Origin: Actinomycetota bacterium
Lineage (GTDB): Bacteria; Actinomycetota; AC-67
Assembly: GCA_044866075.1 (NCBI GenBank)
Contig: JBIOTQ010000115.1
Span: 10,607 to 74,606 of the forward strand
DNA length: 64,000 bases
Direction of reading: 5' to 3'
Shown here: piece by piece, positions 1-64,000 of the stretch
Numbering within the stretch: the stretch's first letter is position 1
How the letters are laid out: the number at the start of each line of letters is the position of its first letter
Translations under genes and position numbers: made by a program
Notes under the pieces: model-generated
The model's database searches: none
What the model saw: the letters and a program-made list of their open reading frames with translations, nothing else
Told to the model about the DNA's origin: nothing

Positions 1-141
1 CGGTCTCGAGGTACCGCTCGGCGCCGAGCCGGAAGGGAACCTGTTCGGTCTTCACGCCGGAGGCGTCGAGAACCTTGAGCGCCTCCGCGACGACCTCGGG
101 GCCGATGCCGTCGCCGGCGATCACTCCGATGCGATGCGTCA
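1..141 (-). CDS. leuB: 3-isopropylmalate dehydrogenase, N-terminal fragment (rest lies outside the window)
   Basis: Reverse complement of 1..141 translates to VTHRIGVIAGDGIGPEVVAEALKVLDASGV..., the conserved GDGIGPEV N-terminus of LeuB/isocitrate-type dehydrogenases. Putative GTG start at 141. Confidence 0.65.
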
Positions 142-156
142 CGGCCGACGTATCGG

Positions 157-960
157 TCACGGCGTGATGTTCATGCCGGCCAGTACCCGGTCGGCCAAGT
201 CGCGGTCGCCCTCGACCGTGAGCCGATGCTCTTCGATCAGACGTTGCGGCGACCAGCGTCCGCCGGTGAGACGCAGGAACGCTTCGAAGTCCGTCGTGAA
301 GCGCACGGTCGGTTCGGGTGGAGGCTCTTCGACCCGGACGCCTCGCCCGCCCTGCATCTGGATCGCGAAGGTCTCGCCGGGCGGCGCGATCGCGAAGACG
401 ACGGACTGCCCGTCGGCGGCTTGCGCGCGCTTCCCGACGGCGAACCCCATCGATCCCGCCATCTGCGCGTAGGCGAACCGCGCGACGTCGCCGTTGAGGT
501 GTCCCCCGCGACCTGTGGCCACGCGGATGTCCTGCTCGTGCGTGAAGACGTCGAAGACCCGGGTGCCGATGATCCGCGTGCGCGACGCGACGCCGAGCGG
601 TCCCTGCGCGTCGTCGTTCCATTCCTCGTCGGTCCACGATGCGAGAACCTTGCCGCGCTCCACCGTCGCGTCGCGCAACTCGTCGAGCAGCTCGTCGACG
701 GAACGGTTGCGGCGGGCGAGTACCTCGCGCTCGTTGACCGCGCCGAGCTCGTTGCGCACGTACGGCCCCCGGACCGGGTCTCCGGGCTGAGGACGGCCGA
801 GCATTCCCGACTCGGTACCACAAACGTGTGCCAGCTGATCCTTGACCGTCCAGCCGGGACAATCGGTCGGAAGCTCCCATTCAGCGGGGTCGAGCTGCGC
901 GCACACTTCCTCGAACGAGGACCAGGCCTGCTCCATGAGTTGCGCGAACTCGTGCGCCAT
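157..960 (-). CDS. maleylpyruvate isomerase N-terminal domain / DinB_2-like (TIGR03083-type, mycothiol-dependent enzyme family) protein
   Basis: 267-aa ORF MAHEFAQLMEQAWSSFEEVCAQLDPAEWELPTDCPGWTVKDQLAHV... is the typical N-terminal signature of this family. Confidence 0.6.
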   Translation of the reverse strand: MAHEFAQLMEQAWSSFEEVCAQLDPAEWELPTDCPGWTVKDQLAHVCGTESGMLGRPQPGDPVRGPYVRNELGAVNEREVLARRNRSVDELLDELRDATVERGKVLASWTDEEWNDDAQGPLGVASRTRIIGTRVFDVFTHEQDIRVATGRGGHLNGDVARFAYAQMAGSMGFAVGKRAQAADGQSVVFAIAPPGETFAIQMQGGRGVRVEEPPPEPTVRFTTDFEAFLRLTGGRWSPQRLIEEHRLTVEGDRDLADRVLAGMNITP

Positions 961-1031
961 AGGGGCCCGATTCTAACCGGGACACGACGAGAGACCCCCC
1001 AGTCGAGGGTCCCTCGCCGCCTTCGTGTGGT

Positions 1032-1340
1032 CTAGCGGGTGGTTCTGGCCCGGGCGCGCGCGGTGGTGCGCGGGGCGGTCTTCCGCGTCTTGCGCGCGGC
1101 CGCCGTTCTGGTCCTTGCGGTCTTCCGGCGGCCGTTCGTCGAGGCGCGTTTCGCGTTGGACGTCAGCTTCTTCGTGACGGCGCGGCCCCGGCGCTCCGCG
1201 GTATCGATGGCGCGCTCGGCCTTGGTTCGCGCGCGGCGCGCGGTCGGACCGATCTTCTTCGCACGGCCTCGGACTTCATCCACGGCGGCGTCGGCTGCGC
1301 CGACGGCCGCGTACGCGAGCTTCTTCGGCTGCACGCGCAT
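1032..1340 (-). CDS. small basic Lys/Arg/Ala-rich protein (HbhA/histone-tail-like)
   Basis: ATG at 1340 is preceded by AAAGGAGG. Protein is MRVQPKKLAYAAVGAADAAVDEV... followed by a KR/A/T-rich tail. The annotated 129-aa ORF start further upstream has no RBS. Confidence 0.5.
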   Translation of the reverse strand: MRVQPKKLAYAAVGAADAAVDEVRGRAKKIGPTARRARTKAERAIDTAERRGRAVTKKLTSNAKRASTNGRRKTARTRTAAARKTRKTAPRTTARARARTTR

Positions 1341-1450
1341 GCTCGCCTCCTTTGGCTTGGGTTCGTTTATTTCCTTCCACCGGGGCGAGTGCGCAAACAC
1401 GCAGGAGCGAGCTGGCAGCATACGATCGTACGTGATAACGTACAGGCTTG

Positions 1451-2041
1451 ATGGGAGCCCTGCGGCTGACCGACGACCTGACCGAGCAGCTGGGCCGCCG
1501 CGTGCGCGCGCTGCGTGAGGCCCGTGGCTTGTCGCTCCGTGACCTCGCGGTTCGCAGCGGGGTGAGCGCGCCGATGTTGTCGCAGGTGGAGCGCGGCGAG
1601 ACCTCCCCGACCTTGTCGGTGGCCCAGCGCATCTCCGCCGGGCTCGATCTGCCGTTATCGACGCTGTTGCGCCTCGACGAGCGGCAGCACGTCGCGATCG
1701 TCCGCAAAGGGGACCGCCGCAGCGAGCGCCGGGACGGACACCGCGTCGACGAGCTGACCCCCTCCTTGCCCGGCGAGCGCGCGTCGGTCACGCTCCACGT
1801 CCTGAAGCAGGGCGCGCGCACGGGCGGCCCGGCGGACCGCCCGGTGCACGCGCCCGGCAGCCGCGAGACCGTCGTCGCCAGCAGCGGCCGGCTCGCCCTG
1901 GTGATCGACGGGGAGCGCTACGATCTGCGCGAGGGAGACGCCGTCACGTTCGACGCAGACCTCCCCCACCACTTCGAGAATCCCGGCGCCCGTCCGGTGA
2001 CGTTCCTCGCCGTGGTGACCGCCGGCCTGCGGAACACATAG
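1451..2041 (+). CDS. XRE-family HTH transcriptional regulator with C-terminal cupin domain
   Basis: N-terminal LSLRDLAVRSGVSAPMLSQVERGETSPTLSVAQRIS HTH; C-terminal cupin-like region (GDAVTFDADLPHHFEN). ATG at 1451; the track start at 1448 is TTG. Lies directly upstream of leuCD. Confidence 0.75.
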   Translation: MGALRLTDDLTEQLGRRVRALREARGLSLRDLAVRSGVSAPMLSQVERGETSPTLSVAQRISAGLDLPLSTLLRLDERQHVAIVRKGDRRSERRDGHRVDELTPSLPGERASVTLHVLKQGARTGGPADRPVHAPGSRETVVASSGRLALVIDGERYDLREGDAVTFDADLPHHFENPGARPVTFLAVVTAGLRNT

Positions 2042-2050
2042 GAGCGGACC

Positions 2051-3442
2051 ATGCCGAAGACGATGGTCGACAAGATCTGGGAGGCGCACGAGGTCCGGCC
2101 GGACCTGATCTACATCGACCTGCACCTCGTGCACGAGGTCACCTCGCCTCAGGCGTTCGACGGGCTGCGACTGAACGGCCGCACCGTACGGCGCCCCGAC
2201 AAGACGATGGCGACCGCCGACCACAACGTCCCCACCGACGGCACGGCCGTCGCACGCTTGATCGCCGACACGCTCTCGCGGCAGCAGGTCGAGACGCTCG
2301 AGCGGAACTGCGCGGAGTTCGGGATCCCGATCTTCTCGCTCGGCTCCGAGCGTCAAGGCATCGTGCACGTGATCGGACCGGAACTCGGCGTGACGCAACC
2401 CGGGATGACGATAGTGTGCGGCGATTCGCACACCTCGACGCACGGCGCGTTCGGCGCGCTCGCGTTCGGGATCGGCACCAGCGAGGTCGAGCACGTGCTC
2501 GCCACGCAGACGCTCGGGCAGAAGCGTCCGAAGACGATGCGGATCTGGTACCCGGGCGAGCTCGGTTTCGGCGTGACGGCCAAGGACGTCATCCTCGCCA
2601 CGATAGGCCGGCTCGGCACCAGCGGCTGCGTCGGCTATGCCGTCGAGTACGCCGGGCCCGTCATCGAACGCTTGACGATGGAGAACCGCATGACCGTGTG
2701 CAACATGACGATCGAGGGCGGCGGCCGTGCCGGGATGATCGCGCCCGACGACACGACGTTCGCGTACATGGAGGGCCGGCCGGCGGCGCCGAAAGGCGCG
2801 GATTGGGAACGTGCGCTGGAGCGCTGGCGGGGCCTCCGGACCGACGAGGGCGCGACGTTCGACCGGCAGATCGAGATCGACGGCTCGGCGATCGCGCCGA
2901 TGGTCACCTGGGGGACCACGCCGGGCATGGTCGTCGACGTGACGAGCCGCGTGCCGTCGCCGGGCGACTTCGACTCCCCCGCCGAGCGCGAGAGCGCCGA
3001 GCGCGCACTCGCCTATATGGGACTCGAGGCGGGCACCCCGATCACCAGCATCCCGCTGGAGCGTGTGTTCATCGGGTCGTGCACGAACTCGCGGATCGAG
3101 GACCTCCGCGCGGCCGCGCGGGTCGTCGAGGGTCGCCGCGTCGCGGATAGCATCCGCGCCATGGTCGTGCCGGGCTCGGCACAAGTGAAGGTGCAGGCGG
3201 AGGAGGAAGGCCTCGACCGGGTCTTCACGGCAGCGGGATTCGAATGGCGGTCGGCCGGCTGCTCTATGTGCCTCGGCATGAACCCCGACATCCTCGCGCC
3301 GCAGGAGCGCTGCGCCTCGACCTCCAATCGCAACTTCGAAGGCCGGCAGGGCGCGGGGGGCCGCACGCACCTCGTCTCGCCCGAGATGGCGGCGGCCGCG
3401 GCGATCGAGGGGCACTTCGTCGACATCAGGAGCTGGAGCTGA
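2051..3442 (+). CDS. leuC: 3-isopropylmalate dehydratase large subunit
   Basis: 463 aa, aconitase-family LeuC sequence over its whole length ([15 protein letters not shown]...[30 protein letters not shown]...). Confidence 0.95.
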
Positions 3443-3444
3443 GC

Positions 3445-4005
3445 ATGGAGCCGATCCGGACCATCAGCGGCAAGGTGTCCGTGCTCGACCGCGCCGACGT
3501 GGACACCGATCAGATCATGCCCAAGCAGTTCCTGAAGAGGATCGAGCGCACCGGGTACGGCGAGTTCCTCTTCTACGACTGGGTGCGCAGCGGCGAGGTC
3601 TCGCTCGATCCCAATCCGATCCTCGTCACCGGCCGGAACTTCGGTTCCGGGTCGTCGCGCGAGCACGCGGTCTGGGGCATCCAGCAGTTCGGGTTCCAGG
3701 CCGTCGTCGCCCCGTCGTTCAGCGACATCTTCTACAGCAACTGCACGAAGAACGGCCTGCTTCCGGTCCGCCTTCCCGAGGACGACGTGCGGGTGCTGAT
3801 GGAGGCGGCCGAGGCGACGATCGACCTCGACGCGCAGACCGTGTCGTTCGCCGGCCGGACGGTCTCGTTCGAGATCGACGCCGATGTGAAGCACCGCTTG
3901 CTGAACGGCCTCGACGAGATCGCGTTGACGCTTGAACACGCCGGCGACATCGACGCCTACGAGCAAGAGAGGATGCAGCCGGGTCCGGTAACCTCGGCCC
4001 TGTGA
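3445..4005 (+). CDS. leuD: 3-isopropylmalate dehydratase small subunit
   Basis: MEPIRTISGKVSVLDRADVDTDQIMPKQFLKRIERTGYGEFLFYDW...; ATG lies 2 nt after the leuC stop. Confidence 0.95.
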   Translation: MEPIRTISGKVSVLDRADVDTDQIMPKQFLKRIERTGYGEFLFYDWVRSGEVSLDPNPILVTGRNFGSGSSREHAVWGIQQFGFQAVVAPSFSDIFYSNCTKNGLLPVRLPEDDVRVLMEAAEATIDLDAQTVSFAGRTVSFEIDADVKHRLLNGLDEIALTLEHAGDIDAYEQERMQPGPVTSAL

Positions 4006-4790
4006 CCGCTCCGCTCGTCCGCAAGGTCGACCACGTCTTCGTTCCGGTCAAAGACCCGCAGCCGCTGCTCTCCATCTTCACCGAGACGCTCGAGATGCCC
4101 GTCGCATGGCCGGTGACCGACCGAGGTCTCTACCGCAGCGGCGCGTTCTGCGCCGGCAACGCCAACGTCGAGTTCATCGCCGCCGGGGGCGCGTTCCTGC
4201 CGTTCTCCGAACCGACCGAACCCTTGACGGTGCGAGGGATCGCGCTCGAGCCGGAAAGCACGGCCGACACGATGACGATGCTCGACGAGCGAGAGCTCGT
4301 CCACGGCGACCCCGCGACGTGGTTGGACGAGTCCGGCTCGCCGTTCGTCACCAACGTCTTCCTGTCCGGCCTCGTGGCCGACGCCGCGATGGTGTTCCTG
4401 TGCCGGTACGAGGGAGCGACCGCGGCCGCACGCCGCGCGGTTTTCGACGCGTTCGACGATGAGCCGAACCCGATCGGCGTGCGCGCCGTGGCGGAGATCA
4501 CGATCGGCGTGCGCGACATCGAGGGGGCGACGGAGCTCTGGCGGCGCCTCCTTGCGCCGGTCGTTCCCGACGACCACGGCGCCTTCCGTCTCGGCGGCGG
4601 TCCCATCATCCGGCTGCGTCGCTCCTCGATCGAGGGCGTCGCGGCACTCTGGCTCGAAGTTGCGTCCCTCGCGCACGCGCGCGACGCGCTCCGCGCGCGC
4701 GACCTGCTCGGACCGATGCGCGCCTCCGGTATCGGTTTGAACTACGCGAGGACGGGTGGGCTCGACGTCTGGCTCACCGAGAAGCGTTAG
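4002..4790 (+). CDS. VOC/glyoxalase-like family protein (hypothetical)
   Basis: GTG start overlaps the leuD stop (GTGA). 262 aa with two VOC-like half-domains (VDHVFVPVKD..., IGVRAVAEITIGVRDIEG...). Confidence 0.5.
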   Translation: MTAPLVRKVDHVFVPVKDPQPLLSIFTETLEMPVAWPVTDRGLYRSGAFCAGNANVEFIAAGGAFLPFSEPTEPLTVRGIALEPESTADTMTMLDERELVHGDPATWLDESGSPFVTNVFLSGLVADAAMVFLCRYEGATAAARRAVFDAFDDEPNPIGVRAVAEITIGVRDIEGATELWRRLLAPVVPDDHGAFRLGGGPIIRLRRSSIEGVAALWLEVASLAHARDALRARDLLGPMRASGIGLNYARTGGLDVWLTEKR

Positions 4791-5710
4791 TAGCCGGCCT
4801 CCAGGTCGACCAAGCCCTCGAGAGGTTCGCCCCGCGCGAACCGTTCCACGTTCCTCTTCACGAGGGCGGCGAGTTCCGGCACCGCCATCGCCCACGTGTT
4901 CGCCGCGTGCGAGGTGATCACCACGGTCTCCATCTGCCACAGCGGATGACCGTCCGGCAGCGGCTCCGGGTCGGTCACGTCCAAGGCCGCGCCCGCGATG
5001 CGCTCCCCCTGGAGCGCAGCGACGAGCGCGTCGGTGTCGATCAGGCGGCCGCGGCCGACGTTGACGATCCACGCCGACGGTTTCATGCGCGCGATCATCA
5101 CGGCGTCGAAGAGGTGTTCGGTCTCGGGCGTGAGCGCCGGCGCGAGAACGATCCAATCAGCCTCGGGAACGACCTCCGCCAGCGCGTGGACGCGCACCGT
5201 TCGTTCCGCGCCCGGCATCGGTTCGCCGCTGCGATTCGCCGCGACGACGCGCGGCCCCAGCGGTTCGAGCATCTTCGCGAGCGATCGCCCGATCCCTCCC
5301 GTCCCAACGATCAGCACGGTGCCTCCCGCGAGGCGCCGGGCGGCGGACGCCTCGCCGCGCTTGCGCCAGCGCCGCGCCCGCACGTGGCGGTGCAGGCCTC
5401 GGGCGGCCAGCAGCAAGAGCGCGAGCGCGTGCTCCGCGGTCGACGGGCCGTAGATCCCCTTCGCGCACGTCCACGTGCGTCCCGGCACGATCACGCCGGC
5501 GGCGAGGAACTCCTCGATGCCGGCGAACGGCAGCTGCACCCAACTCGCGGGCGAGGACGCCAGCGCCGAACGAAGACCGTCCGGATCCGCGGGGTCCATC
5601 CACACGAGCGCGTCGGCGGACGCCGCCTCGACAAGGCGACCTCCGGCCCCGACCACCGCGGCTTCGATCTCCTCCCGTGAGGGGACCACCGCGACGCTGG
5701 GCGTGGTCAC
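4787..5710 (-). CDS. D-isomer-specific 2-hydroxyacid dehydrogenase (NAD-binding)
   Basis: GTGGIG Rossmann motif, ...ALDVTDPEPLPDGHPLW..., typical D-2-HDH C-terminus. Start placed at GTG 5710 after GAGGAG; the track start at 5806 would overlap the divergent kinase promoter region. Confidence 0.8.
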   Translation of the reverse strand: MTTPSVAVVPSREEIEAAVVGAGGRLVEAASADALVWMDPADPDGLRSALASSPASWVQLPFAGIEEFLAAGVIVPGRTWTCAKGIYGPSTAEHALALLLLAARGLHRHVRARRWRKRGEASAARRLAGGTVLIVGTGGIGRSLAKMLEPLGPRVVAANRSGEPMPGAERTVRVHALAEVVPEADWIVLAPALTPETEHLFDAVMIARMKPSAWIVNVGRGRLIDTDALVAALQGERIAGAALDVTDPEPLPDGHPLWQMETVVITSHAANTWAMAVPELAALVKRNVERFARGEPLEGLVDLEAGY

Positions 5711-5796
5711 GGACTCCTCGTCTTCAGACACATCGGGATGAATGTCTATCAGCCGCGGACGCCGCGGCGATTTTCTCGTGACTGTTAGCCGAACAT

Positions 5797-7938
5797 ATGC
5801 CTGCAAGGTGCTACTTTCGAGACGTGGACGCGAGTGGGGGATCCGCTTCGCGGACGTCGGGGCGTGATCTCGTCGTCCGTGCCGCGATCCTGGCCGTCGC
5901 CTACTTCCTCAGCGCGAAGCTCGGGCTGAGGCTCGCATTCAGCAACGAGAACATCACCTCGGTATGGCCCCCGACCGGCATCGCGGTCGCCGGTCTGCTC
6001 CTTTTCGGCCCGCGGGTGTGGCCCGGCATCACCGTCGGAGCCCTGGTCGCGAATCTCACGAACGGCGCGCCACTCGTTACGACGCTCGGCATCTGCGCCG
6101 GGAACACGCTCGCCCCGATCGTCGGCGCCGCCCTGCTGCGCCGCACCGGGTTCCGGCCCGCGCTCGATCGGCTGCGCGACGTCGTCGCGCTGGTCTTCCT
6201 CGGCGGTCTGGCGAGCATGCTCGTCAGCGCCACGGGAGGCACGCTCTCGCTCGCGGCCACGGATGCGATCGGCAAGGACGGCACCGGTCTGGCCTGGCTC
6301 GTATGGTGGGTCGGCGACGCGCTCGGCGTGATCCTGTTTGCGCCGCTGATCCTTACATTCGCGACGCCGCTCGACGAGGCGGATCCGATCGCGGAGCGCC
6401 CGCGCGAAGCGGCCATCCTTGTCGCCGGCACGGTCGCCGTCGCGCTCCTCGTGTTCGGCACCCGCATCCCCGTCGTGTATCTGCTGTTCCCCTTGGCGAT
6501 CTGGGCGGCTGTGCGGTTCCACCAGCGCGGCGCGTCCGTGATGATCGTGCTGGTATCGGGCATCGCCATCCTGGAGACGACCTCGGGGAACGGCCCCTTC
6601 GCGGGCATGAGCCGAACGACGGACCTCACGTCGCTCCAGGCGTTCAACGGATCGCTCGCATTGGCGGCGCTGTCGCTCGCGGCCGTCACCCGCGAACGCG
6701 CGCGCGCGCAGGAGGCGCTACGGCGGTCCGCGGACGAGCTCGAGGAGCGGGTCGTCGTGCGCACCGCAGAGCTCGCGACCAGCGGAGAGCGACTCCGGGA
6801 AGCGCAGCGCCTCGCCCACATCGGCTCGTGGCATTGGGACGTCGCGACCAACACCGTGACGTGGTCCGACGAGCTGTACAGGATCTACGGCCTCGATCCC
6901 GGGAACGGCGCGGCTACGTTCGAGGATTACGTGGGTCACGTGCATCCCGACCATCGCGATCAGGTAACGCGCGCGGTTCAAGGGACGCTGTCTACCGGCG
7001 AGGCGTTCGAGCACGAATACCGGATCGTGCGGCCGGGCGGCGAGGAGCGCTGGGTGCACGCGCGCGGCGAGGCGCTCAGCAATCCGACGTCCGGCGAGCG
7101 GGTCGGACTGCGCGGGTACTGCCACGACGTGACGCAGCGGCGCGAGGCCGAGGACGCGCTCCGCCGTTCCTTGGAGGGCGAACGCGAGGCCGCGCGGCGC
7201 CTCCGTCTACTGGACGAGTTCAAAGACTCGCTCCTCACCGCCGTCTCGCACGAGCTGCGAACCCCTCTCACCGTCATCATGGGGCTCGCGACAACTCTGA
7301 CCGACCGATCCGTGGAACTCAGCGCGGAGGAGAAAGACGAGCTCATCGAGCGTCTCGAGTCGAACGCGATCCGGCTGGACAAGCTGCTCGCCGACCTGCT
7401 CGACGTCGACCGTCTCAACCGCGGCGTCATCGAACCACGACCGCGCGCGACGTCGCTGTCCAAGGCGGCCGGCCGCGCGCTCGACGGCATCGACACCAAG
7501 GGCCGCGACGTTCGGATGGACGTCGGCAGAGCCGTCGTGGCGGCCGATCCCGCTCACCTCGAGCGGATCATCGAGAACCTTGTGTCGAACGCCGTGAAAC
7601 ACACGCCGGACGGAACGAAGGTGCGCGTGGCGAGCGAGGACCGGCCGGACGGAGTGGTGCTGATCGTCGAGGACTCGGGGCCCGGCGTGCCGGCGAACCT
7701 GCGCGAGCTCATCTTCGAGCCGTTCCGGCGGGGCGACGTCGCGTCCCACGTGCAGGGAATCGGCGTCGGTCTGTCTCTCGTCGCACGCTTCGCGCGCGTG
7801 AACGGCGGTCGGGCGTGGGTCGAGGATCGCGCGGGCGGCGGCGCGTCCTTCCGCGTCCTGTTGCCGCACGCGGACGACGCCGACGACGGAGACCGCTCCC
7901 AACCCGCCGCAGCGCGGGAGTCGCCGCAGAGCGCCTGA
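5797..7938 (+). CDS. sensor histidine kinase (MASE1 membrane domain - PAS - HisKA - HATPase_c)
   Basis: N-terminal multi-TM MASE1-like region, PAS (IGSWHWDVATNTVTWSDELYRIYGL), H-box (SHELRTPLT), and G-boxes (DSGPGV...GIGVGLSLV). No response regulator adjacent. Confidence 0.8.
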   Translation: MPARCYFRDVDASGGSASRTSGRDLVVRAAILAVAYFLSAKLGLRLAFSNENITSVWPPTGIAVAGLLLFGPRVWPGITVGALVANLTNGAPLVTTLGICAGNTLAPIVGAALLRRTGFRPALDRLRDVVALVFLGGLASMLVSATGGTLSLAATDAIGKDGTGLAWLVWWVGDALGVILFAPLILTFATPLDEADPIAERPREAAILVAGTVAVALLVFGTRIPVVYLLFPLAIWAAVRFHQRGASVMIVLVSGIAILETTSGNGPFAGMSRTTDLTSLQAFNGSLALAALSLAAVTRERARAQEALRRSADELEERVVVRTAELATSGERLREAQRLAHIGSWHWDVATNTVTWSDELYRIYGLDPGNGAATFEDYVGHVHPDHRDQVTRAVQGTLSTGEAFEHEYRIVRPGGEERWVHARGEALSNPTSGERVGLRGYCHDVTQRREAEDALRRSLEGEREAARRLRLLDEFKDSLLTAVSHELRTPLTVIMGLATTLTDRSVELSAEEKDELIERLESNAIRLDKLLADLLDVDRLNRGVIEPRPRATSLSKAAGRALDGIDTKGRDVRMDVGRAVVAADPAHLERIIENLVSNAVKHTPDGTKVRVASEDRPDGVVLIVEDSGPGVPANLRELIFEPFRRGDVASHVQGIGVGLSLVARFARVNGGRAWVEDRAGGGASFRVLLPHADDADDGDRSQPAAARESPQSA

Positions 7939-7959
7939 GCCGCCTATCCTTCGAAAGGC

Positions 7960-9432
7960 ATGCGTGGCTCAGGCCTGAGTTCCACCCACCCACCCGACGA
8001 TCTAGCCGATCTCGACGCGCTCGGCTGCGCGGAGCTCGTTCGCGCCGGAGAGGTCACGCCGCTCGAGCTCGTCGACGCCGCGATCCAGAGGATCGAGAAG
8101 CTCGACCCCGAGATCAACGCGATCCCGATCCGTCTGTTCGAGAAGGCGCGCGCCGAAGCGGCTTCGCCGTCGCTGCCCGACGGTCCGTTCCGCGGCGTGC
8201 CAACCGTCGTCAAGGACCTCTGGAGTCACACGGCCGGCGACCCGTTCCACAAGGGGATGCGCTTCCTCAAAGAGATGGGGTGGACCGAGGAGCACGACAC
8301 CGACCACGCGGCGATGCTCCGCCGAGCCGGTTTCATCTTCGTCGGACGCAGTAACACGCCGGAGATGGGACTGCAGCCGACGACCGAACCCGAGGCGTAC
8401 GGGCCGACGCGCAATCCCTGGAACCTCGGCTTCTCGACCGGCGGATCGAGCGGCGGCAGTGCCGCGGCGGTCGCGGCCCGGATGGTGCCGGTCGCGCAGG
8501 CGACCGACGGCGGCGGGTCGATCCGCATCCCGGCGAGCGAGTGTGGGCTCGTCGGCCTGAAGCCGTCGCGCGGCCGGGTGACCAGCGGGCCGTTCGCCGG
8601 TGAGTACACCGGCGGGTTCTCGGTCGAGCTGTGCGTCTCGACGTCCGTGCGCGACACGGCGGCCTTCCTCGACGTCGCATCGGGGCCCGGGCTCGGCGAC
8701 CCGTACGTCGCCCCCGCTCCGGCGCGCGCGTACCGCGACGAGGTGGGTGCGGACCCGGGGCGTCTCCGCGTCGGGATCCTGACCGCCGACGCCCGCGGAT
8801 ACGCGACCGTCCATCCCGACTGCGTCGCCGCCACCGTCGAAACCGCGCGGCTGTTGGAATCGCTCGGCCACGTCGTCGAGGAGTCGTTCCCGCCGGCGCT
8901 GACCGAACCCGAGGCCGCCATGGGCGTCATCACGTACTTCTCGACGAGCGTGGCGGCCGGTCTGGATCACTGGTCGCGGCGCACCGGCCGCGACATCACC
9001 GCCGCCGACGTCGAGGCGCCGACGTGGGCGCTCGCAGAGATGGGCCGGTCGATCACCGGCGCGCAGTTCTGGCTCGCTCGCGAGCACACGCTGACGCACG
9101 CGCGTCGCGTTGCGCGGTGGTGGGCGGACGGGTTCGATCTGCTCGTGACGCCGACGCTCCCCGACCCGCCGCCGCCGCTCGGCTCCTTCAAGGGGACGCC
9201 GGACAACCCGCTCGCGGGGCTCGCACGCGGCGCCGGCTACGCCTTGTTCACCGCGCCGTTCAACGCGACCGGTCAGCCGGCCATCTCACTGCCGCTCGCG
9301 ATGTCGAGCGACGGCTTGCCCGTCGGCGTTCAGCTCGTCGCCGCGTACGGACACGAGGACGTTCTGATCCGGATCGCGTCGCAGATCGAGCAGGCGGCGC
9401 CGTGGTCGGGCCGGCGCGCGCCGATCGGCTAG
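7960..9432 (+). CDS. amidase (amidase-signature family)
   Basis: [13 protein letters not shown]...[12 protein letters not shown] amidase-signature motif. Confidence 0.85.
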
Positions 9433-9436
9433 AGCG

Positions 9437-10480
9437 ATGGCCGGCGAGCTCGCGCCCTGGCAAGAGCCCGTCCGCGGAGGCTACCCCGACCCGCGCGGTT
9501 TCGGGCTCCCCGGACTGGAGAGCCTCCGCGCCTACTTCTCGGGACGCGGTTTGATCCCGCCGATCTCGCGCCTGACCGGCATGTTGCTGCGTGAGGTCGA
9601 CGAGGGGTACGCCGTGTTCGAGATGCAGGCGACAGGATGGTTCCTCTCCTCCCAGAACCAGATCTCGGCCGGCGCCTTGATGATGCTCGCCGACGGATCT
9701 TTCGGCTGCTCGCTGCTAACGGCCCTTCCGCCGGCGACGCCGTACACCACCGCCGAACTGTCGATGAGCTTTCTCAAGCCGTGCGCCGCCGAAGGCACCG
9801 TCCGGGCGATCGGACGGCTGTTGCATATCGGTGACCCCCTGGCCCTCACCGACGTCTGGGTCGAAGACGCACGCGGCGAGCGCGTCGCACACGGAACCTC
9901 GACGCTGATGGTCCTGCCGGCGATCGAAGGCATCGAGCTCATCTCACCCGAGGACCTCCCTAACCTCGAACAGCCCACCTACGAGACGCCCGACCCCTTC
10001 GAGCGCGCACCGATCGGCGAGACCATCCCCTGGGACGAGTGGCGCACGATGCCCGGCGTGGAGATCCTGCGCCGCCAGATCAAAGGCGAGCTGCCGCAGC
10101 CGCCGATCCACTACCTCACGGGCATGACGCTGCAAGACGTCTGCGAGGGCTCCGCGCTCTTCACGATGCCGGCCTCGGAGTGGCTCACGAGCCCGTTGCG
10201 CACCGTGCAGGGCGGCGCGGTGGCGATGCTCGCGCACGCGGCGCTCGCGACGGCGGTGACCTCGACGCTCGAGGCCGGCAGCGCGTATCGCCCCGTCGAC
10301 GTGAAGGTGAACTTCCTGCGACCGGTGTTCGCCGACGGGACGGACCTCGAGGCGCGCGGCACCGTGACCCACCGCGGACGCACGCTCGCGGTCGCCAACG
10401 CCGAGGTGACCGGGGCCGACGGCAAGAAGGTCGCGACGGCGACAGGCTCGACGATCATCCTCCCCGAGCGGAGGGACTGA
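9437..10480 (+). CDS. tandem hotdog-fold (PaaI-type) thioesterase domain protein
   Basis: Two repeats of the PaaI/4HBT-like fold (…QNQISAGALMMLADGSFGCS… and …TVQGGAVAMLAHAALATAV…). Confidence 0.7.
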   Translation: MAGELAPWQEPVRGGYPDPRGFGLPGLESLRAYFSGRGLIPPISRLTGMLLREVDEGYAVFEMQATGWFLSSQNQISAGALMMLADGSFGCSLLTALPPATPYTTAELSMSFLKPCAAEGTVRAIGRLLHIGDPLALTDVWVEDARGERVAHGTSTLMVLPAIEGIELISPEDLPNLEQPTYETPDPFERAPIGETIPWDEWRTMPGVEILRRQIKGELPQPPIHYLTGMTLQDVCEGSALFTMPASEWLTSPLRTVQGGAVAMLAHAALATAVTSTLEAGSAYRPVDVKVNFLRPVFADGTDLEARGTVTHRGRTLAVANAEVTGADGKKVATATGSTIILPERRD

Positions 10481-11349
10481 TGCGGTTCGGTCTCGTCCCG
10501 CCGCTCGTCCACCGGAATCCGCGCTTCGATCCGCCGGCGTGGGAGACCACGGCGCAGATCGACGACCTCGCCGCCATCGCGCGGCGCGCCGACGAGCTCG
10601 GCTTCGACTTCATGTGTTTCCCCGGGCACGTCGCCATCCCGGAAGACGTCGGCGCCGTACGCGGCCTCGTCTACTGGGATCCCGTGGCGACGATGTCCTA
10701 CATCGCGGCCCACACCTCGCGCTTGAAGCTCTGCGCGTACGTCGTCGTGCTGGGCTACTACCACCCGCTACAGATCGCGAAGTCGTACGGATCGGTGGAC
10801 AGGCTGTCCGGCGGGCGGGTCATCCTCGGCGTGGGCGTCGGCTCGTTGCAGCAAGAGTTCGAGCTCCTCGGCGCGCCGTTCGAGGACCGCGGCCCGCGGG
10901 CCGACGACGCGCTCAAGGCGCTGCGCGCCTCGCTCTCGCAGAGGACCCCCGAGTACCACGGGACCTACTACGACTACGAGGGATTCGTTGTCGAGCCTCA
11001 CGCCGTGCAGGAGCACGTCCCGATCTGGGTCGGGGGCCGGACGGGCCGCTCTCTCCGCCGGGCGCTCGAGCTGGCCGACGGCTGGTCGCCCTTCAAGCTG
11101 AAGCTCGACGAGCTGCGCCCCATGCTCGAGGCGCATCGCGCAGCGATCGAGGCGCGGCCGGCCTTCGACCTGATCTTCCCGCCCGATCCGCCGCTCGACA
11201 CGCACGGCGATCCCGACGAAACGGACGCCGTCGTGTCGGCATACCGCGCCGCCGGCGCGACCGGACTCACGTTGCGCTTCGTCCACACCTCCCGCGACCA
11301 GTACCTCGACCAACTCGAGGCCTTCGCGACGAGACACATCAAGACCTGA
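10480..11349 (+). CDS. LLM-class F420-dependent oxidoreductase (luciferase-like monooxygenase family)
   Basis: MRFGLVPPLVHRNPRFDPPAWETTAQIDDLAAIARRADELGFDFMCFPGHVAIP... is typical of F420-dependent LLM. ATG overlaps the upstream stop (TGATG). Confidence 0.8.
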   Translation: MRFGLVPPLVHRNPRFDPPAWETTAQIDDLAAIARRADELGFDFMCFPGHVAIPEDVGAVRGLVYWDPVATMSYIAAHTSRLKLCAYVVVLGYYHPLQIAKSYGSVDRLSGGRVILGVGVGSLQQEFELLGAPFEDRGPRADDALKALRASLSQRTPEYHGTYYDYEGFVVEPHAVQEHVPIWVGGRTGRSLRRALELADGWSPFKLKLDELRPMLEAHRAAIEARPAFDLIFPPDPPLDTHGDPDETDAVVSAYRAAGATGLTLRFVHTSRDQYLDQLEAFATRHIKT

Positions 11350-11411
11350 CCTTCCGGCTATCACGCTGCGCGTCCGGCGCTCTCTATACTTTGTGCGTCA
11401 GAGGGGTACCC

Positions 11412-13196
11412 ATGAGCTCGGTCGGACTCGGTCACGCACGTCTGCCCACGCTGCCGGCGCTCGACGGCATCCGGGCGGTCGCGATCGCCGGCGTCCTCCT
11501 CTACCACAGCGACATCTACTGGTTCCCGGGCGGGCTCCTCGGCGTCGAGGTGTTCTTCGTCCTGTCCGGGTACCTGATCACGTCGCTGCTGCTCGGCGAG
11601 CTGCAGACGATCAGCCGGATCCGCATCAAGGATTTCCTCACCCGGCGCGCCCGCCGCCTGTTGCCTGCTCTGTTCGTGATGCTCGCGATAATGTCGACGA
11701 TCCTCGTCGTGTCCTTGCCGCACGAGGTCGCGCGAACGCGCGGGGACGTCGCGGCGGCGGCGACCTATACATCGAACTGGTATCTGATCCACGCCGACCA
11801 CTCCTACTTCATCGATTTCCAGCGCCCGTCACCGTTCGGTCACCTGTGGTCCCTTGCGATCGAGGAGCAGTTCTATCTGCTGTGGCCGCCGATCCTGCTC
11901 TTCTTGTGGAGACGCGTCCGCCGACGACGCCGCATCGCCGGAACGCTCCTGGCCGGCGCCGCGCTGTCGTCCGGGCTCCTCGCGTGGCTGTTCGACGCCG
12001 GCGATCCGTCGCGCATCTACTACGGCACCGATACGCGCGCCTCGGGCCTCTTGATCGGGGCCGCCTTGGCCGTTCTGTGGCGCCCCTTCATCGAAGATCA
12101 TCTCGTCGAGAAGACCCGCCGCTTCGTCGACGCCGCTACGATCGCGTCGAGCGGGTTCCTCGTCTACGCGTTCCTGCGGTTCGACGACCTCTCCCCCTTC
12201 ACGTATCGGCCCGGCCTCTTGCTCGTGTCGATCGCCACGGCGGTGCTCATCGCATCGTGCGTGCATCCCCACGCGCGCGTCGCGCGGCTGTACGGGACGA
12301 GACCCATGCGCTGGCTCGGCAAGCGCTCCTACGGCGTGTACATCTGGTACTTCCCCGTCTTCGCGCTGACCCGTCCGGGTGTCGACCTCGATCTGTCGAT
12401 CGGCGTCACGTTCGCGATCCGCGTCGCCGTCGTCCTCACCCTCGCCGCCTTGTCGTACCGTTTCGTCGAGGACCCGATCCGGAGCGGTGTCGCAGGCCGC
12501 AAGCTGAGGGAGCTCGCGCAACGGGCGCGCGTGCCGACGGACAAGGGCCGCCGTATCGACCTCGCGATGCGCGCCGCCGGGCTGATCGGCGTGACGATGA
12601 TCGGCGCGCTGCTCGTCACGATGGCCAACGCGCCCCTCCCGGCGGCGGTGGGATCATCCTCGTCGATCGCCTCCGTGCAGCGGGGTGATCGCGGCTTCGA
12701 AGATCCCGTGATCGACGCCCAGCCCCTCGACAAACGGGTCGTCGCGATCGGCGACTCGGTGATGAGCGGCGCGCGCCCCGCGCTGCGCGCCCGGTTCGGG
12801 CACGTCCGCGTCGATGCCGTCGTCGGACGGCAGGTGAAGGACGGGATCGCGCGGCTGGAATTCCTCAAGGCGCACGGAGCCCTCGGCGGGACAGTCATCA
12901 TCCACCTCGGCAACAATGGGCGCTTCACGTCGCCGCAGTTCGAGCGCATGATGCGTGTCCTGCGGGACGTCAATCACGTCGTCTTCGTCAATGTGAAGGT
13001 TCCCCGCCGGTGGGAGGCTTCGGTCAATCACGTGATCCTGGCCGGGAGGCACCGTCACCCCGAGGTCACCATCGTCAACTGGAAACGGCTGTGGCGGACC
13101 TGCCGGGGCCGCGTTTTCGGTGGCGACGGCACGCACCTCACCGCCCCCGGTGCGCGCTGCTACGCGGCGGCGATCGCGCAGGCTGCCAGACTCTGA
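11412..13196 (+). CDS. acyltransferase-3 (OafA/YrhL-type) membrane acyltransferase fused to C-terminal SGNH hydrolase domain
   Basis: ATG at 11412. About 10 TM helices with the AT3 motif (LDGIRAVAIAGVLLYH...WSLAIEEQFYLLWP), followed by a periplasmic SGNH domain (VVAIGDSVMSG...). The annotated 885-aa ORF is an upstream-extended artefact. Confidence 0.8.
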   Translation: MSSVGLGHARLPTLPALDGIRAVAIAGVLLYHSDIYWFPGGLLGVEVFFVLSGYLITSLLLGELQTISRIRIKDFLTRRARRLLPALFVMLAIMSTILVVSLPHEVARTRGDVAAAATYTSNWYLIHADHSYFIDFQRPSPFGHLWSLAIEEQFYLLWPPILLFLWRRVRRRRRIAGTLLAGAALSSGLLAWLFDAGDPSRIYYGTDTRASGLLIGAALAVLWRPFIEDHLVEKTRRFVDAATIASSGFLVYAFLRFDDLSPFTYRPGLLLVSIATAVLIASCVHPHARVARLYGTRPMRWLGKRSYGVYIWYFPVFALTRPGVDLDLSIGVTFAIRVAVVLTLAALSYRFVEDPIRSGVAGRKLRELAQRARVPTDKGRRIDLAMRAAGLIGVTMIGALLVTMANAPLPAAVGSSSSIASVQRGDRGFEDPVIDAQPLDKRVVAIGDSVMSGARPALRARFGHVRVDAVVGRQVKDGIARLEFLKAHGALGGTVIIHLGNNGRFTSPQFERMMRVLRDVNHVVFVNVKVPRRWEASVNHVILAGRHRHPEVTIVNWKRLWRTCRGRVFGGDGTHLTAPGARCYAAAIAQAARL

Positions 13197-13202
13197 GCCT
13201 CG

Positions 13203-13847
13203 CTACCCGAGCCGCGCGAGGTGTTCGCGGATGAAGCTTGCCATCGCCTCGTAGCCGATGTCGTAGAGGTGGAGCCCGTCACCGCTGATCCATTGCGGGT
13301 TCGCGTCGAGGACGCTCCCCCAGTCCGGCACGACGAGCATCCTGTCGATGCGGTCGGCTTCCTTCAGCATCGCGATCTTCTCCGCGTAGCGTTCGGGGTC
13401 CGGGTGATGCGGAGGGATCCACACGATCCGCCGCGCGCCGCGCGCCTCGAGCGCCTCGCGCAGGCGGAGGACGTCGTCGGCGAAGCCCGCCGAGCTGAAA
13501 CCGGGATTGCTTCCGAGCACGACGACGACGTAGCGCGGGACCTTCAAGCGCGGCTCGATCTGATCGACGGCCCACGGAACCGTGCGGCCGCCTTCCGCGA
13601 TCGACTCGGGCACCCAGCCGTCGATCTCGAGTTTCAGATTCAGGTTCCCGTGCCCCATCAAACCGACGAGCAACGAGTCCCCCACCAGAAGGACCGGGCC
13701 GCCTCGCGGTCCCCGCGTGCGCTGGGGGGCGGCGTTCGTTCCGGCGGCGCCGCCGGGTAGCGCGTCGAGGTCGCGGGGACCGCTGTCGAAGCTACAAGCT
13801 GCCAGAGCCGCCAGCGCGAGCAGCGATACGAAGAGCTTGGAGCGCAT
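13203..13847 (-). CDS. SGNH/GDSL hydrolase-family lipoprotein
   Basis: MRSKLFVSLLALAALAACSF lipoprotein signal, then GDSL (LLVGDSLLVG). ATG overlaps the upstream thioesterase stop (TGATG). Confidence 0.65.
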   Translation of the reverse strand: MRSKLFVSLLALAALAACSFDSGPRDLDALPGGAAGTNAAPQRTRGPRGGPVLLVGDSLLVGLMGHGNLNLKLEIDGWVPESIAEGGRTVPWAVDQIEPRLKVPRYVVVVLGSNPGFSSAGFADDVLRLREALEARGARRIVWIPPHHPDPERYAEKIAMLKEADRIDRMLVVPDWGSVLDANPQWISGDGLHLYDIGYEAMASFIREHLARLG

Positions 13848-14263
13848 CAGCGCGTAACGGCTCCGTCCATCTCGAGCTTGTCCCTCAAGACCGGCGGGAT
13901 GGGCCGCGACTCGTTCGTTCCGTGCTGCACACAGACGTAAGTGATCACCCCGTCGCACACCGGCCGCCCGTCGACGCCGGCGCCGAGCCGCATGTCGAAG
14001 GACTTCGTTCCGATGCGATCCGGCGTCACCGCGATCGCGACGTTGTCGTCGAACCCGGCCGGGCCACGCCATTCGAGCACCGCCTTCACCACCATGACGT
14101 CGAAGGCCCCGCCCTCGAAGAAGTCGACCTTGGGGTCGAAGCCGATCGCCTCGAAGTAGCGCGTGACCGCCTCATCGAAGTAGGTCAGCCAGTGCGCGTT
14201 GAAGACGACCCCTTGCATGTCGACTTCTGCGTACCGGGGGCGGATGGTGTGCGTGAAGGTCAC
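13847..14263 (-). CDS. acyl-CoA thioesterase (YbgC/4HBT hotdog family)
   Basis: 138 aa; RYAEVDMQGVVFNAHWLTYFDEAVTRYFEAIG is the typical 4HBT-type motif. Confidence 0.7.
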   Translation of the reverse strand: MTFTHTIRPRYAEVDMQGVVFNAHWLTYFDEAVTRYFEAIGFDPKVDFFEGGAFDVMVVKAVLEWRGPAGFDDNVAIAVTPDRIGTKSFDMRLGAGVDGRPVCDGVITYVCVQHGTNESRPIPPVLRDKLEMDGAVTR

Positions 14264-14299
14264 GGCCGCATAGGTTAGCGGGTAGGACGGTGGCTCGAC

Positions 14300-15175
14300 T
14301 CAGGGCTTCCGCCAGGCGATGATCGTTCCGTCGCCGTGTTCCGCGCGCAGCGCTGCGACCTCTTGATCCGGTCGGCGACCGGCGGCGAGGTCGCGCTCGA
14401 GGCGCGCCAGCCCTTGCCGGAGCTCGCTCGGATCCTGCCGCGCGACGCGTTCGAAGAAGCTCGTCTGCAGCCGCCATGCCGGGTCGAGCAGCAGATCGGG
14501 GTGGCGGCACAGCGCCGACATCGACGCGTCGACAAGATCGGAGAAGCTGAAGGGCCGGGCGCGAGCGCCCGGCAGTTCCGCGCGGAGCTCGGCGAGCGTC
14601 TGATGTTCGCGCTCGGCCCAGCGCCGGGCGCTCGGGAAGTACTCGAAGATCCAGTGAACGTCGAGGTTCTCGCGCGTGTAGGCCATGATCGCGAGCCGGC
14701 CGCGGGGCCGAAGCACCCGCGTTGCTTCGGTGAGGGCCGCTCGCCACTTCCGGACCAGGTGCAGAGCGGAGACGTTGATCACCGCGTCGACGCTTTCGCC
14801 GGCGACCGGCAACCGTGCGGCGTCGGCTTCGACGACCGGCAGGCCTTTGGCCCGTGCTCGCGTGAGCATCTCTACGGAGACGTCGAGGACGGCCGGCCGC
14901 CAGCCTCGGCGTTCCAAGGCGGCCGCGTAGTTGCCAGTCCCGCCGGCGACGTCGAGAAGCCGCCGGCCGGGCGCGCCTTCCAGCGCGCGGGCGAGGGGCT
15001 CGAGGATGGAGGGACTGGCGCCGCGGGTCCGGTCGTACCGAGCGGCTTGAGCGGCGTAGTCGTGGCGAGAGCCTTGCGGCGACGGGTTCACTCCGTGGAG
15101 GTCTACCAGCAACTCTCGGGGTTCTCCTCGGCCCCTTGGCCGCGACGGGCCTGAATGTTTACTTGACTCCGTCAA
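14300..15175 (-). CDS. class I SAM-dependent methyltransferase
   Basis: LDVAGGTGNYAAAL SAM-binding motif and a Methyltransf_11-like core. Start uncertain (15175 or the internal GTG at 15106). Confidence 0.7.
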   Translation of the reverse strand: MTESSKHSGPSRPRGRGEPRELLVDLHGVNPSPQGSRHDYAAQAARYDRTRGASPSILEPLARALEGAPGRRLLDVAGGTGNYAAALERRGWRPAVLDVSVEMLTRARAKGLPVVEADAARLPVAGESVDAVINVSALHLVRKWRAALTEATRVLRPRGRLAIMAYTRENLDVHWIFEYFPSARRWAEREHQTLAELRAELPGARARPFSFSDLVDASMSALCRHPDLLLDPAWRLQTSFFERVARQDPSELRQGLARLERDLAAGRRPDQEVAALRAEHGDGTIIAWRKP

Positions 15176-15198
15176 CTATCTGCGAGACAGTGGCCCGG

Positions 15199-16122
15199 AT
15201 GGGTGCGACGAGCGACCGCCGGGTCGAGGAGATCCGCGGCTTCAATCGTTTCTACACGCGCCGCATCGGCATCCTGCGTCGCGGCTGGCTGGGGAGCGAC
15301 CTCTCCCTCACCGAAGTGCGGGTGCTGTACGAGCTGGCGCACCGCCGGGCCCCCACCGCGTCCGAGCTCAGCCGCGACCTCGACCTCGACCCGGGCTACC
15401 TCAGCCGCATCCTCGGCCGGTTCGAGCGCGCCGGCTACGTGAAACGCGACCGCACGGGCAGCGACGCGCGCCGCAGCTACCTCTCGCTCACATCCCTGGG
15501 GCGCAAGGTCTTCGAACCGCTCGACGCCGCGGCGCAGGTCGAGGCGCGGAAGATGATCGAGGGCATCCCGGCCGCGGGACAGCGTCGCCTTGTCGCCGCC
15601 ATGCGCGACATCGAATCGCTCCTCGGTGATCATCGCGACGCGCGTGACGTCGTGCTGCGCGATCCCCGGCCCGGCGAGATGGGATGGGTCGTCGAGCGGC
15701 ACGGCGCGCTTTACGCGCAGGAGTACGGCTGGGAGGAGCGCTTCGAGGCGCTCGTCGCCGACGTCGTCGCGCGCTTCATGGCCTCGTACGACCCGGCGAG
15801 GGAACGCTGCTGGATCGCGGACCTCAACGGTGAGCCGGTGGGGTCGGTGTTCCTCGTCGCGAAGTCGAAGACGGTCGCGAAGCTACGCCTGCTCATCGTC
15901 GAGCCGCACGCCCGCGGGCTCGGGATCGGCGGCAGACTCGTCGACGCGTGCATCGCCTTCGCCCGCGACGCCGGCTATCGCACGATCGAGCTGTGGACGC
16001 AAAGCGTCCTCCACGCCGCGCGCCGCATCTACGAGCGCGCGGGGTTCGAACTGGTCGCGGAGGAAGACCACGCGACCTTCGGCCCCACGATCACCGGCGA
16101 GGCCTGGCGGCTCGTGCTGTAG
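15199..16122 (+). CDS. MarR-family HTH regulator fused to GNAT N-acetyltransferase domain
   Basis: N-terminal MarR wHTH (RGFNRFYTRRIGIL...LTEVRVLYELA...SELSRDLDLDPGYLSRIL), C-terminal GNAT (LLIVEPHARGLGIGGRLVDACIAFARDAGYRTIELWT). ATG 15199 is preferred over 15136 to avoid overlapping the divergent methyltransferase. Confidence 0.75.
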   Translation: MGATSDRRVEEIRGFNRFYTRRIGILRRGWLGSDLSLTEVRVLYELAHRRAPTASELSRDLDLDPGYLSRILGRFERAGYVKRDRTGSDARRSYLSLTSLGRKVFEPLDAAAQVEARKMIEGIPAAGQRRLVAAMRDIESLLGDHRDARDVVLRDPRPGEMGWVVERHGALYAQEYGWEERFEALVADVVARFMASYDPARERCWIADLNGEPVGSVFLVAKSKTVAKLRLLIVEPHARGLGIGGRLVDACIAFARDAGYRTIELWTQSVLHAARRIYERAGFELVAEEDHATFGPTITGEAWRLVL

Positions 16123-16192
16123 AAGGTCACACCGCCCCACCTGCGGGTATTACAGTGGGAGCCGCCTATCTCCGACGTACTAGGACGAAGGC

Positions 16193-18889
<2,697 letters not shown>

Positions 18890-18981
18890 GTCGGCGCAGG
18901 AACAGGCCGGTGAACTGCGCCGCCATCGCTCCGCTCGGTCTCTAGCAACTTCCGCGCATCCGTCCGGCTAACCTTCGCTCG

Positions 18982-20142
18982 ATGGAAGCCGAACGTCTGC
19001 TAGAGCTCGGCGCGGTCATCCTCGGTCTCGCCGTGCTGGCTCGCCTGGCCGGTAGGATCGGAATCCCCGCGATCCCGCTGTACCTCTTGGCCGGACTCGC
19101 GTTCGGCGAGGGCGGAATCGTGCCGCTCGTCACGACCCACGGCTTCGTGGAACTGGGCAGCGAGATCGGGCTGATCCTGTTGCTCTTCATGCTCGGCCTC
19201 GAATATTCGGCCTCCGATCTGATCTCGGCCATCAGAGGGTCCGTCGCCACGGCCGCGTTCGATCTGGTCCTCAACTTCACTCCGGGCTTCCTCGCGGGAT
19301 ATGTGCTCGGCCTCGGACTCATCCCGGCCTTGTTCCTCGGCGGCGTGACGCTGGTGACCTCGTCCGGGGTGGCCGCGCGAATCATCAGCGACCTCGGCTG
19401 GAGTGGCAGCCGGACGGCGGAGGTCGTCATTTCGATATGCGTGATCGAAGATCTCACCATGGCCCTCTACTTGCCGATCATCGGCGCGATCGTGGTCGGC
19501 GGCGCGACGCTCGTTGGGATCGGATCGGCCTTGCTCGCCGTCCTCGGAGTCCTCGTGATCCTGGCGCTCGCGACGCGCGTGGATGTGGGGATCAGCCGCC
19601 TCATCTTCAGCAAGTCCGATGAGGCTCTCCTGCTGACGATCCTCGGGCTCGCCGTCGTCGTCGCCGGGCTCGCCGAGATGGTCGAGGTATCGGCCGCCGT
19701 CGGCGCGCTTCTGATCGGCATCGTTCTCTCCGGGCCCGCGACGCAAGGCGCGCGTCAGATGCTGCAGCCCCTGCGCCACCTTTTCTCAGCCTTCTTCTTC
19801 GCCTTCATCGGGCTTCAGATCGACCCTCAGTCGTTGCCCGGGTCGCTGGGGCCGGCCCTGGCTCTCGGTGTCGTGGGGGTCGGCACGAAAGCGTTGACCG
19901 GCTGGCTGGCGACGCGCGGTCAAGCCATCGACCGACCAGGACGACTGCGCACCGCGGCCGCGCTGATACCGCGCGGGGAATTCTCTCTGGTCATTGCCGG
20001 ACTCGGTGTCACCGCCGGTCTCCCCTCGCGGCTCGCGTCCGTTGCGATCGCGTACGTGGTCTTCCTCGCCATCGTCGGCCCGGTCATCGCTCGCGTGACG
20101 GACGTGATGATCGCGCGCCGGGCCGTGGATGTCGCCCGCTAG
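18982..20142 (+). CDS. cation:proton antiporter (CPA2/Na+/H+ exchanger family)
   Basis: 386 aa, about 11 to 12 TM helices, Na_H_Exchanger-like pattern. Confidence 0.8.
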   Translation: MEAERLLELGAVILGLAVLARLAGRIGIPAIPLYLLAGLAFGEGGIVPLVTTHGFVELGSEIGLILLLFMLGLEYSASDLISAIRGSVATAAFDLVLNFTPGFLAGYVLGLGLIPALFLGGVTLVTSSGVAARIISDLGWSGSRTAEVVISICVIEDLTMALYLPIIGAIVVGGATLVGIGSALLAVLGVLVILALATRVDVGISRLIFSKSDEALLLTILGLAVVVAGLAEMVEVSAAVGALLIGIVLSGPATQGARQMLQPLRHLFSAFFFAFIGLQIDPQSLPGSLGPALALGVVGVGTKALTGWLATRGQAIDRPGRLRTAAALIPRGEFSLVIAGLGVTAGLPSRLASVAIAYVVFLAIVGPVIARVTDVMIARRAVDVAR

Positions 20143-20218
20143 AACAACGCCGAGGTAATGAACCCGCTTCCGGACGGTTCCCGTATTACCGATAGGCGGC
20201 CGATCCGGGAGGGGAGCT

Positions 20219-21115
20219 ATGACTCAGCTGCAGCGTTATCTCGCGGAGGAGATCGCCCAGGATCACGTCGACGGCGTACTCACGCGGCGTGAGGCATTGC
20301 GACGGATGATCTTGCTCGGTTTGTCGGTCGCAGCGGCCTCGAGCTTGATCGCAGCGTGCTCGTCCGACGAACCGACCGTTCGCGGAACGCCCACGGGCTC
20401 GACGACGCCGACATCACCCAGCCCCTCAACGAAGGGCGCGGTGGCAACACAAGCGATCACCTTCGCCGGTCCGAGCGGCCGGACGTTGATGGGCGCGTGG
20501 GCACCGGCCGCGTCACCACGCGGCGGCGTGCTCGTCATCCATGAGAACCGCGGTCTCACGGACCACATCCGGTCGGTGGCCGGACGGTTCGCCGGATCGG
20601 GCTACTCGGCGCTGGCCATCGATCTGCTCTCCGAGGAGGGAGGAACGGAACGCGCCGGCGGCGACGCCACGTCGCTACTCGGCCGCGCGCCCGAATCTCG
20701 TTTCGTCGCCGACATGCGCGCCGGTGTCGCGGAGCTCGGGCGTCGCCTCCCCGGCTCGAAGATCGGCGCCGTCGGCTTCTGTTTCGGCGGCGGCATGGTC
20801 TGGCGGCTCATCGACGCACCCGAGCCACGCCTCGCCGCGGCGGCCCCCTTTTACGGGCCGGCACCGGAGAGTCCCGATTTCTCGGGCGCGAAAGCGGCGG
20901 TACTGGCGATCTACGCAGGACTCGACGATCGCGTGAACGGGACGCGGGATACCGCGCGCATGGCGCTCGAGCGAGCGGACCTCACCCACGAGATCGTGAC
21001 GTACCCCAATGTCGGTCACGCATTCTTCAACGACACCGGCGAGCGTTACAACGCCGACGCCGCGCGGAAGGCGTACGCGAAGGTCCTCGACTGGTTCGGG
21101 CGCTATGTCGGCTGA
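20219..21115 (+). CDS. dienelactone hydrolase-family protein, Tat/lipoprotein signal
   Basis: TRREALRRMILLGLSVAAASSLIAAC Tat-lipoprotein signal, then the DLH fold (VLVIHENRGL...GFCFGGGMVWR...). Confidence 0.75.
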   Translation: MTQLQRYLAEEIAQDHVDGVLTRREALRRMILLGLSVAAASSLIAACSSDEPTVRGTPTGSTTPTSPSPSTKGAVATQAITFAGPSGRTLMGAWAPAASPRGGVLVIHENRGLTDHIRSVAGRFAGSGYSALAIDLLSEEGGTERAGGDATSLLGRAPESRFVADMRAGVAELGRRLPGSKIGAVGFCFGGGMVWRLIDAPEPRLAAAAPFYGPAPESPDFSGAKAAVLAIYAGLDDRVNGTRDTARMALERADLTHEIVTYPNVGHAFFNDTGERYNADAARKAYAKVLDWFGRYVG

Positions 21116-21452
21116 ACGAACACGCGCTCCGCGCACCGACCCGTCATTCACATGGTTTGGTCCGAAAATGTCGGGCCAGATTTCCGCGCTCGGGGGCCGT
21201 GGGTGAGGCTCCCTGCGGGTAAGCACTTAAGACCGCGAGTATGGAGGGCAGCCATGCCGCAGAGTTGGGGCGACACTTCGCGATCGAAGCGGGGCGCGGC
21301 CCAGATCGATCGGCAGGATGATCGCCGCCCGTACGGCGAACGCCCCGTCGCTCGCGACGATCTATCGATCCACAGACGCCTGCCGCGTTGGCTCGCGGTG
21401 ATTCTCGATAGGCCTCTCGACGATAGGTACCGCCGGTAAGCCTCCGTCCTGG

Positions 21453-23822
21453 CTATCGACTGAAGCGGATCACCCTTCGCGTGAGGGCCGCTCCGATCAG
21501 CAGAGCTGCTCCGAGCGCGATGGGAGCGCTCCCCACGCCCGTGCCAGGCAGCTTCTCCCCCGACACATTGGGCTTCGGTTGCACCTTCGGTTTGGTTGTC
21601 TTCGTGCCGAGCACCCGCGTTCCTGCCGCGACCGTCGTGTCGACGCAGCAGAGGCCGTCGACGACGATCGGCGAGATGCCGAGCTCCTCCTCCACGTTCG
21701 TGATCGGCAGACTCGCGCTCTTGTTCCGCGACAGGCTGAAGACGGAGAAGCTCTCGAGGACCGACGTGTCGCTCGGACCGCCGACGACGTCGCGCGGGAC
21801 GCGGATCTCCCAGTGGTCGGGCGCACCGCCGGTGCCTTTCACGAGGCGCCCGGTGACGGAGGTTCCGCCGTTCGGCGGAGCCGGGTACTCGATGACGTGC
21901 GGGAAGCAGCCCGAAACCGAGCACAACTCCACCGACCGCGCCGCGCCGGCGAAGAAGAGCGGATCCCCGTCCCCGACCTCGACGGCCGCGTAGTAGATCG
22001 GATCGCGCTTGCCTGTGGCGGAGTCGATCGGCTCGCCGACCCAGCGCACGACGTAATCGACGGCGCGCGCGCCCGTCGCCGACAGCGCGTTCGCCGGCGC
22101 ATCGAGAGAGGACACGGCGATACGGAAGACTAGGTTCCCGCCGTCGCGTGAGACGAGCGCTTCGCGGAGGTCCATCTCCGGGACGGCTTCGCCCCCATAG
22201 ATGGGATCGAACGCCGCGTCCTTGGCGCGGCCGCTGATCGACGCGCCTCGCGCGGAGGGGGCACCGATGGGCTTCCCGAGCAAACCGATGCCGCCGTTCT
22301 GGCGCGCGAGCGTCACGACCGGCGCTCCCCGGTGATCGACGACGCCGTCGACCGGCGTCGGGATCTGCGTGTCGGTCCCCGGGATCACTTGGGCCAGCTC
22401 GTTGGACGTGTCGTCGTAGACGATCACGACGGCGCCGTCCCGCGGGTCCATCGTGACGGCGAAGAAGTCGGCGAGGTTGCGATTGCCTTGGATCGCGATG
22501 CAGCCGGTCCCCTGGAAACAGATCGTGCCGTAGTGCATCGGGTGACGGGTCACCTTCACCTGCTGCCTCGTCGGGCTCGTCGTATCGGCATCCGAGACCA
22601 TCGATTCGAAGACGTCCCACGCTTGGTGGACGTCTTCCCCTTCGGGATCGTGCGCCGCGTCGTCAGTCCCGTACCAGACCACGGCGAGGCGTCCCTTCGC
22701 GCCCGCCACGGCCCACGGCATCACGTTGGTGTTCGCCGGAGCCGACGACAACTTCACCGGCTTGGACCACCTGGTCCAGTTCGACGAAGCTTTCGAGTAC
22801 GAGTAGTAGATCTGCCAGGCGGCGGGAAGCTCGCCGCTGGGTGTGCCTTCCGGCGAAGTCGTCGCCCACACGACGTAGACTGTGCGTGCTTTGTCGATGG
22901 CGACGACCGGGAACAGGTTGCCGGCGTTGATCTGATTGGCGGCGTCGTCCTGTTCCGGATACTCCGCGACCTTGATCAGTTTCGCCACGCGTAGCGCCGG
23001 GTCGTCGAGCTTCTGTGGATCGCGCGTCCGGATCAAGAGCCCGATGTCTCTGGAACTCGAGTAGTTGACCGCTTCGAGGACCGCGCCGGTCGCCTGGTCG
23101 ATCGTGATGGAGCCGTTCTCACCGACCGCCGCCGATAGCGTTGTGTCTGCGTACTTTACGCCGTCGGTCGAATGCGTCGCCGAGTCGCACGTCAGCTGGT
23201 TTTGGGCCTCGATGTAGTCGGAGGCGCAACTGGTCGCGGCGAGCGCCTCGGCGTATGTGAGGTACGTGACGGGGAACGGACCCTTGTAGCCGGTGGCCTT
23301 GCGAACCGCCGTCGGGTTTGGCGGGTCCCACATCGTCAGCCACTGCCGGTCGTATCCGTTGATGTTGTCGAGACCCTTCGCGAAGACGCCCGACTCCATC
23401 GTCTTGGTCTTCGGGTCCCAGCTCGCGACCTTCAGCGTCGCCAATGCGGCGAGGTCCGCGTAAGAGGCCTTTCCGTTGCGGTCGATGGCGACGTCCGTGT
23501 CGCCGCCGCCGGGTCCCAGGATCGTCGTCACCGAATCGTCCGCCGAGGTCGCCGCCGTGTCGTGAAGTGGCTTGAAGACGCGCCCGTCTGTCGACATCTC
23601 CCAGAGGCTTCGTTGCGTTCCGGTCCCCCACGGACCGTGCACGTACATCGTGCCGTCCCGAGCGATGTCGACTTTCGGCTCGCCGAAGGTGTGGATCGGA
23701 TCGACGATGACGGCGCTGCCGAACGTCGGGGGCGCCTCCGCGGCGGGCGCGGGCCCAAGCACGAAGAGCGGCAGCGCCACGGCGGCGACGGAAACGAGCA
23801 CAGCGAAGCGATTCCGGAACAT
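21453..23822 (-). CDS. LPXTG-anchored secreted cell-surface protein with BNR/sialidase-like beta-propeller repeats
   Basis: N-terminal signal peptide. AGGAGG RBS 5 nt before the ATG. Repeated S/T-x-D-x-G-x-T-W-type motifs (YYSYSKASSNWTRW, VVWATTSP...). C-terminal LPGTG, then a hydrophobic segment and RR tail (sortase sorting signal). Confidence 0.7.
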   Translation of the reverse strand: MFRNRFAVLVSVAAVALPLFVLGPAPAAEAPPTFGSAVIVDPIHTFGEPKVDIARDGTMYVHGPWGTGTQRSLWEMSTDGRVFKPLHDTAATSADDSVTTILGPGGGDTDVAIDRNGKASYADLAALATLKVASWDPKTKTMESGVFAKGLDNINGYDRQWLTMWDPPNPTAVRKATGYKGPFPVTYLTYAEALAATSCASDYIEAQNQLTCDSATHSTDGVKYADTTLSAAVGENGSITIDQATGAVLEAVNYSSSRDIGLLIRTRDPQKLDDPALRVAKLIKVAEYPEQDDAANQINAGNLFPVVAIDKARTVYVVWATTSPEGTPSGELPAAWQIYYSYSKASSNWTRWSKPVKLSSAPANTNVMPWAVAGAKGRLAVVWYGTDDAAHDPEGEDVHQAWDVFESMVSDADTTSPTRQQVKVTRHPMHYGTICFQGTGCIAIQGNRNLADFFAVTMDPRDGAVVIVYDDTSNELAQVIPGTDTQIPTPVDGVVDHRGAPVVTLARQNGGIGLLGKPIGAPSARGASISGRAKDAAFDPIYGGEAVPEMDLREALVSRDGGNLVFRIAVSSLDAPANALSATGARAVDYVVRWVGEPIDSATGKRDPIYYAAVEVGDGDPLFFAGAARSVELCSVSGCFPHVIEYPAPPNGGTSVTGRLVKGTGGAPDHWEIRVPRDVVGGPSDTSVLESFSVFSLSRNKSASLPITNVEEELGISPIVVDGLCCVDTTVAAGTRVLGTKTTKPKVQPKPNVSGEKLPGTGVGSAPIALGAALLIGAALTRRVIRFSR

Positions 23823-23924
23823 CGAGGCCTCCTGAGCCTGTCCAGATTGTCGGTATCTAGGGATTTCGACAGGCCGGGAGCCCTCTCCTTCCAGCCTCGA
23901 GAAGGGAGGTTCTTTGTGAGATAG

Positions 23925-25469
23925 CTACGGCGTTGGTTCCGGCTTTCTCTTCTCGCGACTCCCTCGCCGCGCCGCGCGGTTCAGCGCGTTGAGGAACGCA
24001 CGGGCGCTCGCCTCGACGACGTCCGTCGAGATTCCCCGGCCGGTGAAGCGCTCCCCCTCGACCTCGACCTGAACGGTCACGTCGCCGAGCGCTTCGGAGC
24101 CTTCCGTCACCGCCGCGATGTTGAAGGAATAGAGCCGCGCCTCGGCCGACGTCGCGCGCATGATCGCGCCGAACGCGGCGTCGACCATCCCGTCGCCCAT
24201 CGCGGACTCTTGGATCGTCTCTCCGTTCTTGGTGATCTTCACCGTCGCCGTCGGGGCCAGGTGCGTGCCGCCGGCGACCTGGAGGGACTCGAGGCGATAC
24301 ACCTCCTCGACGGTCTGGATCTCGTCGACCACGATCGCTTCGAGGTCCTTGTCGGTGATCTGGATCTTGCGATCGACCAGCTCCTTGAAGCGCGCGAACG
24401 CGCGGTTCAGCTCTTCCTTGCCGAGCTGGAACCCCATCTCCTCGAGCGTCTTCGAGAAAGCGTGCCGGCCGGAGTGCTTCCCGAGGACGATCTTGCCGCC
24501 CTCGACGCCGATGTCCTCGGCCTTGATGATCTCGTAGGTCAGCCGGTCCTGGATCACGCCGTGCTGATGGATGCCGGACTCGTGCGCGAACGCGTTCTCG
24601 CCCACGATCGCCTTGTTGCGCTGCACCGAGTAGCCGGTCAGCAGCGAGACGAGACGCGACGTACGCGAGAGCTCCTTTGTGTTGATGTTCGTCTCGACGC
24701 CGAGTAGGTCGTGGCGCATCTTGATCGCCATGACGACCTCTTCCAGCGAGCAGTTGCCGGCGCGCTCGCCGATCCCGTTGACCGCGACCTCGACCTGCCG
24801 CGCGCCCGCGCGGACTGCTTCCAGTGAATTCGATACCGCGAGCCCGAGGTCGTTGTGACAGTGCACGGACACGACCACGTCGGCGAGCTTCGGGACGGCC
24901 TTGTAGCACTCGCGGATCAGCTCGCCGAAGTCGAACGGGATCGCGTAGCCGACGGTATCGGGGATGTTGATCGTCGTCGCGCCGGCGTTGATCGCGGCCT
25001 CGACGATCTGGAAGAGGAACTCGGGCTCGGTGCGCGTCGCGTCCTGCGGCGAGAACTCGATGTCCTCGCAGTAGCCTTTCGCGCGCTGGACGCCGTTGAT
25101 CGTCTGCTGGAGGATCTCGTCCTCGGTCGCGTTCAGCATGTACTTGCGGTGGATGTCCGAGGTCGACAGGAAGACGTGGATGCGCGGCTGGCGCGCGTGC
25201 TGAACGGCCTCCCACGCGCGGTCGATGTCCATGTCGTGCGCGCGCGCGAGCGCCGCGATCGACGGGCCCTTGATGTTCTGGGCGATGGCGCTGACCGCTT
25301 CGAAGTCCCCTGGAGAGGTGACGGGGAAGCCGGCCTCGATGATGTCGACGCCGAGCCGGGCGAGCTGCTCCGCGATCTCCAGCTTCTCTTTGACGTTGAG
25401 ATTGATCCCTGGCGACTGCTCGCCGTCCCTCAGCGTCGTATCGAAGATCCGTACGCGGTTATCGCCCAT
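23925..25469 (-). CDS. leuA: 2-isopropylmalate synthase
   Basis: [17 protein letters not shown]... HMGL-like domain plus the LeuA dimerisation/regulatory C-terminus. ATG at 25469 is preceded by GGAGGAGG; the track start at 25514 is TTG. Confidence 0.9.
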
Positions 25470-25515
25470 CTCCAACCCCTCCTCCGTGTCCTGTTTCGGC
25501 ACTTTTCCCGCCAAC

Positions 25516-25543
25516 TAAAAAACCTCTCGGATCCCGAGAGGTC
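25516..25543 (-). terminator. intrinsic terminator-like hairpin + U6 in the leuA 5' leader (putative attenuator)
   Basis: Minus strand reads ACCTCTCGG-gat-CCGAGAGGT followed by TTTTTT, about 50 nt upstream of the leuA ATG. It is nearly identical to the element upstream of the ilv operon at 34947..34976. Confidence 0.5.
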
Positions 25544-25709
25544 GCGCGCACGCCAGAAAGGCGAGCGCGCCGTCAAAGCAGGAGGAGCGCCGACCGATAA
25601 GCCCTCGAAGTCGTCCTGTCGCGGGGATTCTGTCAGAGGGCGTTGGGAGTGTCAACGAGGTTCTGGGGAGTGGATGCGGGCGCCCGCCGAAGCTAGGGTC
25701 CTCAGGAGA

Positions 25710-26108
25710 ATGAAGACCCTCCGCGTCATCCGCTCCGTCGCGACTATCCGCACGGTTATCGGATTCGCTCTGACCTTCAAAACGGGCGAGCTTCTCCGGA
25801 TCACGGTTCCGGACGCCGAGCCGACCGGACCACTCTTCCTCTTCGCACGCACGGTCGGGATACGCGACCTGATCTTCGGTTTGGGAGCGCTGATCGAGTC
25901 TCTCCAGGATTCCGATCGCGTTGATCGCTGGCTCTGGCTCTGGCTCGCGAACGAGGCGGCCGACGTGGTCGCAGGAGCGCTGGCGGCAAAGCACATCGGG
26001 CCTGCGGGCGCCGCCGCTGCAGCGGCCACTCCTCTCCCATTCGTGGCCGCCGACATCTGGGCGCTGCGCCAGCGCTCGATCGCCGCAAGATCGGCGCAGC
26101 CCGCGTAG
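25710..26108 (+). CDS. small hydrophobic membrane protein (hypothetical)
   Basis: ATG at 25710 preceded by AGGAG (5-nt spacer). 132 aa, 3 to 4 predicted TM helices. The annotated 417-aa ORF is an extension antisense to leuA. Confidence 0.45.
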   Translation: MKTLRVIRSVATIRTVIGFALTFKTGELLRITVPDAEPTGPLFLFARTVGIRDLIFGLGALIESLQDSDRVDRWLWLWLANEAADVVAGALAAKHIGPAGAAAAAATPLPFVAADIWALRQRSIAARSAQPA

Positions 26109-26121
26109 ATCGCGCGCGGCT

Positions 26122-26643
26122 ATGCGGATCGTTCCCACGGACGCCCTCACAGCGCGCGAGCTCGCCGCGCTCAAGTCGATGCTCGAGGATGCGTACGGCG
26201 AGCCGTTCGTCGAGGACTGGGACCACGCGCTCGGCGGAACGCACTTCCTGATCGAAGAAGACGGCGAGCCGGTGAGCCACGTCTCCGTCGTCGAGCGCGC
26301 CCTGGAGACCGATGGCCGAACTCTCCGCACCGGCTACGTCGAGGCAGTCGCCACCAAGAACGACCGGCGGCGGCAAGGCCTCGGGAGCCGCGTGATGGAG
26401 GCGGCAAGTGAGCACATCCGTGGGGAGTTCCAATTAGGCGCGCTCGGGACCGCCGAGTTCGACTTCTACGCGCGTTTCGGCTGGGAAAGATGGCTCGGGC
26501 CGACCTCCGTTCGGGTGGACGACCGAGTTGAGCGAACGCCGGACGAGGACGGCTACGTGATGATCCTCCGAACGCCGGCGGCGCCCGATCTCGATCTGTC
26601 AAGGCCGATCAGCTGCGAGTGGAGACCCGGAGACGTCTGGTGA
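26122..26643 (+). CDS. GNAT-family N-acetyltransferase
   Basis: MRIVPTDALTARELAALKSMLEDAYGEPFVEDWDHALGGTHFLIEEDGEPVSHVSVVER...RRRQGLGSRVMEAA is a GNAT core. Confidence 0.7.
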   Translation: MRIVPTDALTARELAALKSMLEDAYGEPFVEDWDHALGGTHFLIEEDGEPVSHVSVVERALETDGRTLRTGYVEAVATKNDRRRQGLGSRVMEAASEHIRGEFQLGALGTAEFDFYARFGWERWLGPTSVRVDDRVERTPDEDGYVMILRTPAAPDLDLSRPISCEWRPGDVW

Positions 26644-26650
26644 TCGACGT

Positions 26651-28225
26651 CTACTGCAGTGTGATGAACTTCGCGTCTTTCGCTTCGGAGCCGTCGGCGA
26701 GCTCTTTCAGCACGTCGTTGTCGATCGGTTGATCGACGGTCAGGCACATCAGCGCTTCGCCGCCCTTCTCTTGACGGCCCACGCGCATGTCGGCGATGTT
26801 CACGCCGCAGCGGCCGAGGATCGTGCCGATCGCGCCGATGACGCCGGGACGGTCGTCGTAGCGCAGGAAGCACATATACGGGCCCGGCGGAAAGTCGACC
26901 TCGAAGTCGAGGATGCGCACGAGCCGCTCCTCGTTACGTTTGCCCACGAGCGTTCCGGCGACGGCCGCGCGCTCTCCCGCCGAGATCTCGATCGCGTTCA
27001 CGTAGTCGCGCGACATCGCGCTCTTGGTCTCGGCGACTTCGATCCCGCGCTCGGTCGCCAGCAGAGGTGCGTTCACGAACGTCACCGGCTCGTGGACGAC
27101 GTTCGCGAACATGCCCTTCAGAGCCGCGAGCGTCAGCACGCGCGTGTCGTGGTCGGCGATCGAGCCCTGGTACGAGAACTGGACCTCCTGCACGTTCCCG
27201 CCGGCGAGCGCGGTGAAGATGCGCCCGAGTTTCTCAGCGAGCGGCATGAACGGCCGCACGACGTCGGACAGCTCGCGGCCGGCCTCCACGTTGACGGCGT
27301 ACGGGGCGAGCTCCCCCCGGAGCGCCAGCAGCACCTGCTCGGCGATCGACGCGCCCGCCTTCGATTGCGCCTCCTCGGTCGACGCGCCAAGGTGCGGCGT
27401 CAGGACGACCTGGTCGAGGTCGAAGAGCGGCGAGTGGCCCGGCGGCTCCTTCGCGAACACGTCGAGGGCGGCGCCGGCCAGCCGGCCGCCTTTGATCGCG
27501 GCTGCGAGCGCGTCCTCGTCGACGATCCCGCCGCGCGACGTGTTCACGATCCGCGCCGTGGGCTTCAGCAGCGCGAGTTGCTCGGCGCCGATCAGCGCGG
27601 CGGTCTCCGAGGTCTTCGGCAGGTGGATCGTCACGAAGTCCGCGGCGCGCAGCGCGTCGTCGAGGGTCGGCGCCAGTTCCACGCCCATCTGCCCGGCGCG
27701 CGCCTTGGCGACGTACGGATCGAACGCGACGACGCGCATCCCGAAGGCCAGCGCGCGCTGCGCGACGAGCGTTCCGATGCGGCCGAGGCCGAGGATCGAC
27801 AGCGTCTTGCCATGCAGCTCGACACCCTCGAAGCGTTCGCGCTCCCAGCGGCCGGCCGCGACCGACGCGTTCGCAGCCGGGATGTTCCGTGCCTGCGACA
27901 GCAGCAGCGCGATCGTGTGCTCGGCCGCGGAGAGCACGTTCGATTGCGGCGCGTTGACGACGACGATCCCGTGTCGCGTCGCCGCGTCGACGTCGACATT
28001 GTCGAGACCGATCCCGGCCCGGCCGATCACCTTCAGGTTCGGCGCGCGCTCGATCAGCTCGGCGTCGGCCTTCGTCTGCGACCGGATGATCAGCGCGTCG
28101 TACGACGCGATCTGCTCGAGCAGCTGCTCGCGCGTGAGGTCCGTCTTGACGTCGACGGTGACCTCGGTGCGGAGCCGGTCGAGACCGGGCTCGGCGATCG
28201 GCTCGGCGATGAGGACCTTCATCAT
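26651..28225 (-). CDS. serA: D-3-phosphoglycerate dehydrogenase (with C-terminal ASB/ACT regulatory domains)
   Basis: MKVLIAEPIAEPGLDRL... 2-hydroxyacid-DH fold plus an ACT domain at the C-terminus. ATG overlaps the upstream aminotransferase stop (ATGA). Confidence 0.9.
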   Translation of the reverse strand: MMKVLIAEPIAEPGLDRLRTEVTVDVKTDLTREQLLEQIASYDALIIRSQTKADAELIERAPNLKVIGRAGIGLDNVDVDAATRHGIVVVNAPQSNVLSAAEHTIALLLSQARNIPAANASVAAGRWERERFEGVELHGKTLSILGLGRIGTLVAQRALAFGMRVVAFDPYVAKARAGQMGVELAPTLDDALRAADFVTIHLPKTSETAALIGAEQLALLKPTARIVNTSRGGIVDEDALAAAIKGGRLAGAALDVFAKEPPGHSPLFDLDQVVLTPHLGASTEEAQSKAGASIAEQVLLALRGELAPYAVNVEAGRELSDVVRPFMPLAEKLGRIFTALAGGNVQEVQFSYQGSIADHDTRVLTLAALKGMFANVVHEPVTFVNAPLLATERGIEVAETKSAMSRDYVNAIEISAGERAAVAGTLVGKRNEERLVRILDFEVDFPPGPYMCFLRYDDRPGVIGAIGTILGRCGVNIADMRVGRQEKGGEALMCLTVDQPIDNDVLKELADGSEAKDAKFITLQ

Positions 28226-29370
28226 CGCGCCTGTTTGAAGACCTCTTCGGCCGCGGCGACCGCGGCGCCGGGCTTCGCCGGATACCCCATCTCGCTCAGG
28301 CACGACTCGAGCGCGGCCATCGCCTGCAGGACGTCCCCGTCGTCGACGTAGCCGAGGTGACCGATGCGGAAGATCTTGCCCTTCCACGTCCCCTGGCCCG
28401 GCGCGAACACGATGCCGAAGCGGCTGCGCACCAGCGCGGTCAGCTCGTCGCCGTTGATGCCCTCCGGCGCGCGGATAGCCGTCACGCAGACGGCGCGGGC
28501 CAGGTCCTCACCGACGAGGTCGAGCCCGAGCGCCTGTACGGCGGACTTCACTGCGCGCGAGAGACGCCGGTGGCGCGCGAAGACGTTCTCGACGCCTTCC
28601 TCGCGGATCAACCGGATCGCTTCGCGCAAGCCGAGGTACAGCGAGACCGCCGGCGTGTAGGGGTTCTCCGGCTCTTTGCGGTTGTAGGCCTCGCGCACCG
28701 GCGTCCAGTCGAAGTAGAACCGCGGGCACGTCGCGGTCTCGTGCGCCTTCCAGGCAGGGTCGGACACGCTGACGAACGCGATCCCAGGCGACATCATCAG
28801 CCCCTTCTGCACGCCGCCGATCGCGACGTCGACGCCCCACGCGTCGACCTCGAGCGGCGTCGCGCCGAGACCCGAGATCGTGTCGACGACGAGCAGTGCC
28901 GGGTGGTCCTTCACGACGGCGCCGATCGCCTCGATGTCGTTCACGACGCCGGTTGAGGTCTCGGAGTGCTGGATCAGCACGCCCTTGACGCCCGGCTCCA
29001 ACGCCTCTTTCACGTCGGCGGCCTTCGCGACCTGACCCCACTCGTACTGGAGCAGCTTCACGTCGAGCCCGTACGCCGTAGCGATCTTCTGGAACCGCTC
29101 GCCGAAGTTGCCGACCGAAACGATCAGCACGCGGTCGCCCGGCGAGAACAGGTTCACGACGGCGGACTCCATCCCACCCGACCCGCTCGAGGTGTAGGTC
29201 AGGACGTCGTTGGACGTTTTCATCAGCCACTGCAGGCCCTCGGTGCATTCGCGCAGCACGGCCGCGTAGCCGGGCCCGCGGTGGTAGACGATGGGCGCGC
29301 CCTGCGCGAGCAGCACCTCGGCCGGAACCGGAGTGGGACCAGGCGTCATCAGGATCTCGGGTTTGCGCAC
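28222..29370 (-). CDS. class-V aminotransferase (alanine-glyoxylate/serine-pyruvate/phosphoserine aminotransferase family), co-operonic with serA
   Basis: MTPGPTPVP...GVQKGLMMSPGIAFVSVS... PLP-lysine region typical of AGXT/SerC class V. Confidence 0.8.
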   Translation of the reverse strand: MRKPEILMTPGPTPVPAEVLLAQGAPIVYHRGPGYAAVLRECTEGLQWLMKTSNDVLTYTSSGSGGMESAVVNLFSPGDRVLIVSVGNFGERFQKIATAYGLDVKLLQYEWGQVAKAADVKEALEPGVKGVLIQHSETSTGVVNDIEAIGAVVKDHPALLVVDTISGLGATPLEVDAWGVDVAIGGVQKGLMMSPGIAFVSVSDPAWKAHETATCPRFYFDWTPVREAYNRKEPENPYTPAVSLYLGLREAIRLIREEGVENVFARHRRLSRAVKSAVQALGLDLVGEDLARAVCVTAIRAPEGINGDELTALVRSRFGIVFAPGQGTWKGKIFRIGHLGYVDDGDVLQAMAALESCLSEMGYPAKPGAAVAAAEEVFKQAR

Positions 29371-29452
29371 GTCAGAGCTCTCCTTCAGGGGAAGACCGGG
29401 GCGTATTCGGCCTCATTCTAAGGGCTCCCGCTGCGCTGCCCTGCGGGTTTCG

Positions 29453-29468
29453 TCGGACGATCGTCCGA
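29453..29468. promoter_or_regulatory. perfect 16-bp palindrome TCGGACGATCGTCCGA in the serC-serA 5' region (candidate operator)
   Basis: Its reverse complement is identical to itself. Lies about 85 nt upstream of the aminotransferase start codon. Confidence 0.35.
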
Positions 29469-29482
29469 ACGGCTGCGACGGA

Positions 29483-29510
29483 AAGGGAGCCGCACAAGGA
29501 CGGCTCCCTT
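29483..29510 (-). terminator. possible terminator hairpin downstream of the small secreted protein gene
   Basis: GGGAGCCG-N8-CGGCTCCC stem, followed on the minus strand by TTTCC. The U-tract is weak. Confidence 0.3.
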
Positions 29511-29544
29511 CGATCCGCTTCGCTCGTGAATCGTTCCGATGTCC

Positions 29545-29763
29545 CTAGTGATCGGGGCCGGGACAAGACGGAGGCGGTTTCAGAGGCGCCCCGCGCTTGT
29601 CTCCGGGTCCCGAGTTACCGAGTCCGCCGCCGACGTTGTTCTGGCCGGGAACACATTGCTTATCGCCCGGGCCCGGAGGGCCGGCGGACGCCATCGGTGC
29701 CGCCACGACCATCAACAGCATGACGAGCAGAGCGAGCAAGGCAACAAGCTTCACGACTCGCAT
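29545..29763 (-). CDS. small secreted Gly/Pro-rich protein (hypothetical)
   Basis: GGAGGGGG RBS 8 nt before the ATG. MRVVKLVALLALLVMLLMVVAAPMASA signal peptide, then GPPGPGDKQCVPGQNNVGGGLGNSGPGDKRGAPLKPPPSCPGPDH with two Cys residues. Confidence 0.55.
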   Translation of the reverse strand: MRVVKLVALLALLVMLLMVVAAPMASAGPPGPGDKQCVPGQNNVGGGLGNSGPGDKRGAPLKPPPSCPGPDH

Positions 29764-29870
29764 AATCAGTCACCCCCTCCACCGATGCGGAATGTCGCAA
29801 ATGGGGTTTTACCCCCGATTTGTGGGGACTAACTAATCGGGCGGAAGGCGTTCGAACGGGTGGCGCCCGG

Positions 29871-30299
29871 CTAGGCGCTTTCGAGGACCCGCTTGAGGTT
29901 CGCCAGGAAGCCGTTGTTCGACTTGCCGATCGTCATCTTGATCATCGGCGTCATGATCTTCATCATGCCCGGCGGTTCGAGGTCGACCCGTCGCGTGACG
30001 CGCGAGCCCTGACCCTCCGTTTCCACGATGTTCGTCACCGTCGGGTTCATCTTGCCCATGTGCCCCTGGAACTCGACCAGCTTGCCCGGCTCGAGTTTGG
30101 AGACCGTCATGGTTCCCTCGGACACGCCCATCGCGGGCTTGACCTTCACGTTGAAGACGGTGCCCACGCCGACGTTCTCGGTGGACGAGCTGACTTCGAG
30201 CACGTCCGTGTGCCACTCAGGATCGTGCCGCAGGTCGGCGACGTAGCCGAAGACGTCGGCCGGCGGCCGTGCGATCGAGACACTGCGTTCGACCCTCAT
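29871..30299 (-). CDS. SRPBCC-family protein (polyketide cyclase/START-like)
   Basis: 142 aa, SRPBCC pattern (VSIARPPADVFGYVADLRHDPEW...). Confidence 0.7.
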   Translation of the reverse strand: MRVERSVSIARPPADVFGYVADLRHDPEWHTDVLEVSSSTENVGVGTVFNVKVKPAMGVSEGTMTVSKLEPGKLVEFQGHMGKMNPTVTNIVETEGQGSRVTRRVDLEPPGMMKIMTPMIKMTIGKSNNGFLANLKRVLESA

Positions 30300-30314
30300 C
30301 CTCCACCCCTCCGA

Positions 30315-31016
30315 TCAGCGCCCGAATATCTTCTTAGCAACGCGACGTGCCGTGCCCGACGAAGGCGGAACCGATCCGCGAAGCGCACCCTGCTCCTCGA
30401 CGAAGGACTCGAAATAGCGGTCGGCTTCTTCCGGCCCGGCGAAGACCCGCTCCGAGAATTCGAAACTCGAATCCCACCAGAGCATCTGCACCTTCTCTTC
30501 CTCGGTCAGCCGCTCGTGGAAGCCCTCGGGGAAATACGAGCCGGATCTGTTGATGATGTGATGCTTGAACGTGAAATCGATGCGCTTCCCCGGAACGATG
30601 TCGATGAGCCAGTGATGATGCCCCCATCCCACCCAGGGCCCCTGCACGCCATACGCCTGCTCCTCCAACCGTGAGGGAACCTCTATGTAGCCGGCCTTCC
30701 CGATCCGATTGATCTCCGAGCAGACCCAGATCGGATCACGGATATCCTCCAGCGTGTGCGAGCAGATAACAAAATCGAATTGCTTGTCTTCGAACGGGAA
30801 ACGTCTGCGCTCGCAGATGTCCCAGATCACCCAGGTATCTCGCGTGAAGCGTTCGGGGCCTTGCCCCGTCCGCCCGTAGAGGCCCCGGGTCTCGTACGGC
30901 ATGAGATCGAGGACCCAATCCGCGCGGGCGAATGGCTTGCCCCACGCGCCGATATCGAGGACGACTGCATCGGCCGGGAGATCCGCCTCGATACGCCGAG
31001 CGCTTTCGTCGAACAC
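30315..31016 (-). CDS. SAM-dependent methyltransferase-like protein
   Basis: VVLDIGAWGKPFARADWVLD... methyltransferase-like fold. GTG start 13 nt downstream of the ilvC stop. Confidence 0.6.
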   Translation of the reverse strand: MFDESARRIEADLPADAVVLDIGAWGKPFARADWVLDLMPYETRGLYGRTGQGPERFTRDTWVIWDICERRRFPFEDKQFDFVICSHTLEDIRDPIWVCSEINRIGKAGYIEVPSRLEEQAYGVQGPWVGWGHHHWLIDIVPGKRIDFTFKHHIINRSGSYFPEGFHERLTEEEKVQMLWWDSSFEFSERVFAGPEEADRYFESFVEEQGALRGSVPPSSGTARRVAKKIFGR

Positions 31017-31028
31017 GTGTGACGTGAC

Positions 31029-32027
<999 letters not shown>

Positions 32028-32031
32028 TCCC

Positions 32032-32556
32032 TTACGCCCCCTTCTCCGCAAGGCGGAGCGACTTCTCGGCGATGCCGCGGTCGCCGCGCGCGAGCGCGAC
32101 GAGCCCGGTGCGCACGAACTCGCGGATCCCGTACGGCCGCAACAGATTCGTCATCGCCTCGAGTTTGTCCGGCGATCCGGTCGCTTCGATCGTCAGCGCG
32201 GCCGGCGCCACGTCGACGATCTTCGACCGGAAGATGTCGGCGATCTCAACGATCTGCGCGCGTGTGTCGGCGTTCGCCTTCACCTTGATCAACAGAAGCT
32301 CGCGCTCGACCGACGCTTCCTTCTCGAGCTCGACGATCTTGAGGATCGGCACCAGCTTGTTGAGCTGCTTCACGACCTGCTCCAGCGGCTTGTCCTCGAC
32401 GTTGACCACGATCGTCATGCGCGAGACGTCGTCGATCTCGGTCGGACCGACCGCCAGTGAGTCGATGTTGAAGCCGCGTCGTGCGAACAGCCCGGCGACG
32501 CGCGCGAGGACACCCGGCTTGTTCTCGACGAGGACGGACAGCGTGTGCTTGGCCAT
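32032..32556 (-). CDS. ilvN: acetolactate synthase small (regulatory) subunit
   Basis: [40 protein letters not shown]... ACT domain. ATG overlaps the ilvB stop (TGATG). Confidence 0.9.
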
Positions 32557-34310
32557 CAGATGATCGCCTCCGGGGTGTCGACCAGGATGTCCTGGTGCGC
32601 TTTCTCGTACTCGGGCCCCAGGATGATGTCGTCGTTCGACGCGCCGGCCGGGACCATCGGGTAGCACTTCTCTTCGGGGTCGCAACGGAAGTCGATCACG
32701 ACGGTGCGGTCGTCAATCTCCGTGGCTTTGCGGATCGTCGCCTCGACCTCACCGGGGTTCTCGCAGCGCAGGCCGATCGCGCCGTAGGCCTCGGCGAGCT
32801 TCACGTAGTCGGGAACCTCGTAGCCGAACTCGACGGCCGAAAAGCGCTTCTCGTAGAAGAGCTCCTGCCACTGGCGGACCATCCCGAGGAACGCGTTGTT
32901 GATGATCGCGATCTTCACCGGGATGTTCTCGGTAGTCATCGTGGCGAGCTCCTGGCACGTCATCTGGAAACAGCCGTCGCCGTCGATCGCCCAGACGGTC
33001 TCGTCGGGCCGGCCGACCTTCGCGCCCATCGCTGCGGGAACGGCGTAGCCCATCGTGCCGAGGCCGCCCGAGTTGAGCCACGTGTTCGGCCGCTTGAAGC
33101 GGATGTACTGCGAGGCCCACATCTGGTGCTGACCCACGCCGGCCACATACACGGCGTCGCCCTTCGAGATCTTGCCGATCTGCTCGATGACGTACTCCGG
33201 CTTCAGCTTGCCGTCCGGCTCTTGCGTGTACATGTAGGGGTACTTCTTCTTCCAGGCCATGACCGTCTTTGTCCACTCGGGATACTCCGGGCGGCCGCGC
33301 TCCTCGATCATCTGCTCGAGCGTCTCGTTGAGGTCGTGGATCACGTTGCGCGCGTCGCCGACGATCGGCACGTCGACCGGGCGGTTCTTACCGATCTCTG
33401 CCGGGTCGATGTCGGCGTGGATGATCTTGGCGCTCGGCGCGAACGTGGCGAGCTTGCCCGTCACGCGGTCGTCGAAGCGCACGCCGAGGGAGACCAGCAG
33501 ATCCGCCTTCTGCATCGCCGTGACCGCCGTGTAGTTGCCGTGCATGCCCGGCATGCCGAGGCACAGCTCATGGTCGTCGGGGATGCCGCCGCGGCCCATC
33601 AGCGTCGTCACCGTCGGGATCCCCGTCAGCTCGACCAGGCGCCGGAGCTCGTCGGCCGCGCCGGCCCGGATGATGCCGCCGCCCGCGTAGATGACCGGCC
33701 GCTGCGCGGACAGGATCAGCTTTGCAGCTTCGCGGATCTGCTTCGGGTTGCCTTTGACGGTCGGACGGTAGCCGGGGAGATCGACCTCCTCCGGGTACCA
33801 CCACGCCATGTCGGTCTGCAGGACGTCCTTCGGGATGTCGACGAGGACCGGGCCCGGCCGCCCGCTGCGCGCGATGTGGAACGCTTCGGCGATCGTTTGC
33901 GGGATGTCCTGCGCGTCGAGGACCAGGAAGTTGTGCTTCGTCACCGGCATGGTGATGCCGGTCGCGTCGCATTCCTGGAACGCGTCGCCGCCGACCGCCC
34001 AGGTCGGCACCTGGCCGGTGATCGCGACGATCGGGACGGAGTCCATGTACGCGCTCGCGAGCCCGGTGACGAGGTTCGTCACGCCGGGGCCCGACGTCGC
34101 CATGCACACGCCGACCTCGCCGGTGGCTTGCGCGTAGCCGTCGGCGGCGTGCGCGGCGCCCTGCTCGTGCCGGCAGAGGATGTGGCGGATCGGCGAGTCG
34201 AGTATCGGGTCGTACGCCGGGAGGATCGCGCCGCCGGGGATCCCGAAGATGACCTCGACCCCCTCCTGTTCCAGCGAGCGGATCGTGGCTTGGGCTCCGG
34301 TGATCTTCAC
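32556..34310 (-). CDS. ilvB: acetolactate synthase large subunit
   Basis: [34 protein letters not shown]... TPP enzyme. GTG at 34310 preceded by AGGAGA; the track start at 34481 is an upstream extension. Confidence 0.9.
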
Positions 34311-34332
34311 GGCTGCATCACTCTCCTGATCT

Positions 34333-34929
34333 CTAGTTCGGCGACATTCGTTCGGACGTGCGGGCGACCTCGCGGATGACATCGTGCGCTTCGGCGACGC
34401 GCACGCCGACCGCGGCGAGATCTGCCAGGTTGACGCGGTGGGTCTCGTCGTTGCTCGCGGCCAGCGCGTCGGCCACGGCAACGATGTCGTAGTCGAGGCC
34501 GATGGCGTCGTACATCGTCATCCGGGGGCAGTTCGGCAGGTTGACACCGACGACGACGATCTTGGAGACGCCGGCCCGGCGCAGCAGCAGATCGAGCTCG
34601 GTGAACGCGAACGCGCTGAAACGCTGCTTCACGACGACCGGCTCGCCGGGCTCCGGCACCAAGCGGTCGACGATCTGCTGGCCCCAGGTGCGCTCGACCG
34701 TGAACCCGCGGTCGGCCTGGAACGCGGGCACCCGGAAGCGCTCGACGTCCCACGTGTCGGCGCGGTACGAGCGGACCACGTGGATGACCGGCTCCCGCGC
34801 CTCACGGAACGCATCCAGGATCGCGTTCATGACCGGCGCTTTGTGCGCCGCGTCCGGCATGAACGCCTTCCCGTCGGCGTGGGCGAGGTCGTTCTGCATG
34901 TCGATGATCAGAAGAGCGGTGCGGCCCAT
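34333..34929 (-). CDS. isochorismatase-family (cysteine hydrolase) protein, first gene of the ilv transcription unit
   Basis: [15 protein letters not shown]...[14 protein letters not shown] isochorismatase-like D/K/C motif. GGGAG RBS before the ATG at 34929. 22 nt upstream of ilvB. Confidence 0.75.
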
Positions 34930-34946
34930 TTCCAACTCCCTGGAAC

Positions 34947-34976
34947 GAAAAAACCTCTCGGCTTCCGAGAGGTTCA
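34947..34976 (-). terminator. attenuator terminator (hairpin + U-tract) between the ilv leader peptide and the operon
   Basis: Minus strand reads AACCTCTCGG-aag-CCGAGAGGTT followed by TTTTT, 29 nt downstream of the leader-peptide stop and about 20 nt upstream of the first gene's start. Confidence 0.6.
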
Positions 34977-35002
34977 CGCGCACGCCCGAGGCGAGCGCGT
35001 GG

Positions 35003-35053
35003 TCAGATAACGACTACGAGAACGCTCGCGCTACGCATCTCCTCGGGCTTCAT
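35003..35053 (-). CDS. ilv operon leader peptide MKPEEMRSASVLVVVI
   Basis: 16 codons ending in Val-Leu-Val-Val-Val-Ile before TGA. Preceded about 33 nt upstream by TTGACA, so the transcript is probably leaderless or has a very short 5' UTR. Confidence 0.6.
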   Translation of the reverse strand: MKPEEMRSASVLVVVI

Positions 35054-35108
35054 GGTAGGCGCTATCGTGCCAGCCCGCCCGGAAGGTGTCAACTGGCATC
35101 CGCGCAGG

Positions 35109-35504
35109 TCAGGCACTGTGACGCGCCGGAGGCAGCTCCGTGAGCGCCGCCTGCGCCGCGGCGAGCGCTTCCTTCGTATCGACGCCGAGCTGGCTCGCGC
35201 GCACCGCGAAGGAGTGCGCCGCCTGCCGGAGCTGTTCGAGCGATTCCTTCGGTCGCGGCCGGCTTCTGCCTCCCTCGATGAAGGTTCCGTGCCGGCCGCG
35301 CGTGACGATGAGGCCTTGATCCTCGAGCTCGCGGTACGCGCGCGCGACGGTTCCACCGGCCAGCGCCAGATCGTCTGCGAGCTGCCGGATCGGAGGCAGA
35401 CGCATTCCGTCGGCGAGCACGCCGCTCGCGATCATGCTGGCGACCTGCGAGCGGATCTGCTCGTAGGGCGGGACCGGTGAATCGGGGTCAATGCTGAGGA
35501 TCAC
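35109..35504 (-). CDS. GntR-family (short, YtrA-like) transcriptional regulator
   Basis: PYEQIRSQVASMIASGVLADGMRLPPIRQLADDLALAGGTVARAYRELEDQGLIVTRGRHGTFI wHTH. GTG at 35504 after AGGAGG, overlapping the stop of the upstream membrane-protein gene (GTGA). Confidence 0.7.
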   Translation of the reverse strand: MILSIDPDSPVPPYEQIRSQVASMIASGVLADGMRLPPIRQLADDLALAGGTVARAYRELEDQGLIVTRGRHGTFIEGGRSRPRPKESLEQLRQAAHSFAVRASQLGVDTKEALAAAQAALTELPPARHSA

Positions 35505-36469
35505 GCCGCGACCTCCTGCCGTCGTTGCGTACGCCGGACCACCCACTTCTGGTCGATGCCCAGGTGCAACCACGAGAACACAGCAGCTATCCCGCAGATG
35601 AGGCTCGCGAGTCCGAGCAACGAGTGGAAGGAGCCGCCGCTCGTGAATGTCGTCCACTGACCGGCCAGCCGCGAGAGGATCCCGAATTGCAGCGCGAGCC
35701 CCGCGCCGACGACAGCATGCATACCTGTCGAGCGGATGGCGTCGTCGGCTTCCACGAGTCCCTCGGAGACGGCCGGCTGCGGCCGGTGCACGATCCGACG
35801 CGTGGTGACCTCAACGATGATGACAAGAAGGATCGCGATCCCGCCCCACGCGAGAGCCTCGCCGAGATCGGGCCGCGTTCCGAGATTGTCCCCGCGAAAT
35901 GCCGGATGGCCCTTCGGTATGAGCTGCCACACGGCAACGAGAGCGACGGTTGCGAGAGACACGGAACGCATCAGGATCGTCGCGACGGGAGTGATGTAGT
36001 CGTTGATCCGCCGCGGCGCGAGGGCAGCGGCACGCGGCGCACCCGGCTGCGGACGGAACGCCCAGAGTTCGGCGATCGCCGCCCCCAGGAGATAGCCGCC
36101 GAACACCGCGCGCAACCCGCCAACGCCCGCCTTGTCCTGCCCAACGGCGACACCCACGATCACATAGGTGGCGTACCCGACCAACCCGCCGGCCGCACGG
36201 AAGCGCCTGCCGCGACGGAGGTAGCGGTGCACGACCTCCCGGTTTTCGTCCGTGATGGCGACCCCGTGCTTCTTCGTCCACCCTTTCAGGTAGTCCTCGC
36301 GAAGGAAGAACCCGTCGCGGATGATGAACGCGGCGACCGTCAGCAGCACGCCCACGGTGATGGCCTCGATCATGCCAAAACCCCACAGGTAGACGGACGA
36401 GAGCAGGAGGCCGATCACGATGATCGGCGGCGCGGCGAAGGACAGGATCTTCTTGGTCGTTGCGTTCAT
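35501..36469 (-). CDS. polytopic membrane protein (hypothetical), co-transcribed with the GntR regulator
   Basis: ATG at 36469. About 8 TM helices. I recognise no known family. Confidence 0.5.
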   Translation of the reverse strand: MNATTKKILSFAAPPIIVIGLLLSSVYLWGFGMIEAITVGVLLTVAAFIIRDGFFLREDYLKGWTKKHGVAITDENREVVHRYLRRGRRFRAAGGLVGYATYVIVGVAVGQDKAGVGGLRAVFGGYLLGAAIAELWAFRPQPGAPRAAALAPRRINDYITPVATILMRSVSLATVALVAVWQLIPKGHPAFRGDNLGTRPDLGEALAWGGIAILLVIIVEVTTRRIVHRPQPAVSEGLVEADDAIRSTGMHAVVGAGLALQFGILSRLAGQWTTFTSGGSFHSLLGLASLICGIAAVFSWLHLGIDQKWVVRRTQRRQEVAA

Positions 36470-36499
36470 CGCACCCACCCCCCCAGGCTCCCGTAGCCC

Positions 36500-36529
36500 T
36501 TTGTATCAACGCCTCAATACAATAATACA
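36500..36529. promoter_or_regulatory. AT-rich repeat element TTGTAT-N10-ATACAA-TA-ATACAA (candidate GntR operator/promoter)
   Basis: Stands out as a low-GC island in a 70% GC genome, directly upstream of the membrane-protein/GntR operon. Confidence 0.3.
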
Positions 36530-36607
36530 AAGTAGAAGGCTGTCAAGAGGAATCTTGGGGCCTAGGCGGTGCGGGCCAAGCGACGGAGACGGGACTCTTA
36601 GACCTCG

Positions 36608-38293
36608 TCAGCCGCAGACGGCTCCGCGGCTCGCGCTCGAGACAAGACGCGCGTATTTGGCCAGCGCGCCCGTCGTATAGCGCGGGGGTGGCGGCGACCA
36701 ATCCTGGAGCCGCAACGCGATCTGGTCCACCGGCACGTCCATGTCGAGGCGGCGGTTCGGGATGTCGAGGATGATCTGATCGCCTTCGCGGAGGAGGCCG
36801 ATCGGACCGCCGTCCGTCGCCTCAGGAGCGATGTGCGCAACCATGTTGCCGTGGGTCGCGCCGGAGAAGCGGCCGTCGGTGATGAGGCACACGTGGTCGC
36901 CGAGACCGGCGCCGTTCACGGCGCTCGTAACGGCCAGCATCTCGCGCATGCCGGGGCCACCGCGCGGCCCCTCGTAACGGATCACGATCACGTCGCCGCG
37001 CTTGATACGTCCCTGCACGACCGCGTCGAACGCGTCCTCTTCGCGGTCGAAAACCCGGGCCGGGCCTTTGAAGACGGTGTCGTGCAGGCCGGCCATCTTC
37101 GCGACGCACCCCTCCGGCGCGAGCGAGCCGCGCAGGATGGCGAAGCCTCCCATCGCGGAGATCGGTTCGGCGAGCGGGTGGACGACCTCGCGATTGGTCG
37201 GCGTCCCCGCGCCTTCTAGGTTCTCCGCCACCGTCTTGCCGGTGACCGTCAGTGCGTCGCCGTCGATGAGTCCGGCGTCGAGCATCTCGCGCATGATCGC
37301 CGGGATGCCGCCCGCGCGATCGATGTCGAGCATGACGAAGCGGCCCCACGGTTTCATGTCGGCGATGATCGGCGTCCGGCGGGCGATGCGGTCGAAGTCG
37401 TCGATCTCGAGCTCGGCGCCGACCTCGTTCGCGATGGCGAGGAGATGCAGGACGGCGTTCGTCGATCCTCCACAAGCGACGACGACGGCGATGGCGTTCT
37501 CGAGCGCGGTCTTCGTGATGATGTCGCGCGGCGTGATGCCCAACTCGAGGAGGTTCAGCACCGCTTCGCCGCTCGCACGCCCGAACGCGTCGCGCCGCGG
37601 ATCGACGGCGGCGGGGCTTGCGCTTCCGGGCAACGAAACGCCGAGCGCCTCGAGCGCGGTGGCCATCGTGTTGGCGGTAAACATCCCACCGCACGCGCCC
37701 GCACCGGGGCAGGCGTTCCGTTCCAGCTCCCGAAGGTCGTCGTCGCTCATCGTTCCCGCCGCGTGCGCGCCGACCGCTTCGAAGACGTCTTGGATCGTCA
37801 CGTCGTGGCCCTGGAACTGCCCGGGGAGGATCGTGCCGCCGTAGAGGAACACGCTCGGCAGGTTGAGCCGGGCGGCTCCCATCACCATGCCGGGCAGCGA
37901 CTTGTCGCACCCAGCGATGGTGACGAGGCCGTCGAAGCGTTCGGCGTGCGCGACGAGCTCGACCGAATCCGCGATGATCTCGCGACTCACGAGCGATGCG
38001 CGCATGCCTTCGTGGCCCATCGAGATGCCGTCCGACACCGCGATCGTCGTGAACTCGACCGGCACTCCCCCGGCCGCGCGCGCGCCCTCCTTCGCCGCTT
38101 TCGCGACGCGGTCGAGGTTGAAGTTGCAAGGGGTCACCTCGTTCCAGGAGGAGGCGACGCCGATCTGCGGTTTGTTGAAGTCCTCTTCCGAGAAACCGAC
38201 GGCCCGGAGCATCGCGCGGGCCGGCGCGCGCGCCGGGCCCTCGGTCACCTCGCGGCTGCGGTGGCGCGGGTCGGCTTTCGTTCTCTGGGGCAT
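36608..38293 (-). CDS. ilvD: dihydroxy-acid dehydratase
   Basis: 561 aa, IlvD/EDD family throughout ([18 protein letters not shown]...). Confidence 0.95.
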
Positions 38294-38371
38294 CGCGCGA
38301 AAGGATACCGGCTCCGCCCACCGTTCGGTCCCGAAGGGCCGCGGGCGACGAGGCTCGAATATCCTCGGGCT

Positions 38372-39373
38372 ATGAGACGGCGCTCGGGGGCGCGGATCCT
38401 CCTAGGGTGTGTTGCGCTGGGCGTCCTCGTTCCGTCCTGCCTCTTCGTGCCGGGCAACAACCCCGTCGACGCCTATCGGTCGGCGCGGAGGCTGGCGGAG
38501 TTCGATGAGGTGGACCCAAGGATTCCGCACATCACGATCGTGCTCCACGCGTTCCGCGAGGACGCGATCGACGTCTATTCGCCCGGCTCTGAGGAAGAAC
38601 AGATCTTTATCGCCGAGGCTGCCGCGGCATCCTTCGGTGAATCGTTCCCCGTCGCGGAGCCGAACTTCTTCGAGGACAACCGCGCGGATGTGCAGCTCGG
38701 GCACAGGCTGCTCAAACGTGAGGGAGACCTCTACACCCTGACCGTGCCGACTCAGGGACTGCAGGCCGCGGTCGAGAGCCGTGAATACTCGGGTTTCGAT
38801 CTCCTCATCTGTCCGCCGAATGCAGAAGCCGTCTTCCTCGCTTCCCGACCTCCGGATTTCGAGGCGTGTATCAACGGCCGGGCATGGGAGGTCGGCGACG
38901 AGCGCCTGACCGTCACGGTGACCGTCCGTCCACGAACCGCCCACTACCTCATCTTCGTGGCCTCGGTCATCCTCGGCCTCGTGCTGCTGGGCGCGCTCGC
39001 ATGGTTCGTCGGGAGCCGCTTGCGCGAGGGGCCGTTCCGGAACCGAACCTCGTCGGCGGTCGCGCTCGGCCTGATCGTCGGGGTGCTCGCGGGAGGCGGC
39101 GTCGCGTGGTCGATCGCCAGCGCGGCGATGCAGCTGGGCCCCTCCGACAACATCGCCCTTTCGAAGGACCTCGGGGTCGGTCTTTATGCCTTGTCGGCCG
39201 CCCTCCCCGCTCTGGCGGGGGCGATCCCCGGCCTCATCTTCCTGATCCTTCTGGTGAAACGGCGGCCGTGGCCGGATCAGCTCAGACCGGAACTGCCGGC
39301 GTTCCCGCCACCCCCGCCGCCCGGCGGCCCCGGATCATCTCCACCGCCGCCGCTTCCGTTCGGCGGTCGCTAG
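38372..39373 (+). CDS. lipoprotein/membrane protein with C-terminal TM helices and proline-rich tail (hypothetical)
   Basis: ATG at 38372. [17 protein letters not shown] signal and possible lipobox, a ~200-aa extracytoplasmic domain, 3 TM helices, and a C-terminal [19 protein letters not shown] tail. Confidence 0.5.
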
Positions 39374-40113
39374 GAGGGTCCGGCCACGCCGGGTGTTCCG
39401 GGCGGGGTCGGCGCCGGGCCTTCCCACACGGGAGCACCTCCGGCGTCGATGCCGAGCCCTCGCAGGAGCGCATCCTCCATCGCTTCGTCGTCGTCGAAAT
39501 GTCCGTTGCCGTCCCCCATCGTCTTGTACCGCCACACCATCCCCCAGATTCCCGCGGTGATGATGGTCAGGAAGATGTACAGTCCGGTGCTCCGTCTCTG
39601 CACGGGTTTCCGTCGCGGCGGGATCGCAGAGGACATCCCGAGCTTCTGCATGATCCACTCGGCGTTCGCTGCGTAACTCGACTCCCATTCGTCGAAGAAG
39701 ATCAGATCCCTGTTGAGGAAGTGGTTGATGTAGGCGCCGACCAAGATCCCCACGTAGGGGATGAAGCGGAGGATCATCCAGAGCACAGGCTCGCGCTTGT
39801 TGCGAAGCTCGAAGGCGTCGATCTGCTGGTAGATACGCGACAGATTGTCGAGTCCTTCGGCGACCTCTTCCCGACGGCCGGCCGACTCGGCACGCGTGTT
39901 GAGCGTGTGCCAGAAGTACGACATGAACGCGAGCCGGCGTCGCGCGTGCTCGCTGCGTCGCTGGACGAGGCGGTAGGTCCCGTAATGCACGTAGAAACCG
40001 AACGTGATGATCGTCCAGCCGAGATAGCTCCAGTAGTTGAAGCGATAGTCGGTCTCGCCTCGTCTGCGAACCTCGGCGACGAGGAATTGTTCGTAGCTAA
40101 GTTGCGTAGCCAT
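39370..40113 (-). CDS. DUF4234-like membrane protein, paralog 2 (internal duplication)
   Basis: Two internal segments with the GxY...WxY-type DUF4234 signature (YWSYLGWTIITFGFYVHYGTY and LYIFLTIITAGIWGMVWRYKT), plus a Pro/Gly-rich tail. About 80% identical to the upstream paralog. Confidence 0.6.
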   Translation of the reverse strand: MATQLSYEQFLVAEVRRRGETDYRFNYWSYLGWTIITFGFYVHYGTYRLVQRRSEHARRRLAFMSYFWHTLNTRAESAGRREEVAEGLDNLSRIYQQIDAFELRNKREPVLWMILRFIPYVGILVGAYINHFLNRDLIFFDEWESSYAANAEWIMQKLGMSSAIPPRRKPVQRRSTGLYIFLTIITAGIWGMVWRYKTMGDGNGHFDDDEAMEDALLRGLGIDAGGAPVWEGPAPTPPGTPGVAGPS

Positions 40114-40940
40114 CAGGGCCGGTCCCGCGGCGCTTGGGGAGGCGGCAGGTGGCCGCTAGGCCCGAACTGGTGGCTCTCGTGCAGTGGCAGGGGCCCCGGG
40201 AGATCGGCCGGCGGTTCTCCAACGCCGGGTGTGCCCGGGGGGTTCACGAAGCCTGATCCCCACGCGGGAACGGCGCCCGGATCGACGCCAATCCCCCGCA
40301 GCAGCGCGTCCTCCATCGCGGCGTCGTCGTCGAAGTGGCCGTTCCCGTCGATCATGGTCTGGTACCGCCAAACGAGCGAGAAGATGCCGAACGTGATGAC
40401 GGTCAAGAATACGTACAGCCCGGTGCTCCGATTGTGCACCGGTCTCGCTCTCTTCGGCACCGACACGGACATGCCGAGTCGCTGCATCACCCATTCGGCG
40501 TTGGCCGCGTAGCTCGACTCCCACTCGTCGAGGAAAACGAAGTCCTTGTTCAAGAAATGGTTGATGTAGGCGCCGACGGGCCCGAAGACAAGGCGCAGGA
40601 TCATCCAGAGGATCGACTCGCGTTTGTTGCGCAAGTCGTACGCGTCGACCTGCTGGTAGATCCGGGAGAGGTTGTCGAGACCCTCCGCGACCTCGTCGCG
40701 GCGGCCCGAGGATTCGGCGCGCTGGTTGAGCGTGTGCCAGAAGTAGGACATGAACGCCAGGCGCCGGCGAACGTGCTGCGCCCGGCGCTCGACGAGCTTG
40801 TAGGTCCCGTAGTGGCCGTAATAGGTGAACGTCAGGATGGTCCAGCCGAGGTAGCTCCAGTAGTTGAAGCGGTAGTCGGTTGCGTCGCGGCGACGCACCT
40901 CCGCCACCAGGAATTGTTCGTAGGTGAGCTGCTGACTCAC
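40113..40940 (-). CDS. DUF4234-like membrane protein, paralog 1
   Basis: MSQQLTYEQFLVAEVRRRDATDYRFNYWSYLGWTILTF.... The start of paralog 2 overlaps its stop (TGATG). Confidence 0.6.
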   Translation of the reverse strand: MSQQLTYEQFLVAEVRRRDATDYRFNYWSYLGWTILTFTYYGHYGTYKLVERRAQHVRRRLAFMSYFWHTLNQRAESSGRRDEVAEGLDNLSRIYQQVDAYDLRNKRESILWMILRLVFGPVGAYINHFLNKDFVFLDEWESSYAANAEWVMQRLGMSVSVPKRARPVHNRSTGLYVFLTVITFGIFSLVWRYQTMIDGNGHFDDDAAMEDALLRGIGVDPGAVPAWGSGFVNPPGTPGVGEPPADLPGPLPLHESHQFGPSGHLPPPQAPRDRP

Positions 40941-41001
40941 TGCGCCCTCCTTCGGCCGGGGCTAGCCTCACGTACGGGAGGGACAAGGTCAAACGAGTTC
41001 G

Positions 41002-41196
41002 TCAGAGGATCGCGCGGCACCATGAGCAGCGCGCCGGCGGGTCCCGGCGCGCGTCGTAGATGTTCGGCCTCTGACAGTTCCAACAGTGGACCGACGCGAC
41101 GGCCGGCGTTGGCGATGAGGGCGGCCGGCTCGCGTGGTAGCCGGCGAGGAGCTTGTCGAGCTCGGGGTCGGCGCGCTTGCGGCGGCGGAAAGGCAT
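41002..41196 (-). CDS. small zinc-ribbon protein (CxxC...CxxC), hypothetical
   Basis: ATG at 41196 after GGGGGG. 64 aa: MPFRRRKRADPELDKLLAGYHASRPP...HCWNCQRPNIYDARRDPPARCSWCRAIL. Confidence 0.4.
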   Translation of the reverse strand: MPFRRRKRADPELDKLLAGYHASRPPSSPTPAVASVHCWNCQRPNIYDARRDPPARCSWCRAIL

Positions 41197-41272
41197 CTCG
41201 CGACCCCCCGGGAGCGGATCCAACGTTCACCCGAGAGTAAACGCCGGGCGCCCGAAAGGCGAAACTCGGCCG

Positions 41273-42733
41273 CTATGTCTCGCGGGCCAGGGCGGCCTGC
41301 AGGGATGCGCGGACGGCGTCGTTGTTCCCCTGGCCTTTGAGCGCGCGCTGGACCTGACCGATCAGGAATCCGAAGACCTTCTCCTCGCCCGCGCGGAACC
41401 GCTCGACCTCCTTGGGGTGCGCCGCGAGGACCTCGGCCACGGTCGCGTCGATCTGCGACGTGTCCGAGACCTGCGCGAGGCCGCGCTCTTCGACGATCGC
41501 CGCCGGATCGGCTCCGGTGTCGAACGCATCCTGGAACACCTTCTTCGCCGTGTTGAGGTTGATCGTGCCGTTCCGGACGAGGGCGATCAGCCCGGCGAGC
41601 GCCGGCGCCGGCACACGAACGTCCTCGATCCCGATGCCGGCAACGTTGAGCGCCCGCGCCAGCTCCCCGGACATCCACACGGCGGCGTCGCGCGGAGCCA
41701 CGTCCTGAGCGAGCAGGTCCTCGAAGTACGCGAGGCTCGCAGTCGACGCGCCGACGATGGCCGCCTGCTCGGCGGTGAGACCGTGCTCGCTCTCGAGGCG
41801 CGCGCGCCGCGCCGCCGGAAGCTCCGGGAGTTGTCCCCGCAGACCATCGATCCACGCGGCCTCGGGCTCTATCGGGACGAGGTCCGGCTCCGGGAAGTAC
41901 CGGTAGTCGAACGCCTCCTCCTTCGAGCGGAGCGTTTTCGTCACGCCGGCGGCTTCGTCGAAGTGCCGCGTCTCTTGCACCAGCCGATCGCCTTTGTCCA
42001 GAGCCGTACTCTGTCGCTCGATCTCGTAGGTCAGCGCGCGGCCCACCGACCGGATCGAGTTGAGGTTCTTGATCTCGACCTTCGTCCCGAACCCTTCGCC
42101 CGGCTTCCGCAGCGACACGTTCGCGTCGCACCGCATCGAGCCTTCCTCCATGCGGACGTCCGACACGCCGAGCGCCTCCAGGATCGACCGCAACTCGCCC
42201 ACGTACCTCTGCGCTTGCGCCGGGGAGCGGATGTCGGGTTCCGAGACGATCTCGACGAGCGGGATACCGGCGCGGTTGTAGTCGACGAGCGAATACTTCG
42301 CTTCGTGGATCCGGCCTGTGGTCCCGACGTGCAACGTCTTCCCGGTGTCCTCCTCGAGATGCACGCGCGTGATGCCGACGCGGCGCGTGTCGCCGTCGAC
42401 GGCGACGTCGAGGTACCCGGCGATACACAGCGGAAGGTCGTATTGGGAGATCTGATAGTTCTTCGGCATGTCGGGATAGAAGTAGTTCTTGCGGTGGAAG
42501 AGCGACCGCGGGGCAATCTCGCAGCCGAGCGCGAGTCCGATCAGCATCGTGTACTCGACCGCTTTGCGGTTGGCGACCGGCAGAGATCCCGGCTCCCCGA
42601 GACACACGGGGCACGTGCGGGTATTCGGCTCCCCGCCGAAGGTCGTCGGACATCCGCAGAACATCTTCGACGCCGTCGCGAGCTCGACGTGGCACTCGAG
42701 CCCGATCACCGCTTCGTAGCCGTTGGCGCTCAC
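41273..42733 (-). CDS. gatB: Asp-tRNA(Asn)/Glu-tRNA(Gln) amidotransferase subunit B
   Basis: [52 protein letters not shown]... is canonical GatB. GTG at 42733 overlaps the stop of the upstream small ORF (GTGA); an alternative ATG lies at 42778. Confidence 0.9.
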   Translation of the reverse strand: MSANGYEAVIGLECHVELATASKMFCGCPTTFGGEPNTRTCPVCLGEPGSLPVANRKAVEYTMLIGLALGCEIAPRSLFHRKNYFYPDMPKNYQISQYDLPLCIAGYLDVAVDGDTRRVGITRVHLEEDTGKTLHVGTTGRIHEAKYSLVDYNRAGIPLVEIVSEPDIRSPAQAQRYVGELRSILEALGVSDVRMEEGSMRCDANVSLRKPGEGFGTKVEIKNLNSIRSVGRALTYEIERQSTALDKGDRLVQETRHFDEAAGVTKTLRSKEEAFDYRYFPEPDLVPIEPEAAWIDGLRGQLPELPAARRARLESEHGLTAEQAAIVGASTASLAYFEDLLAQDVAPRDAAVWMSGELARALNVAGIGIEDVRVPAPALAGLIALVRNGTINLNTAKKVFQDAFDTGADPAAIVEERGLAQVSDTSQIDATVAEVLAAHPKEVERFRAGEEKVFGFLIGQVQRALKGQGNNDAVRASLQAALARET

Positions 42734-43098
42734 GAGCTCCTCCGCGACAGGCCGTAGTACTCGCGCAGCTGCGGCCATGTCTGGCTGGAGATCACGGCGA
42801 TCGCGACGGTGACCGCCGTGCCGACCGGCAGCAGCAGCAGGAAGACGGTGCAGGCCACGAGGCCGAACCCGAGGCCCGCCGGGCCGCGGATCCCGGCGAG
42901 CAGCGCGCACGCGCCGCCGGCGACCATCAGCGTGCCGATCCCGGCCGGCACGGCCCACGCCGGCTCGTCGAACCCGTGCGATCCGCCGATCGCGAAGGAC
43001 GTGATCGCCACGAACGCGCCGAGGATCGTTCCGATCCAACCGGAGAAGCGCAGCACGCGCACCGCGGCCGGGCGGACGTCGGCGGCCGCGGTCGTCAC
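42730..43098 (-). CDS. small integral membrane protein inserted between gatA and gatB (hypothetical)
   Basis: About 122 aa, 3 to 4 TM helices. GTG start overlaps the gatA stop (GTGA) and its stop overlaps the gatB GTG (GTGA). Confidence 0.5.
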
Positions 43099-44567
43099 CG
43101 CGCCTCCCACAGGGGCGGCGTCGGTGCCGGCCCGAGCGTCTGCTCCAACGCGTGCGCGGCGCGGAAGAGAAGCTCCTCGGACAGCGGCGGGCCGAGGACC
43201 TGGATCCCGACCGGAAGGCCGTCGTCGGACAAACCGCAGGGCAGGCTCACGCCGGCCGCGCCCGCGAGGTTGGACGGGATCGTGAACAGATCAGAGAGAT
43301 ACATCGCGAGCGGGTCGTCGGTCTTCTCGCCGATCTTGAACGCGGTCGTCGGGCTCGTCGGACAGATGAGGAAGTCGAACGTCTTGTACGCCTCGTCGAA
43401 GTCGCGGATGACGATCGTCCGCACCATCTGGGCCTTGCCGTAGTAGGCGTCGTAGTAGCCGGCCGACAGCGCGTACGTGCCGAGCATGATGCGGCGCTTG
43501 ACCTCGTCGCCGAAGCCGTGCGCGCGGCTGCGCATGTTCATGTCGACTACGTCGCGCGGATCGTCGGCGCGGTAGCCGTAGCGGACGCCGTCGTAGCGTG
43601 CGAGGTTCGACGAGCACTCCGCGGGGGCGATCAGGTAGTACGCGGACAGCGCCACGTCGAACGACGGCAGAGAGACCTCGTCGACGTCGCAGCCGAGCGA
43701 GGCGAAGTGTTCGGCGGCCTCCTGGACGCGCGCCTTCACGCCGGGCTGCGTCCCCTCCCCCATCCCCTCGCGCACGACGCCGACCTTGAGGCCCTCGACG
43801 CCGCGGTCGAGCGCGCCGACGTAGTCGGGAACCGGTTCCGTCGCGCTGGTCGAATCCATCGGATCGTGCCCGGCGATCGTCTGCAGGACGGAGGCGGCGT
43901 CGCGCACCGTCCGCGCGAACGGTCCGATCTGGTCGAGCGACGAGGCGAAAGCGATGAGTCCGTACCGCGAGACGCGACCGTACGTCGGCTTCACGCCGAC
44001 GACGCCGCAGAGAGAGGCCGGCTGGCGGATCGAGCCGCCCGTGTCGGTACCCAGCGACACGGGCGCCATCCCCGCGGCGACGGACGCGGCGCTGCCGCCG
44101 GATGATCCACCGGGCACACGCGCGAGATCCCACGGGTTGCGCGTGGGGCCGAACGCGGAGTTCTCTGTCGAGGAGCCCATCGCGAACTCGTCCTGGTTCG
44201 TCTTGCCGAGGATCGGCATGCCGGCCGCGCGCAGTATCGACACGACGGTCGCGTCGTAGGGCGGGACGTAGTTCTCGAGGATCCGGCTTCCTGCGGTCGT
44301 GCGCACGCCGTCGGTGCAGAGCACGTCCTTGAGCGCGATCGGAACGCCGGCGAGTGGGCTCAGCGCCTTGCCGCGCGCGCGCGCTTCATCGACTGCATCC
44401 GCCTGCCCTCGCGCCTGGTCCGCGGTCACACTGAGGAACGCGTGGACCTCGGGGTCGAGCGCGTCGATGCGCGCGAGGTGCGCGTCGACGACATCGCGCG
44501 CGCTCGCCTCGCCGCTCGCGACGGCGCGCGCGATAGATGACGCGTCGAGTTGCCAGAGGTCGGCCAC
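43095..44567 (-). CDS. gatA: Glu-tRNA(Gln) amidotransferase subunit A
   Basis: Amidase-signature [33 protein letters not shown] with GatA-typical ends. Confidence 0.95.
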
Positions 44568-44570
44568 TTG

Positions 44571-44864
44571 TTACTGCTCCTCGATGATCCGTGGGACCTT
44601 GAAGCGGCCGTCCTCGACCTCGGGCGCGGTGGAGAGCGCCTTGCCTTGCGGGAGGCACTCGCTGATCTCGTCGTCGCGGAACACGTTCACGAGCGGGAGC
44701 GCGTGGGAGGTCGGCGGGACGTCGTCCGCCGCGACCTCGCTGACCCGTGCGGCGTGATCGAGGATCGCCGAGAGCTGCGCGCCGAACCGCGTCACCTCGT
44801 CGTCGGACAGAGCGAGGCGCGCGAGCCGCGCGACGTGGAGGACCTCTTCCCGGGAGAGCTGCAT
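44571..44864 (-). CDS. gatC: Glu-tRNA(Gln) amidotransferase subunit C
   Basis: 97 aa, MQLSREEVLHVARLARLALSDDEV..., immediately upstream of gatA. Confidence 0.9.
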   Translation of the reverse strand: MQLSREEVLHVARLARLALSDDEVTRFGAQLSAILDHAARVSEVAADDVPPTSHALPLVNVFRDDEISECLPQGKALSTAPEVEDGRFKVPRIIEEQ

Positions 44865-44873
44865 GGCGGCAGT

Positions 44874-47086
<2,213 letters not shown>

Positions 47087-47151
47087 GAGGACCTCCGCGT
47101 CGGCTACCGCGTCATTATAGGTCGGGGCGAGGGCCGTTTCGGGCGCCGCGG

Positions 47152-48222
47152 TTACGCGAGCGAACGCGCGATCGTACCGCCGCCGAGGACCTCGTCGCCT
47201 GCGTAGAAGGCGACCAGTTGTCCGGGTGCGACGCCCCGCTGAGGGACGGCGAAGCGGACGGTCGCGGTGCCGTCTTCCACGCCCTCGAGGGTCGCCGCGA
47301 TCTGGGTTCCGTGCGCGCGGATCTGTGCCTGCGTGAAGGTTCCGGGCGAGGGCCGATCCGCGATCCAGGAGACGCGCTCCGCGACGAGGCCTCCGCGCGC
47401 GAGCAGCTCGCCGGGCCCGACGACGACGCGGTTGCGCGGCGCGTCGACCTCGAGCACGTACCGCTTCTCGTGCGTGGCCAGCCCGAGGCCGCGGCGCTGG
47501 CCGATGGTGTAGTGCGGCAGGCCCTGGTGCTCGCCGACAACGGCACCGCCGACGTCGACGATCTCGCCGGGCGCGGTACCGCCGAGCGCGCTCTCGACGA
47601 ACCCGCCGGCGTCGCCGTCGGGCACGAAGCAGATCTCGTACGAGTCGGGCTTGTCCGCGGTCCGCAGAGACAGCTCCCGAGCGATCGCGCGCGTCTGCTC
47701 CTTCGTCTGCCCGCCGACCGGGAACCGCGCGAACGCGAGCGCCTCCTGCCCTAGCGTCGACAGGACGTACGACTGGTCCTTGTTGGGGTCGGCGCTGCGC
47801 GACAGGCGCCAGGCGCCGCGCTCGAAGCGATTGATGGCGTAGTGGCCGGTCGCGACCGCGTCGAAGCCGGCGCGCTGCCCGCGCTCGAGCAGCGCGCCGA
47901 ACTTCACCGTCTCATTGCACCGCACGCAGGGGTTCGGCGTGCGGCCGCTCGCGTACTCGGCGACGAAGTCGTCGAGCACGCCGCGGGAGAACTCCTCGGT
48001 CAGGTCCCACACGTAGAACGGCACGTCGAGGACCTGCGCGACGCGCCGCGCGTCGTCCGCGGCCTCCACCGTGCAGCACCCGTGGACGCGGCCGGCGGAC
48101 TCGTGCGCGGGCGCGTTCGACAGCTTCATGTGCACGCCTGTGACGTCGTGCCCTTCCGCGACGAGCATCGACGCGGCGACGGACGAATCGACGCCGCCCG
48201 ACATCGCGACGAGGACCCTCAT
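47152..48222 (-). CDS. mnmA: tRNA 2-thiouridine(34) synthase
   Basis: MRVLVAMSGGVDSSVAASML... PP-loop and MnmA C-terminal domains. ATG overlaps the desulfurase stop (ATGA). The annotated 626-aa ORF is an upstream-extended artefact. Confidence 0.9.
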   Translation of the reverse strand: MRVLVAMSGGVDSSVAASMLVAEGHDVTGVHMKLSNAPAHESAGRVHGCCTVEAADDARRVAQVLDVPFYVWDLTEEFSRGVLDDFVAEYASGRTPNPCVRCNETVKFGALLERGQRAGFDAVATGHYAINRFERGAWRLSRSADPNKDQSYVLSTLGQEALAFARFPVGGQTKEQTRAIARELSLRTADKPDSYEICFVPDGDAGGFVESALGGTAPGEIVDVGGAVVGEHQGLPHYTIGQRRGLGLATHEKRYVLEVDAPRNRVVVGPGELLARGGLVAERVSWIADRPSPGTFTQAQIRAHGTQIAATLEGVEDGTATVRFAVPQRGVAPGQLVAFYAGDEVLGGGTIARSLA

Positions 48223-49367
48223 CGACCGCGCAGCCTGGCCGCGGACGCGATCACAGCGGCCGCGGCCGCGTCGACCTCGGCCTCCGTCGTGGATGGGCCG
48301 AGCGTGAGGCGCAACGCACCGCGCGCGGCCTCCCGCGGCACACCCATCGCGGCGAGAACGTGCGACGGCTCGGCGGCACCCGAGGAACACGCGGACCCCT
48401 GCGAGGCGGCGATCCCGGCCGCATCGAGCAAGAGGATCAGCGACTCGCCGTCGATCCGTTCGAGACAGAGGTGAAGGTTGTTGGGAAGGCGCCCGGCGCC
48501 GCGCGCGTTGACGCGCACGTCCGGAAGCCCGGCGGTGATGCGCTCCTCGAGCCGGTCGCGAAGAGCTGCGACCCGCGCCCCCTCGCCGGCCCGCGCCGCC
48601 ACCCAGCTCTCGATCGCCGCACCGAAGCCGACGATGCCGGCGACGTTGTAGGTGCCGGAACGGACCTCGCGCTCCTGCCCGCCGCCGTGGATCAAGGGCT
48701 GGACCTTCACGCCGCGCCGCACGACCGCCGCGCCGACGCCCTTGGGTCCGCCGATCTTGTGCGCGGACAGCGACAGCAGGTCGGCCGCACGCGCGTCGAC
48801 GTCGAGCCACGCAACACCCTGCACCGCGTCCGAATGGAACACCGCGCCGGCGGCGCGCGCGATCCGCGCCGCATCGGCGACCGGCTCGACGGTGCCGGTC
48901 TCGTTGTTCGCCCACATAACGCTCACGAGCGCCGTCTTGTCGTCGACCGCGGCCTCGAGGGCATCGAGCCGCACGACCCCGTTCGCGTCGACGCCAACCT
49001 CGCGCACGCGGAAGCCCTGCCGCGCCAGCCATCGGGCGGGGTCGAGCACCGCGTGGTGCTCGATCATCGTCACCACGACGCCGTCGCGTCCCTGCTCCCG
49101 GCCGTGCCAGGCCACGCCCTTGACCGCGAGGTTGTCCGCCTCGGTGCCGCCGGACGTGAAGACGATCTCGTCGGGGCGCGCGTTCACGGCGGCGGCGACG
49201 CGCTCGCGCGCCTCGTCGACGGCCTTGCGCGCCTCGCGGCCGGCCGCGTGGACGCTCGAAGCGTTCCCGAACCGGTCGCCGAGGAACGGCTCCATCGCCG
49301 CTCGCGCCGCATCGGAGAGCGGCGTCGTTGCGGCATGATCCAGATAGACGGACGTCTGCGTTTGCAC
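48219..49367 (-). CDS. iscS: cysteine desulfurase (IscS/NifS family, class V aminotransferase fold)
   Basis: ...LSLSAHKIGGPKGVGAA... PLP-Lys motif and the C-terminal SxHxLxAMG region. Confidence 0.85.
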   Translation of the reverse strand: MQTQTSVYLDHAATTPLSDAARAAMEPFLGDRFGNASSVHAAGREARKAVDEARERVAAAVNARPDEIVFTSGGTEADNLAVKGVAWHGREQGRDGVVVTMIEHHAVLDPARWLARQGFRVREVGVDANGVVRLDALEAAVDDKTALVSVMWANNETGTVEPVADAARIARAAGAVFHSDAVQGVAWLDVDARAADLLSLSAHKIGGPKGVGAAVVRRGVKVQPLIHGGGQEREVRSGTYNVAGIVGFGAAIESWVAARAGEGARVAALRDRLEERITAGLPDVRVNARGAGRLPNNLHLCLERIDGESLILLLDAAGIAASQGSACSSGAAEPSHVLAAMGVPREAARGALRLTLGPSTTEAEVDAAAAAVIASAARLRGR

Positions 49368-49426
49368 GACGGACAGGCTAGCGCGGATGGACCGCGTTCA
49401 CGCGAGATCCGGCTGGACGTGCCCGG

Positions 49427-51619
49427 TCAGGCGATCAGCGGGCCGTTCGGGATCGTGTTCGCTTCGGCGGTCGTGATGGAAAACGCTGCCGCCGTCGAGT
49501 ACCCCATCGCGACGTAGAGGCTGTCGTTGTAGAAGGGGCGTTTGACGCCGTCCGCGTAGATCCATCGGGTCCCGGTCGGGCCCTTCAGGAGAGTTCCTTC
49601 GCGATAGGTCATCGGGGTCCCCACAGGGATCGCGACGTCGACGATGCTCATCGGAACGATCTCCGCGTCGCGATACCGGGACTTCCAGACGGTCACCGTG
49701 GGGTTGCGTCGCCGGAACCCGTTGTCGATCGTCCAGACGCTTCCGTCCGAGGCGCGTACGACGGCTCCTTGTGGGTGCACGGTGCCGTCAGAAATGTCCG
49801 GGCCCGTCGGCAGAGTCGCTAACTCCAGAGCGCTGATCGGGAGAGCCGAGGCGGCGGTGTATTTGAGCGCTTCGTAGACGCCGTCGTCGAACTGCCGAAC
49901 CTTTCCGGCGGAGTAGATCGCGTGCGTCCCGTCGGGCTCGGTCAGGAGCGTCCCTTCGCGAAGCTCGAGCGGGGATCCCGACGGATAACGGTCGACTTCT
50001 TGATCGGTCGTCGCGACGACCTCCGCCGCGCGGTACCAGCTGTTGAGCACCAGCTGCGACGTCACGAGGCGTGCCTTGCCGTCCTCGATCACGACGGTGC
50101 GAGTCGGCGTGCGGAGGATCGTGCCGTTCGGATGCTTGGTGACGAAGTAGGCGAGAAGGCTCGCGGGCCGAGCGACCAAGCTCCTCACGCTGGCCTTGAT
50201 CCTGACGGGCACGGCGCCCGTGTAGTCGGCCAGCGTTCCGACCGCCGTTCGTCCGTTCCACGTCGCGGTGAGGGATGAGCCGTAGCCGGTCAGCTTACGG
50301 AGGACCCCGCTGCCGCCGACCGTGAGGAACTCCACGCTCCAACTGAGACTCCTCGAGAACGTCGCCCGCACCGTCACGGTCTCGTTCTTGGTGTCCCCAT
50401 CGGGCCTGAGCACGGTCGACGAGATGGTCGGCAGGTAGATCTTCGGCAGCCCCATCGCGGCCACCGCTTTACGGATCGACGGAAGCAAGTAATAGGCCTT
50501 GGCGCCGGGGCACGCGGTCTGTTGCCCGTCGCGGTGGCCGGAGATCCGGTTGAAGGTCACCCTCGTCCCCGCCGCGTACTTGGGATTCCCTCCGGAGGTC
50601 ATCGTCACCTTGCCGGTGGGCGGCAGGTGGTGGACGTCGAGCTTCCACGCCAGCAGACGCTTCAAGGCGCTCTGCATCGCCGTCGTGGGTGTGGAGGACG
50701 TGAACGTGCCCATGAGCGAGATGCCGGTGCTTCCGGTGTTGAAGCCCTTCACGTGGGCGCCGATGACCGGCTTCGTCATGCCGCCGTACCGGCCCTCGAA
50801 GATCTGGCCGTAGCGGTCGACCAGGAAGTTGTAGCCGATGTCGCTCCAGCCGCGGTTGCTCGTGTGGAACTTGTAGATGCTGCGCACGAGAGCCGCGGAC
50901 TGGGACCTCGAGTACGAGTTCGTCCCGGCGGTGTGATGGACGAACGCCATCTGCACGGCCGGCGCGTACCGCGGGCAGCACTCGCGCCAGCTCTCGTTCG
51001 CTCCCCACTGCCGGCGCGTGATGATCGACGGCGTCGACGTCATCGCCTCTGCCTCGGTGCCGTGGAAGAACCGCGAGATGGCCGCGATGACCCGCTGGAA
51101 CAGGTTCAGCGGCTGCGAGTCGCCGAGCGAGTTGACGACGTGGGCGCGGAGGTCGAAGACCGCCGGAGCGCCGGGTTTGGCCGTGACGCGGTACGCCATC
51201 GCGTCCGCCGTCCCGACCCAGATCGGTGCGGTGAAGATTCGGTTGGCCGCGCGCTGCGCTTCGCGGGCCGACGTGTCGGGACCCTCGTCGGGCTCGACGG
51301 GCATCTCCTCCCAGGCGCCCCACCCGCTCTGCGTGTGGAAACGCGCCGTGATCGAGATGCCTTCTTCGATGGCGTCGTCGTCACGCGTGGTCGTCCGGAA
51401 GGACATCGCGACGAGGTTCGCTTGGATCGGCAGGCGGCGTGACGAGCGCTCGAGGGACGCGCCCGCTGCGCGCGATGCGGTCACGCGCTGTCCGCGCGCG
51501 AGCTCGAACGATCGATCGAGAGTTGCAGGGAAGCGCGGCTTAGCCGGCGCGGGTAGCGGAACGAGAACGGCCCACAGACTGGCGATGAGGGCGACGATGA
51601 ACAGGCGCCTGCGGATCAT
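49427..51619 (-). CDS. secreted N-acetylmuramoyl-L-alanine amidase (PGRP/Amidase_2 domain) with large C-terminal extension
   Basis: ATG at 51619. MIRRRLFIVALIASLWAVLVPLPAPA signal. PGRP core (ITRRQWGANESW...FVHHTAG...GWSDIGYNFLVDRYGQIFEGR). About 380 aa of additional beta-rich domains at the C-terminus. Confidence 0.75.
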   Translation of the reverse strand: MIRRRLFIVALIASLWAVLVPLPAPAKPRFPATLDRSFELARGQRVTASRAAGASLERSSRRLPIQANLVAMSFRTTTRDDDAIEEGISITARFHTQSGWGAWEEMPVEPDEGPDTSAREAQRAANRIFTAPIWVGTADAMAYRVTAKPGAPAVFDLRAHVVNSLGDSQPLNLFQRVIAAISRFFHGTEAEAMTSTPSIITRRQWGANESWRECCPRYAPAVQMAFVHHTAGTNSYSRSQSAALVRSIYKFHTSNRGWSDIGYNFLVDRYGQIFEGRYGGMTKPVIGAHVKGFNTGSTGISLMGTFTSSTPTTAMQSALKRLLAWKLDVHHLPPTGKVTMTSGGNPKYAAGTRVTFNRISGHRDGQQTACPGAKAYYLLPSIRKAVAAMGLPKIYLPTISSTVLRPDGDTKNETVTVRATFSRSLSWSVEFLTVGGSGVLRKLTGYGSSLTATWNGRTAVGTLADYTGAVPVRIKASVRSLVARPASLLAYFVTKHPNGTILRTPTRTVVIEDGKARLVTSQLVLNSWYRAAEVVATTDQEVDRYPSGSPLELREGTLLTEPDGTHAIYSAGKVRQFDDGVYEALKYTAASALPISALELATLPTGPDISDGTVHPQGAVVRASDGSVWTIDNGFRRRNPTVTVWKSRYRDAEIVPMSIVDVAIPVGTPMTYREGTLLKGPTGTRWIYADGVKRPFYNDSLYVAMGYSTAAAFSITTAEANTIPNGPLIA

Positions 51620-51732
51620 TTTCCCCCCAAGGGTCGACCAAACCGATATCGGAAGAGTAGTCGGCAAGGAAAGATAATGGCTTGAGCGATGCGAGCCTTT
51701 TGTGAGGCTGGCGAGAATTCTGTGAGAAAGTT

Positions 51733-51768
51733 GTGGATCCGCACATGGATCCGCACATGGATCCGCGG
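51733..51768. repeat. tandem repeat, about 2.8 copies of the 12-nt unit GGATCCGCACAT
   Basis: GTGGATCCGCACATGGATCCGCACATGGATCCGCGG, inside an unusually AT-rich spacer between the secreted-protein gene and the amidase gene. Confidence 0.6.
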
Positions 51769-51785
51769 ACGGGTGCTTGCTTCGT

Positions 51786-53399
51786 CTACCCGATCACGAA
51801 GCCGTCGACGGCGATGATCCGGTCGGTCGATCTGCTGTTCCGCGTCGACGCCACCTTGATCGTGATCGTGTGAGTGCCGGCGGGCAGGTTCAGGATCGCG
51901 CGCAGGACCTTGTACGTCGTCGTCGAGCTGTAGTTGTCGAACAGTCCCTTCCGCACGCCGTCGATGTAGACGTACGCCTGCCCCATCGCCGGGCCGCGGA
52001 CCGTGCGCCACGCGATGCTCGTTCCGCTGAAGACGAAGCTCATCTCGGTTCCCGAGAACCGCGCGGCACGATAGGTCCCGCCGTCCGCGCCCGACGCGCT
52101 GATCGCCGCCCACCGGAACGATAGCGAGGGCGTGACGTTCGTCGAGCCGCCCGAGCGGAACGCGTCGATCGCCACCCGGACGTCCTTGGCCGCGCTCGAG
52201 CCCTTGCTTCCGGTCACGCGGATCGTGATGGTGTGCGCGCCAGCGGAGAGCCCTGAGAAGCTGCGGCCGACCTTGTACCGGGTCGACGACGAGTAGTTGT
52301 TCACGGTGCCAAACGATCGCCCGTCGATCGAAACGCTCGCCTTGCCCTGGTACGGGTCGGTGATCGTGTACCAGGCGATCGAGCTGCCGCTGAATCTGTA
52401 GGCGATAGAGGCGCCGGGCATGTTGTTCACGTAGTAGCTGCCTCCGTACGTCGACGAGTTCGAGAGGCTTCGCCATCCGTAGCGGACGCCGGGCGCGATC
52501 TCGTTCACGTTCGTGGCCGCCCGGAACTGGTCCGTCTTGTCGTCGAGCTCGTTGCCGGCGCGGTCCGTGATCGAGCCGGGCCCGTTCGGAAGCAGGACGG
52601 CGTCGTACTCCTGGCCGGCGGTGAGGTCTGAGACCGTGTTGGCCACGATGGTGTTCGTCGCCGAATCGTAGGACACGGTGACCGGGACTTCCGTCAGCGT
52701 GCCGTGGAGGCGCAGTGCCACGGAGCTCTGGCCGACGCCGACGACCGGCTCGCTGATCTTCCACGAGAGGTTCGCGCTCTGGTTGGCCGGCGCAGTGAAC
52801 AGGGCGGTCGGTGCGACCGTATCGGCGATGACCTGGTGCGATGGAACCGCCGTGATGCTCGGATCGAGCAGTCCCGTGTCGAAGGCATCCGCCGGCAGGG
52901 TCATCATGAAGTTGTCGCCGTTGGTAACGGAATCGCCCAGGCGGATCGACAGGAAGAACGTGTAGGCGCCCTCCTCCGCGGCCGGGAGCGGGTACGCGGG
53001 ACTGACCGCGAGCGTGGCGCGCAGGTTCGAATCGAACGAGAAGGTCGTCGGGACGACCGCGTCTGCGCCATCGAGCTTGTCCTGATTGGCACCCACCATT
53101 GAACTGTCGCGCCAAAGCTCGATGCCGTCGGGGTTGGCCTCGAGGTCGTCGACCCCGAACGTGCCGCCACCGGTCACCTGCGCGAAATCGACCCGGACCT
53201 CGCTGAGGTTGGTGGAGAGGCCGCTGCTGATCAGATCGATCCCGAACACGGGAACGTCGACGCCGATCTTCATGTACTGAGGGTTCGCGGTCAGGTCCGC
53301 GCCGCTCGGGCTCACGGCCATGGCCGGAACGGCCCCCGTCCCGATCGCCAGCAAGGCAACGGTCGTCACCGTAAGGACTCGTAGGAAACGCCTCATCAC
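51786..53399 (-). CDS. secreted cell-surface protein with Ig-like N-terminal region and two C-terminal ~105-aa beta-sandwich (CBM/SbsA-like) repeats
   Basis: Signal MMRRFLRVLTVTTVALLAIGTGAVPAMA. Internal repeats ...SIAWYTITDPYQGKASVSIDGRSFGTVNNYSSSTRYKV...GAHTITIRV... and ...SIAWRTVRGPAMGQAYVYIDGVRKGLFDNYSSTTTYKV...GTHTITIKV.... Confidence 0.6.
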   Translation of the reverse strand: MMRRFLRVLTVTTVALLAIGTGAVPAMAVSPSGADLTANPQYMKIGVDVPVFGIDLISSGLSTNLSEVRVDFAQVTGGGTFGVDDLEANPDGIELWRDSSMVGANQDKLDGADAVVPTTFSFDSNLRATLAVSPAYPLPAAEEGAYTFFLSIRLGDSVTNGDNFMMTLPADAFDTGLLDPSITAVPSHQVIADTVAPTALFTAPANQSANLSWKISEPVVGVGQSSVALRLHGTLTEVPVTVSYDSATNTIVANTVSDLTAGQEYDAVLLPNGPGSITDRAGNELDDKTDQFRAATNVNEIAPGVRYGWRSLSNSSTYGGSYYVNNMPGASIAYRFSGSSIAWYTITDPYQGKASVSIDGRSFGTVNNYSSSTRYKVGRSFSGLSAGAHTITIRVTGSKGSSAAKDVRVAIDAFRSGGSTNVTPSLSFRWAAISASGADGGTYRAARFSGTEMSFVFSGTSIAWRTVRGPAMGQAYVYIDGVRKGLFDNYSSTTTYKVLRAILNLPAGTHTITIKVASTRNSRSTDRIIAVDGFVIG

Positions 53400-53539
53400 G
53401 TCGAGCTCCCGGATCGGCTGAACCTCACCCTGTCAACGGGTCAGGACCGGAGCGGTTGCGGCGGACGGCCTCATCGTCCGATCGTACGGCCCCGATCGAA
53501 CCCGGTTCGCCATACTTCGCCCGAAAGATCGTCGATGGA

Positions 53540-54973
53540 TCAGCGTTCGGCGAACCGGCGGAACAAGCCCTCGGTCCCCGCGAGCCGGCCTTCGAGCTCG
53601 GAGTCGTTCGAGAGCACGATCTGGGTCGGAGGCGTCCCCCAACGCTCCAACTCCTCGTACAGCTCGATCAACGGTGTCGGGTCGTCCGTCCGTGGACGGA
53701 TGTAGACGAAGAACTGGCCCGACGGTTCACCGCCGACGAGCTCGATCTGCCACTGCGCCGCACGCGGCGCCGCGGAGACGGCCGCGAAGCGGAAGTCGAA
53801 CCGCACGGCCCGGCCGTCGAGCTTCACGCGACGCTGCCACGCGCCGCGACGCACGCTCGGCCCGACGCGCGGCACCGTCCGCCCGCAGTTCGGGCACGGC
53901 TGCGTCGTCACGCCGCCGAGCGCGAGGTCGCCCGAGCGCCACCGCGGCACGCCGCCGCCGCGGAACCCGAGCGGCGTGAGCGCGATCTCGCCCGGCGACT
54001 GCTGGCCCATCGGCTCGCCCGTCTCCGGGCTGAGCACCTCGATCACTTCCAGGTCGGGCGACGTGTGGAACCCAAAGGTCTCGGTCTTGCCGGCGGGAAC
54101 CGCGCACTCGGCCCAGAGGATGCGTCCTTCGGCGACACCATAGGCCGCGGCGATGCGCGCCTGCGATGCGTTCGACGCGGCGAGCTCTGCCCCCAGCCGC
54201 TCGCGTTCCGCTCGCGTGAGCGAGCGTCCGACGGCGATCACTACGGCGAGCTCGGACAGATCCACGCCCGCCTCACGCGCCGTCGCCGGAAAGTCGACCA
54301 CTTCCTCCGCGGCGACGGCGACCGCGGTCGGCCGCGCGGACTCGAACGCCCACAGCGCGCGGGCGAGCTCGCCGCCTTCGCGGCGCGAGTGGATCGCGCT
54401 CATCCCGACGCCGTGCGCCATGTAGTAGATGCCCCAGAAGTCGAGCGTCGGTCCGAACGGGATCAGGTTGAGCAACCGGTCGGTGCGTTCGAGACCGACG
54501 AGTTTCGCGGCACGGGCGCCGCCGCGTGCGAACAGGTCGAGGTCGTCGCGGGTGTAGGCGACTGTGATCGGACCGCCGGGCCCGGGCGCGAGATGGATGT
54601 GGATCGGCCGCGAGGCCGCCTCGATCGCGAGCTGTTGGACCTCCTCACCGCCGAAGAGACGCGCGGTCGCGACGCGGTACAGGACGCTGCGGTCGCTGAA
54701 GCGGCGGACGCCTTCCGAGGTTCCTTGGAGGATCAACCCCTGCGCGCCGTCCGGATTCCGGACCTGATCGAGGACCTCGACGCGCGTTGCCGGCGGGATC
54801 TGAGCGAGCTCGTCCAGTCCCTTGATCCGGCGGGCGTCGATGCCGGCCGCTTCCAGGCGCGCGCGCGCCGTCGGCACGTGACCGAGCTGCATCTGGAGCA
54901 GCGTCTGACGCACGAGCTGATCCTGGATGCGCCGGTTCTCGCTGGGTGAACGGTGGTCCCACGGGCGCGCCAC
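53540..54973 (-). CDS. phenylacetate-CoA ligase-like / F390-synthetase-like adenylate-forming enzyme
   Basis: PaaK-family architecture (N-terminal adenylation lobe, C-terminal ...CPNCGRTVPRV... region). I could not verify the AMP-binding motifs by alignment. Confidence 0.55.
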   Translation of the reverse strand: MARPWDHRSPSENRRIQDQLVRQTLLQMQLGHVPTARARLEAAGIDARRIKGLDELAQIPPATRVEVLDQVRNPDGAQGLILQGTSEGVRRFSDRSVLYRVATARLFGGEEVQQLAIEAASRPIHIHLAPGPGGPITVAYTRDDLDLFARGGARAAKLVGLERTDRLLNLIPFGPTLDFWGIYYMAHGVGMSAIHSRREGGELARALWAFESARPTAVAVAAEEVVDFPATAREAGVDLSELAVVIAVGRSLTRAERERLGAELAASNASQARIAAAYGVAEGRILWAECAVPAGKTETFGFHTSPDLEVIEVLSPETGEPMGQQSPGEIALTPLGFRGGGVPRWRSGDLALGGVTTQPCPNCGRTVPRVGPSVRRGAWQRRVKLDGRAVRFDFRFAAVSAAPRAAQWQIELVGGEPSGQFFVYIRPRTDDPTPLIELYEELERWGTPPTQIVLSNDSELEGRLAGTEGLFRRFAER

Positions 54974-55060
54974 GGCGCCGATTATACGAGCCCGCGGGTG
55001 GGGCGCCCGACGCTTCGCGCGATGGCCGTCCGCAGCCGAGCACGGCTACGATGCGCCGCC

Positions 55061-55801
55061 ATGACCGACGAGACCAACTCCGACGTCCTCAAGCTCACCG
55101 GCGAGCGGACTCTGCCCGGCATCCCCGAGGAGAACTACTGGTTCCAGCGGCACGTCGCCGCGTACGACTACGCCGCGTCGCTCGTCCGCGGACTGGAGGT
55201 CCTCGACGCCGGCGTCGGGGAGGGGTACGGCGCGGCGATCCTCGCGCGCGCCAGCGCGACAGTCGTGGGTGTCGACCTCGAAGCGGAGGTCGTCGAGCAC
55301 GCGTCCGCGCGGTATCCGGAGGTGCGTTTCGAGCGCGCCGATCTGCTCGAGCTTCCGTGGCCCGACGGGAGCTTCGACGCGGTCGTGTCCCTTCAGGTCA
55401 TCGAGCACCTGCAGCGGCCGCGCGAGTTCGTGTCCGAGGTCGCGCGCGTCCTGCGTCCCGGCGGGCGGCTGATCCTGTCGACCCCGAACCGGCTCACCTT
55501 CTCGCCGGACGGCATCCGCAATCCGTTCCACACCGTGGAGTTCGCGCCGGCGGAGCTGCGCGCGTTGCTCGAGACCGCGCTCACCGTCGAACGGCTGGCC
55601 GGGACGTTTCACGGGCCGCGCATCGCGCTCGGCGAGCGACTCGCGCGCGGCTCGTTCCCGGAACGGCTCATCACGACTCCCGTTCCCGAGTGGCCGCCGC
55701 GGCTGCGCCGCGCGGTCGCGCGCGTCACGCCGCGCGACTTCCGCATCCGCCACGCGCACGTCGAACGATCGCTGGATCTCGTCGCGGTCGCGCGGCGGTA
55801 A
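55061..55801 (+). CDS. class I SAM-dependent methyltransferase (MGLP-cluster type, cf. mycobacterial Rv3030)
   Basis: VLDAGVGEGYGAAILA SAM motif and a Methyltransf_11 core. Alternative ATG at 55022. Confidence 0.7.
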   Translation: MTDETNSDVLKLTGERTLPGIPEENYWFQRHVAAYDYAASLVRGLEVLDAGVGEGYGAAILARASATVVGVDLEAEVVEHASARYPEVRFERADLLELPWPDGSFDAVVSLQVIEHLQRPREFVSEVARVLRPGGRLILSTPNRLTFSPDGIRNPFHTVEFAPAELRALLETALTVERLAGTFHGPRIALGERLARGSFPERLITTPVPEWPPRLRRAVARVTPRDFRIRHAHVERSLDLVAVARR

Positions 55802-55805
55802 CGCG

Positions 55806-57344
55806 GTGGGCATCTTCGCTCTCGTCCTCCACACGCATCTGCCGTACGTCCGGCGCAACGGCGTCTGGCCGTCGGGCGAGGACTTCTTCCATCAAGCGGC
55901 CACCGAAAGCTACCTTCCGCTGCTCGAGACCTTCGAGCGGCTCGCCGGGAACCCGCGCTTGCGCGAGCCGTTCGCGACCGTCGGCATCACACCGCTGATC
56001 GCACACCAGATGCAGGACCCCTACATGCTACGCGAGCTGTCGCTCTACCTCGGCCGGCACGACCTGCGCGCGTGGTGGCAGGTCGCCAACTACGACGGCG
56101 TGTATGCCGAGGAGTTTAAGGACATCGCGGCGTTCTACGCGCGCTTCGCGCGCCGGCAGCTTGCGCGACTGGACGCGCTGCCGGGAGGCATGGCGCAGGC
56201 ATTCGGCGCGCTCGAGCGCGCGGGCTCGATCGAGATCATCGGAGGGCCGGCGTCGCACCCCGTCCTGCCCGAGATCGGCGAACCGTCGGTCCTGCGCGCG
56301 CAAGTGATGCACGGCGTCGCCGAGCATGAGCGGCTCTTCGGCCGCAAACCCAGCGGGATGTGGCTGCCGGAATGCGCGTACCGGCCCGGCGCCGGGATCG
56401 AGGAGACACTCGCCGGCGCAGGCGTCTCCCACATCGTCGTCGACGGGCCGACGATGATCCGCTCCGACGGCAAGGACGCCACCTTCCGCCCGCGGTCGAT
56501 CCGGGACGCGGGCGTGGCCGTGTTCGGCCGGAACCTCGACGTCACGTACCGCGTGTGGTCTCCGACCGGCGGCTACCCCACGAACAAGTGGTACCGCGAG
56601 TACTTCGCGTACGACATGACCGCCGGTTTCAAGGACTGGCGAGTTACGTCGATCCACACGCCGATCGCCGGCAAGAAGCCGTACGAGCCGGACCGCGCGA
56701 CCGAGCGCGCGCACAAGGACGCAGAGGATTTCGTCGCACAACTCGACGGATGGCTAACCCAGTACGAGGACCGCACCGGCGAGGAGGGCGTCGTCGTCGC
56801 CTGCTACGACACCGAGCTCTTCGGCCACTGGTGGTTCGAAGGTCCCGCCTGGCTCGAGCGCGTCTACGAGCTGCTCGCCGGCCACCCGCGGATCCGTCCG
56901 CTGTCGCTCGCGAAGGCGCTCGAACGCCTGCCGGCGCAGCGCGCCGTCGAGCTGGCCGAGGGCTCGTGGGGTTTCCGCAAGGACCTGCGGTCCTGGATCG
57001 CGCCCGAGACGGAAGAGATGTGGCGCGCGCTCGCCGAGACCGAGGCCGAGACGGTTCGCCTCGCGCGCAAGTGGACCGCGCCGTCGCCCGCGCAAGAGAC
57101 CGCCCTAGCGCAGCTCGCGCGCGAGCTGTTCCTCCTGCAGTCGAGCGACTGGCCGTTCATGGTCCTCCGCGGCCGGAACCCGCAGTACGCGTCCGAGCGT
57201 TTTTACGGACATCGCGACCGCTGGCAGCGGCTCGCCGACGCGCTGCTGCGCCGGATGCCGGATGCGTCGCTCGAACGGCTGGCGGGCGAGCTCTACGACG
57301 TCGACAACGCGTTCCCCAACCTGCGCGCGAGCGACCTCGCGTAG
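55806..57344 (+). CDS. glycoside hydrolase family 57 alpha-1,4-glucan branching enzyme-like protein (GH57 + DUF1957)
   Basis: GIFALVLHTHLPYV catalytic-site signature of GH57. GTG start 5 nt after the upstream TAA. Confidence 0.85.
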   Translation: MGIFALVLHTHLPYVRRNGVWPSGEDFFHQAATESYLPLLETFERLAGNPRLREPFATVGITPLIAHQMQDPYMLRELSLYLGRHDLRAWWQVANYDGVYAEEFKDIAAFYARFARRQLARLDALPGGMAQAFGALERAGSIEIIGGPASHPVLPEIGEPSVLRAQVMHGVAEHERLFGRKPSGMWLPECAYRPGAGIEETLAGAGVSHIVVDGPTMIRSDGKDATFRPRSIRDAGVAVFGRNLDVTYRVWSPTGGYPTNKWYREYFAYDMTAGFKDWRVTSIHTPIAGKKPYEPDRATERAHKDAEDFVAQLDGWLTQYEDRTGEEGVVVACYDTELFGHWWFEGPAWLERVYELLAGHPRIRPLSLAKALERLPAQRAVELAEGSWGFRKDLRSWIAPETEEMWRALAETEAETVRLARKWTAPSPAQETALAQLARELFLLQSSDWPFMVLRGRNPQYASERFYGHRDRWQRLADALLRRMPDASLERLAGELYDVDNAFPNLRASDLA

Positions 57345-57351
57345 ACCGAGC

Positions 57352-58179
57352 TCAGCTTCGGAGCGATCGCTCCTCGTAGGCCAGCGGCCAGGGGTTCGGT
57401 TTGCAGGTCTTGCCGTCGGTCGACAGGCCTTTCGACTGCTGCATCATCACCGGCGCCCAGGCGCCGTCCCGCGGGCAGTACCGGTGATGTTGCCCGAGCG
57501 TGTGGCCCACCTCGTGGTTGACGAGCATCTGCCGGTACACGGCCACCGGGCCCGGCCAGAACTTGGATCCGTGGAACCAGCGGTCCGAGTTGAGGACGAC
57601 CTCACCGGAGCCGGCGCACGAGTAGTAGAAGTTCACCGATAGCCCGATCAGCTGCTTGCAGCGCTTCTCGCTCGAGGCAGGCGTGCGCAGCCCGATCAGG
57701 AGCGCCCCCTTCGGGTCGTAGCGGAAGCGAACCTTGCCGCTTCCGATCCACGACCGCTCGTCGCAGAGGACGGACAGGATCCCCTGCACGAACCGGCTCG
57801 GAGTGGTCGCCAAGCCTGGCTCGATCATCACGCGGAAGCGAACCAGCCGCGCGTCCGGGCGGCCGCAGGTCGAGCTCGTCTGCGCCGGGCCCTTCAGCGT
57901 TGCGCGCGGCACGGCGGACGAGGGGAGACGCGGCGCCACCGCGGACAAAGACGTGCTCGCGCTCGGCGTCGCACTCGCGATCTCCGACGGGGTCTCGCTT
58001 GCCGACGCGCTCGCCGATCCGCTCGAGCTCGGCTTGATCTCGTCGACCAATCCGGCTCCCGCGCCGCCGGCGAAGCCGATGAGGAGACCGAGGATCGATC
58101 CGATCAGGGCCGGCTTCCAGGCGTGAACGAACTTGCTCAGGCGTTCCCCCAAATGAGTTCTGACGGTCGGGCCGCGCAC
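57352..58179 (-). CDS. membrane-anchored HExxH putative zinc metallopeptidase (DUF3152-like)
   Basis: GTG start. N-terminal TM helix, Ser/Ala-rich linker, HEVGHTLGQHH motif. Confidence 0.5.
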   Translation of the reverse strand: MRGPTVRTHLGERLSKFVHAWKPALIGSILGLLIGFAGGAGAGLVDEIKPSSSGSASASASETPSEIASATPSASTSLSAVAPRLPSSAVPRATLKGPAQTSSTCGRPDARLVRFRVMIEPGLATTPSRFVQGILSVLCDERSWIGSGKVRFRYDPKGALLIGLRTPASSEKRCKQLIGLSVNFYYSCAGSGEVVLNSDRWFHGSKFWPGPVAVYRQMLVNHEVGHTLGQHHRYCPRDGAWAPVMMQQSKGLSTDGKTCKPNPWPLAYEERSLRS

Positions 58180-58274
58180 AGGATACGGGGCGAAGCGTGG
58201 CCGAGCGAACCGGTCCGAATTGCTCCGCGATACACCGGCGTGAAAGGATTCCGCAACTTCAGGGGGCTGGTCGA

Positions 58275-59555
58275 TTGCGGATCCTCATACTTTCGTGGGA
58301 GTACCCGCCGCGTATCGTCGGTGGCCTGGGAAAACACGTCCACCGGCTGTCGCTTGCCCTCGCCGACGCCGGACACACCGTCCACGTCGTCACGCGCGAG
58401 CACCCCGACGCGCCGTCCGAGGAAGACGCCGACGGCGTCCACGTGATCCGGGTCGGTGAGTATCCGCCCGTCATCGAGTTCCACGAGCTGGTGCCGTGGG
58501 TCTTGCAGTTCAACGTCGGGGTCCTCGAGCGCGCGACGAAGCTGCTCCTCGACGAGGAGGTCGACCTCATCCACGCACACGACTGGCTCGTCGGATACGC
58601 GGCCGCCGGGCTCAAGAACCTCTTCGACCTGCCGCTCGTGTCGACCATCCACGCGACCGAATACGGCCGGCATCAGGGCTATCTGCCGGGCCCGATGAAC
58701 AAGCTCATCCACCAGATCGAGTGGTGGCTCACGTACGAATCTCGTCGCACGATCACCTGCTCGCGCTACATGCACGATCAGGTTCGCAAGATCTTCGACC
58801 ACCCGGCGGCCAAGATGGACGTCATCTCGAACGGCGTCGACCTTGACGCCGTGTCCGCGCCGCCGGGGATCGAGGAGTTCCGGACGAAGACGCTCGGACT
58901 CGACCCCGAGGAGAAGCTGATCGTCTTCGCCGGCCGCCTCGAGTACGAGAAAGGTGTGCAGACCGTCCTCGACGCCCTTCCCCACGTCTTGAAGAAGGTG
59001 CCCGTTCGGTTCATCGTCGCCGGCGTCGGGACCCACGAGGACGAGCTCCGCGCGCACGCGTTGCGCGACGGGTTGGACGGCGAGGTCGAGTTCCTGGGGT
59101 TCGTGCCCGAGGAGGAGCTGAAGATGTATTACGCGGCGGCCGATCTCGCGGTGGTGCCGTCGCTGTACGAGCCGTTCGGGATGGTCGCTCTCGAGACGAT
59201 GGCGGCCGGGACACCGTGCATCGCCGCCGACACCGGCGGCCTGCGCGAGCTCGTCGTACACGACGCGACGGGGCTCCGTTTCTCGCCCGGCGATCCGGCC
59301 TCGCTGGCCGACGCGATCCTTCGTCTCCTCACGGACAAGCGTCTCGACCGCCGGCTCACGCTCGACGCGCGCCGGTGGCTGAACGACGGCTTCTCGTGGT
59401 CCTCGATCGCCGACCGCACGGTGGAGGTCTACGAGCGCGCGATCCGCGAGGAGCGCGAGCTCCGTCGCACCCAGCGCCGGGACGAGCGCCCGCCGCTCCG
59501 GGCGATCCTGCGCCGGTCCGATCTGCTGGGCCTGGCCGGCGAACCGGCAGGCTAG
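58275..59555 (+). CDS. GT4-family glycosyltransferase (alpha-1,4-glucosyltransferase type, cf. Rv3032)
   Basis: TTG start after GGGGG, giving MRILILSWEYPPRIVGGLGKHV... (glycogen-synthase-like N-terminus) and the C-terminal E-x7-E region. The annotated start at 58197 is an extension. Confidence 0.85.
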   Translation: MRILILSWEYPPRIVGGLGKHVHRLSLALADAGHTVHVVTREHPDAPSEEDADGVHVIRVGEYPPVIEFHELVPWVLQFNVGVLERATKLLLDEEVDLIHAHDWLVGYAAAGLKNLFDLPLVSTIHATEYGRHQGYLPGPMNKLIHQIEWWLTYESRRTITCSRYMHDQVRKIFDHPAAKMDVISNGVDLDAVSAPPGIEEFRTKTLGLDPEEKLIVFAGRLEYEKGVQTVLDALPHVLKKVPVRFIVAGVGTHEDELRAHALRDGLDGEVEFLGFVPEEELKMYYAAADLAVVPSLYEPFGMVALETMAAGTPCIAADTGGLRELVVHDATGLRFSPGDPASLADAILRLLTDKRLDRRLTLDARRWLNDGFSWSSIADRTVEVYERAIREERELRRTQRRDERPPLRAILRRSDLLGLAGEPAG

Positions 59556-59623
59556 ACCCCCGTCGGCCGGTCGGGACTCCCGGCTCCTACAGTTCCGGGC
59601 GATCCGGGGCGACAATCCTAGGG

Positions 59624-59782
59624 ATGATCGGTCTCCTCGCAGGCATCTGCATCAAGGGCGACAACAACGTCTGCCCGCCCGGCAGCTACATGATCAAGGG
59701 CGAGTACCTTCTCATCGGGGCCTTCGTGTTCATCGCGATCGTCGGCCTGCTCTGGCTCGGCAGGCGCAGCCGCCGTCCGTGA
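59624..59782 (+). CDS. possible small membrane peptide (52 aa)
   Basis: MIGLLAGICIKGDNNVCPPGSYMIKGEYLLIGAFVFIAIVGLLWLGRRSRRP has two hydrophobic segments. Weak RBS. Confidence 0.25.
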   Translation: MIGLLAGICIKGDNNVCPPGSYMIKGEYLLIGAFVFIAIVGLLWLGRRSRRP

Positions 59783-59783
59783 G

Positions 59784-60536
59784 CTACGTCCCGCGCTGAA
59801 CCGCCGCTCCGCGCGTCTTCAGCACACGCCCCGGCACACCGCCCACGATCGAAAGCGGGGGCACGTCTCGGTTCACGAGCGCGTGCGACGCGATCACAGA
59901 TCCCTCACCGATCGTGACACCGCGCAGGACGGTCGACTTCTCGCCGATCCAGCAGTCGCGCCCGATCTTCACCGGCGACTTCACGATGCCTTGTTTCTTG
60001 ATCGTCATGGTGAGGTCGTCGAACTTGTGGTCGAAGTCGCAGACGTAGATCCAGTCCGCGAAGATGCAGTCGTCACCGATCTCGACGTCGAGGTAACAGT
60101 TGATCGTGTTCTTCGCGCCGAACACGACCTTGTTGCCGATGCGCAGGTTCCCCTCGTGGCAGCGGATCGCGTTGCCCTTGCCGATCCAGCACCAGCGACC
60201 GATGGTCATCCGCGCGTAGCCGCGGCGCGCGTACAGCTCGACCTTCGGGCCCAGGAAGATGAACCCCTCGGTCTTGATGTGCGGGTGCGTGATCTTGAAC
60301 TTCAGGAAGCGCAGCCCGAGCACCCAGTAGCGCCACGTGTAGAGCCGGTGAGAGACGATGAAACGGATCGTGCGGCCGACGCGCTTCCAGAACGACCTGG
60401 GGATCGGTGGCGGGGGCGGGATCGGCGCCAGCCGCGCGCCGGGCTCTATGACCTCGGCGGCCTCGGGAACGACCGGCTTCGGGTCGGGCGCGATCGCCGG
60501 CGGCTCGTCCGCCCTAGTGCGCGGGCTTCTCGGCAT
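59784..60536 (-). CDS. hexapeptide-repeat (LbH) acyl/acetyltransferase (cf. Rv3034c)
   Basis: Left-handed beta-helix repeats (IGDDCIFADWIYV...IGRDCWIGEKSTVLRGVTIGEGSVIASHALV). Start uncertain: ATG 60536 overlaps the upstream methyltransferase end by 23 nt. Confidence 0.7.
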   Translation of the reverse strand: MPRSPRTRADEPPAIAPDPKPVVPEAAEVIEPGARLAPIPPPPPIPRSFWKRVGRTIRFIVSHRLYTWRYWVLGLRFLKFKITHPHIKTEGFIFLGPKVELYARRGYARMTIGRWCWIGKGNAIRCHEGNLRIGNKVVFGAKNTINCYLDVEIGDDCIFADWIYVCDFDHKFDDLTMTIKKQGIVKSPVKIGRDCWIGEKSTVLRGVTIGEGSVIASHALVNRDVPPLSIVGGVPGRVLKTRGAAVQRGT

Positions 60537-61488
60537 GGAACAGAAGGTTGTAGAAGAGCGGCGGCGGCACGAGCCGGCGCGTGATGGCGTCGTCGAGCCG
60601 GTACAGGCGCAGGTAGTTGCGGTAGGCCCACCAGGCCCACTTCTCGCCAAGCACGCCGGGCGCCGCCAGCGCTTCGACGGTCCGGACGCTCCAGCCGAAG
60701 AACCCCGACACGAATTCCTCGGTCCGGATCATGATCGGATCGAACCCCGCGTCGCGCAGCCAGCCGCGGACCATGTGCGGGTGGAACTCGTGCAGGTCGA
60801 CGTGGCGCTCGAGCGCGGCGGCGGGATCGGGGTCCTTGCGGATATCGCCTTCGCGGACCAGGCCGGGACGCACGAGGCCGACCGCCTTGTACGCGTTCGC
60901 CGTCGCGCGCCGCGCGAGCTTGTTGACCGCGTGCCCTATGCGCGTCGGCTCCCCCGCGATGACGAGCGCGCCGCCCGGCTTGAGGACGCGGTAGCACTCC
61001 GCGAGCGACGCGGGAACGTTGGGCAGGTGGTGCAGCACGGCGTGCCCGACGACGAGGTCGAACGACCCCGTCTTATAGGGAAGGTTCTCCGCGTCGGCGG
61101 CGCGACCCTCGATGTTCTTCAGTCCGACGTTCCGCGCGTTGCGTTTGCAGACCTCGATCATGCCCGGCGAGATGTCCGTCGCGAACGCCTGCCGCACGAG
61201 CCCGGCCTGCCACAGGTTCACGATGAAGAATCCCGTGCCGCAACCGATCTCGAGCACCTTGCCGTACTTCCGGACCGGGGCAACCTTGGCGAACTTCTCC
61301 TTCGCGTACGAGATGCAGCGCTCGTCGAACGAGATCGACCACTTGTCGTCGTACTGAGCGGCTTCCCAGTCGTGATAGATGATGTTGCGCGTCTTCGCGT
61401 CGATCTCGCCCGGATCGTAAACGGGTCCGGCGCCCGGGTCGGGCACAGCGTGCAGCCGCGCGCGGGCGCCCTCCTCGATTGTCGTCAT
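60514..61488 (-). CDS. class I SAM-dependent methyltransferase (cf. Rv3037c/Rv3038c)
   Basis: VLEIGCGTGFFIVNL SAM motif. Confidence 0.75.
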   Translation of the reverse strand: MTTIEEGARARLHAVPDPGAGPVYDPGEIDAKTRNIIYHDWEAAQYDDKWSISFDERCISYAKEKFAKVAPVRKYGKVLEIGCGTGFFIVNLWQAGLVRQAFATDISPGMIEVCKRNARNVGLKNIEGRAADAENLPYKTGSFDLVVGHAVLHHLPNVPASLAECYRVLKPGGALVIAGEPTRIGHAVNKLARRATANAYKAVGLVRPGLVREGDIRKDPDPAAALERHVDLHEFHPHMVRGWLRDAGFDPIMIRTEEFVSGFFGWSVRTVEALAAPGVLGEKWAWWAYRNYLRLYRLDDAITRRLVPPPLFYNLLFHAEKPAH

Positions 61489-61532
61489 GGGGTCCTCACG
61501 ATACCCGCGCCCCGACCGGCGCTCGAAATCGG

Positions 61533-62318
61533 TCAGCGCCCGGTGAACTCGGCCTTCCCCGGACCTTGCTCGATGAAGGACGTCATCCCGATCTTCTGGT
61601 CCTCGGTGGCGAAGAGATTCACGAACAGCTCGCGCTCGATCAGCATCCCGTTCTGGAGGTCGGTCTGCAGGCCGCGGTTGATCGCGATCTTTGCGGCCCG
61701 CAGCGCCACCGTGGGGCCTTTCGCGTAGCGCGACGCGATCTCGACCGCTTTCGCGTACACCTGGTCCTGGGGGACGACGACGTCGGTGAGGCCGATCGCG
61801 AGCGCCTCGTTACAGTCGAGGAAGCGGCCCGAGAGGATGATGTCCTTCGCGCGCGCCGGACCGACGAGCCGCGGCAGGCGTTGCGTGCCGCCCGCGCCGG
61901 GGATGATGCCGAGGAGGATCTCCGGCTGGCCGATCTTCGCGTTGTCGGCCATCACGCGAAAGTCGCAGGCGAGCGAGAGCTCGCAGCCGCCGCCGAGCGC
62001 GAACCCGGTGATCGCAGCTATGACGACCTTGGGGATCTCCTCGACCTGGCTGAAGACGGCCTGCAGGCCGCCCATGCGCGCCATCATGTCCATCGGCGAT
62101 GCCTCGGCCATCTCTTTGATGTCGGCGCCCGCCGCGAAGATCTTGTCGCCGCCGAACACGATGACGGCTCGGACGGCGTCGTCTGTCGAGGCCGCGCGGG
62201 CGGCGACCTCGAGCTCCTCGACGACCTGTGTGTTGATCGCGTTCATCGGCGGGCGGTCGAGGCGGATCGTGCCGACGCCGGTGTCCTTGTCGATCTCCAG
62301 GTTGACGAACTCGCCCAT
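61533..62318 (-). CDS. enoyl-CoA hydratase/isomerase (crotonase family)
   Basis: ...VIVFGGDKIFAAGADIKEM...ITGFALGGGCELSLACD... crotonase signature. Confidence 0.85.
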   Translation of the reverse strand: MGEFVNLEIDKDTGVGTIRLDRPPMNAINTQVVEELEVAARAASTDDAVRAVIVFGGDKIFAAGADIKEMAEASPMDMMARMGGLQAVFSQVEEIPKVVIAAITGFALGGGCELSLACDFRVMADNAKIGQPEILLGIIPGAGGTQRLPRLVGPARAKDIILSGRFLDCNEALAIGLTDVVVPQDQVYAKAVEIASRYAKGPTVALRAAKIAINRGLQTDLQNGMLIERELFVNLFATEDQKIGMTSFIEQGPGKAEFTGR

Positions 62319-62348
62319 GCCGCTCTCCCCTAACGAAGGCGCCGCATC

Positions 62349-62834
62349 CTATCGTGCGGCGAGCCAGCTCTCGAAAGATGACTTGAGATCCTCGCCGCCG
62401 CGCGGCGGTTCCTTCTCGGCGAGCCAGGACTTCCTCTTGGCGTCGTCGTCGAGCACGACCCACTCGTAGCCGTAGGTGCGCGGCCCCGCCCAGAACGGCG
62501 CCGGCAGCCACCGCTCTTGCCTCAACTCGGCGACCGCCGCGTAGCCGACGCGGGGACGTCCCTGCCAGAAGTCCTCGACGTCGTGAAGGGGCGAGTCCTC
62601 AGTGCGCCGGCGGATCTCGTCGATGCGCGAGTACTCGCCGATCCAGCAGATCTTAACCACGGCGCGTGCGACGAACAGACCACCGTGCAACTGAACGTGA
62701 ACGATGTCCGGCTCGAACGCTCCGGCCTTGTGCGCGGGACCCTTTCGGTCGCGCGTCTCGACGGCGTAGGAGAGGCGCGGTGAGGACGCGGAACCGGTGA
62801 GATGCTCGAGCCGGCGGATGAGGACGTGATCCAT
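62349..62834 (-). CDS. hypothetical protein
   Basis: Start taken at MDHVLIRRLEHL. No domain recognised. Confidence 0.35.
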   Translation of the reverse strand: MDHVLIRRLEHLTGSASSPRLSYAVETRDRKGPAHKAGAFEPDIVHVQLHGGLFVARAVVKICWIGEYSRIDEIRRRTEDSPLHDVEDFWQGRPRVGYAAVAELRQERWLPAPFWAGPRTYGYEWVVLDDDAKRKSWLAEKEPPRGGEDLKSSFESWLAAR

Positions 62835-62902
62835 GAGTCCGGCTCCCGATAGTACCAATCGCGTCTCGGCTAGGATTGCGCGCCGTGAAGCTTCCGGGAC
62901 GC

Positions 62903-63373
62903 ATGGGACATCGTCGCGCGGTCGCGCAGGCGGGCGACCGTCGCCGCGCCGGCGATGCCGCCGGCGCGGTCGATCTCCTCGCGCCGGTGCTGCTGGCGGA
63001 CGAGGAGAACGCCGCCGCGAACGTCGAGATGGCGCGGGCTCTTCACGTGCTCGGCGACCTCGACGGCGCGGAGGAGCACTACCGTCGCGCCCTTCGCGCT
63101 GAGCTCGACTATCGCCTGGTCGTCGAGCTGGCCGGCGTTGTCGGTTCGGCCGGGCGCGTGCGCGAGGCGGAGGAGCTGCTCGGCGCGGCGCTGCAGATGA
63201 CCGAAGCGGTCGACGGGCTCGACCCGGGCGAAGCCCTGCTGGTGAGCGCGACGCTGGCGGCCGGTCAGGGGCGCAACGACGACGCGCGCGCGATCCTGGA
63301 CGAGATCGACGCCGGGGGCTCCGGCCAGGACGTCCGCGAGTACGCGCGACGCCTGCGCGAGAAGCTCCGCTAA
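62903..63373 (+). CDS. TPR-like repeat protein (hypothetical)
   Basis: Ala/Leu-rich helical repeats (…MARALHVLGDLDGAEEHYRRAL…). Start uncertain. Confidence 0.35.
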   Translation: MGHRRAVAQAGDRRRAGDAAGAVDLLAPVLLADEENAAANVEMARALHVLGDLDGAEEHYRRALRAELDYRLVVELAGVVGSAGRVREAEELLGAALQMTEAVDGLDPGEALLVSATLAAGQGRNDDARAILDEIDAGGSGQDVREYARRLREKLR

Positions 63374-64000
63374 ACAGCGGGCGTCGGCGTCAAACCGAAA
63401 TGCGCGACCGCGCGCGCAGAATCCGCGACGGCGTCCCGTCCGAACAACGAGATCAATTCGCGAGGCTGGCGCGATATTCGCCTCGCCTTCCCTCCCGTCC
63501 GCTCGGCGAGTTCCCCCATCGTGAGGACCTCCGGACCACCGAGTTCCCACGTCTCGCGGATTTCGGCCTCGCGCGTATCCGCCGCCACGAGGGCGGCGAC
63601 GACGTCGGCCAGAGCACTGGGATTCGTCCTCACGTCGCGAGACGAGGCTGGAATGCCGCGCTCCAAGAACCTGCTGAGAGACGATCCTGGTGCGAGGATC
63701 GGAGCACAGCGAAAGATCGCATGCTGGATGGGCGCCTTAATGATCGCCTCTTCGGCGAGACCCTTCGCGGCAAGGTAGGGGTCCGGAGAAACAGGATCGG
63801 CTCCGATCGGCGAGAGGAACAGCATCCGCGTGACCTCCGCGTTCTCCGCCGCGCGCAGCGCGACCTCTGTGGTTTCGAGGTTCAACCACTCCACGGTCAC
63901 ACCGCGCTCCGGGGTCGGTCCGCCGGTCAGATGGACGAGCGTGTGCACTTGCTCGAGAGCGGACTCGAGCCGACCCTCATGGTCGGCCTCCCCAACCGCG
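63370..64000 (-). CDS. NmrA-like/NAD(P)H-binding family protein, C-terminal part (N-terminus beyond window end)
   Basis: The ORF runs off the 3' end of the window. C-terminal region of the atypical-SDR/NmrA family. Confidence 0.5.
   Translation of the reverse strand, partial: AVGEADHEGRLESALEQVHTLVHLTGGPTPERGVTVEWLNLETTEVALRAAENAEVTRMLFLSPIGADPVSPDPYLAAKGLAEEAIIKAPIQHAIFRCAPILAPGSSLSRFLERGIPASSRDVRTNPSALADVVAALVAADTREAEIRETWELGGPEVLTMGELAERTGGKARRISRQPRELISLFGRDAVADSARAVAHFGLTPTPAV

Follow-up and report, generated by a model that had tools for sequence, protein, structure and literature searches.

Leader-peptide attenuators of BCAA genes are already documented in Streptomyces, Corynebacterium and Mycobacterium. 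In M. tuberculosis ilvB1, a ribosome positioned at the stop codon of the uORF masks a hairpin that prevents termination, and replacement of the LVVI codons by AAAA leaves expression low and uninducible (PMC13236596, 2026). The leuL and ilvL leader peptides of S. lividans are reported to be transcribed leaderless (PMC8079986), and the mutagenesis of the S. coelicolor ilvB and leuA leaders, as far as it is cited in PMC1262725, did not yield the behavior of a classical attenuator. A different principle has been described for the "tug-of-war" transcriptional riboswitches, in which the competition for the exit channel of the polymerase is steric (Bushhouse, Fu and Lucks 2026, bioRxiv 10.64898/2026.06.17.733018). 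There, read-through is favored by a short spacer and by an upstream structure that is stable relative to the terminator; the more stable terminators responded little to a plain hairpin placed ahead of them, and leader peptides are not mentioned in that study.

The window analyzed here is a 64 kb stretch of DNA from an uncultured soil actinobacterium; positions refer to it, and all the features described below lie on its minus strand. It contains two related elements, one upstream of leuA and one upstream of an ilv operon. With a probability of about 0.8, we take both to be leader-peptide transcription attenuators on near-leaderless transcripts.

The leu element starts with a promoter of the form TTGACA-17 nt-CAGAAT (10 of 12 positions matching, with a TG ahead of the -10), the 1 site returned by a promoter scan that gave 0.0 sites in shuffled sequences. 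The -35 hexamer TTGACA lies at 25650..25655, exactly where a prior sequence-only reading of this DNA had placed it, and is kept in L001, L002 and L039. The extended -10, TGaCAGAAT (25627..25635), ends 9 nt before the start-codon position, which leaves no room for a Shine-Dalgarno sequence; from the extended -10 to codon 1 of the mini-ORF the minus strand reads CCCCGCGAC. The mini-ORF itself (25573..25617) comprises 14 codons and a stop: (AGG) ACG ACT TCG AGG GCT TAT CGG TCG GCG CTC CTC CTG CTT TGA. Its product, if codon 1 were ATG, would be MTTSRAYRSALLLL, followed by the stop. The four Leu codons CTC CTC CTG CTT, which include the rare CTT, occupy 25576..25587 with the TGA next (25575-25573); the sequence-only reading had recognized these codons directly before the stop, though its position for them (25588..25577) was one base off.

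Hairpin A (25544..25570) follows 2 nt past the stop. In RNAfold predictions it is a GC-rich helix of 10 pairs around one U-U mismatch, with a stability of about -20.6 kcal/mol. The intrinsic terminator T (25517..25543), GACCTCTCGG-gat-CCGAGAGGTT plus a U-tract, adjoins A without any spacer; it is supported by a terminator scan, by folds (-15.6 kcal/mol, with T6 as the U-tract) and by compensatory changes. The gene presumably under control is leuA, encoding 2-isopropylmalate synthase (23925..25469; NCBIfam NF002086, 770 bits vs a cut-off of 532), whose ATG is at 25469-25467. An N-terminal extension of LeuA from an in-frame TTG at 25514 was considered and discarded, as a stop codon breaks the reading frame in L002, and in L004, L005 and L009 the extension is out of frame.

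The ilv element shows the same succession of parts. Its promoter (35064..35092) consists of TTGACA at 35092-35087, a 17 nt spacer and TGg-CACGAT at 35072-35064; having been read from the sequence, and being under the threshold of the consensus scan, it constitutes weaker evidence than the leu promoter. The -10 ends 10 nt ahead of the ATG of a 16-codon mini-ORF (35003..35053) encoding MKPEEMRSASVLVVVI and a stop, in a region that is identical in L047 and L001. The regulatory codons, GTT CTC GTA GTC GTT ATC (VLVVVI), are at 35023-35006. Hairpin A (34975..35001) has, in the predicted folds, the arms of the leu copy, a tcg loop and a stability of -19.7 kcal/mol; it lies 1 nt past the stop and 0 nt from the terminator T (34948..34974), which was recovered with its U-tract by the terminator scan, a pattern search and the folds. 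The operon downstream (31029..34929, assigned by NCBIfam and Pfam matches) opens with an isochorismatase-family hydrolase (34929-34333), followed by ilvB (about 34310-32556, with the start taken from gene calls on L046), ilvN and then ilvC (32051-31029). This corrects the context given earlier for the copy labelled "ilv": the gene nearest to its leader is the hydrolase.

From the stop codon to the U-tract, the leu copy (25575-25517) and the ilv copy (35005-34948) share 51 of 61 aligned columns (~84%), whereas their promoters are 57% identical and their ORFs 54%. All four stem arms are common to the two copies (A5' CGCGCTCGCC, A3' GGCGTGCGCG, T5' ACCTCTCGG and T3' CCGAGAGGT), and the differences within this part are confined to loops and junctions. 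The claim of the sequence-only reading that some 60 nt upstream of leuA are near-identical to the 3' half of the ilv leader is therefore borne out, and both of the sequences that it quoted occur exactly on the minus strand. The comparison supports the interpretation of the leu and ilv elements as paralogous sister copies of one attenuator design, each equipped with an amino-acid-specific codon run.

The leu copy, however, lacks a start codon. In its frame, there is no ATG, GTG or TTG between the Leu run and an in-frame TGA located inside the promoter, just as had been noted earlier. Codon 1 (25617-25615) is AGG, so that the leu mini-ORF, as written, cannot be translated. A functional start codon is present in the ilv copy, in two contigs of the same strain (L045 and L049) and in all the orthologues. 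The same-strain contigs were found through exact matches to a small divergent neighbor protein and to the adjacent acetyltransferase, while exact-protein look-ups with LeuA and with the aminotransferase returned no contigs. L045, from the Logan assembly of run SRR30692719, differs from the window (25324-26770) by 1 mismatch in 1,447 nt, located at 25616, and reads ATG. A second contig from the same run, L047, matches the window at every position of a 2,910 nt stretch that includes the ilv leader (100% identity); together, the SRR30692719 contigs thus show a single difference in 4,357 nt. L049, from another project (SRR23419226), has 2 differences in 1,974 nt, one of which is the same ATG at 25616. 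Judging from these assemblies, the missing start comes down to one T-to-G change at the second base of the start codon, position 25616 (G on the minus strand and C on the plus strand in the window; elsewhere T and A, respectively), which turns ATG into AGG.

The AGG may be a real allele or may be an error of the consensus, and we consider the odds near even. The possibility that the organism has ATG, with AGG arising purely from faulty assembly or consensus calling in the source of the window, falls slightly short of an even chance. It is favored by the fact that this is the sole difference from the SRR30692719 contigs, and by the ATG found in a second project; on the other hand, substitution errors in consensus sequences are rare, and genuine strain-level SNPs occur nearby in other samples. 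Furthermore, a contig from SRR30692713 (L050), otherwise 100% identical, stops at 25617, one base short of the variant site. Such an end would fit the break of a de Bruijn-graph contig at a polymorphic position, as expected at a real polymorphism. Of the options raised by the sequence-only reading, "sequence error" comes closest, given that the T-to-G change is absent from two same-strain assemblies, with the reservation that it may be a real allele; the option that only the terminator module had been retained fails, because the leu ORF is otherwise intact.

The relatives agree with the same-strain contigs. A leuA-anchored scan of species-representative genomes yielded 11 close relatives (79-96% LeuA identity), all of them uncultured Actinomycetota MAGs, and in 9 of these an ATG-started Leu-run mini-ORF was present just upstream of leuA. 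Their leader peptides take the forms MTTSRVYRSALLLL, MTSTKTYRSALLLL, MSGNLLLL, MNGSLLLL, MFTNLLLR, MSQNLLLT and MRNLLLT, each followed by a stop; a tenth orthologous leu leader, MTETKIYRSALLLL plus stop, came from the metagenome scan (contig L039). ATG is the start in 10 out of 10 (L001, L002, L039, L004, L005, L007-L011), which answers the earlier suggestion to look for a start codon in related genomes. Where the closest relative reads GACATGACGACTTCGAGG, the window reads GACAGGACGACTTCGAGG. The start-codon puzzle is thus resolved as an ordinary one: a single-base difference calls for no new initiation mechanism.

Homologous leaders also define which parts of the design are kept. The promoter has the general form TTGAC(A/G), 17-18 nt, (TG)n-NANNNT, and its -10 stops 7-11 nt short of the ATG in 15 of 17 leaders, consistent with a 5' UTR of roughly 0-4 nt and with no room for a Shine-Dalgarno sequence. 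From this geometry we infer that the leu and ilv transcripts are near-leaderless, a point that the sequence-only reading had not raised. The cognate codon run is conserved with matching specificity in 20 homologous leaders, and in every case it fits the pathway, Leu runs preceding leuA and Val/Ile/Leu runs preceding the ilv operon or ilvB. These leaders include ilv-type examples from Acidimicrobiia, found with a covariance model (L034 and L018); in L012, an L/I-rich leader peptide (L..L..LIL run) precedes citramalate synthase. That relatives keep Leu-run or Val/Ile/Leu-run ORFs agrees with the earlier proposal of one modular attenuator, with specific codon runs, serving two BCAA operons. The runs are moreover rich in rare codons: CTT accounts for 2.7% of the Leu codons in seven window genes, yet at least one CTT occurs in 11 of 11 leu leaders, and three of the four Val codons of the ilv leader are rare (GTT 3.8% and GTA 1.9%, together 5.7% of Val codons).

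The spacing is equally regular. All 20 homologous leaders have hairpin A in the corresponding place, and in 17 of 17 it starts 0-2 nt past the stop; its base lies 14-17 nt downstream of the first Leu codon in leu leaders, and 19-22 nt downstream of the first codon of the longer run in ilv leaders. The leader ORF is separated from the structural gene by an intrinsic terminator (stem of 10-11 pairs, plus T6). Fifteen leaders have a near-leaderless promoter of the window type; of these, ten have a spacer of 0 nt between A and T, four have 1 nt and one has 2 nt, and in all 15 the stability of A (-17 to -22 kcal/mol) exceeds that of T (-14 to -17). In these window-type leaders the base of A is GC-rich, and the bottom of T consists of A-U and G-U pairs. 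Five more distant leaders have a 4-6 nt spacer and an A that is weaker than T. Across species the stems change with compensation (in T, UA<->CG in 5 sequences and CG<->UA in 4), the sequence of hairpin A varies widely, and the loops are not conserved.

In RNA-only folding, all predicted folds contained A and T together, whether or not part of the RNA was masked by a ribosome, and T formed in every ribosome state. Six kinds of alternative helix (ORF:T5', ORF:A5', A3':T5', A5':T3', codon-run:T3' and Leu-run:SD) were compared with shuffled controls in 17 leaders. None of the helices that would compete with T was enriched over the shuffles in these 17 leaders, and A3':T5' was even depleted (mean z +1.4); A5':T3' and codon-run:T3', like A3':T5', were not above chance. 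Pairing of a purine-rich segment M (UUCGAGGG in leu, CCGAGGAG in ilv) with T5' did appear in constrained and stepwise folds of the naked RNA, but in 16 of 17 leaders it was no better than with shuffled ORFs, and a segment M antiterminator is absent from the leaders of 7-8 codons. A ribosome stalled between segment M and T5' would in any case be expected to keep the two arms apart. The ORF:A5' "1:2" hairpin was mildly enriched in long leaders (z -0.7 to -2.0) and absent from short ones; its predicted stability compares with that of A as -14.4 vs -22.2 kcal/mol in leu and, closely, as -17.6 vs -20.0 kcal/mol in ilv. By the classical criterion, an antiterminator sharing nucleotides with T was found neither in the folds nor among the shuffle-tested duplexes. 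With no competing helix above the shuffles, base-pair competition cannot explain antitermination.

We would look to the position of the ribosome. Starting from the sigma-70-type promoter, RNA synthesis would begin at the AUG or 0-4 nt before it, and a ribosome would translate the mini-ORF (14 codons in leu, 16 in ilv) up to the cognate run, which is rich in rare codons and directly precedes the stop. When charged tRNA is plentiful, the ribosome would reach the stop and cover the 5' arm of A (by occluding about 13 nt downstream, it would cover the whole arm), so that T forms and the polymerase stops short of leuA or the ilv genes. Shortage of the amino acid would make the ribosome stall on the run, 14-17 nt (leu) or 19-22 nt (ilv) upstream of A, and A could fold. 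In its placement and its logic, A would correspond to the antiterminator of the experimentally tested M. tuberculosis ilvB1 system. The folded A, adjoining T with no nucleotides in common, might then block the closure of T in the RNA-polymerase exit channel, as in a "tug-of-war", giving read-through.

This last step, a steric blockage of T by A in which the folding of A is decided only by the ribosome on the stop, is the tentative part of the attenuator reading, and to us somewhat more doubtful than probable. Both window copies show the arrangement demanded by the tug-of-war model, namely, a stable structure that precedes the terminator by less than 5 nt without overlapping it, the distance being 0 nt in each. 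Nonetheless, the five distant leaders, in which A is the weaker hairpin and lies 4-6 nt from T, imply that the steric step cannot be universal. The T helices of the window are moderately strong, at about -15 to -16 kcal/mol, and this counts against the steric step.

A different kind of sensor was also considered. The two-hairpin module could be the site for a common trans-acting factor, protein or RNA, with the mini-ORFs being incidental or secondary. The stems are indeed identical between the paralogous copies even though the loops differ, an RNA-only antiterminator is absent, and a protein has been proposed for the LEU element by Seliverstov et al. (PMC1262725). Across species, however, the stems vary with compensation, the A sequence is variable and the loops are unconserved, whereas the conserved features (the cognate run, the rare codons, the ATG at the transcript start and the distance from stop to A) point to the ribosome as the sensor. 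We regard the involvement of such a factor as improbable.

Even less likely is that the leu leader of the window is translated from a non-canonical start, such as the ACG second codon or the AGG itself, with the attenuator otherwise working normally. This option, raised by the sequence-only reading, draws on an ORF that is otherwise intact and has an ACG next in frame. But the promoter geometry leaves no Shine-Dalgarno sequence to assist such a codon, and leaderless transcripts of mycobacteria rely on a 5' AUG or GUG to direct translation (bioRxiv 10.1101/834739), a rule that makes AGG or ACG an unlikely substitute on a near-leaderless transcript. With ATG found elsewhere in the same strain and in 10 of 10 orthologues, no special start is required.

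A comparably small chance attaches to attenuation at the level of translation, as in the LEU element or polycysteine sORFs, whereby the Leu run would pair with the leuA Shine-Dalgarno sequence and a stalled ribosome would free the latter. The window does have a CUCCUCC able to pair with a GGAGGAG ahead of leuA (duplex of -18.1 kcal/mol), and the LEU element has two internal helices between arms of this kind. In 10 leu leaders, however, the pairing is no stronger than in shuffles of matched composition (z from -1.8 to +1.8, mean about 0), so that Leu-run:SD pairing is not above chance; the ilv copy is without such complementarity, and a canonical terminator with its U-tract is conserved between the arms.

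The idea that a generic repeat, or an ordinary terminator, occurs by chance at both loci can be practically dismissed: one of ten metagenome contigs with the terminator stem (L043) does carry an unrelated low-GC terminator, but the window holds two copies only, and the other 9 contigs, like all the model matches above 23 bits, have the element behind a BCAA-run mini-ORF.

The searches behind this statement were as follows. The terminator pattern occurs 2 times in the 64 kb window against 0.00 expected from 100 shuffles. A covariance model (R1) built from 17 homologous leaders scored the two window copies at 72.1 and 71.7 bits, the next-best match reaching 14.9 bits. The exact T stem was found in 10 contigs of the metagenome scan; of the 9 with a BCAA-run mini-ORF, 8 have the element upstream of ilv-operon genes and 1 (L039) before an ORF without a family match. 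Among these 9 contigs and the model matches above 23 bits, all except L039 precede identified BCAA genes; two further matches (L004:6976 and L009:7477) were discarded because they fall inside coding sequences. The element, then, is not a general repeat. Looked for elsewhere upstream of ilv and leu genes (in the window, in relatives and in metagenome contigs), as had been suggested, it was found with BCAA genes only, and the concern that it might be a common genome-wide repeat does not hold.

What may be new in these attenuators is one aspect, the non-overlapping architecture: in 20 leaders from two actinobacterial lineages, A never overlaps T. Were the steric reading true, this would be the first leader-peptide attenuator with such an architecture, and it would explain a 20-year-old remark that components are missing from the actinobacterial ilvB and leuA leaders. 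A tug-of-war would further mean that the overlapping-helix design, on which attenuator-finding programs are based, is not required, so that many leaders may have been missed; the paradoxical results of mutagenesis in Streptomyces would likewise gain a testable explanation.

The AGG allele, if real, would amount to a natural knockout of the sensor. Without translation of the leader, A would be free to fold (in leu, the competing ORF:A5' hairpin is much weaker), and a tug-of-war would predict constitutive read-through and derepression of leuA. Under a classical attenuator, the prediction for the same allele would be super-attenuation. An ATG/AGG pair within one natural population could then, provided that the allele is real, discriminate between the tug-of-war and the classical model.

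With respect to known systems, the classical enterobacterial attenuators (leu, ilvGMEDA, ilvBN and trp; Rfam Leu_leader etc.) similarly have a leader peptide with a cognate run and then a terminator. Theirs, however, is a peptide led by a Shine-Dalgarno sequence and followed by overlapping 1:2, 2:3 and 3:4 helices, whereas the present leaders have no Shine-Dalgarno sequence, no common segment and no Rfam match. A search of the window against Rfam, with its leader and riboswitch families such as Leu_leader and T-box, gave no match at the gathering score, and the best permissive matches, with E of 0.16 or worse, were to unrelated sRNAs.

The LEU element of most Actinobacteria (Seliverstov et al. 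2005, PMC1262725) likewise combines a Leu-codon uORF with two internal helices before the leuA RBS. Its defining parts are a pseudoknot and a base stem formed by the Leu run with the Shine-Dalgarno sequence, and it has no terminator; here that pairing is at chance level and a terminator is present, so the leu copy is not a LEU element. The tug-of-war riboswitches share with our leaders a stable structure 0-4 nt before the terminator, without overlap, and the spacing and stability observed here fit those systems. Their upstream structure is a ligand-bound aptamer, whereas here it would be a plain hairpin gated by the position of the ribosome.

The closest resemblance is to the actinobacterial leaderless ilvL/leuL leaders and to the M. 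tuberculosis ilvB1 attenuator. The leuL and ilvL peptides of Streptomyces lividans/coelicolor and of Corynebacterium likewise contain Leu or Ile/Val/Leu runs within 12-15 residues (PMC8079986; PMC1262725) and their coding regions open the leuA and ilvB transcripts, with hairpins and a U-rich stretch coming after ilvL. In Streptomyces, leuL1 precedes leuA without a typical intrinsic terminator, whereas the leuA terminator described here is canonical and a sister of the ilv one. The ilvB1 system has in common with ours an actinobacterial host, a short uORF with BCAA codons near its stop (LVVI in that case), a maskable hairpin and an intrinsic terminator with a U-tract, there located before ilvB. 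It differs in that the antiterminator and terminator of ilvB1 are described as mutually exclusive folds, whereas A and T have no nucleotides in common and coexist, and in that, in the present lineage, the same module is also found upstream of leuA.

In the ilv operon of the window, the Val/Ile leader is followed by a gene for an isochorismatase-family hydrolase (34333-34929, minus strand; Pfam PF00857, E 2.6e-37) and then by ilvB-ilvN-ilvC. The hydrolase-first arrangement also occurs in L003, L035, L044 and L046-L048, and at least four related lineages keep it.

In L005, L007 and L010 the leu leader comes directly after serA, unlike in the window, where serA and the leader are separated by a 132-aa ORF without a family match (25710-26108, plus strand) and a GNAT acetyltransferase gene (26122-26643, plus strand), both divergent from leuA. 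Directly downstream of leuA lies a 789-aa ORF (21453-23822, minus strand) for which NCBIfam and Pfam gave no match; its region has ~81% nucleotide identity in L001.

The attenuator is absent upstream of leuA in L006. In L003, too, leuA directly follows serA without an attenuator of its own (L003:2638-2740 and about 9900-10001). The sole upstream leader peptide there, MGFKDRTGLLVVVT (ending at a stop codon), combines Leu and Val codons, suggesting that one sensor serves a fused ilv-serA-leuA unit. In L039 (L039:560-1180), a leu-type leader encoding MTETKIYRSALLLL and a stop, with the same stop-codon hairpin (A) and adjacent intrinsic terminator (T) as in leu leaders, precedes not leuA but two ORFs, 107 and 111 aa long, that overlap each other. 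Pfam and NCBIfam returned no match for either ORF; they may represent one frameshifted hydrophobic protein, and could be an additional, non-biosynthetic target of the Leu attenuator.

Within the leaders, the residues preceding the regulatory codon run are Y-R-S-A in leu (25599-25588, minus strand) and M-R-S-A in ilv (35038-35027, minus strand). Among the leu leaders, nucleotide-level conservation of TATCGGTCGGCGCT extends over four species, whereas the 5' half of the mini-ORF is free to diverge. This may point to a constraint acting on the RNA or on the nascent peptide.

The 3' arm of T is Shine-Dalgarno-like in all leaders (GAGAGG, GGAGGG or GGGAGG; e.g., 25530-25522 in the window) and the 5' arm is anti-SD-like (ACCUCU or ACCCUU), also across distant lineages. 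GTTG often comes after the U-tract. The resemblance may simply reflect ascertainment and GC-rich stems, although the polarity is constant.

Acidimicrobiia share the design of a BCAA-run mini-ORF, a GC hairpin at the stop codon and then a terminator (L012:8085-9875, L034:7500-9345 and L018:400-560). These leaders precede citramalate synthase (TIGR00977, 590 bits) and ilvB; their A-T spacers are 4-5 nt long, and T is more stable than hairpin A.

Follow-up and report, generated by a model that had tools for sequence, protein, structure and literature searches.

Operons of the ilvBNC type and their control by leader peptides are textbook material, and the present locus raises the question of why a gene for an isochorismatase-family hydrolase should stand at the head of such an operon and whether its expression follows that of the pathway. 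The first-pass annotation of the window (the whole 64,000-nt stretch of DNA analysed here) had placed this gene between a Val/Leu/Ile leader with its terminator and ilvB, at a distance of 22 nt from the latter, and had predicted that it is controlled by branched-chain amino acids (BCAAs). Coordinates, gap and leader-terminator all proved correct. From the promoter to ilvC, in the direction of transcription, the features are:

35064..35092, minus strand: promoter, with the −35 element TTGACA at 35092..35087, a 17-nt spacer and the −10 element CACGAT at 35069..35064
35003..35053, minus strand: leader ORF MKPEEMRSASVLVVVI*, 16 codons plus TGA, the peptide ending in VLVVVI
34975..35001, minus strand: GC-rich hairpin H1, CACGCGCTCGCC-TCG-GGCGTGCGCGTG, which begins 1 nt past the leader stop and abuts the terminator
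34948..34975, minus strand: intrinsic terminator GAACCTCTCGG-AAG-CCGAGAGGTT followed by T6, with an 11-bp stem (6 pairs G-C) and a 3-nt loop
34333..34929, minus strand: isochorismatase-family hydrolase gene, ATG at 34929 and TAG at 34335..34333, 198 aa
34311..34332, minus strand: hydrolase-ilvB spacer of exactly 22 nt, with the ilvB Shine-Dalgarno (SD) sequence AGGAGAG at 34326..34320
32556..34310, minus strand: ilvB, acetolactate synthase large subunit, GTG start, three TPP-enzyme Pfam domains
32032..32553, minus strand: ilvN, acetolactate synthase small subunit, Pfam ALS_ss_C and ACT_AHAS_ss
31029..32027, minus strand: ilvC, ketol-acid reductoisomerase, Pfam KARI_N and KARI_C

The leader ATG lies only 10 nt 3′ of the −10 element, and the transcript should therefore be leaderless or nearly so; the final six sense codons of the leader ORF are GTT CTC GTA GTC GTT ATC. 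On the minus strand, the terminator at 34975..34948 is the sole strong terminator-like site within 31000..36000, and past it the hydrolase start codon is preceded by its own SD sequence (GGGAG, 34940..34936). The product of ilvB scored 950 bits against NCBIfam NF005860 (cut-off 881). Neither a hairpin nor a T-run is present in the 22-nt hydrolase-ilvB spacer, whether the sequence itself or a terminator scan is consulted. All four genes thus show the marks by which operons are recognised (one strand, short or overlapping junctions, no intervening terminator and an order conserved in relatives), and hydrolase-ilvBNC is predicted to be co-transcribed as one unit. A generic sigma-70 scan detected no promoter and missed even that of the leader, which makes it insensitive for this organism and therefore no basis for excluding an internal ilvB promoter within the hydrolase gene. 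The genes upstream of the leader are GntR and membrane-protein genes.

The order of these genes is widely kept. Briefly, when one genome per GTDB species was searched by a pattern-seeded scan, 10 MAG loci from Actinomycetota were recovered (L001-L010), with hydrolases ranging from 90% down to 50% identity to the window protein, and ilvB-ilvN-ilvC followed directly 3′ of the hydrolase in every one of these that reaches far enough downstream. The same order was found in two further contexts (L014-L017) by exact-protein look-up of two variant orthologs and in seven more loci from a metagenome scan (L046, L058, L059, L071, L087, L088 and L096). Altogether, over 15 independent loci from MAGs and metagenomes show the leader-hydrolase-ilvBNC order, all of the relatives compared being MAGs or metagenome contigs, and the hydrolase-ilvBNC arrangement is no chance juxtaposition. 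Junctions between hydrolase and ilvB in these relatives measure 14–22 nt or consist of a 4-nt ATGA stop/start overlap (five loci: L004, L005, L007, L014 and L015). Gaps of −4 to 22 nt therefore leave no space for a terminator, and in the ATGA-overlap lineages the junction sequence indicates probable translational coupling of the hydrolase to ilvB. The first-pass annotation had named an independent ilvB promoter together with a terminator after the hydrolase, or a lack of co-regulation, as outcomes that would contradict its prediction; neither was found. Junctions this short hold no terminator, and although the promoter scan is too insensitive to speak against an internal ilvB promoter, stop and start codons overlap in five lineages.

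Furthermore, dN/dS of the hydrolase in close, unsaturated pairs was 0.11–0.15 (compared with 0.075–0.15 for ilvB), a low value that therefore marks it as a functional gene under purifying selection. The most divergent ortholog (L010, 50% identity) is without a leader and has a divergent gene 50 nt upstream; its retention of hydrolase-ilvBNC argues for a linkage to ilvBNC itself and not merely to the attenuator.

Conservation extends to the region ahead of the hydrolase. The aligned relatives keep the promoter pattern TTGACA-17 nt-CAnAnT, the start codon lying 6–10 nt past the −10 element, and ten distinct lineages share the same design before the hydrolase, namely promoter, ORF of 14–18 codons, stop, GC hairpin and terminator. 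Leader peptides vary between lineages, and the Val/Leu/Ile run always falls just before the stop (VLVVVI, VLVVI, FVVVVLS, LLVVVT, GVVVLR, VVVVLR, SVVVA, LVVVVLS, LVVLV and LVVVV). H1 folds in every relative despite a differing inner sequence, and the terminator sequence is nearly invariant among them. The Val codons of the window leader (GTT, GTA, GTC and GTT) are rare ones: of the 195 Val codons in six housekeeping genes of the window, none is GTA and 5% are GTT. Features of an attenuator are present, in the form of a leader codon run for the regulated amino acids and an intrinsic terminator before the first structural gene.

Two copies of the terminator core are present in the window, where chance would give 0.04, and the second lies upstream of leuA, behind CTC CTC CTG CTT TGA. 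A metagenome scan with the terminator as its pattern was used to compare distinct loci (about 35 distinct leaders) for a match between leader codons and downstream pathway. Twenty leaders with at least three Ile among their last six residues, as well as four Ile-rich mixes, precede a citramalate-synthase-type gene. These genes were recognised by the motif DTTLRDGAQ, and the product of the one representative verified (L029) scored 632 bits for TIGR00977 citramalate synthase (cut-off 450). Leaders with Leu alone stand before leuA, and Val-rich mixed leaders precede either the hydrolase (7) or ilvB directly (3). No cross-assignment of regulatory codons to the wrong pathway was seen among the roughly 35 leaders. 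The pairing of Ile leaders with citramalate synthase and of Leu leaders with leuA on one terminator supports amino-acid-specific attenuation, and nothing else at hand argues as strongly for a regulatory role of the leader ORF as this codon-pathway match. A literature search found no paper describing a citramalate-synthase leader peptide. Since the hydrolase gene lies between the BCAA leader/terminator and ilvB, it is predicted to be very probably co-induced with valine, leucine and isoleucine synthesis; the forecast of BCAA control made from the window sequence is thereby strengthened by a leader kept in at least ten lineages, by its rare Val codons and by the tracking of codon and pathway. 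The shared-terminator attenuators also form a compact comparative data set for how actinobacterial attenuators switch.

Searches for the antiterminator on which such a switch might depend returned only the structures already described. When the ribosome footprint was masked over either the Val/Leu/Ile run or the stop codon, minimum-free-energy folds kept the terminator intact in all nine leaders, and RNAalifold, run on full and truncated alignments, found H1 and the terminator and no antiterminator. We considered an antiterminator in which a purine patch resembling an SD sequence, near the start of the ORF, pairs either with the CCUCUC arm of the terminator or with the regulatory codons; purine-patch pairing was rejected, as its mean energy across 54 leaders (−7.3 kcal/mol, shuffled −7.7 kcal/mol) was no better than that of shuffled sequence. 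In the classical enterobacterial ilvBN and ilvGMEDA attenuators, the speed of the ribosome over Val/Leu/Ile leader codons sets terminator read-through, and the same logic is proposed for the window leader. In the enterobacterial systems, hairpins 1:2, 2:3 and 3:4 are clearly defined and exclude one another, and the leader is not separated from the ilv genes by a foreign gene, whereas no antiterminator was definable in the window leader.

Closer counterparts are the actinobacterial ilvB leaders of Corynebacterium, Mycobacterium and Streptomyces (PMC1262725) and the Corynebacterium ilvB-II uORF (PMC10272879), in which a short Val/Leu/Ile-rich ORF and an intrinsic terminator likewise precede ilvBNC in high-GC Gram-positive bacteria. 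The regulatory element described here is a variant of this known leader-plus-terminator type. It differs in having a complete extra gene between terminator and ilvB, in the position of its regulatory codons, which close a nearly leaderless ORF, in a separate GC hairpin between stop codon and terminator, and in a terminator sequence that is reused before leuA and citramalate synthase. It also has no match among Rfam models: a search against Rfam 15 gave no hit at E≤1 within 30000..40000, nor any hit at the gathering score over the full window, and neither leader was matched. For the published actinobacterial ilvB leaders the exact switching mechanism is also unclear (PMC1262725). Mutation of the putative regulatory codons in the Streptomyces coelicolor ilvB leader left regulation unchanged (PMC1262725), and regulation of expression by the Corynebacterium ilvB uORF was shown by reporter assays (PMC10272879).

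The protein encoded behind this attenuator is a new member of the known isochorismatase-like superfamily. Its match to Pfam PF00857 (Isochorismatase; E=2.6e-37, 129 bits against a cut-off of 27) covers profile positions 1–173 of 175, and its catalytic triad Asp10-Lys101-Cys134 is intact and set in canonical motifs, in agreement with its first description as an isochorismatase-family cysteine hydrolase. An AF2 model of the hydrolase reached a pTM of 0.78, with pLDDT below 50 at residues 56–86, which are the most conserved clade-specific segment of the protein. The top Foldseek matches of this model all belong to the isochorismatase-like family (probability 1.00; TM 0.77–0.80 for 3HU5), and the modelled fold is the Rossmann-like alpha/beta fold of solved isochorismatase-like members.

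Among NCBIfam equivalogs, the hydrolase reached the cut-off of no characterised subfamily. We rejected its assignment as an equivalog of RutB (60.9 bits, cut-off 378), BiuH (58.7 bits, cut-off 370), PncA (37 bits with residues 110–183 alone matched, cut-off 174) or YcaC (17.8 bits, cut-off 310), as all four scores fall far below the cut-offs. A true isochorismatase (EntB, PhzD or VibB) was likewise discarded, given that the context is ilvBNC with no siderophore or phenazine cluster and that the matches to EntB (2fq1, E=1e-9) and PhzD (1nf9, E=4e-6) are weaker than those to amidases; to our knowledge, true isochorismatases have no Cys nucleophile. By both sequence and fold the nearest characterised relatives are amidohydrolases (CSHase-related, RutB, TrtA and BiuH). 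RutB, BiuH, the triuret hydrolase TrtA and N-carbamoylsarcosine amidase, the nearest characterised proteins by HMM and Foldseek, share the fold and the Asp-Lys-Cys triad with the hydrolase, but at 22–28% identity and in other contexts, and nothing here points to their substrates.

Among solved structures, the best match to the hydrolase in both sequence (E=4.9e-35) and fold (41% identity in the Foldseek alignment) is PDB 3HU5, an isochorismatase-family protein from Desulfovibrio vulgaris Hildenborough solved by structural genomics. An alignment with 50%-cluster representatives yielded a subfamily signature around the triad (Arg53, [Tyr/His]55, Arg56, Asp58, Glu63, Arg66, Arg103 and Arg136), and 3HU5 shares all of these residues with the hydrolase together with Asp10, Lys101 and Cys134. 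In contrast, 3HU5 is without Trp60 and Trp82, both typical of the ilvB-linked clade, and its gene follows azlC-azlD and not an ilv operon. The Arg-rich signature would fit a small anionic substrate, and the hydrolase most likely cleaves a small amide, perhaps of the ureido type, via an acyl-enzyme intermediate. Our literature search found no relevant oxamate link, no mention of 3HU5 and no substrate for the 3HU5-like subfamily. This subfamily is present in Desulfovibrionaceae, Methanoregula and other groups, and for so large and uncharacterised a branch the linkage to ilvB is a first physiological handle.

The triad itself varies among homologs. Across 121 aligned sequences (the window protein and 120 listed homologs), it reads Asp-Lys-Cys in 107, Asp-Lys-Ser in 10, which form a subclade, and Gly-Lys-Gly in one, the remaining three being N-terminally truncated; the nucleophile of the L010 hydrolase is also Ser, and Lys101 is invariant across the aligned orthologs. 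Such a natural Cys/Ser swap within one orthologous group amounts to a ready-made experiment on nucleophile choice in the isochorismatase-like fold. One lineage (P0053/L016, identical in two samples) carries Gly at both Asp10 and Cys134, with leader and ilvBNC in place and the ORF intact. Relaxed selection in this triad-dead lineage was considered and set aside: in pairwise comparison its dN/dS came to 0.27, the same value as in a second lineage about equally distant, and so shows no clear increase, although with dS near saturation the test is weak.

That the hydrolase is not a canonical member of the ilv operon, as the first-pass annotation maintained, is borne out by relatives that do without it. 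Three loci (L043, L086/L117 and L097) show the same architecture 50–90 nt upstream of ilvB with no hydrolase; their leaders end in LILVLT* or ILVLM*, the stop being followed by a GC hairpin and ACCTCTCGG..CCGAGAGGTTTTTT, and the adjoining ilvB genes encode products 65–75% identical to that of the window. Because the same attenuator stands directly before ilvB in these relatives, the attenuator was there before the hydrolase, whose position between it and ilvB is specific to one clade. This ilvB-linked family of hydrolases is a narrow one: among 1.84 billion representatives clustered at 50% identity, only 24 reach E≤1e-30, and outside the clade the score drops from 269 bits (at 60% identity) to roughly 150 bits (at 43%). 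On the simplest reading of these distributions, the gene would have been gained a single time in the ancestor of the ilvB-linked clade. Our literature search turned up no paper in which a gene of the isochorismatase family is connected to an ilvB operon or to an attenuator. What is new here is the combination of a conserved accessory hydrolase between attenuator and ilvB, its confinement to one uncultured soil clade and its natural Cys/Ser swap.

We propose, with a probability of roughly 0.6 for the account as a whole, that a single clade of uncultured soil Actinomycetota acquired the hydrolase as a genuine gene kept by selection, and that it is expressed and acts in the following way. Transcription would begin at the TTGACA/CACGAT promoter, and the nearly leaderless 16-codon ORF, with its Val/Leu/Ile codons at the end (three of them rare Val codons), would be translated from this transcript. 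The speed of the ribosome over these codons would decide between stop and read-through at the ACCTCTCGG..CCGAGAGG-U6 terminator. Read-through would give a single hydrolase-ilvB-ilvN-ilvC mRNA with the hydrolase as its first product, and the protein would for that reason be produced under a shortage of charged Val/Leu/Ile-tRNA. Its translation would be coupled to that of ilvB in several lineages, and as an amidohydrolase working through an acyl-enzyme the protein may be useful during BCAA limitation, for instance in salvage or in the removal of an inhibitory or damaging compound. A conserved, selected and coupled extra enzyme of this kind suggests an accessory activity in BCAA synthesis that has gone unrecognised, be it salvage, repair or the protection of acetolactate synthase.

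The same locus could also have arisen if a gene with a useful function unrelated to BCAAs had landed behind a strong, growth-linked promoter and been kept there by operon inertia, its BCAA control being incidental. The first-pass annotation had suggested either hydrolysis of a reactive or off-pathway intermediate or a hitch-hiking amidase, and either may hold. Such a history would suit a narrow, lineage-restricted family, relatives that dispense with the hydrolase behind the same attenuator and out-group members of the wider subfamily that occur in many unrelated contexts, and we know of no step in the BCAA pathway that requires an amidase. However, the hydrolase stays next to ilvB even where synonymous sites are saturated and the proteins are as little as 50% identical, and also in the leaderless L010; ATGA-overlap coupling has evolved or been kept in five loci; and purifying selection on the hydrolase is nearly as strong as that on ilvB. 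We consider this history possible, if unlikely. The regulatory half of our proposal would fail if leader and terminator did not sense BCAAs, the two elements serving instead for constitutive partial termination or to end transcripts of the upstream GntR and membrane-protein genes, and hydrolase-ilvBNC expression being BCAA-independent. The searches that returned no alternative antiterminator structure, the lack of an Rfam family match and the S. coelicolor precedent of regulatory-codon mutations without effect (PMC1262725) are all consistent with such an insensitive leader. It is nonetheless improbable, given that in about 35 distinct leaders the regulatory codons agree with the pathway encoded downstream, that rare codons fall within the runs, that a promoter lies immediately 5′ of the leader ORF in all lineages and that the related Corynebacterium ilvB uORF is regulatory in reporter assays (PMC10272879).

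The catalytic half of the proposal is touched by the variation of the triad. Were the protein mainly a binding partner, for example of AHAS or of a metabolite, hydrolase chemistry would be dispensable, and one would expect a nucleophile that is free to vary (Cys, Ser or Gly) and a lineage that could persist without two of the three triad residues, its ORF intact, in place and with dN/dS not obviously raised; stop/start overlap with ilvB would in addition favour balanced synthesis of the two proteins. Against this, Asp-Lys-Cys is kept in 107 of the 121 aligned sequences and Lys101 throughout the aligned orthologs, the Ser variants retain a possible nucleophile, and the triad-dead form is confined to one lineage, so that a role mainly in binding appears very improbable.

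The genes beside out-group members of the subfamily are heterogeneous, and the eight contexts gave no consistent functional clue. They comprise azlC-azlD (BCAA exporter family), which the 3HU5 gene of D. vulgaris follows; dapA-x-hydrolase-prmC; Dabb; dapB-hydrolase-asd-dapA; an archaeal-type PEP carboxylase; TauE with an AMP-binding protein (in Methanoregula); MarR with a methyltransferase; and DUF8052 with CstA. A function read from the azlC-azlD neighbours was considered and dropped: other Desulfovibrionaceae orthologs have different neighbours, and this context was therefore not counted as evidence. Four of the eight contexts adjoin pyruvate- or PEP-handling proteins (dapA twice, PEP carboxylase and the CstA-family transporter), as does the present clade with AHAS, a possible neighbourhood theme that, in a sample far too small, serves as a lead only. 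From this weak hint comes a reading that we rate as quite improbable, in which the hydrolase would be a protection device for pyruvate-using biosynthetic enzymes and destroy an amide-type inhibitor or pyruvate analogue, such as an oxamate-like compound or a natural amide that inhibits AHAS or KARI. As the gene lies behind the attenuator, a blocked pathway would lead to BCAA starvation and from there to more AHAS together with more of the detoxifying enzyme, which, if true, would constitute a self-correcting loop.

Among the ilvB-linked isochorismatase-family hydrolases, one subclade (the listed homologs P0101, P0105-P0107, P0111-P0113, P0117, P0119 and P0120, together with the ortholog at L010:6001-6588) carries Ser in place of the catalytic Cys, such that the motif NLPNCPR reads SLPNSPR, and this exchange is accompanied by Tyr55→His and Gln71→Glu. 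Judged from sequence, the Cys/Ser difference is a predicted natural nucleophile swap inside one orthologous group. A further lineage, that of homolog P0053 (L016:6001-6597 and L017:2170-2766), carries Gly in place of Asp10 and of Cys134, with Asn133 changed to Ile, and because of these substitutions its hydrolase is probably catalytically dead. The P0053 ORF is intact, the same sequence occurs in two independent samples (metagenomic loci L016 and L017), and the gene keeps its position, with the leader (MRPLEALPASRLVVVV*) on one side and ilvBNC on the other. The hydrolase-ilvBNC order is also retained at L010:5950-6604, whose hydrolase, a Ser variant, diverges furthest among the orthologs (50% identity); both leader and terminator are absent here, and 50 nt upstream of the hydrolase lies the end of a divergently transcribed polysaccharide-deacetylase-like gene.

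Residues 56-86 of the hydrolase (window about 34764..34672) form its most conserved clade-specific segment, which includes ..E.TWG, and are the sole long region modelled by AlphaFold2 with pLDDT <50. The segment may be a lid or interface that is ordered only in an oligomer or with bound ligand.

Beyond this clade, out-group members of the wider subfamily named for the closest solved structure, 3HU5, neighbour azlC-azlD, dapA, dapB-asd-dapA, an archaeal-type PEP carboxylase and a CstA-family transporter (L018, a D. vulgaris-like contig; L019/L020; L143; L144; L149). From this handful of loci, the 3HU5-like subfamily may be recurrently associated with pyruvate- or PEP-using functions. At two Dehalococcoidia loci (L011:6001-10262 and L012:6001-10276), five to six isochorismatase-family paralogs stand in tandem arrays, on both strands; they are ~30% identical to the query hydrolase.

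The window contains a second regulatory module, organized as in the ilv leader:

25655..25523, minus strand: regulatory module upstream of leuA (ATG 25469)

It comprises, in order, TTGACA, 17 nt, CAGAAT and a Leu run (CTC CTC CTG CTT TGA; LLLL*), which is followed by a GC hairpin and then by the terminator ACCTCTCGGGATCCGAGAGGTTTTTT. From the -10 to the Leu run, none of ATG, GTG and TTG occurs in frame, and the related contig L105 has ATG (MTATRTYRSALLLL*) at the position where the window reads AGG; in this genome, therefore, translation of the leuA leader may be absent or may begin at a non-canonical codon.

Leaders with very short ORFs, found in metagenome loci L023-L142 (for example L029, L045, L057, L072, L078, L080 and L102), form a family that shares the terminator of the ilv module. 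Many of these ORFs seem to be leaderless: they have 8-10 codons and an ATG/GTG start 6-8 nt past a CAnnAT -10 (by eye, few examples). These ORFs end in ..IIIR*, ..IIIS* or ..IIIT*, the last Ile codon being the rare ATT, and the genes downstream of such Ile-ending leaders are of the citramalate-synthase type (confirmed as TIGR00977 at the representative locus L029). The searchable literature yielded no account of a cimA leader with regulatory Ile codons, and Rfam gave no match.

Near the ilv locus, the window also carries the following genes:

35109..36478, minus strand: 325-aa predicted membrane protein and overlapping small GntR-family regulator
39370..40113 and 40113..40940, minus strand: DUF4234-domain genes, a tandem pair of paralogs

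The membrane protein has no Pfam match, and the top NCBIfam match of the regulator, the Rv1152 family, scores under that family's cut-off. The pair is flanked by ilvD (38293..36608) and the ilv leader, with no terminator between the GntR gene and the ilv leader promoter, and its synteny is kept in five relative loci (L001, L002, L046, L058 and L096). The DUF4234 paralogs, located downstream of gatB and upstream of ilvD, have near-identical N-terminal halves (MxxQLxYEQFLVAEVRRR...).

Follow-up and report, generated by a model that had tools for sequence, protein, structure and literature searches.

Two adjacent minus-strand genes of an uncultured actinobacterium encode secreted cell-wall proteins, an N-acetylmuramoyl-L-alanine amidase and a 537-aa neighbor. 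Our preferred explanation, which we hold to be reasonably probable, is that each gene of this wall-protein pair has its own alternative-sigma promoter, the amidase gene being under a sigma factor of the sigma-28 family, and that a 12-nt tandem repeat in the spacer between them is a slippage duplication without detectable function.

Organization of the locus

The gene pair (Table 1) is conserved and belongs to a thinly sampled, uncultured, high-GC lineage of Actinomycetota. The whole stretch of DNA analyzed, 64,000 nucleotides in length, is hereafter referred to as the window. The original prediction had placed two large secreted envelope proteins side by side, with an anomalously AT-rich spacer of 160 nt between them. 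Both genes were found in the sequence, with minor corrections, and both products are ordinary secreted cell-wall proteins, their signal peptides having been judged by eye only. The spacer is indeed AT-rich, with a GC content of 54% as compared to a mean of 68% for the window, and the stretches of lowest GC in the 64 kb nearly coincide with it (51597-51762 with a length of 166 nt, 51639-51738 with a length of 100 nt). Its length is 166 nt.

Table 1. Positions of genes, domains and sequence elements of the locus in the window.
Feature	Position	Strand	Description
Amidase gene	49427..51619	-	730 aa, ATG at 51619; open reading frame
C-terminal extension of the amidase	49430..50137	-	residues 495-730; two 115-aa modules
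Amidase_2 / PGRP catalytic core	50504..50959	-	residues 221-372
Spacer	51620..51785		166 nt, between the 537-aa gene and the amidase gene
Ribosome-binding site GGGGGG	51623..51628	-	3 nt before the ATG; read from the sequence
Predicted -10 element GCCGACTA	51658..51665	-	putative sigma-28/WhiG-type promoter
Predicted -35 element CTCA(A)	51682..51686	-	CTCA at 51686-51683
Conserved block GGCTCGCATCG	51687..51697	-	directly upstream of the -35 element
12-nt tandem repeat	51734..51766	.	2.8 perfect copies, ATGTGCGGATCC on the gene strand; TRF
Gene of the 537-aa secreted protein, most likely glycan-binding	51786..53399	-	537 aa
Two CE2_N / CBM35-like beta jelly rolls	51789..52511	-	residues ~297-419 and 420-537
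Big_5 Ig-like domain	52536..52823	-	residues 193-288
GCAACC-N15-CGTT, ECF-sigma-like promoter	53435..53459	-	upstream of the 537-aa gene; GCAACC 53459-53454, CGTT 53438-53435

A modular amidase

A TTG codon at 51667 was considered as the start of the amidase gene, which would then encode 746 aa. It was rejected in favor of the ATG codon because the orthologs have 728-730 aa, because a GGGGGG ribosome-binding site, kept as (T)GGGGG in all orthologs, precedes this ATG, and because the conserved promoter described below falls within the supposed extension.

From the N-terminus, the protein is composed of a signal peptide, a putative Rv3811_N-type domain, a PGRP-type Amidase_2 core, an uncharacterized region of ~100 aa and four repeats resembling wall-binding domains. 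The canonical Amidase_2 core previously proposed is well supported by the Pfam match (PF01510, 63.8 bits for a cut-off of 26), and matches in the PDB include PGRPs, down to an E value of 5e-21, and T7 lysozyme (1e-7). Across 29 homologs, residues H228/H229, Y263, H362, T368, and C370 do not vary. The H362-x5-T368-x-C370 spacing corresponds to His-x5-Lys/Thr-x-Cys, the zinc site known from T7 lysozyme and PGRPs. Thus read, the predicted His, His, and Cys zinc ligands, the catalytic Tyr and the Lys/Thr residue are all present. The protein is therefore predicted to be a modular autolysin with a zinc-dependent N-acetylmuramoyl-L-alanine amidase core of the PGRP/T7-lysozyme type, of the mycobacterial Rv3811/Ami3 kind. 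With Ami3, which is also actinobacterial, it shares a secreted Amidase_2 core, the His/His/Cys zinc site and the conserved Tyr and Thr. An Rv3811_N Pfam domain (PF27503) is precomputed, with a flag for faint or weak matches, for the cluster of the window amidase and for many homologs, orthologs included; it did not come up when the N-terminal region was scanned against Pfam at E values up to 10. About 190 additional N-terminal residues had escaped the original prediction. In contrast to Ami3, the window amidase is longer and carries four PlyCB/EccB-like repeats in its C-terminal extension.

An extension of ~380 C-terminal residues, made of unknown beta-rich domains, had been anticipated. The extension exists, with about 350 residues, and it is similar to known fold classes, albeit with weak matches of the repeats. 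Each of its two 115-aa modules consists of two beta-beta-beta-helix units of ~57 aa, hence four units in total, whose fold is similar to that of PlyCB/EccB-repeat-like wall-binding domains. The nearest known domains are PlyCB, the wall-binding domains of the enterococcal endolysins LysIME-EF1 and Lys170, and the EccB1 repeats, the similarity in sequence being marginal. The Pfam EccB match (PF05108) has an E value of 0.0019 and, with 17.4 bits, lies below the cut-off of 27; a precomputed PF05108 match is present in several homologs. The repeats are found in four tandem copies per chain, rather than as an oligomer of separate chains. They probably anchor the amidase to the wall, binding of a wall polymer being itself a suggestion in the case of EccB1 (PMC4769845). 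In relatives, this tail is replaced by, or supplemented with, FG-GAP/VCBS-like or SLH tails.

The 537-aa neighbor

The second protein contains a signal peptide, an N-terminal beta domain (residues ~32-190), a Big_5 Ig-like domain and two CBM35/CBM6-like jelly rolls (CE2_N), the latter being recognized both by a profile match and by a fold match. Two repeats of ~105 aa resembling carbohydrate-binding modules had been noticed earlier; this resemblance holds, with a length corrected to ~118 aa, and the two copies are 39% identical to each other (E value 7e-28). The known counterparts of this tail are CBM35, CBM6, and CBM36 modules, the N-terminal jelly roll of CE2, and actinobacterial GH25 lysozymes. 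The association of Big_5 with two CBM35/6-like domains is indeed the module that related bacteria attach to actinobacterial GH25 lysozymes, but in the 537-aa protein a beta domain of ~160 aa replaces GH25 at the N-terminus, and no catalytic domain was found in the protein. Since it shares this module with GH25 lysozymes, the protein most likely binds a wall glycan.

Ahead of the 537-aa gene, GCAACC-N15-CGTT, in which the -35 block contains AAC and the -10 block CGT, looks like an ECF-sigma promoter. All seven orthologous loci aligned retain CGTT at the distance of 15 nt, and six of them GCAACC, L088 having GCACCT, while the sequence between the two blocks varies.

A conserved promoter-like element upstream of the amidase gene

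On the gene strand, a conserved element, CTCA-N17-GCCGACTA, is located 38-67 nt ahead of the amidase ATG. It may be read either as CTCA-N17-GCCGA or as TCAA-N16-GCCGA. The patterns used to search for WhiG promoters are T(A/C)AA-N16-GCCGA and CTCA-N16-17-GCCGA (PMC12871210; PMC8325347), with a central CGA in the -10 element and a distance of at most 200 nt to the start codon (PMC12871210). The window sequence, intergenic and less than 200 nt from the start codon, fits both patterns in its two blocks and in their spacing.

Exact hits to the short consensus are expected by chance at about 0.6 plus 2.7 per 64 kb, counting both strands; such hits not being rare, the case for a promoter rests on conservation. 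Both blocks are kept in all ten orthologous loci, whose amidases are 57-81% identical, while the sequence between them diverges. The -10 core is (G/T)(C/T)CGA in each of the ten loci, and the spacing is 17 nt in nine loci and 18 nt in L004. The element persists in L003, a locus that has lost the 537-aa gene. In a clade of Thermoleophilia, whose amidases are about 41% identical, CTCAAGGAAsCGAGG-N7-(G/A)CCGAC is found in five loci out of five. Among all these loci, L089, L004, L034, and L037 each show a single mismatch in the -10 element. The strict form of the motif has no other occurrence in 826 kb (window and loci). Among distant homologs of the amidase, the motif is enriched, with 16 of 75 upstream regions containing it as compared to 24 of 309 upstream regions of neighboring genes (P 0.0012); this test is weakened by the relatedness among loci, and its exact-match version gives a P value of 0.037.

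Altogether, the conserved element looks like a WhiG/FliA (sigma-28 family) promoter. Like the targets of WhiG1/WhiG2 (whiH and whiI of Streptomyces, pil genes of Rubrobacter, flagellar genes of Actinoplanes), it fits both search patterns. It departs from the reported WhiG promoters in two respects. First, in nine of the ten loci the sequence is GCCGA-N-TA, where GCCGATAA has one base fewer. Second, the block GGCTCGCATCG, upstream of the -35 element, lies outside the published WhiG consensus; possible roles are those of an extended -35, an UP-like element, or an activator site. On the plus strand, this block is part of a hairpin followed by a T-run flagged by the terminator scan.

An alternative, to which we attach a much lower probability than to the sigma-28 reading, is that the conserved blocks serve a different factor as its promoter or operator. 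The candidates, taken jointly, would be an ECF sigma factor (-35 xTCAAG, -10 CGAC), the housekeeping sigma factor recognizing TAnnnT (TACTCT), or a transcription factor with GGCTCGCAnCG as its site. Some ECF promoters, too, have -10 elements of the CGA type, GCCGA-N is immediately followed by a TAnnnT hexamer in all ten close orthologs, and the WhiG consensus does not account for the additional upstream block. Moreover, a search of the 64-kb window with a crude region-2 pattern revealed no whiG/fliA or other sigma gene. However, the Thermoleophilia clade lacks TAnnnT and yet keeps CTCAAG and (G/A)CCGAC; taking TACTCT as the -10 element would place non-conserved sequence at -35; and the published WhiG patterns are matched exactly, blocks and spacing included.

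It may also be imagined that the wall hydrolase is controlled by a structured leader RNA, for instance a riboswitch, formed by the conserved ~110 nt. The c-di-AMP ydaO element controls some actinobacterial hydrolases, and conservation of the non-coding sequence is strong between genomes sharing proteins of just 69-81% identity. This possibility is hardly credible, as no Rfam covariance model matched, whether at E 1 (49000-54000) or at E 10 (51560-51800), and the whole spacer folds with a z-score of -0.77 relative to shuffled sequences. In the more distant orthologs, conservation is confined to the ribosome-binding site and the two short blocks, and a start just after the -10 element would leave a leader of about 30 nt.

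Returning to the proposed sigma-28 promoter, a sigma factor of this family, as suggested by the motif, would transcribe the amidase gene, while the 537-aa gene would depend on its own ECF-like promoter. Cleavage of the wall, for instance during separation of daughter cells, would then be tied to the programme of the sigma-28-family factor. An analogous situation is that of Bacillus subtilis, in which sigma-D drives LytC, LytD, and LytF, wall hydrolases with wall-binding repeats behind a sigma-28-family promoter (TAAA-N15-GCCGATAA); SigD controls vegetative autolysins (PMC3865298). The two cases involve different phyla, amidase families (LytC belongs to Amidase_3) and wall-binding repeats, and for the window amidase the sigma factor is a prediction from the conserved motif. 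Reported targets of WhiG1/WhiG2 are regulators, c-di-GMP enzymes, flagella, chemotaxis, and pili, and the words amidase, peptidoglycan, and cell wall are absent from the main text of the WhiG preprint. We tentatively propose, as a possibility that is rather less than an even bet, that WhiG/FliA-family factors directly control Rv3811-type PGRP amidases across several deep actinobacterial classes, namely the present lineage, the Thermoleophilia clade and, in a scattered manner, Frankiaceae, Nitriliruptoria, and Mycobacteriales. If so, the coupling of sigma-28-family factors to autolysins known from Bacillus would be ancient or would have evolved repeatedly. In some Actinomycetota, control of WhiG operates through c-di-GMP and RsiG. 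If the proposal holds, c-di-GMP signalling would also be linked to the cleavage of the wall and the separation of cells in actinobacteria that do not sporulate.

The tandem repeat of the spacer

As originally predicted, the spacer contains TGGATCCGCACA in 2.8 copies. All of them are perfect: TRF gives a period of 12, 100% matches and a score of 66, the highest of any tandem repeat in the window. Such a perfect periodic run of 33 nt is beyond chance, and thus reflects a real duplication. The repeat is missing from the nine ortholog spacers compared: it is absent from the eight aligned (L093, L001, L003, L087-L090, L004), that of the closest relative (81% amidase identity) included, and was not seen in the ninth, L085, read directly. 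Two independent metagenome contigs, L094 and L095, represent the same species and come from two further sequencing runs (99.9% and 99.7% identity to the window, with 4 and 9 SNPs elsewhere). Their spacer is base-for-base identical to that of the window.

The repeat had been proposed as a possible phase-variable or regulatory element controlling amidase expression; changes of its copy number by slipped-strand mispairing would switch or tune this expression. As in the phase-variable contingency loci of Neisseria and Haemophilus, a tandem repeat, here perfect and the best of the window, is found upstream of a surface-protein gene, in the sole intergenic region preceding the amidase, and its copy number differs across species (0 or 1 in relatives, 2.8 here). 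Nevertheless, phase variation or another regulatory role of the repeat is very improbable. The 2.8 copies are the same in three independent samples of the species, no variation among strains being observed in this comparison of three consensus assemblies, rather than of reads. The repeat is located upstream of every conserved promoter block (51658-51697), in a non-conserved part of the spacer, 37-69 nt from the outermost block and at roughly -84 to -116 relative to the predicted transcription start. An invariant copy number and a position outside the promoter were the two grounds for rejection that the original prediction itself had named. All the orthologs lack it and yet keep the promoter. 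Finally, fewer than three copies of a unit as long as 12 nt make a poor slippage substrate when compared with known contingency loci. Of the proposed regulatory nature of the spacer, the conserved promoter-like element near the amidase gene is what stands, not the repeat. The latter is a slippage duplication restricted to this species. It lies between the promoter and the upstream gene, whose stop codon is at 51786, is fixed at 2.8 copies and has no detectable role.

A somewhat less remote idea, still improbable, is that the self-complementary GGAUCC copies pair into a hairpin terminating or insulating transcription of the 537-aa gene. A terminator scan made no call on the minus strand of the spacer, the RNA around the repeat folds no better than shuffled sequences (z-score -0.72), and most orthologs have no terminator at that place. 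The fold does contain a 6-bp GGAUCC/GGAUCC hairpin followed by ACAACUUUCUC, a poor U tract, and the L088 ortholog carries a canonical terminator at the same place.

The gene pair and its surroundings

The region 49427-53399 carries two genes on the minus strand, those of the amidase and of a 537-aa protein, within a window of 68% GC from an uncultured member of the Actinomycetota. The surroundings of the pair consist of housekeeping genes that are syntenic among relatives, in the order methyltransferase, PaaK-like AMP-binding protein, 537-aa protein, amidase, IscS, MnmA, a small ORF, LigA, GatC, and GatA. The original prediction had described two genes for envelope proteins separated by an AT-rich spacer with a 12-nt repeat, and this description is borne out with minor corrections. 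The amidase gene is present, but its start is ATG 51619 and not TTG 51667, because this ATG follows a conserved GGGGGG and the orthologs have lengths of 728-730 aa. The two repeats of the 537-aa protein were also recognized correctly, but their length is about 118 aa, with a mutual identity of 39%, instead of the 105 aa or so first proposed. As announced, the spacer is AT-rich; the lowest-GC stretch of the window approximately coincides with it, at the 100-nt and 166-nt scales alike.

Features of the locus and of related sites (window positions, unless a locus fetched from a relative is named)
Feature	Position	Strand	Description
Amidase gene	49427-51619	-	730 aa
537-aa gene	51786-53399	-	upstream neighbour
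Spacer	51620-51785		GC 54%
Tandem repeat	51734-51766		TGGATCCGCACA; period 12, 2.8 copies, matches 100%, TRF score 66
72-aa ORF, spurious	51540-51758	-	begins MCGSMCGS; runs across the amidase start in a different frame
Amidase element, predicted -35	51686-51683	-	CTCA
Amidase element, predicted -10	51665-51658	-	GCCGACTA; element 38-67 nt before ATG
Terminator-scan call	51679-51697	+	GGCTTGAGCGATGCGAGCC then TTTTGTGAGG; antisense to amidase
ECF-like element	53459-53435	-	GCAACC-N15-CGTT; upstream of the 537-aa gene
Further conserved block	~53515-53525		GGGCGAAGC; just past the stop codon of the AMP-binding gene
One-mismatch WhiG-type candidate	25573-25600	+	TCAA-N16-ACCGATAA
leuA-like gene	23925-25514		
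Paralogous gene	39370-40113	-	247 aa
Paralogous gene	40113-40940	-	275 aa
Thermoleophilia motif (alignment A8)	L023:3581, L071:3581, L044:3566, L034:3579, L037:3579		

An exact database look-up of the window amidase gave no record, the best match in the genome-collection scan for close relatives was only 53% identical, and a metagenome scan with the amidase C-terminal profile returned three loci only. In one fetched locus (L003; amidase 69% identical; L003:2018-2163 compared with window 51620-53540), neither the 537-aa gene nor its ECF-like promoter is present, and the amidase promoter is retained, directly 3′ of the AMP-binding gene. Hence the 537-aa gene is dispensable, or it is a module gained or lost separately.

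Conserved elements upstream of the two genes

About 110 nt adjoining the amidase ATG show ~90% conservation in genomes with amidase identities of 69-81%, including L003, where a different gene lies upstream. More distant orthologs (57-60%) retain a (C/T)TCA block, a variable gap of 17 nt, and a (G/T)(C/T)CGA-N-TA block, as well as an upstream block GGCTCGCAnCG and the ribosome-binding site. This arrangement of blocks is found in 10 of 10 loci, and its strict pattern has no other occurrence in 826 kb (window and fetched loci). Search patterns published for the actinobacterial WhiG family (sigma-28/FliA/SigD) are T(A/C)AA-N16-GCCGA and CTCA-N16-17-GCCGA, with the central CGA most conserved (PMC12871210; PMC8325347). 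The window element fits both. Such matches are not rare: chance should give about 3.3 exact ones in 64 kb, both strands counted, and three others, all intragenic, occur in the window; the weight of the argument therefore lies on conservation. Altogether, it is reasonably likely that the amidase element is a promoter of the sigma-28/WhiG type, as predicted from its sequence. No sigma gene emerged from a crude pattern search of the window, and no sigma-70 consensus promoter was found in 51300-53800. A riboswitch or another known RNA in the spacer was considered and rejected, Rfam giving no match at permissive thresholds and the fold being no better than that of shuffled sequences.

The sequence flagged by the terminator scan within the spacer reads, in reverse complement, as the conserved block that precedes the -35; this dyad is probably incidental because it is not retained in orthologs.

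A distinct element precedes the 537-aa gene. It is kept in seven aligned orthologs, with a variable sequence between its two blocks, the first of which reads GCACCT in L088. Such a layout is the usual appearance of an ECF-sigma promoter. The amidase and 537-aa genes thus seem to form separate transcription units, which would use different alternative sigma factors.

The same motif occurs before more distant amidase homologs. Five Thermoleophilia loci (amidases ~41% identical) have CTCAAGGAAsCGAGG-N7-(G/A)CCGAC in common, ~155 nt upstream of the ATG. Behind the motif comes a conserved leader of ~130 nt (CGTTGAAGCA..., GTCGTCGTCTGAGCAGTAGCGGGAC), and a hairpin AGGCTGATCAGCCTGCC is found upstream. 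The leader, without match in Rfam, could be a structured RNA. Enrichment was assessed in 75 genome-collection loci by comparing amidase-upstream regions with 309 upstream windows of neighbouring genes. One-mismatch matches were found in 16/75 versus 24/309 (P 0.0012) and exact matches in 6/75 versus 8/309 (P 0.037), both P values being optimistic because the loci are mutually related.

A recent duplication in the spacer

According to TRF, the 12-nt repeat is the best tandem repeat within the 64 kb. The original prediction had proposed that it might be phase-variable or regulatory for the amidase. Alignment of the amidase-upstream regions from orthologous loci shows it to be an insertion of ~26-31 nt confined to the species of the window. 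At its position, L001 (74% amidase identity) has a single GCCGATCCACA, and the closest relative, L093 (81%), has neither the repeat nor GGATCC. The repeat is absent from the aligned upstream regions of L003, L087-L090, and L004, and was not seen in the L085 spacer, read separately from the alignment. Two further contigs, from sequencing runs SRR30692729 and SRR23419226, were reached via proteins that cluster with the 537-aa protein at 90% identity. The former matches the window at 99.91% over 4261 nt (4 SNPs) and the latter at 99.67% over 2746 nt (9 SNPs); both therefore represent the same species, not the same sequence. In both, the spacer with its 2.8 copies is identical base for base. Phase variation or regulation by the repeat is thus refuted: the copy number is invariant in the two same-species contigs, and the repeat lies outside the conserved control region, the two outcomes named beforehand as speaking against the idea.

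Other origins or roles were weighed. A terminator was rejected, as the terminator scan made no call at the repeat and the RNA fold around it is no better than that of shuffled sequence (z -0.72). A dispersed genomic element was discarded too, since the 12-mer has a single location in the window and GGATCC is not unusually frequent there (32 sites versus ~22 estimated by hand from base composition). A mobile-element origin of the spacer was likewise dismissed, the plasmid collection yielding no match. The repeat thus represents a real duplication that is recent and fixed, lies away from the conserved control region, and has no detectable function. Its neutrality is very probable. The 72-aa ORF that arises from the repeat is not a gene, because the repeat supplying its start is absent in relatives.

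The locus as first described is ordinary and comprises a pair of modular wall proteins plus a micro-duplication that is neutral.

Domain organization of the two proteins

The Amidase_2 core (Pfam) spans amidase residues 221-372; among solved structures, PGRPs and T7 lysozyme are nearest to it. Residues H229, Y263, H362, T368, and C370 are invariant among the 29 homologs compared, so the amidase is probably active. Pfam Rv3811_N is found at the N-terminus of amidase homologs; Rv3811 is the mycobacterial Ami3 (PMC3987819). Residues 495-730 consist of a 115-aa module duplicated in tandem (identity 39%, E 7e-23), and the AF2 model (pLDDT 85) displays four beta-beta-beta-helix units of ~57 aa. The Pfam match of these repeats to EccB is sub-threshold (E 0.0019). 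A resemblance between EccB1 and PlyCB, with a possible link to peptidoglycan binding, was noted previously (PMC4769845). Some amidase homologs match FlgD_ig somewhere along the chain. The wall anchor of the amidase appears to be exchangeable among homologs. Among P0023-P0033, P0077, and P0088-P0094, homologs of ~950 aa carry about five extra C-terminal 'GDWDGDG...PG..RG..WYL' repeats, which are FG-GAP/VCBS-like, and others have SLH domains (PF00395).

The 537-aa protein has only 44 database relatives and, by sequence search, no solved one; its structure model is confident (pLDDT 92). Its Big_5 and double-CBM part shares 37-40% identity with the C-terminal part of actinobacterial GH25 lysozymes, which argues for a wall-targeting module. 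Actinomycetota GH25 lysozymes with a C-terminal Big_5 and two CE2_N-like modules are P0146-P0160; P0150 has the GH25 domain at the C-terminal end instead. These arrangements represent domain shuffling of the wall-targeting module. The Big_5 and double-CBM module and the PlyCB/EccB-like repeats may thus be regarded as exchangeable wall-targeting parts of actinobacterial hydrolases, a view that aids the annotation of many 'hypothetical' proteins in metagenome-assembled genomes.

Relation to known regulons

A sigma-28-like promoter before an Rv3811-type amidase recalls the sigma-D-dependent autolysins of Bacillus (PMC3865298). Published predictions of the WhiG regulon put the emphasis on regulators, c-di-GMP enzymes, flagella, and pili. 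No link between WhiG and an amidase was found in the literature searched, and the preprint on the WhiG regulon mentions, in its main text, neither amidase nor peptidoglycan. The value of the present element is modest; it provides a concrete, testable prediction, that of a wall amidase in the WhiG/FliA regulon of uncultured Actinomycetota.

Elsewhere in the window, the one-mismatch WhiG-type candidate lies downstream of the leuA-like gene, in an intergenic stretch of low GC, and precedes a possible small membrane-protein ORF and a GNAT-like ORF. Finally, the two adjacent paralogous genes have nearly identical N-termini (M.TQL.YEQFLVAEVRRR..TDYRFNYWSYLGWTI); they are a tandem duplication of a gene for a probable membrane protein.

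Follow-up and report, generated by a model that had tools for sequence, protein, structure and literature searches.

The closest described system is the locus for 6-O-methylglucose lipopolysaccharide (MGLP) of Mycobacterium tuberculosis. Mycobacteria and some Nocardia are the only organisms from which MGLP has been isolated (PMC3240985, PMC4555173). The published MGLP cluster spans Rv3030–Rv3037c and therefore includes the THUMP-like methyltransferase Rv3037c (PMC2674218). Rv3032 is an α-1,4-glucosyltransferase that elongates MGLP, and Rv3032 and Rv3030 have been tied genetically to its elongation and 6-O-methylation (PMC4555173, PMC2674218); the functions of Rv3031, Rv3034c and Rv3038c in mycobacteria are themselves proposed. 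Rv3031 belongs to the loop-less "glycogen branching enzyme-like" proteins, which make up 92% of GH57 sequences of the glycogen branching enzyme (GBE) type; the loop-less state has been linked to branching activity that is low or absent, and Rv3031 is inactive on amylose (PMC9291813). The mycobacterial methylmannose polysaccharide (MMP) cluster also combines a glycosyltransferase with SAM-dependent methyltransferases to yield a cytoplasmic polymethylated polysaccharide, but employs a mannosyltransferase together with a hydrolase of its own, MmpH, and has neither a GH57 enzyme nor an acyltransferase (PMC9883506).

Gene content of the locus

The DNA analyzed here, a 64-kb stretch (the window), derives from a MAG of an uncultured, deep-branching and unclassified member of the Actinomycetota, whose backbone proteins are equally distant (~50% identical) from those of M. 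tuberculosis, Frankiaceae and Nitriliruptorales. The region 55061–61488 of the window probably corresponds, in this actinobacterium, to the MGLP module of mycobacteria, and the surrounding chromosomal backbone is the one that also carries the module in M. tuberculosis. Three of its five core genes are on the forward strand: a SAM-dependent methyltransferase (MT1, 55061–55801; Pfam Methyltransf_11, 3.5e-26), a GH57 protein (55806–57344; Pfam Glyco_hydro_57 plus BE_C) and a retaining GT4 glycosyltransferase (58275–59555; Pfam Glycos_transf_1, 6.4e-45, and Glyco_transf_4, 9.1e-34). The other two are on the reverse strand: a hexapeptide (left-handed β-helix) O-acyltransferase (AcT, 59784–60536; Pfam Hexapep, 1.2e-11) and a second SAM-dependent methyltransferase (MT2, 60514–61488; Pfam Methyltransf_11, 1.2e-27). 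The MT1 stop codon is 4 nt ahead of the GH57 start, and the AcT start overlaps the MT2 end by 23 nt. The reverse strand also carries, 44 nt upstream of MT2, the gene for a crotonase-family enoyl-CoA hydratase (ECH, 61533–62318; Pfam ECH_1, 6.6e-69).

Three further genes are interspersed with or adjoin the core: a PaaK-like protein (53540–54973, reverse strand), a DUF3152 protein (57352–58179, reverse strand; Pfam DUF3152, 3.3e-29) and a 52-residue membrane peptide (59624–59782, forward strand; GC3 0.91). The preceding backbone is entirely on the reverse strand and comprises gatB (about 41273–42757), gatA (43095–44567), gatC (44571–44864), ligA (44874–46886) and mnmA (about 47152–48222), all above the cut-offs of their NCBIfam equivalog models, and iscS (48219–49367), a cysteine desulfurase of the NifS/IscS type that also exceeds its NCBIfam cut-off. 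Between iscS and the PaaK-like gene are two exported proteins on the reverse strand, each with an N-terminal hydrophobic anchor and identified by Pfam as Amidase_2 (49427–51667) and Big_5/CE2_N (51786–53399).

Every gene named in the initial annotation was recovered with a significant family match, at the same coordinates or within a few codons of them, and GC3 frame analysis of this 68% GC sequence supports the called frames. MT1 has a possible alternative start, a GTG at 54953, and the GT4 open reading frame opens at a GTG at 58197.

Comparison with the M. tuberculosis locus

The window was compared with a 20-kb locus from GCA_001322985.1 (L083; P0121, labelled M. tuberculosis), so that reciprocity of best hits is local to these two stretches. 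Six reciprocal best hits were obtained: MT1 with Rv3030 (47% identity, 179 bits, versus 41 bits for MT1 with Rv3038c), GH57 with Rv3031 (36%, 270 bits), GT4 with Rv3032 (40%, 256 bits), AcT with Rv3034c (53%, 209 bits), MT2 with Rv3038c (45%, 256 bits) and ECH with Rv3039c (EchA17; 44%). The identities to the mycobacterial enzymes are moderate, at 36–53%. MT2 does not correspond to the THUMP-like Rv3037c, which has no match anywhere in the window.

The six matched genes have the same order and orientation in both loci, with the methyltransferase, GH57 and GT4 genes on one strand followed by the acyltransferase, methyltransferase and ECH genes on the other, and with mnmA-iscS upstream. These results bear out the synteny with Rv3030–Rv3039c proposed in the initial annotation, including the pairing of MT1, GH57 and GT4 with Rv3030, Rv3031 and Rv3032. 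Its further statement that the mycobacterial locus is placed exactly as here holds for the position downstream of mnmA-iscS, but is otherwise overstated, because the window lacks counterparts of Rv3026c, Rv3027c and fixAB, which separate iscS from the first methyltransferase in M. tuberculosis, and of Rv3033, Rv3035, Rv3036c and Rv3037c. Conversely, the window adds the PaaK-like, DUF3152, 52-residue and two exported proteins. None of the mycobacterial primer genes (GpgS, GpgP, OctT) was found within the 64-kb window; this, the moderate identities and the lack of Rv3037c weigh against the MGLP reading. Neither of the MMP-type genes (mannosyltransferase, MmpH) is present at the locus.

Core enzymes

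The GH57 protein aligns to the Thermococcus kodakarensis and Thermus thermophilus enzymes with gaps at the tyrosine-tipped loop and in the β5-β6 region. Rv3031 lacks exactly the same elements, the flexible loop and the β5-β6 insertion, and both proteins retain the catalytic Glu (PECAY) and Asp (DTELFGHWW). The five GH57 conserved regions are seemingly present as well, as in the loop-less group; characterised members of that group show low or no branching of amylose. Archaeal GH57 branching enzymes score as high against the window protein (324 bits, phmmer) as Rv3031 does (from BLASTP, a different scoring program), so that the main grounds for assigning it to Rv3031 are its position and the loop deletions common to both.

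GT4 contains the E-x7-E motif (EPFGMVALE) and, among PDB entries, scores 103–118 bits against GlgM, MshA and archaeal GlgA, versus 256 bits against Rv3032. These matches bear on the alternative that GT4 and GH57 are a GlgA-like synthase and a branching enzyme for storage glycogen, with the methyltransferases and AcT unrelated to them. GT4 does match glycogen-synthase models and structures, and the best NCBIfam models for GH57 are the Thermococcales and Thermus branching enzymes; however, these family matches are far under the cut-offs (373 versus 1000 bits), and the GH57 protein is without the loop and β5-β6 elements that are linked to branching (PMC9291813). We regard a glycogen pathway as unlikely, also in view of the gene distribution described below.

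The best solved relatives of AcT are maltose O-acetyltransferases (9e-16), and the nearest of them acetylate maltose or glucose. The similarity to Maa and related hexapeptide sugar O-acetyltransferases covers the C-terminal left-handed β-helix region, but AcT differs in having an N-terminal extension of ~100 residues, of a kind also present in Rv3034c. None of the core enzymes contains a transmembrane-like segment, which fits a cytoplasmic product.

Conservation and loss of the module

The same gene order is found in most of 80 genomes, including Frankiaceae, Pseudonocardiaceae, Geodermatophilaceae, Nanopelagicales and unclassified MAGs, as MT1-GH57-GT4 / AcT-MT2-ECH beside mnmA-iscS(-fixBA). 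Chance does not account for an arrangement that is seen again in dozens of independent genomes. Among the 60 loci with at least 8 kb of flanking sequence, MT1 adjoins GH57 in 59, and GT4, AcT and MT2 are present in 50, 38 and 31, respectively; Rv3037c is present in five. The five glucan genes are all absent from a Nitriliruptorales MAG (L085), which keeps ECH (55% identical to that of the window), etfBA, the PaaK-like gene, iscS, mnmA and ligA. The five genes therefore behave as one module that is gained or lost as a unit.

Both the tight linkage of MT1 to GH57 and the joint loss of all five genes argue against the glycogen alternative. They also bear on the possibility that the likeness to Rv3030–Rv3039c reflects only an old conserved backbone, in which the genes have kept their order by descent without working together as a unit. 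Co-linearity is indeed extensive, involving leuCD, aceE, leuA, serA, ilvCNB, ilvD, gatBAC, ligA, mnmA and iscS across the whole window, with the gatBAC-ligA-mnmA-iscS order common to six loci (L066, L003, L005, L081, L082 and L085), and ECH and the PaaK-like gene do act as backbone genes. Descent alone is nevertheless improbable, and slightly more so than a glycogen pathway, given the loss of the five genes as a block while both flanks persist, the translational coupling indicated by the 4-nt gap and the 23-nt overlap, and the genetic link of both Rv3030 and Rv3032 to a single product in mycobacteria (PMC2674218, PMC4555173).

Neighbouring genes

ECH, the PaaK-like protein, the DUF3152 protein, the 52-residue peptide and both exported proteins count as neighbours of the module, and a role in the pathway is unlikely for most of them. 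The exported pair occurs only in the close relatives L081, L082, L087 and L088, and is lineage-specific and outside the module. The retention of ECH and the PaaK-like gene where the five glucan genes are gone assigns both to the chromosomal backbone, and not demonstrably to the pathway.

The PaaK-like gene is divergent from MT1, with a spacer of 87 nt (54974–55060). Its product matches NCBIfam PaaK families at 1e-10 to 1e-21 (best 7.9e-21), far under their cut-offs (74 versus 700 bits). The AF2 model (pLDDT 94) confidently predicts a PaaK fold, with PaaK1/2 of Burkholderia cenocepacia and BT_0428 as top Foldseek matches (E = 4.6e-29, TM 0.61–0.68). The full two-domain fold and the EC...GxH...CPxCGR motifs are shared with the PaaK ligases (PaaK1/2, BT_0428, 2-hydroxyisobutyryl-CoA ligase), but the SSGTTGxP phosphate-binding loop reads APG-PGGPI in the window protein and is unrelated in distant members, so that the family has no conserved P-loop; no lysine is conserved among 53 PaaK-like sequences. 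The protein, initially described as a PaaK/F390-synthetase-like adenylating enzyme, has the PaaK fold with a degenerate nucleotide-binding loop.

In six loci (L001, L002, L006, L008, L085 and L086) the order is etfB-etfA-PaaK-like; the gene probably belongs to the backbone, ancestrally downstream of etfBA. It is present in just two of the 60 distant module-bearing loci. Within the lineage of the window, it stays beside MT1 despite the two genes inserted toward iscS, over fetched loci with GH57 identities from 100% down to 63%, and the data suggest that this adjacency extends to a GH57 identity of about 44%.

The DUF3152 protein has an N-terminal membrane anchor (transmembrane-like segment at residues 24–42) followed by a Ser/Ala/Thr/Pro-rich linker, and a metzincin-type HExxHxxGxxH motif (HEVGHTLGQHH); its match to the MMP-2 catalytic site is weak and non-significant (E = 0.23). 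The gene lies between GH57 and GT4 in L081, L082 and L087, is absent from the close relative L088, and adjoins the module at another position in L020, a second, independent arrangement. It is thus a lineage-variable insertion that comes and goes among close relatives. The protein is predicted to be oriented toward the outside of the cell, in contrast to the cytoplasmic core enzymes; nor is it obvious what a peptidase would do to a glucan in the cytoplasm.

In the 52-residue peptide, a C-x7-CPPGS motif is combined with a single transmembrane helix and a tail of basic residues. Homologous open reading frames of 50–52 residues, which have the paired Cys, the helix and the R/K tail in common with it, directly follow GT4 in L081, L087 and L088, so that the position is kept in four genomes; no counterpart was found in 80 more distant loci.

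These observations weigh on the proposal that the locus encodes an enlarged MGLP variant, in which the PaaK-like protein activates acyl groups and the DUF3152 protein and the peptide process or anchor the polymer. The persistent adjacency of the PaaK-like gene to MT1, the recurrence of the small open reading frame behind GT4 and the independent association of DUF3152 with the module in L020 are compatible with it. Its chances are nonetheless as low as those of a glycogen pathway: the PaaK-like family has neither the P-loop nor the lysine, its gene follows etfBA elsewhere, persists without the glucan genes and is rare at distant module loci, DUF3152 is missing from L088 and is predicted to face away from the cytoplasmic enzymes, and the peptide is confined to close relatives. 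The earlier suggestion that the additional members acylate or process the polymer was accordingly not upheld.

Proposed pathway

With the five core genes read as a counterpart of the MGLP module, both the individual reactions and the kind of product may be proposed from the mycobacterial literature. GT4 (Rv3032-type) would lengthen a short cytoplasmic α-1,4-glucan from NDP-glucose. The loop-less GH57 protein (Rv3031-type) would carry out a specialised α-glucan transfer or trimming, which according to the mycobacterial proposal would be the formation of an α-1,6 link near the reducing end, and not glycogen branching. MT1 (Rv3030-type) would O-methylate glucose units with SAM, MT2 (Rv3038c-type) may add a methyl group of a second kind, and AcT (Rv3034c-type, maltose-O-acetyltransferase-like) would use acyl-CoA to place short acyl esters on sugar hydroxyls. 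The locus itself is ordinary and conserved, with a core gene set and order already known from mycobacterial MGLP, an intracellular methylated and acylated glucan.

Gene content of the locus

The window has a G+C content of 68%, so raw ORF lists are crowded; the true reading frames were chosen by codon-position GC analysis. Pfam and NCBIfam family matches confirmed the gene set named in the initial annotation, which consists of a PaaK-like protein (53540–54973, minus strand), a first SAM methyltransferase (MT1; 55061–55801, plus strand), a GH57 protein (55806–57344, plus strand), a DUF3152 protein (57352–58179, minus strand), a GT4 glucosyltransferase (58275–59555, plus strand), a hexapeptide acyltransferase (AcT; 59784–60536, minus strand), a second SAM methyltransferase (MT2; 60514–61488, minus strand) and an enoyl-CoA hydratase (ECH; 61533–62318, minus strand). 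The gatB, gatA, gatC, ligA, mnmA and iscS genes lie upstream of the cluster on the minus strand. They are followed by genes for two exported proteins, one with an Amidase_2 domain and the other with Big_5/CE2_N domains, which are lineage-specific insertions. Scanning the window for Rfam families and tRNAs gave no match, and promoter and terminator scans gave none exceeding shuffled expectation.

Further genes were recorded in the surroundings of the cluster. Two adjacent paralogues of 247 and 275 residues, each with a DUF4234 domain, are located just downstream of gatB (39370–40940, minus strand). Between a dienelactone-hydrolase-like gene and leuA, a 789-residue ORF (21453–23822, minus strand) displays a strong coding signal (GC3 0.86) and has no family match in Pfam or NCBIfam. 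ECH is followed by a divergent pair (62349–63373) encoding a 169-residue protein without a family match and a 165-residue TPR protein. This pair is kept at 82–88% identity in L081 (16503–17554), one of four loci from close relatives of the window (L081, L082, L087 and L088), and genes of like size follow ECH in L087 and L088. Next in L081 and L088 are genes for a NAD-binding epimerase-like protein, a methylmalonyl-CoA-mutase-type protein, MeaB and one more methyltransferase.

Comparison with the M. tuberculosis locus

An Rv3032 sequence was used as a lead only; the tests rest on the database protein that it matched with 100% identity (P0121, labelled M. tuberculosis) and on the locus of the contig encoding it (L083, GCA_001322985.1). 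The first part of this locus contains mnmA, iscS, a PlsC-type acyltransferase, an Acetyltransf_5 protein, etfA and etfB; the middle contains a methyltransferase, GH57, GT4, a 129-residue ORF and a DUF4333 protein; and the last part contains a hexapeptide transferase, PQQ-like and DUF3298 proteins, a THUMP-like methyltransferase, a methyltransferase, ECH, and NUDIX and ABC proteins. This order, which is the same in M. haemophilum (L084), is the arrangement known as Rv3024c–Rv3041c. It also agrees with the published cluster for the mycobacterial 6-O-methylglucose lipopolysaccharide (MGLP), Rv3030–Rv3037c, in which Rv3032 is the glucosyltransferase, Rv3030 and Rv3037c are methyltransferases, Rv3031 is a putative branching enzyme and Rv3034c a putative acetyltransferase (PMC2674218).

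Six window proteins are reciprocal best hits of proteins of this locus, reciprocity being local, between the window and L083, and not between whole genomes: MT1 with Rv3030 (47% identity, 179 bits; next best 41 bits), GH57 with Rv3031 (36%, 270 bits), GT4 with Rv3032 (40%, 256 bits), AcT with Rv3034c (53%, 209 bits), MT2 with Rv3038c (45%, 256 bits) and ECH with Rv3039c (44%). As a control, the best solved relatives of GT4 (archaeal GlgA, MshA and mycobacterial GlgM) scored 103–118 bits, versus the 256 bits of Rv3032. Since the back-search returned the same pairs, the earlier placement of the first methyltransferase, GH57 and GT4 with Rv3030, Rv3031 and Rv3032 stands at this local level. The proposed synteny with Rv3030–Rv3039c holds for the six counterparts but needs correction at the second methyltransferase, which corresponds to Rv3038c, outside the published cluster, and not to Rv3037c. 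No tblastn match to Rv3037c, the THUMP-like methyltransferase, was found across the 64-kb window, nor did Rv3026c, Rv3027c, fixA, fixB, Rv3033, Rv3035, Rv3036c or Rv3040c match anywhere in it. General, non-specific family searches of the approximately 45 window ORFs revealed no member of the GpgS (Rv1208), GpgP (Rv2419c) or OctT (Rv2418c) families, and structure-database searches returned no mycobacterial solved structures for the proteins of the locus. By analogy with its mycobacterial counterpart, the locus is assigned to the known MGLP kind, with an MGLP-like polymer as its predicted product, and the result for this window is mostly confirmatory.

Features of the core enzymes

The catalytic residues of the window GH57, a glutamate in the PECAY region and an aspartate in the DTELFGHWW region, are both kept. 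Measured against the Thermococcus, Pyrococcus and Thermus enzymes (3n8t, 5wu7 and 1ufa), the protein lacks about 13 residues at the β5-β6 insertion and about 12 at a flexible loop tipped by a tyrosine, and Rv3031 has the same two deletions. The loop with its tip tyrosine and the β5-β6 insertion are needed for substantial branching activity; when about 2500 GH57 'branching enzymes' were surveyed, absence of these elements went with very low or no branching, and Rv3031 was reported to be inactive on amylose (PMC9291813). The role of Rv3031 is still unassigned (PMC6629080). In mycobacteria, Rv3032 and Rv3030 have been genetically implicated in the elongation and 6-O-methylation of MGLP, and Rv3031 and Rv3034c have been assigned by context only (PMC4555173). 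The closest solved relatives of AcT are maltose O-acetyltransferases. None of the core enzymes contains transmembrane-like segments, which fits a cytoplasmic product.

Host lineage

The nearest named relatives of the window GH57, at no more than 77% identity, are every one labelled 'MAG: Actinomycetota bacterium', and GH57 proteins labelled Mycobacteriales, Frankia or Acidimicrobiia reach about 40% identity at best. The window mnmA, iscS and ligA products show similar identity, approximately 45–57%, to their counterparts from M. tuberculosis, from Frankiaceae and from a Nitriliruptorales MAG. Because the backbone proteins are about equally distant from all three groups, and GH57 is only about 40% identical, the host is, as judged from protein identities, a deep, uncultured actinobacterial lineage and no close kin of mycobacteria.

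Distribution and integrity of the glucan module

A scan of species-representative genomes with a GH57 alignment, led by a protein from a 'Mycobacteriales' MAG, yielded 80 loci from Frankiaceae, Pseudonocardiaceae and similar taxa, with no Mycobacterium among them. Synteny was analyzed by tblastn searches of the fetched loci, with every window protein and the M. tuberculosis-specific proteins as queries. A recurrent order was observed, in which ligA-mnmA-iscS is followed by either the PaaK-like gene or Rv3026c-Rv3027c, then by the etf-type genes fixB-fixA, then by MT1-GH57-GT4, and finally by AcT, in some cases Rv3037c, MT2 and ECH. This order is seen in Frankiaceae, Pseudonocardiaceae (including Amycolatopsis, Pseudonocardia and Prauserella), Geodermatophilaceae, Nanopelagicales and unclassified MAGs. 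The remainder of the window (leuCD, aceE, leuA, serA, ilvC, ilvN, ilvB and ilvD) is likewise co-linear with this backbone.

In the 60 loci that extend for 8 kb or more on the side concerned, MT1 is adjacent to GH57 in 59, GT4 is in the syntenic position in 50 and fixA is present in 50; the corresponding counts are 38 for AcT, 27 for ECH, two for the PaaK-like gene and one for DUF3152. Beside AcT, the Rv3038c-type methyltransferase (MT2, 31/60) is much commoner than Rv3037c (5/60), which is the only one of the two in the published MGLP cluster.

Within the window, the MT1 stop codon is separated from GH57 by a 4-nt gap, and MT2 and AcT overlap by 23 nt. In a locus from a Nitriliruptorales MAG (L085, GCA_046263195.1, 5846–20282), ECH (55% identical to the window ECH), etfB, etfA, the PaaK-like gene, iscS, mnmA and ligA are retained, and MT1, GH57, GT4, AcT and MT2 are all absent from the intact backbone. 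The joint absence of these five genes argues for a functional unit, and the retention of ECH and the PaaK-like gene without them indicates that both belong to the flanks. The position of the glucan genes in this locus is occupied by a DUF2905 gene and an unannotated gene of 293 residues.

The PaaK-like protein

The match of the PaaK-like protein to PaaK models is weak, at 74 bits where the cut-off is 700. An AF2 model calculated from 53 family members has a pLDDT of 94, and a Foldseek search with it identified PaaK1 (E = 4.6e-29), the top structures being PaaK1/2, BT_0428 and 2-hydroxyisobutyryl-CoA ligase. The model thus allows the PaaK two-domain fold to be assigned with confidence. In contrast to the phosphate-binding loop of PaaK (SSGTTGxP), the window protein reads APG-PGGPI, and distant members read AG-RSLRYP, AG-SALTFP or DG-LAFRFP. 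A single glycine of this loop is invariant across the 53 sequences. Their alignment contains no invariant or nearly invariant lysine, and the C-terminal domain is not alignable by sequence, residue by residue, to a solved PaaK. A canonical adenylating role is doubtful.

The family is small (157 matches in a word-indexed search), and its members, none of which is characterised, are all from uncultured Actinomycetota, Nitriliruptorales or 'Mycobacteriales' MAGs. The NCBI call for the window protein (P0241, 457 residues) starts 20 codons too late, since the conserved W5-D6 lies upstream of it. The PaaK-like gene adjoins MT1 in all four fetched relatives of the window, and about 27 further GH57/PaaK-like pairs appear to share a contig, as both matches of a pair have contigs of equal length. 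In six more distant loci (L001, L002, L006, L008, L085 and L086), the order is etfB-etfA-PaaK-like, and the best explanation for the adjacency to MT1 in the window is that etfBA was lost from that position. This PaaK-fold protein without a P-loop could represent a hitherto undescribed partner of EtfBA or, in the lineage of the window, an accessory of the module.

The DUF3152 protein and the 52-residue peptide

The DUF3152 protein consists of an N-terminal anchor, a low-complexity linker and a domain with the zinc-binding motif HExxHxxGxxH, present as HEVGHTLGQHH. Its match to MMP-2 is weak (E = 0.23), and a single-sequence AF2 model was unusable (pLDDT 33). The window, L081, L082 and L087 have the gene between GH57 and GT4, and L088, a close relative, lacks it. 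The protein is an accessory one and probably faces outward. In an unrelated Actinomycetota MAG (L020, 5814–6338), a DUF3152 gene 36% identical to that of the window is located between fixA and MT1; this is a second, independent adjacency to the module, which could be due to chance.

The ORF of 52 residues (59624–59782, plus strand) has a GC3 of 0.91 and encodes a membrane peptide with a C-x7-CPPGS motif, one helix and a basic tail at the C-terminus. Homologous ORFs of 50–52 residues directly follow GT4 in four genomes: that of the window, L081 (13809–13967), L087 (14968–15123) and L088 (12904–13056). By this conservation, the ORF is a real gene. The 80 distant loci contain no counterpart, and the same place in M. 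tuberculosis is occupied by the 129-residue ORF and by Rv3033, a DUF4333 protein, neither of which resembles the peptide. Assignment as a lipoprotein was considered and rejected, as 'LAGIC' is incompatible with a lipobox and the N-terminal region lacks the necessary length. In L087, an inserted Sulfotransfer_2 gene (15120–15821) separates the small-peptide ORF from AcT, and a DUF559/MTES_1575 gene (12428–13036) adjoins DUF3152; these features hint either at lineage-specific decoration or at mere insertion hot spots.

The initial annotation had proposed that the PaaK-like protein, the DUF3152 protein and the peptide may acylate or process the polymer. This role is unsupported: the PaaK-like family conserves neither the loop nor, in the alignment, any lysine, and its gene lies at the flanks, DUF3152 is patchy, and the peptide is lineage-restricted.

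Implications for the MGLP pathway

MGLP counts as a speciality of mycobacteria and a small number of Nocardia. Its proposed role is to buffer fatty-acyl-CoA while lipids are being synthesised, and several of the genes behind it are viewed as essential drug targets. Mycobacteria and some Nocardia are the only sources from which the polymer has been isolated (PMC3240985, PMC4555173). No description of the distribution of the cluster outside Corynebacteriales was found in the open-access literature, and a 2024 review of α-glucans does not mention MGLP. That a deep uncultured lineage and many actinobacterial families share this core module at an equivalent chromosomal location suggests that the polymer class is older and wider than its chemistry has shown to date. 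Easily grown, non-pathogenic genera such as Amycolatopsis and Pseudonocardia would be suitable hosts for resolving the steps of Rv3031, Rv3034c and Rv3038c versus Rv3037c.

We tentatively consider, as a possibility somewhat short of probable, that the five-gene module is ancestral in Actinomycetota and that MGLP-like methylated, acylated glucans are also produced by lineages distant from Mycobacterium and Nocardia. If so, the makers would include the deep lineage of the window, Frankiaceae, Pseudonocardiaceae and freshwater Nanopelagicales, and the pathway's conserved second methyltransferase would be of the Rv3038c type and not Rv3037c.
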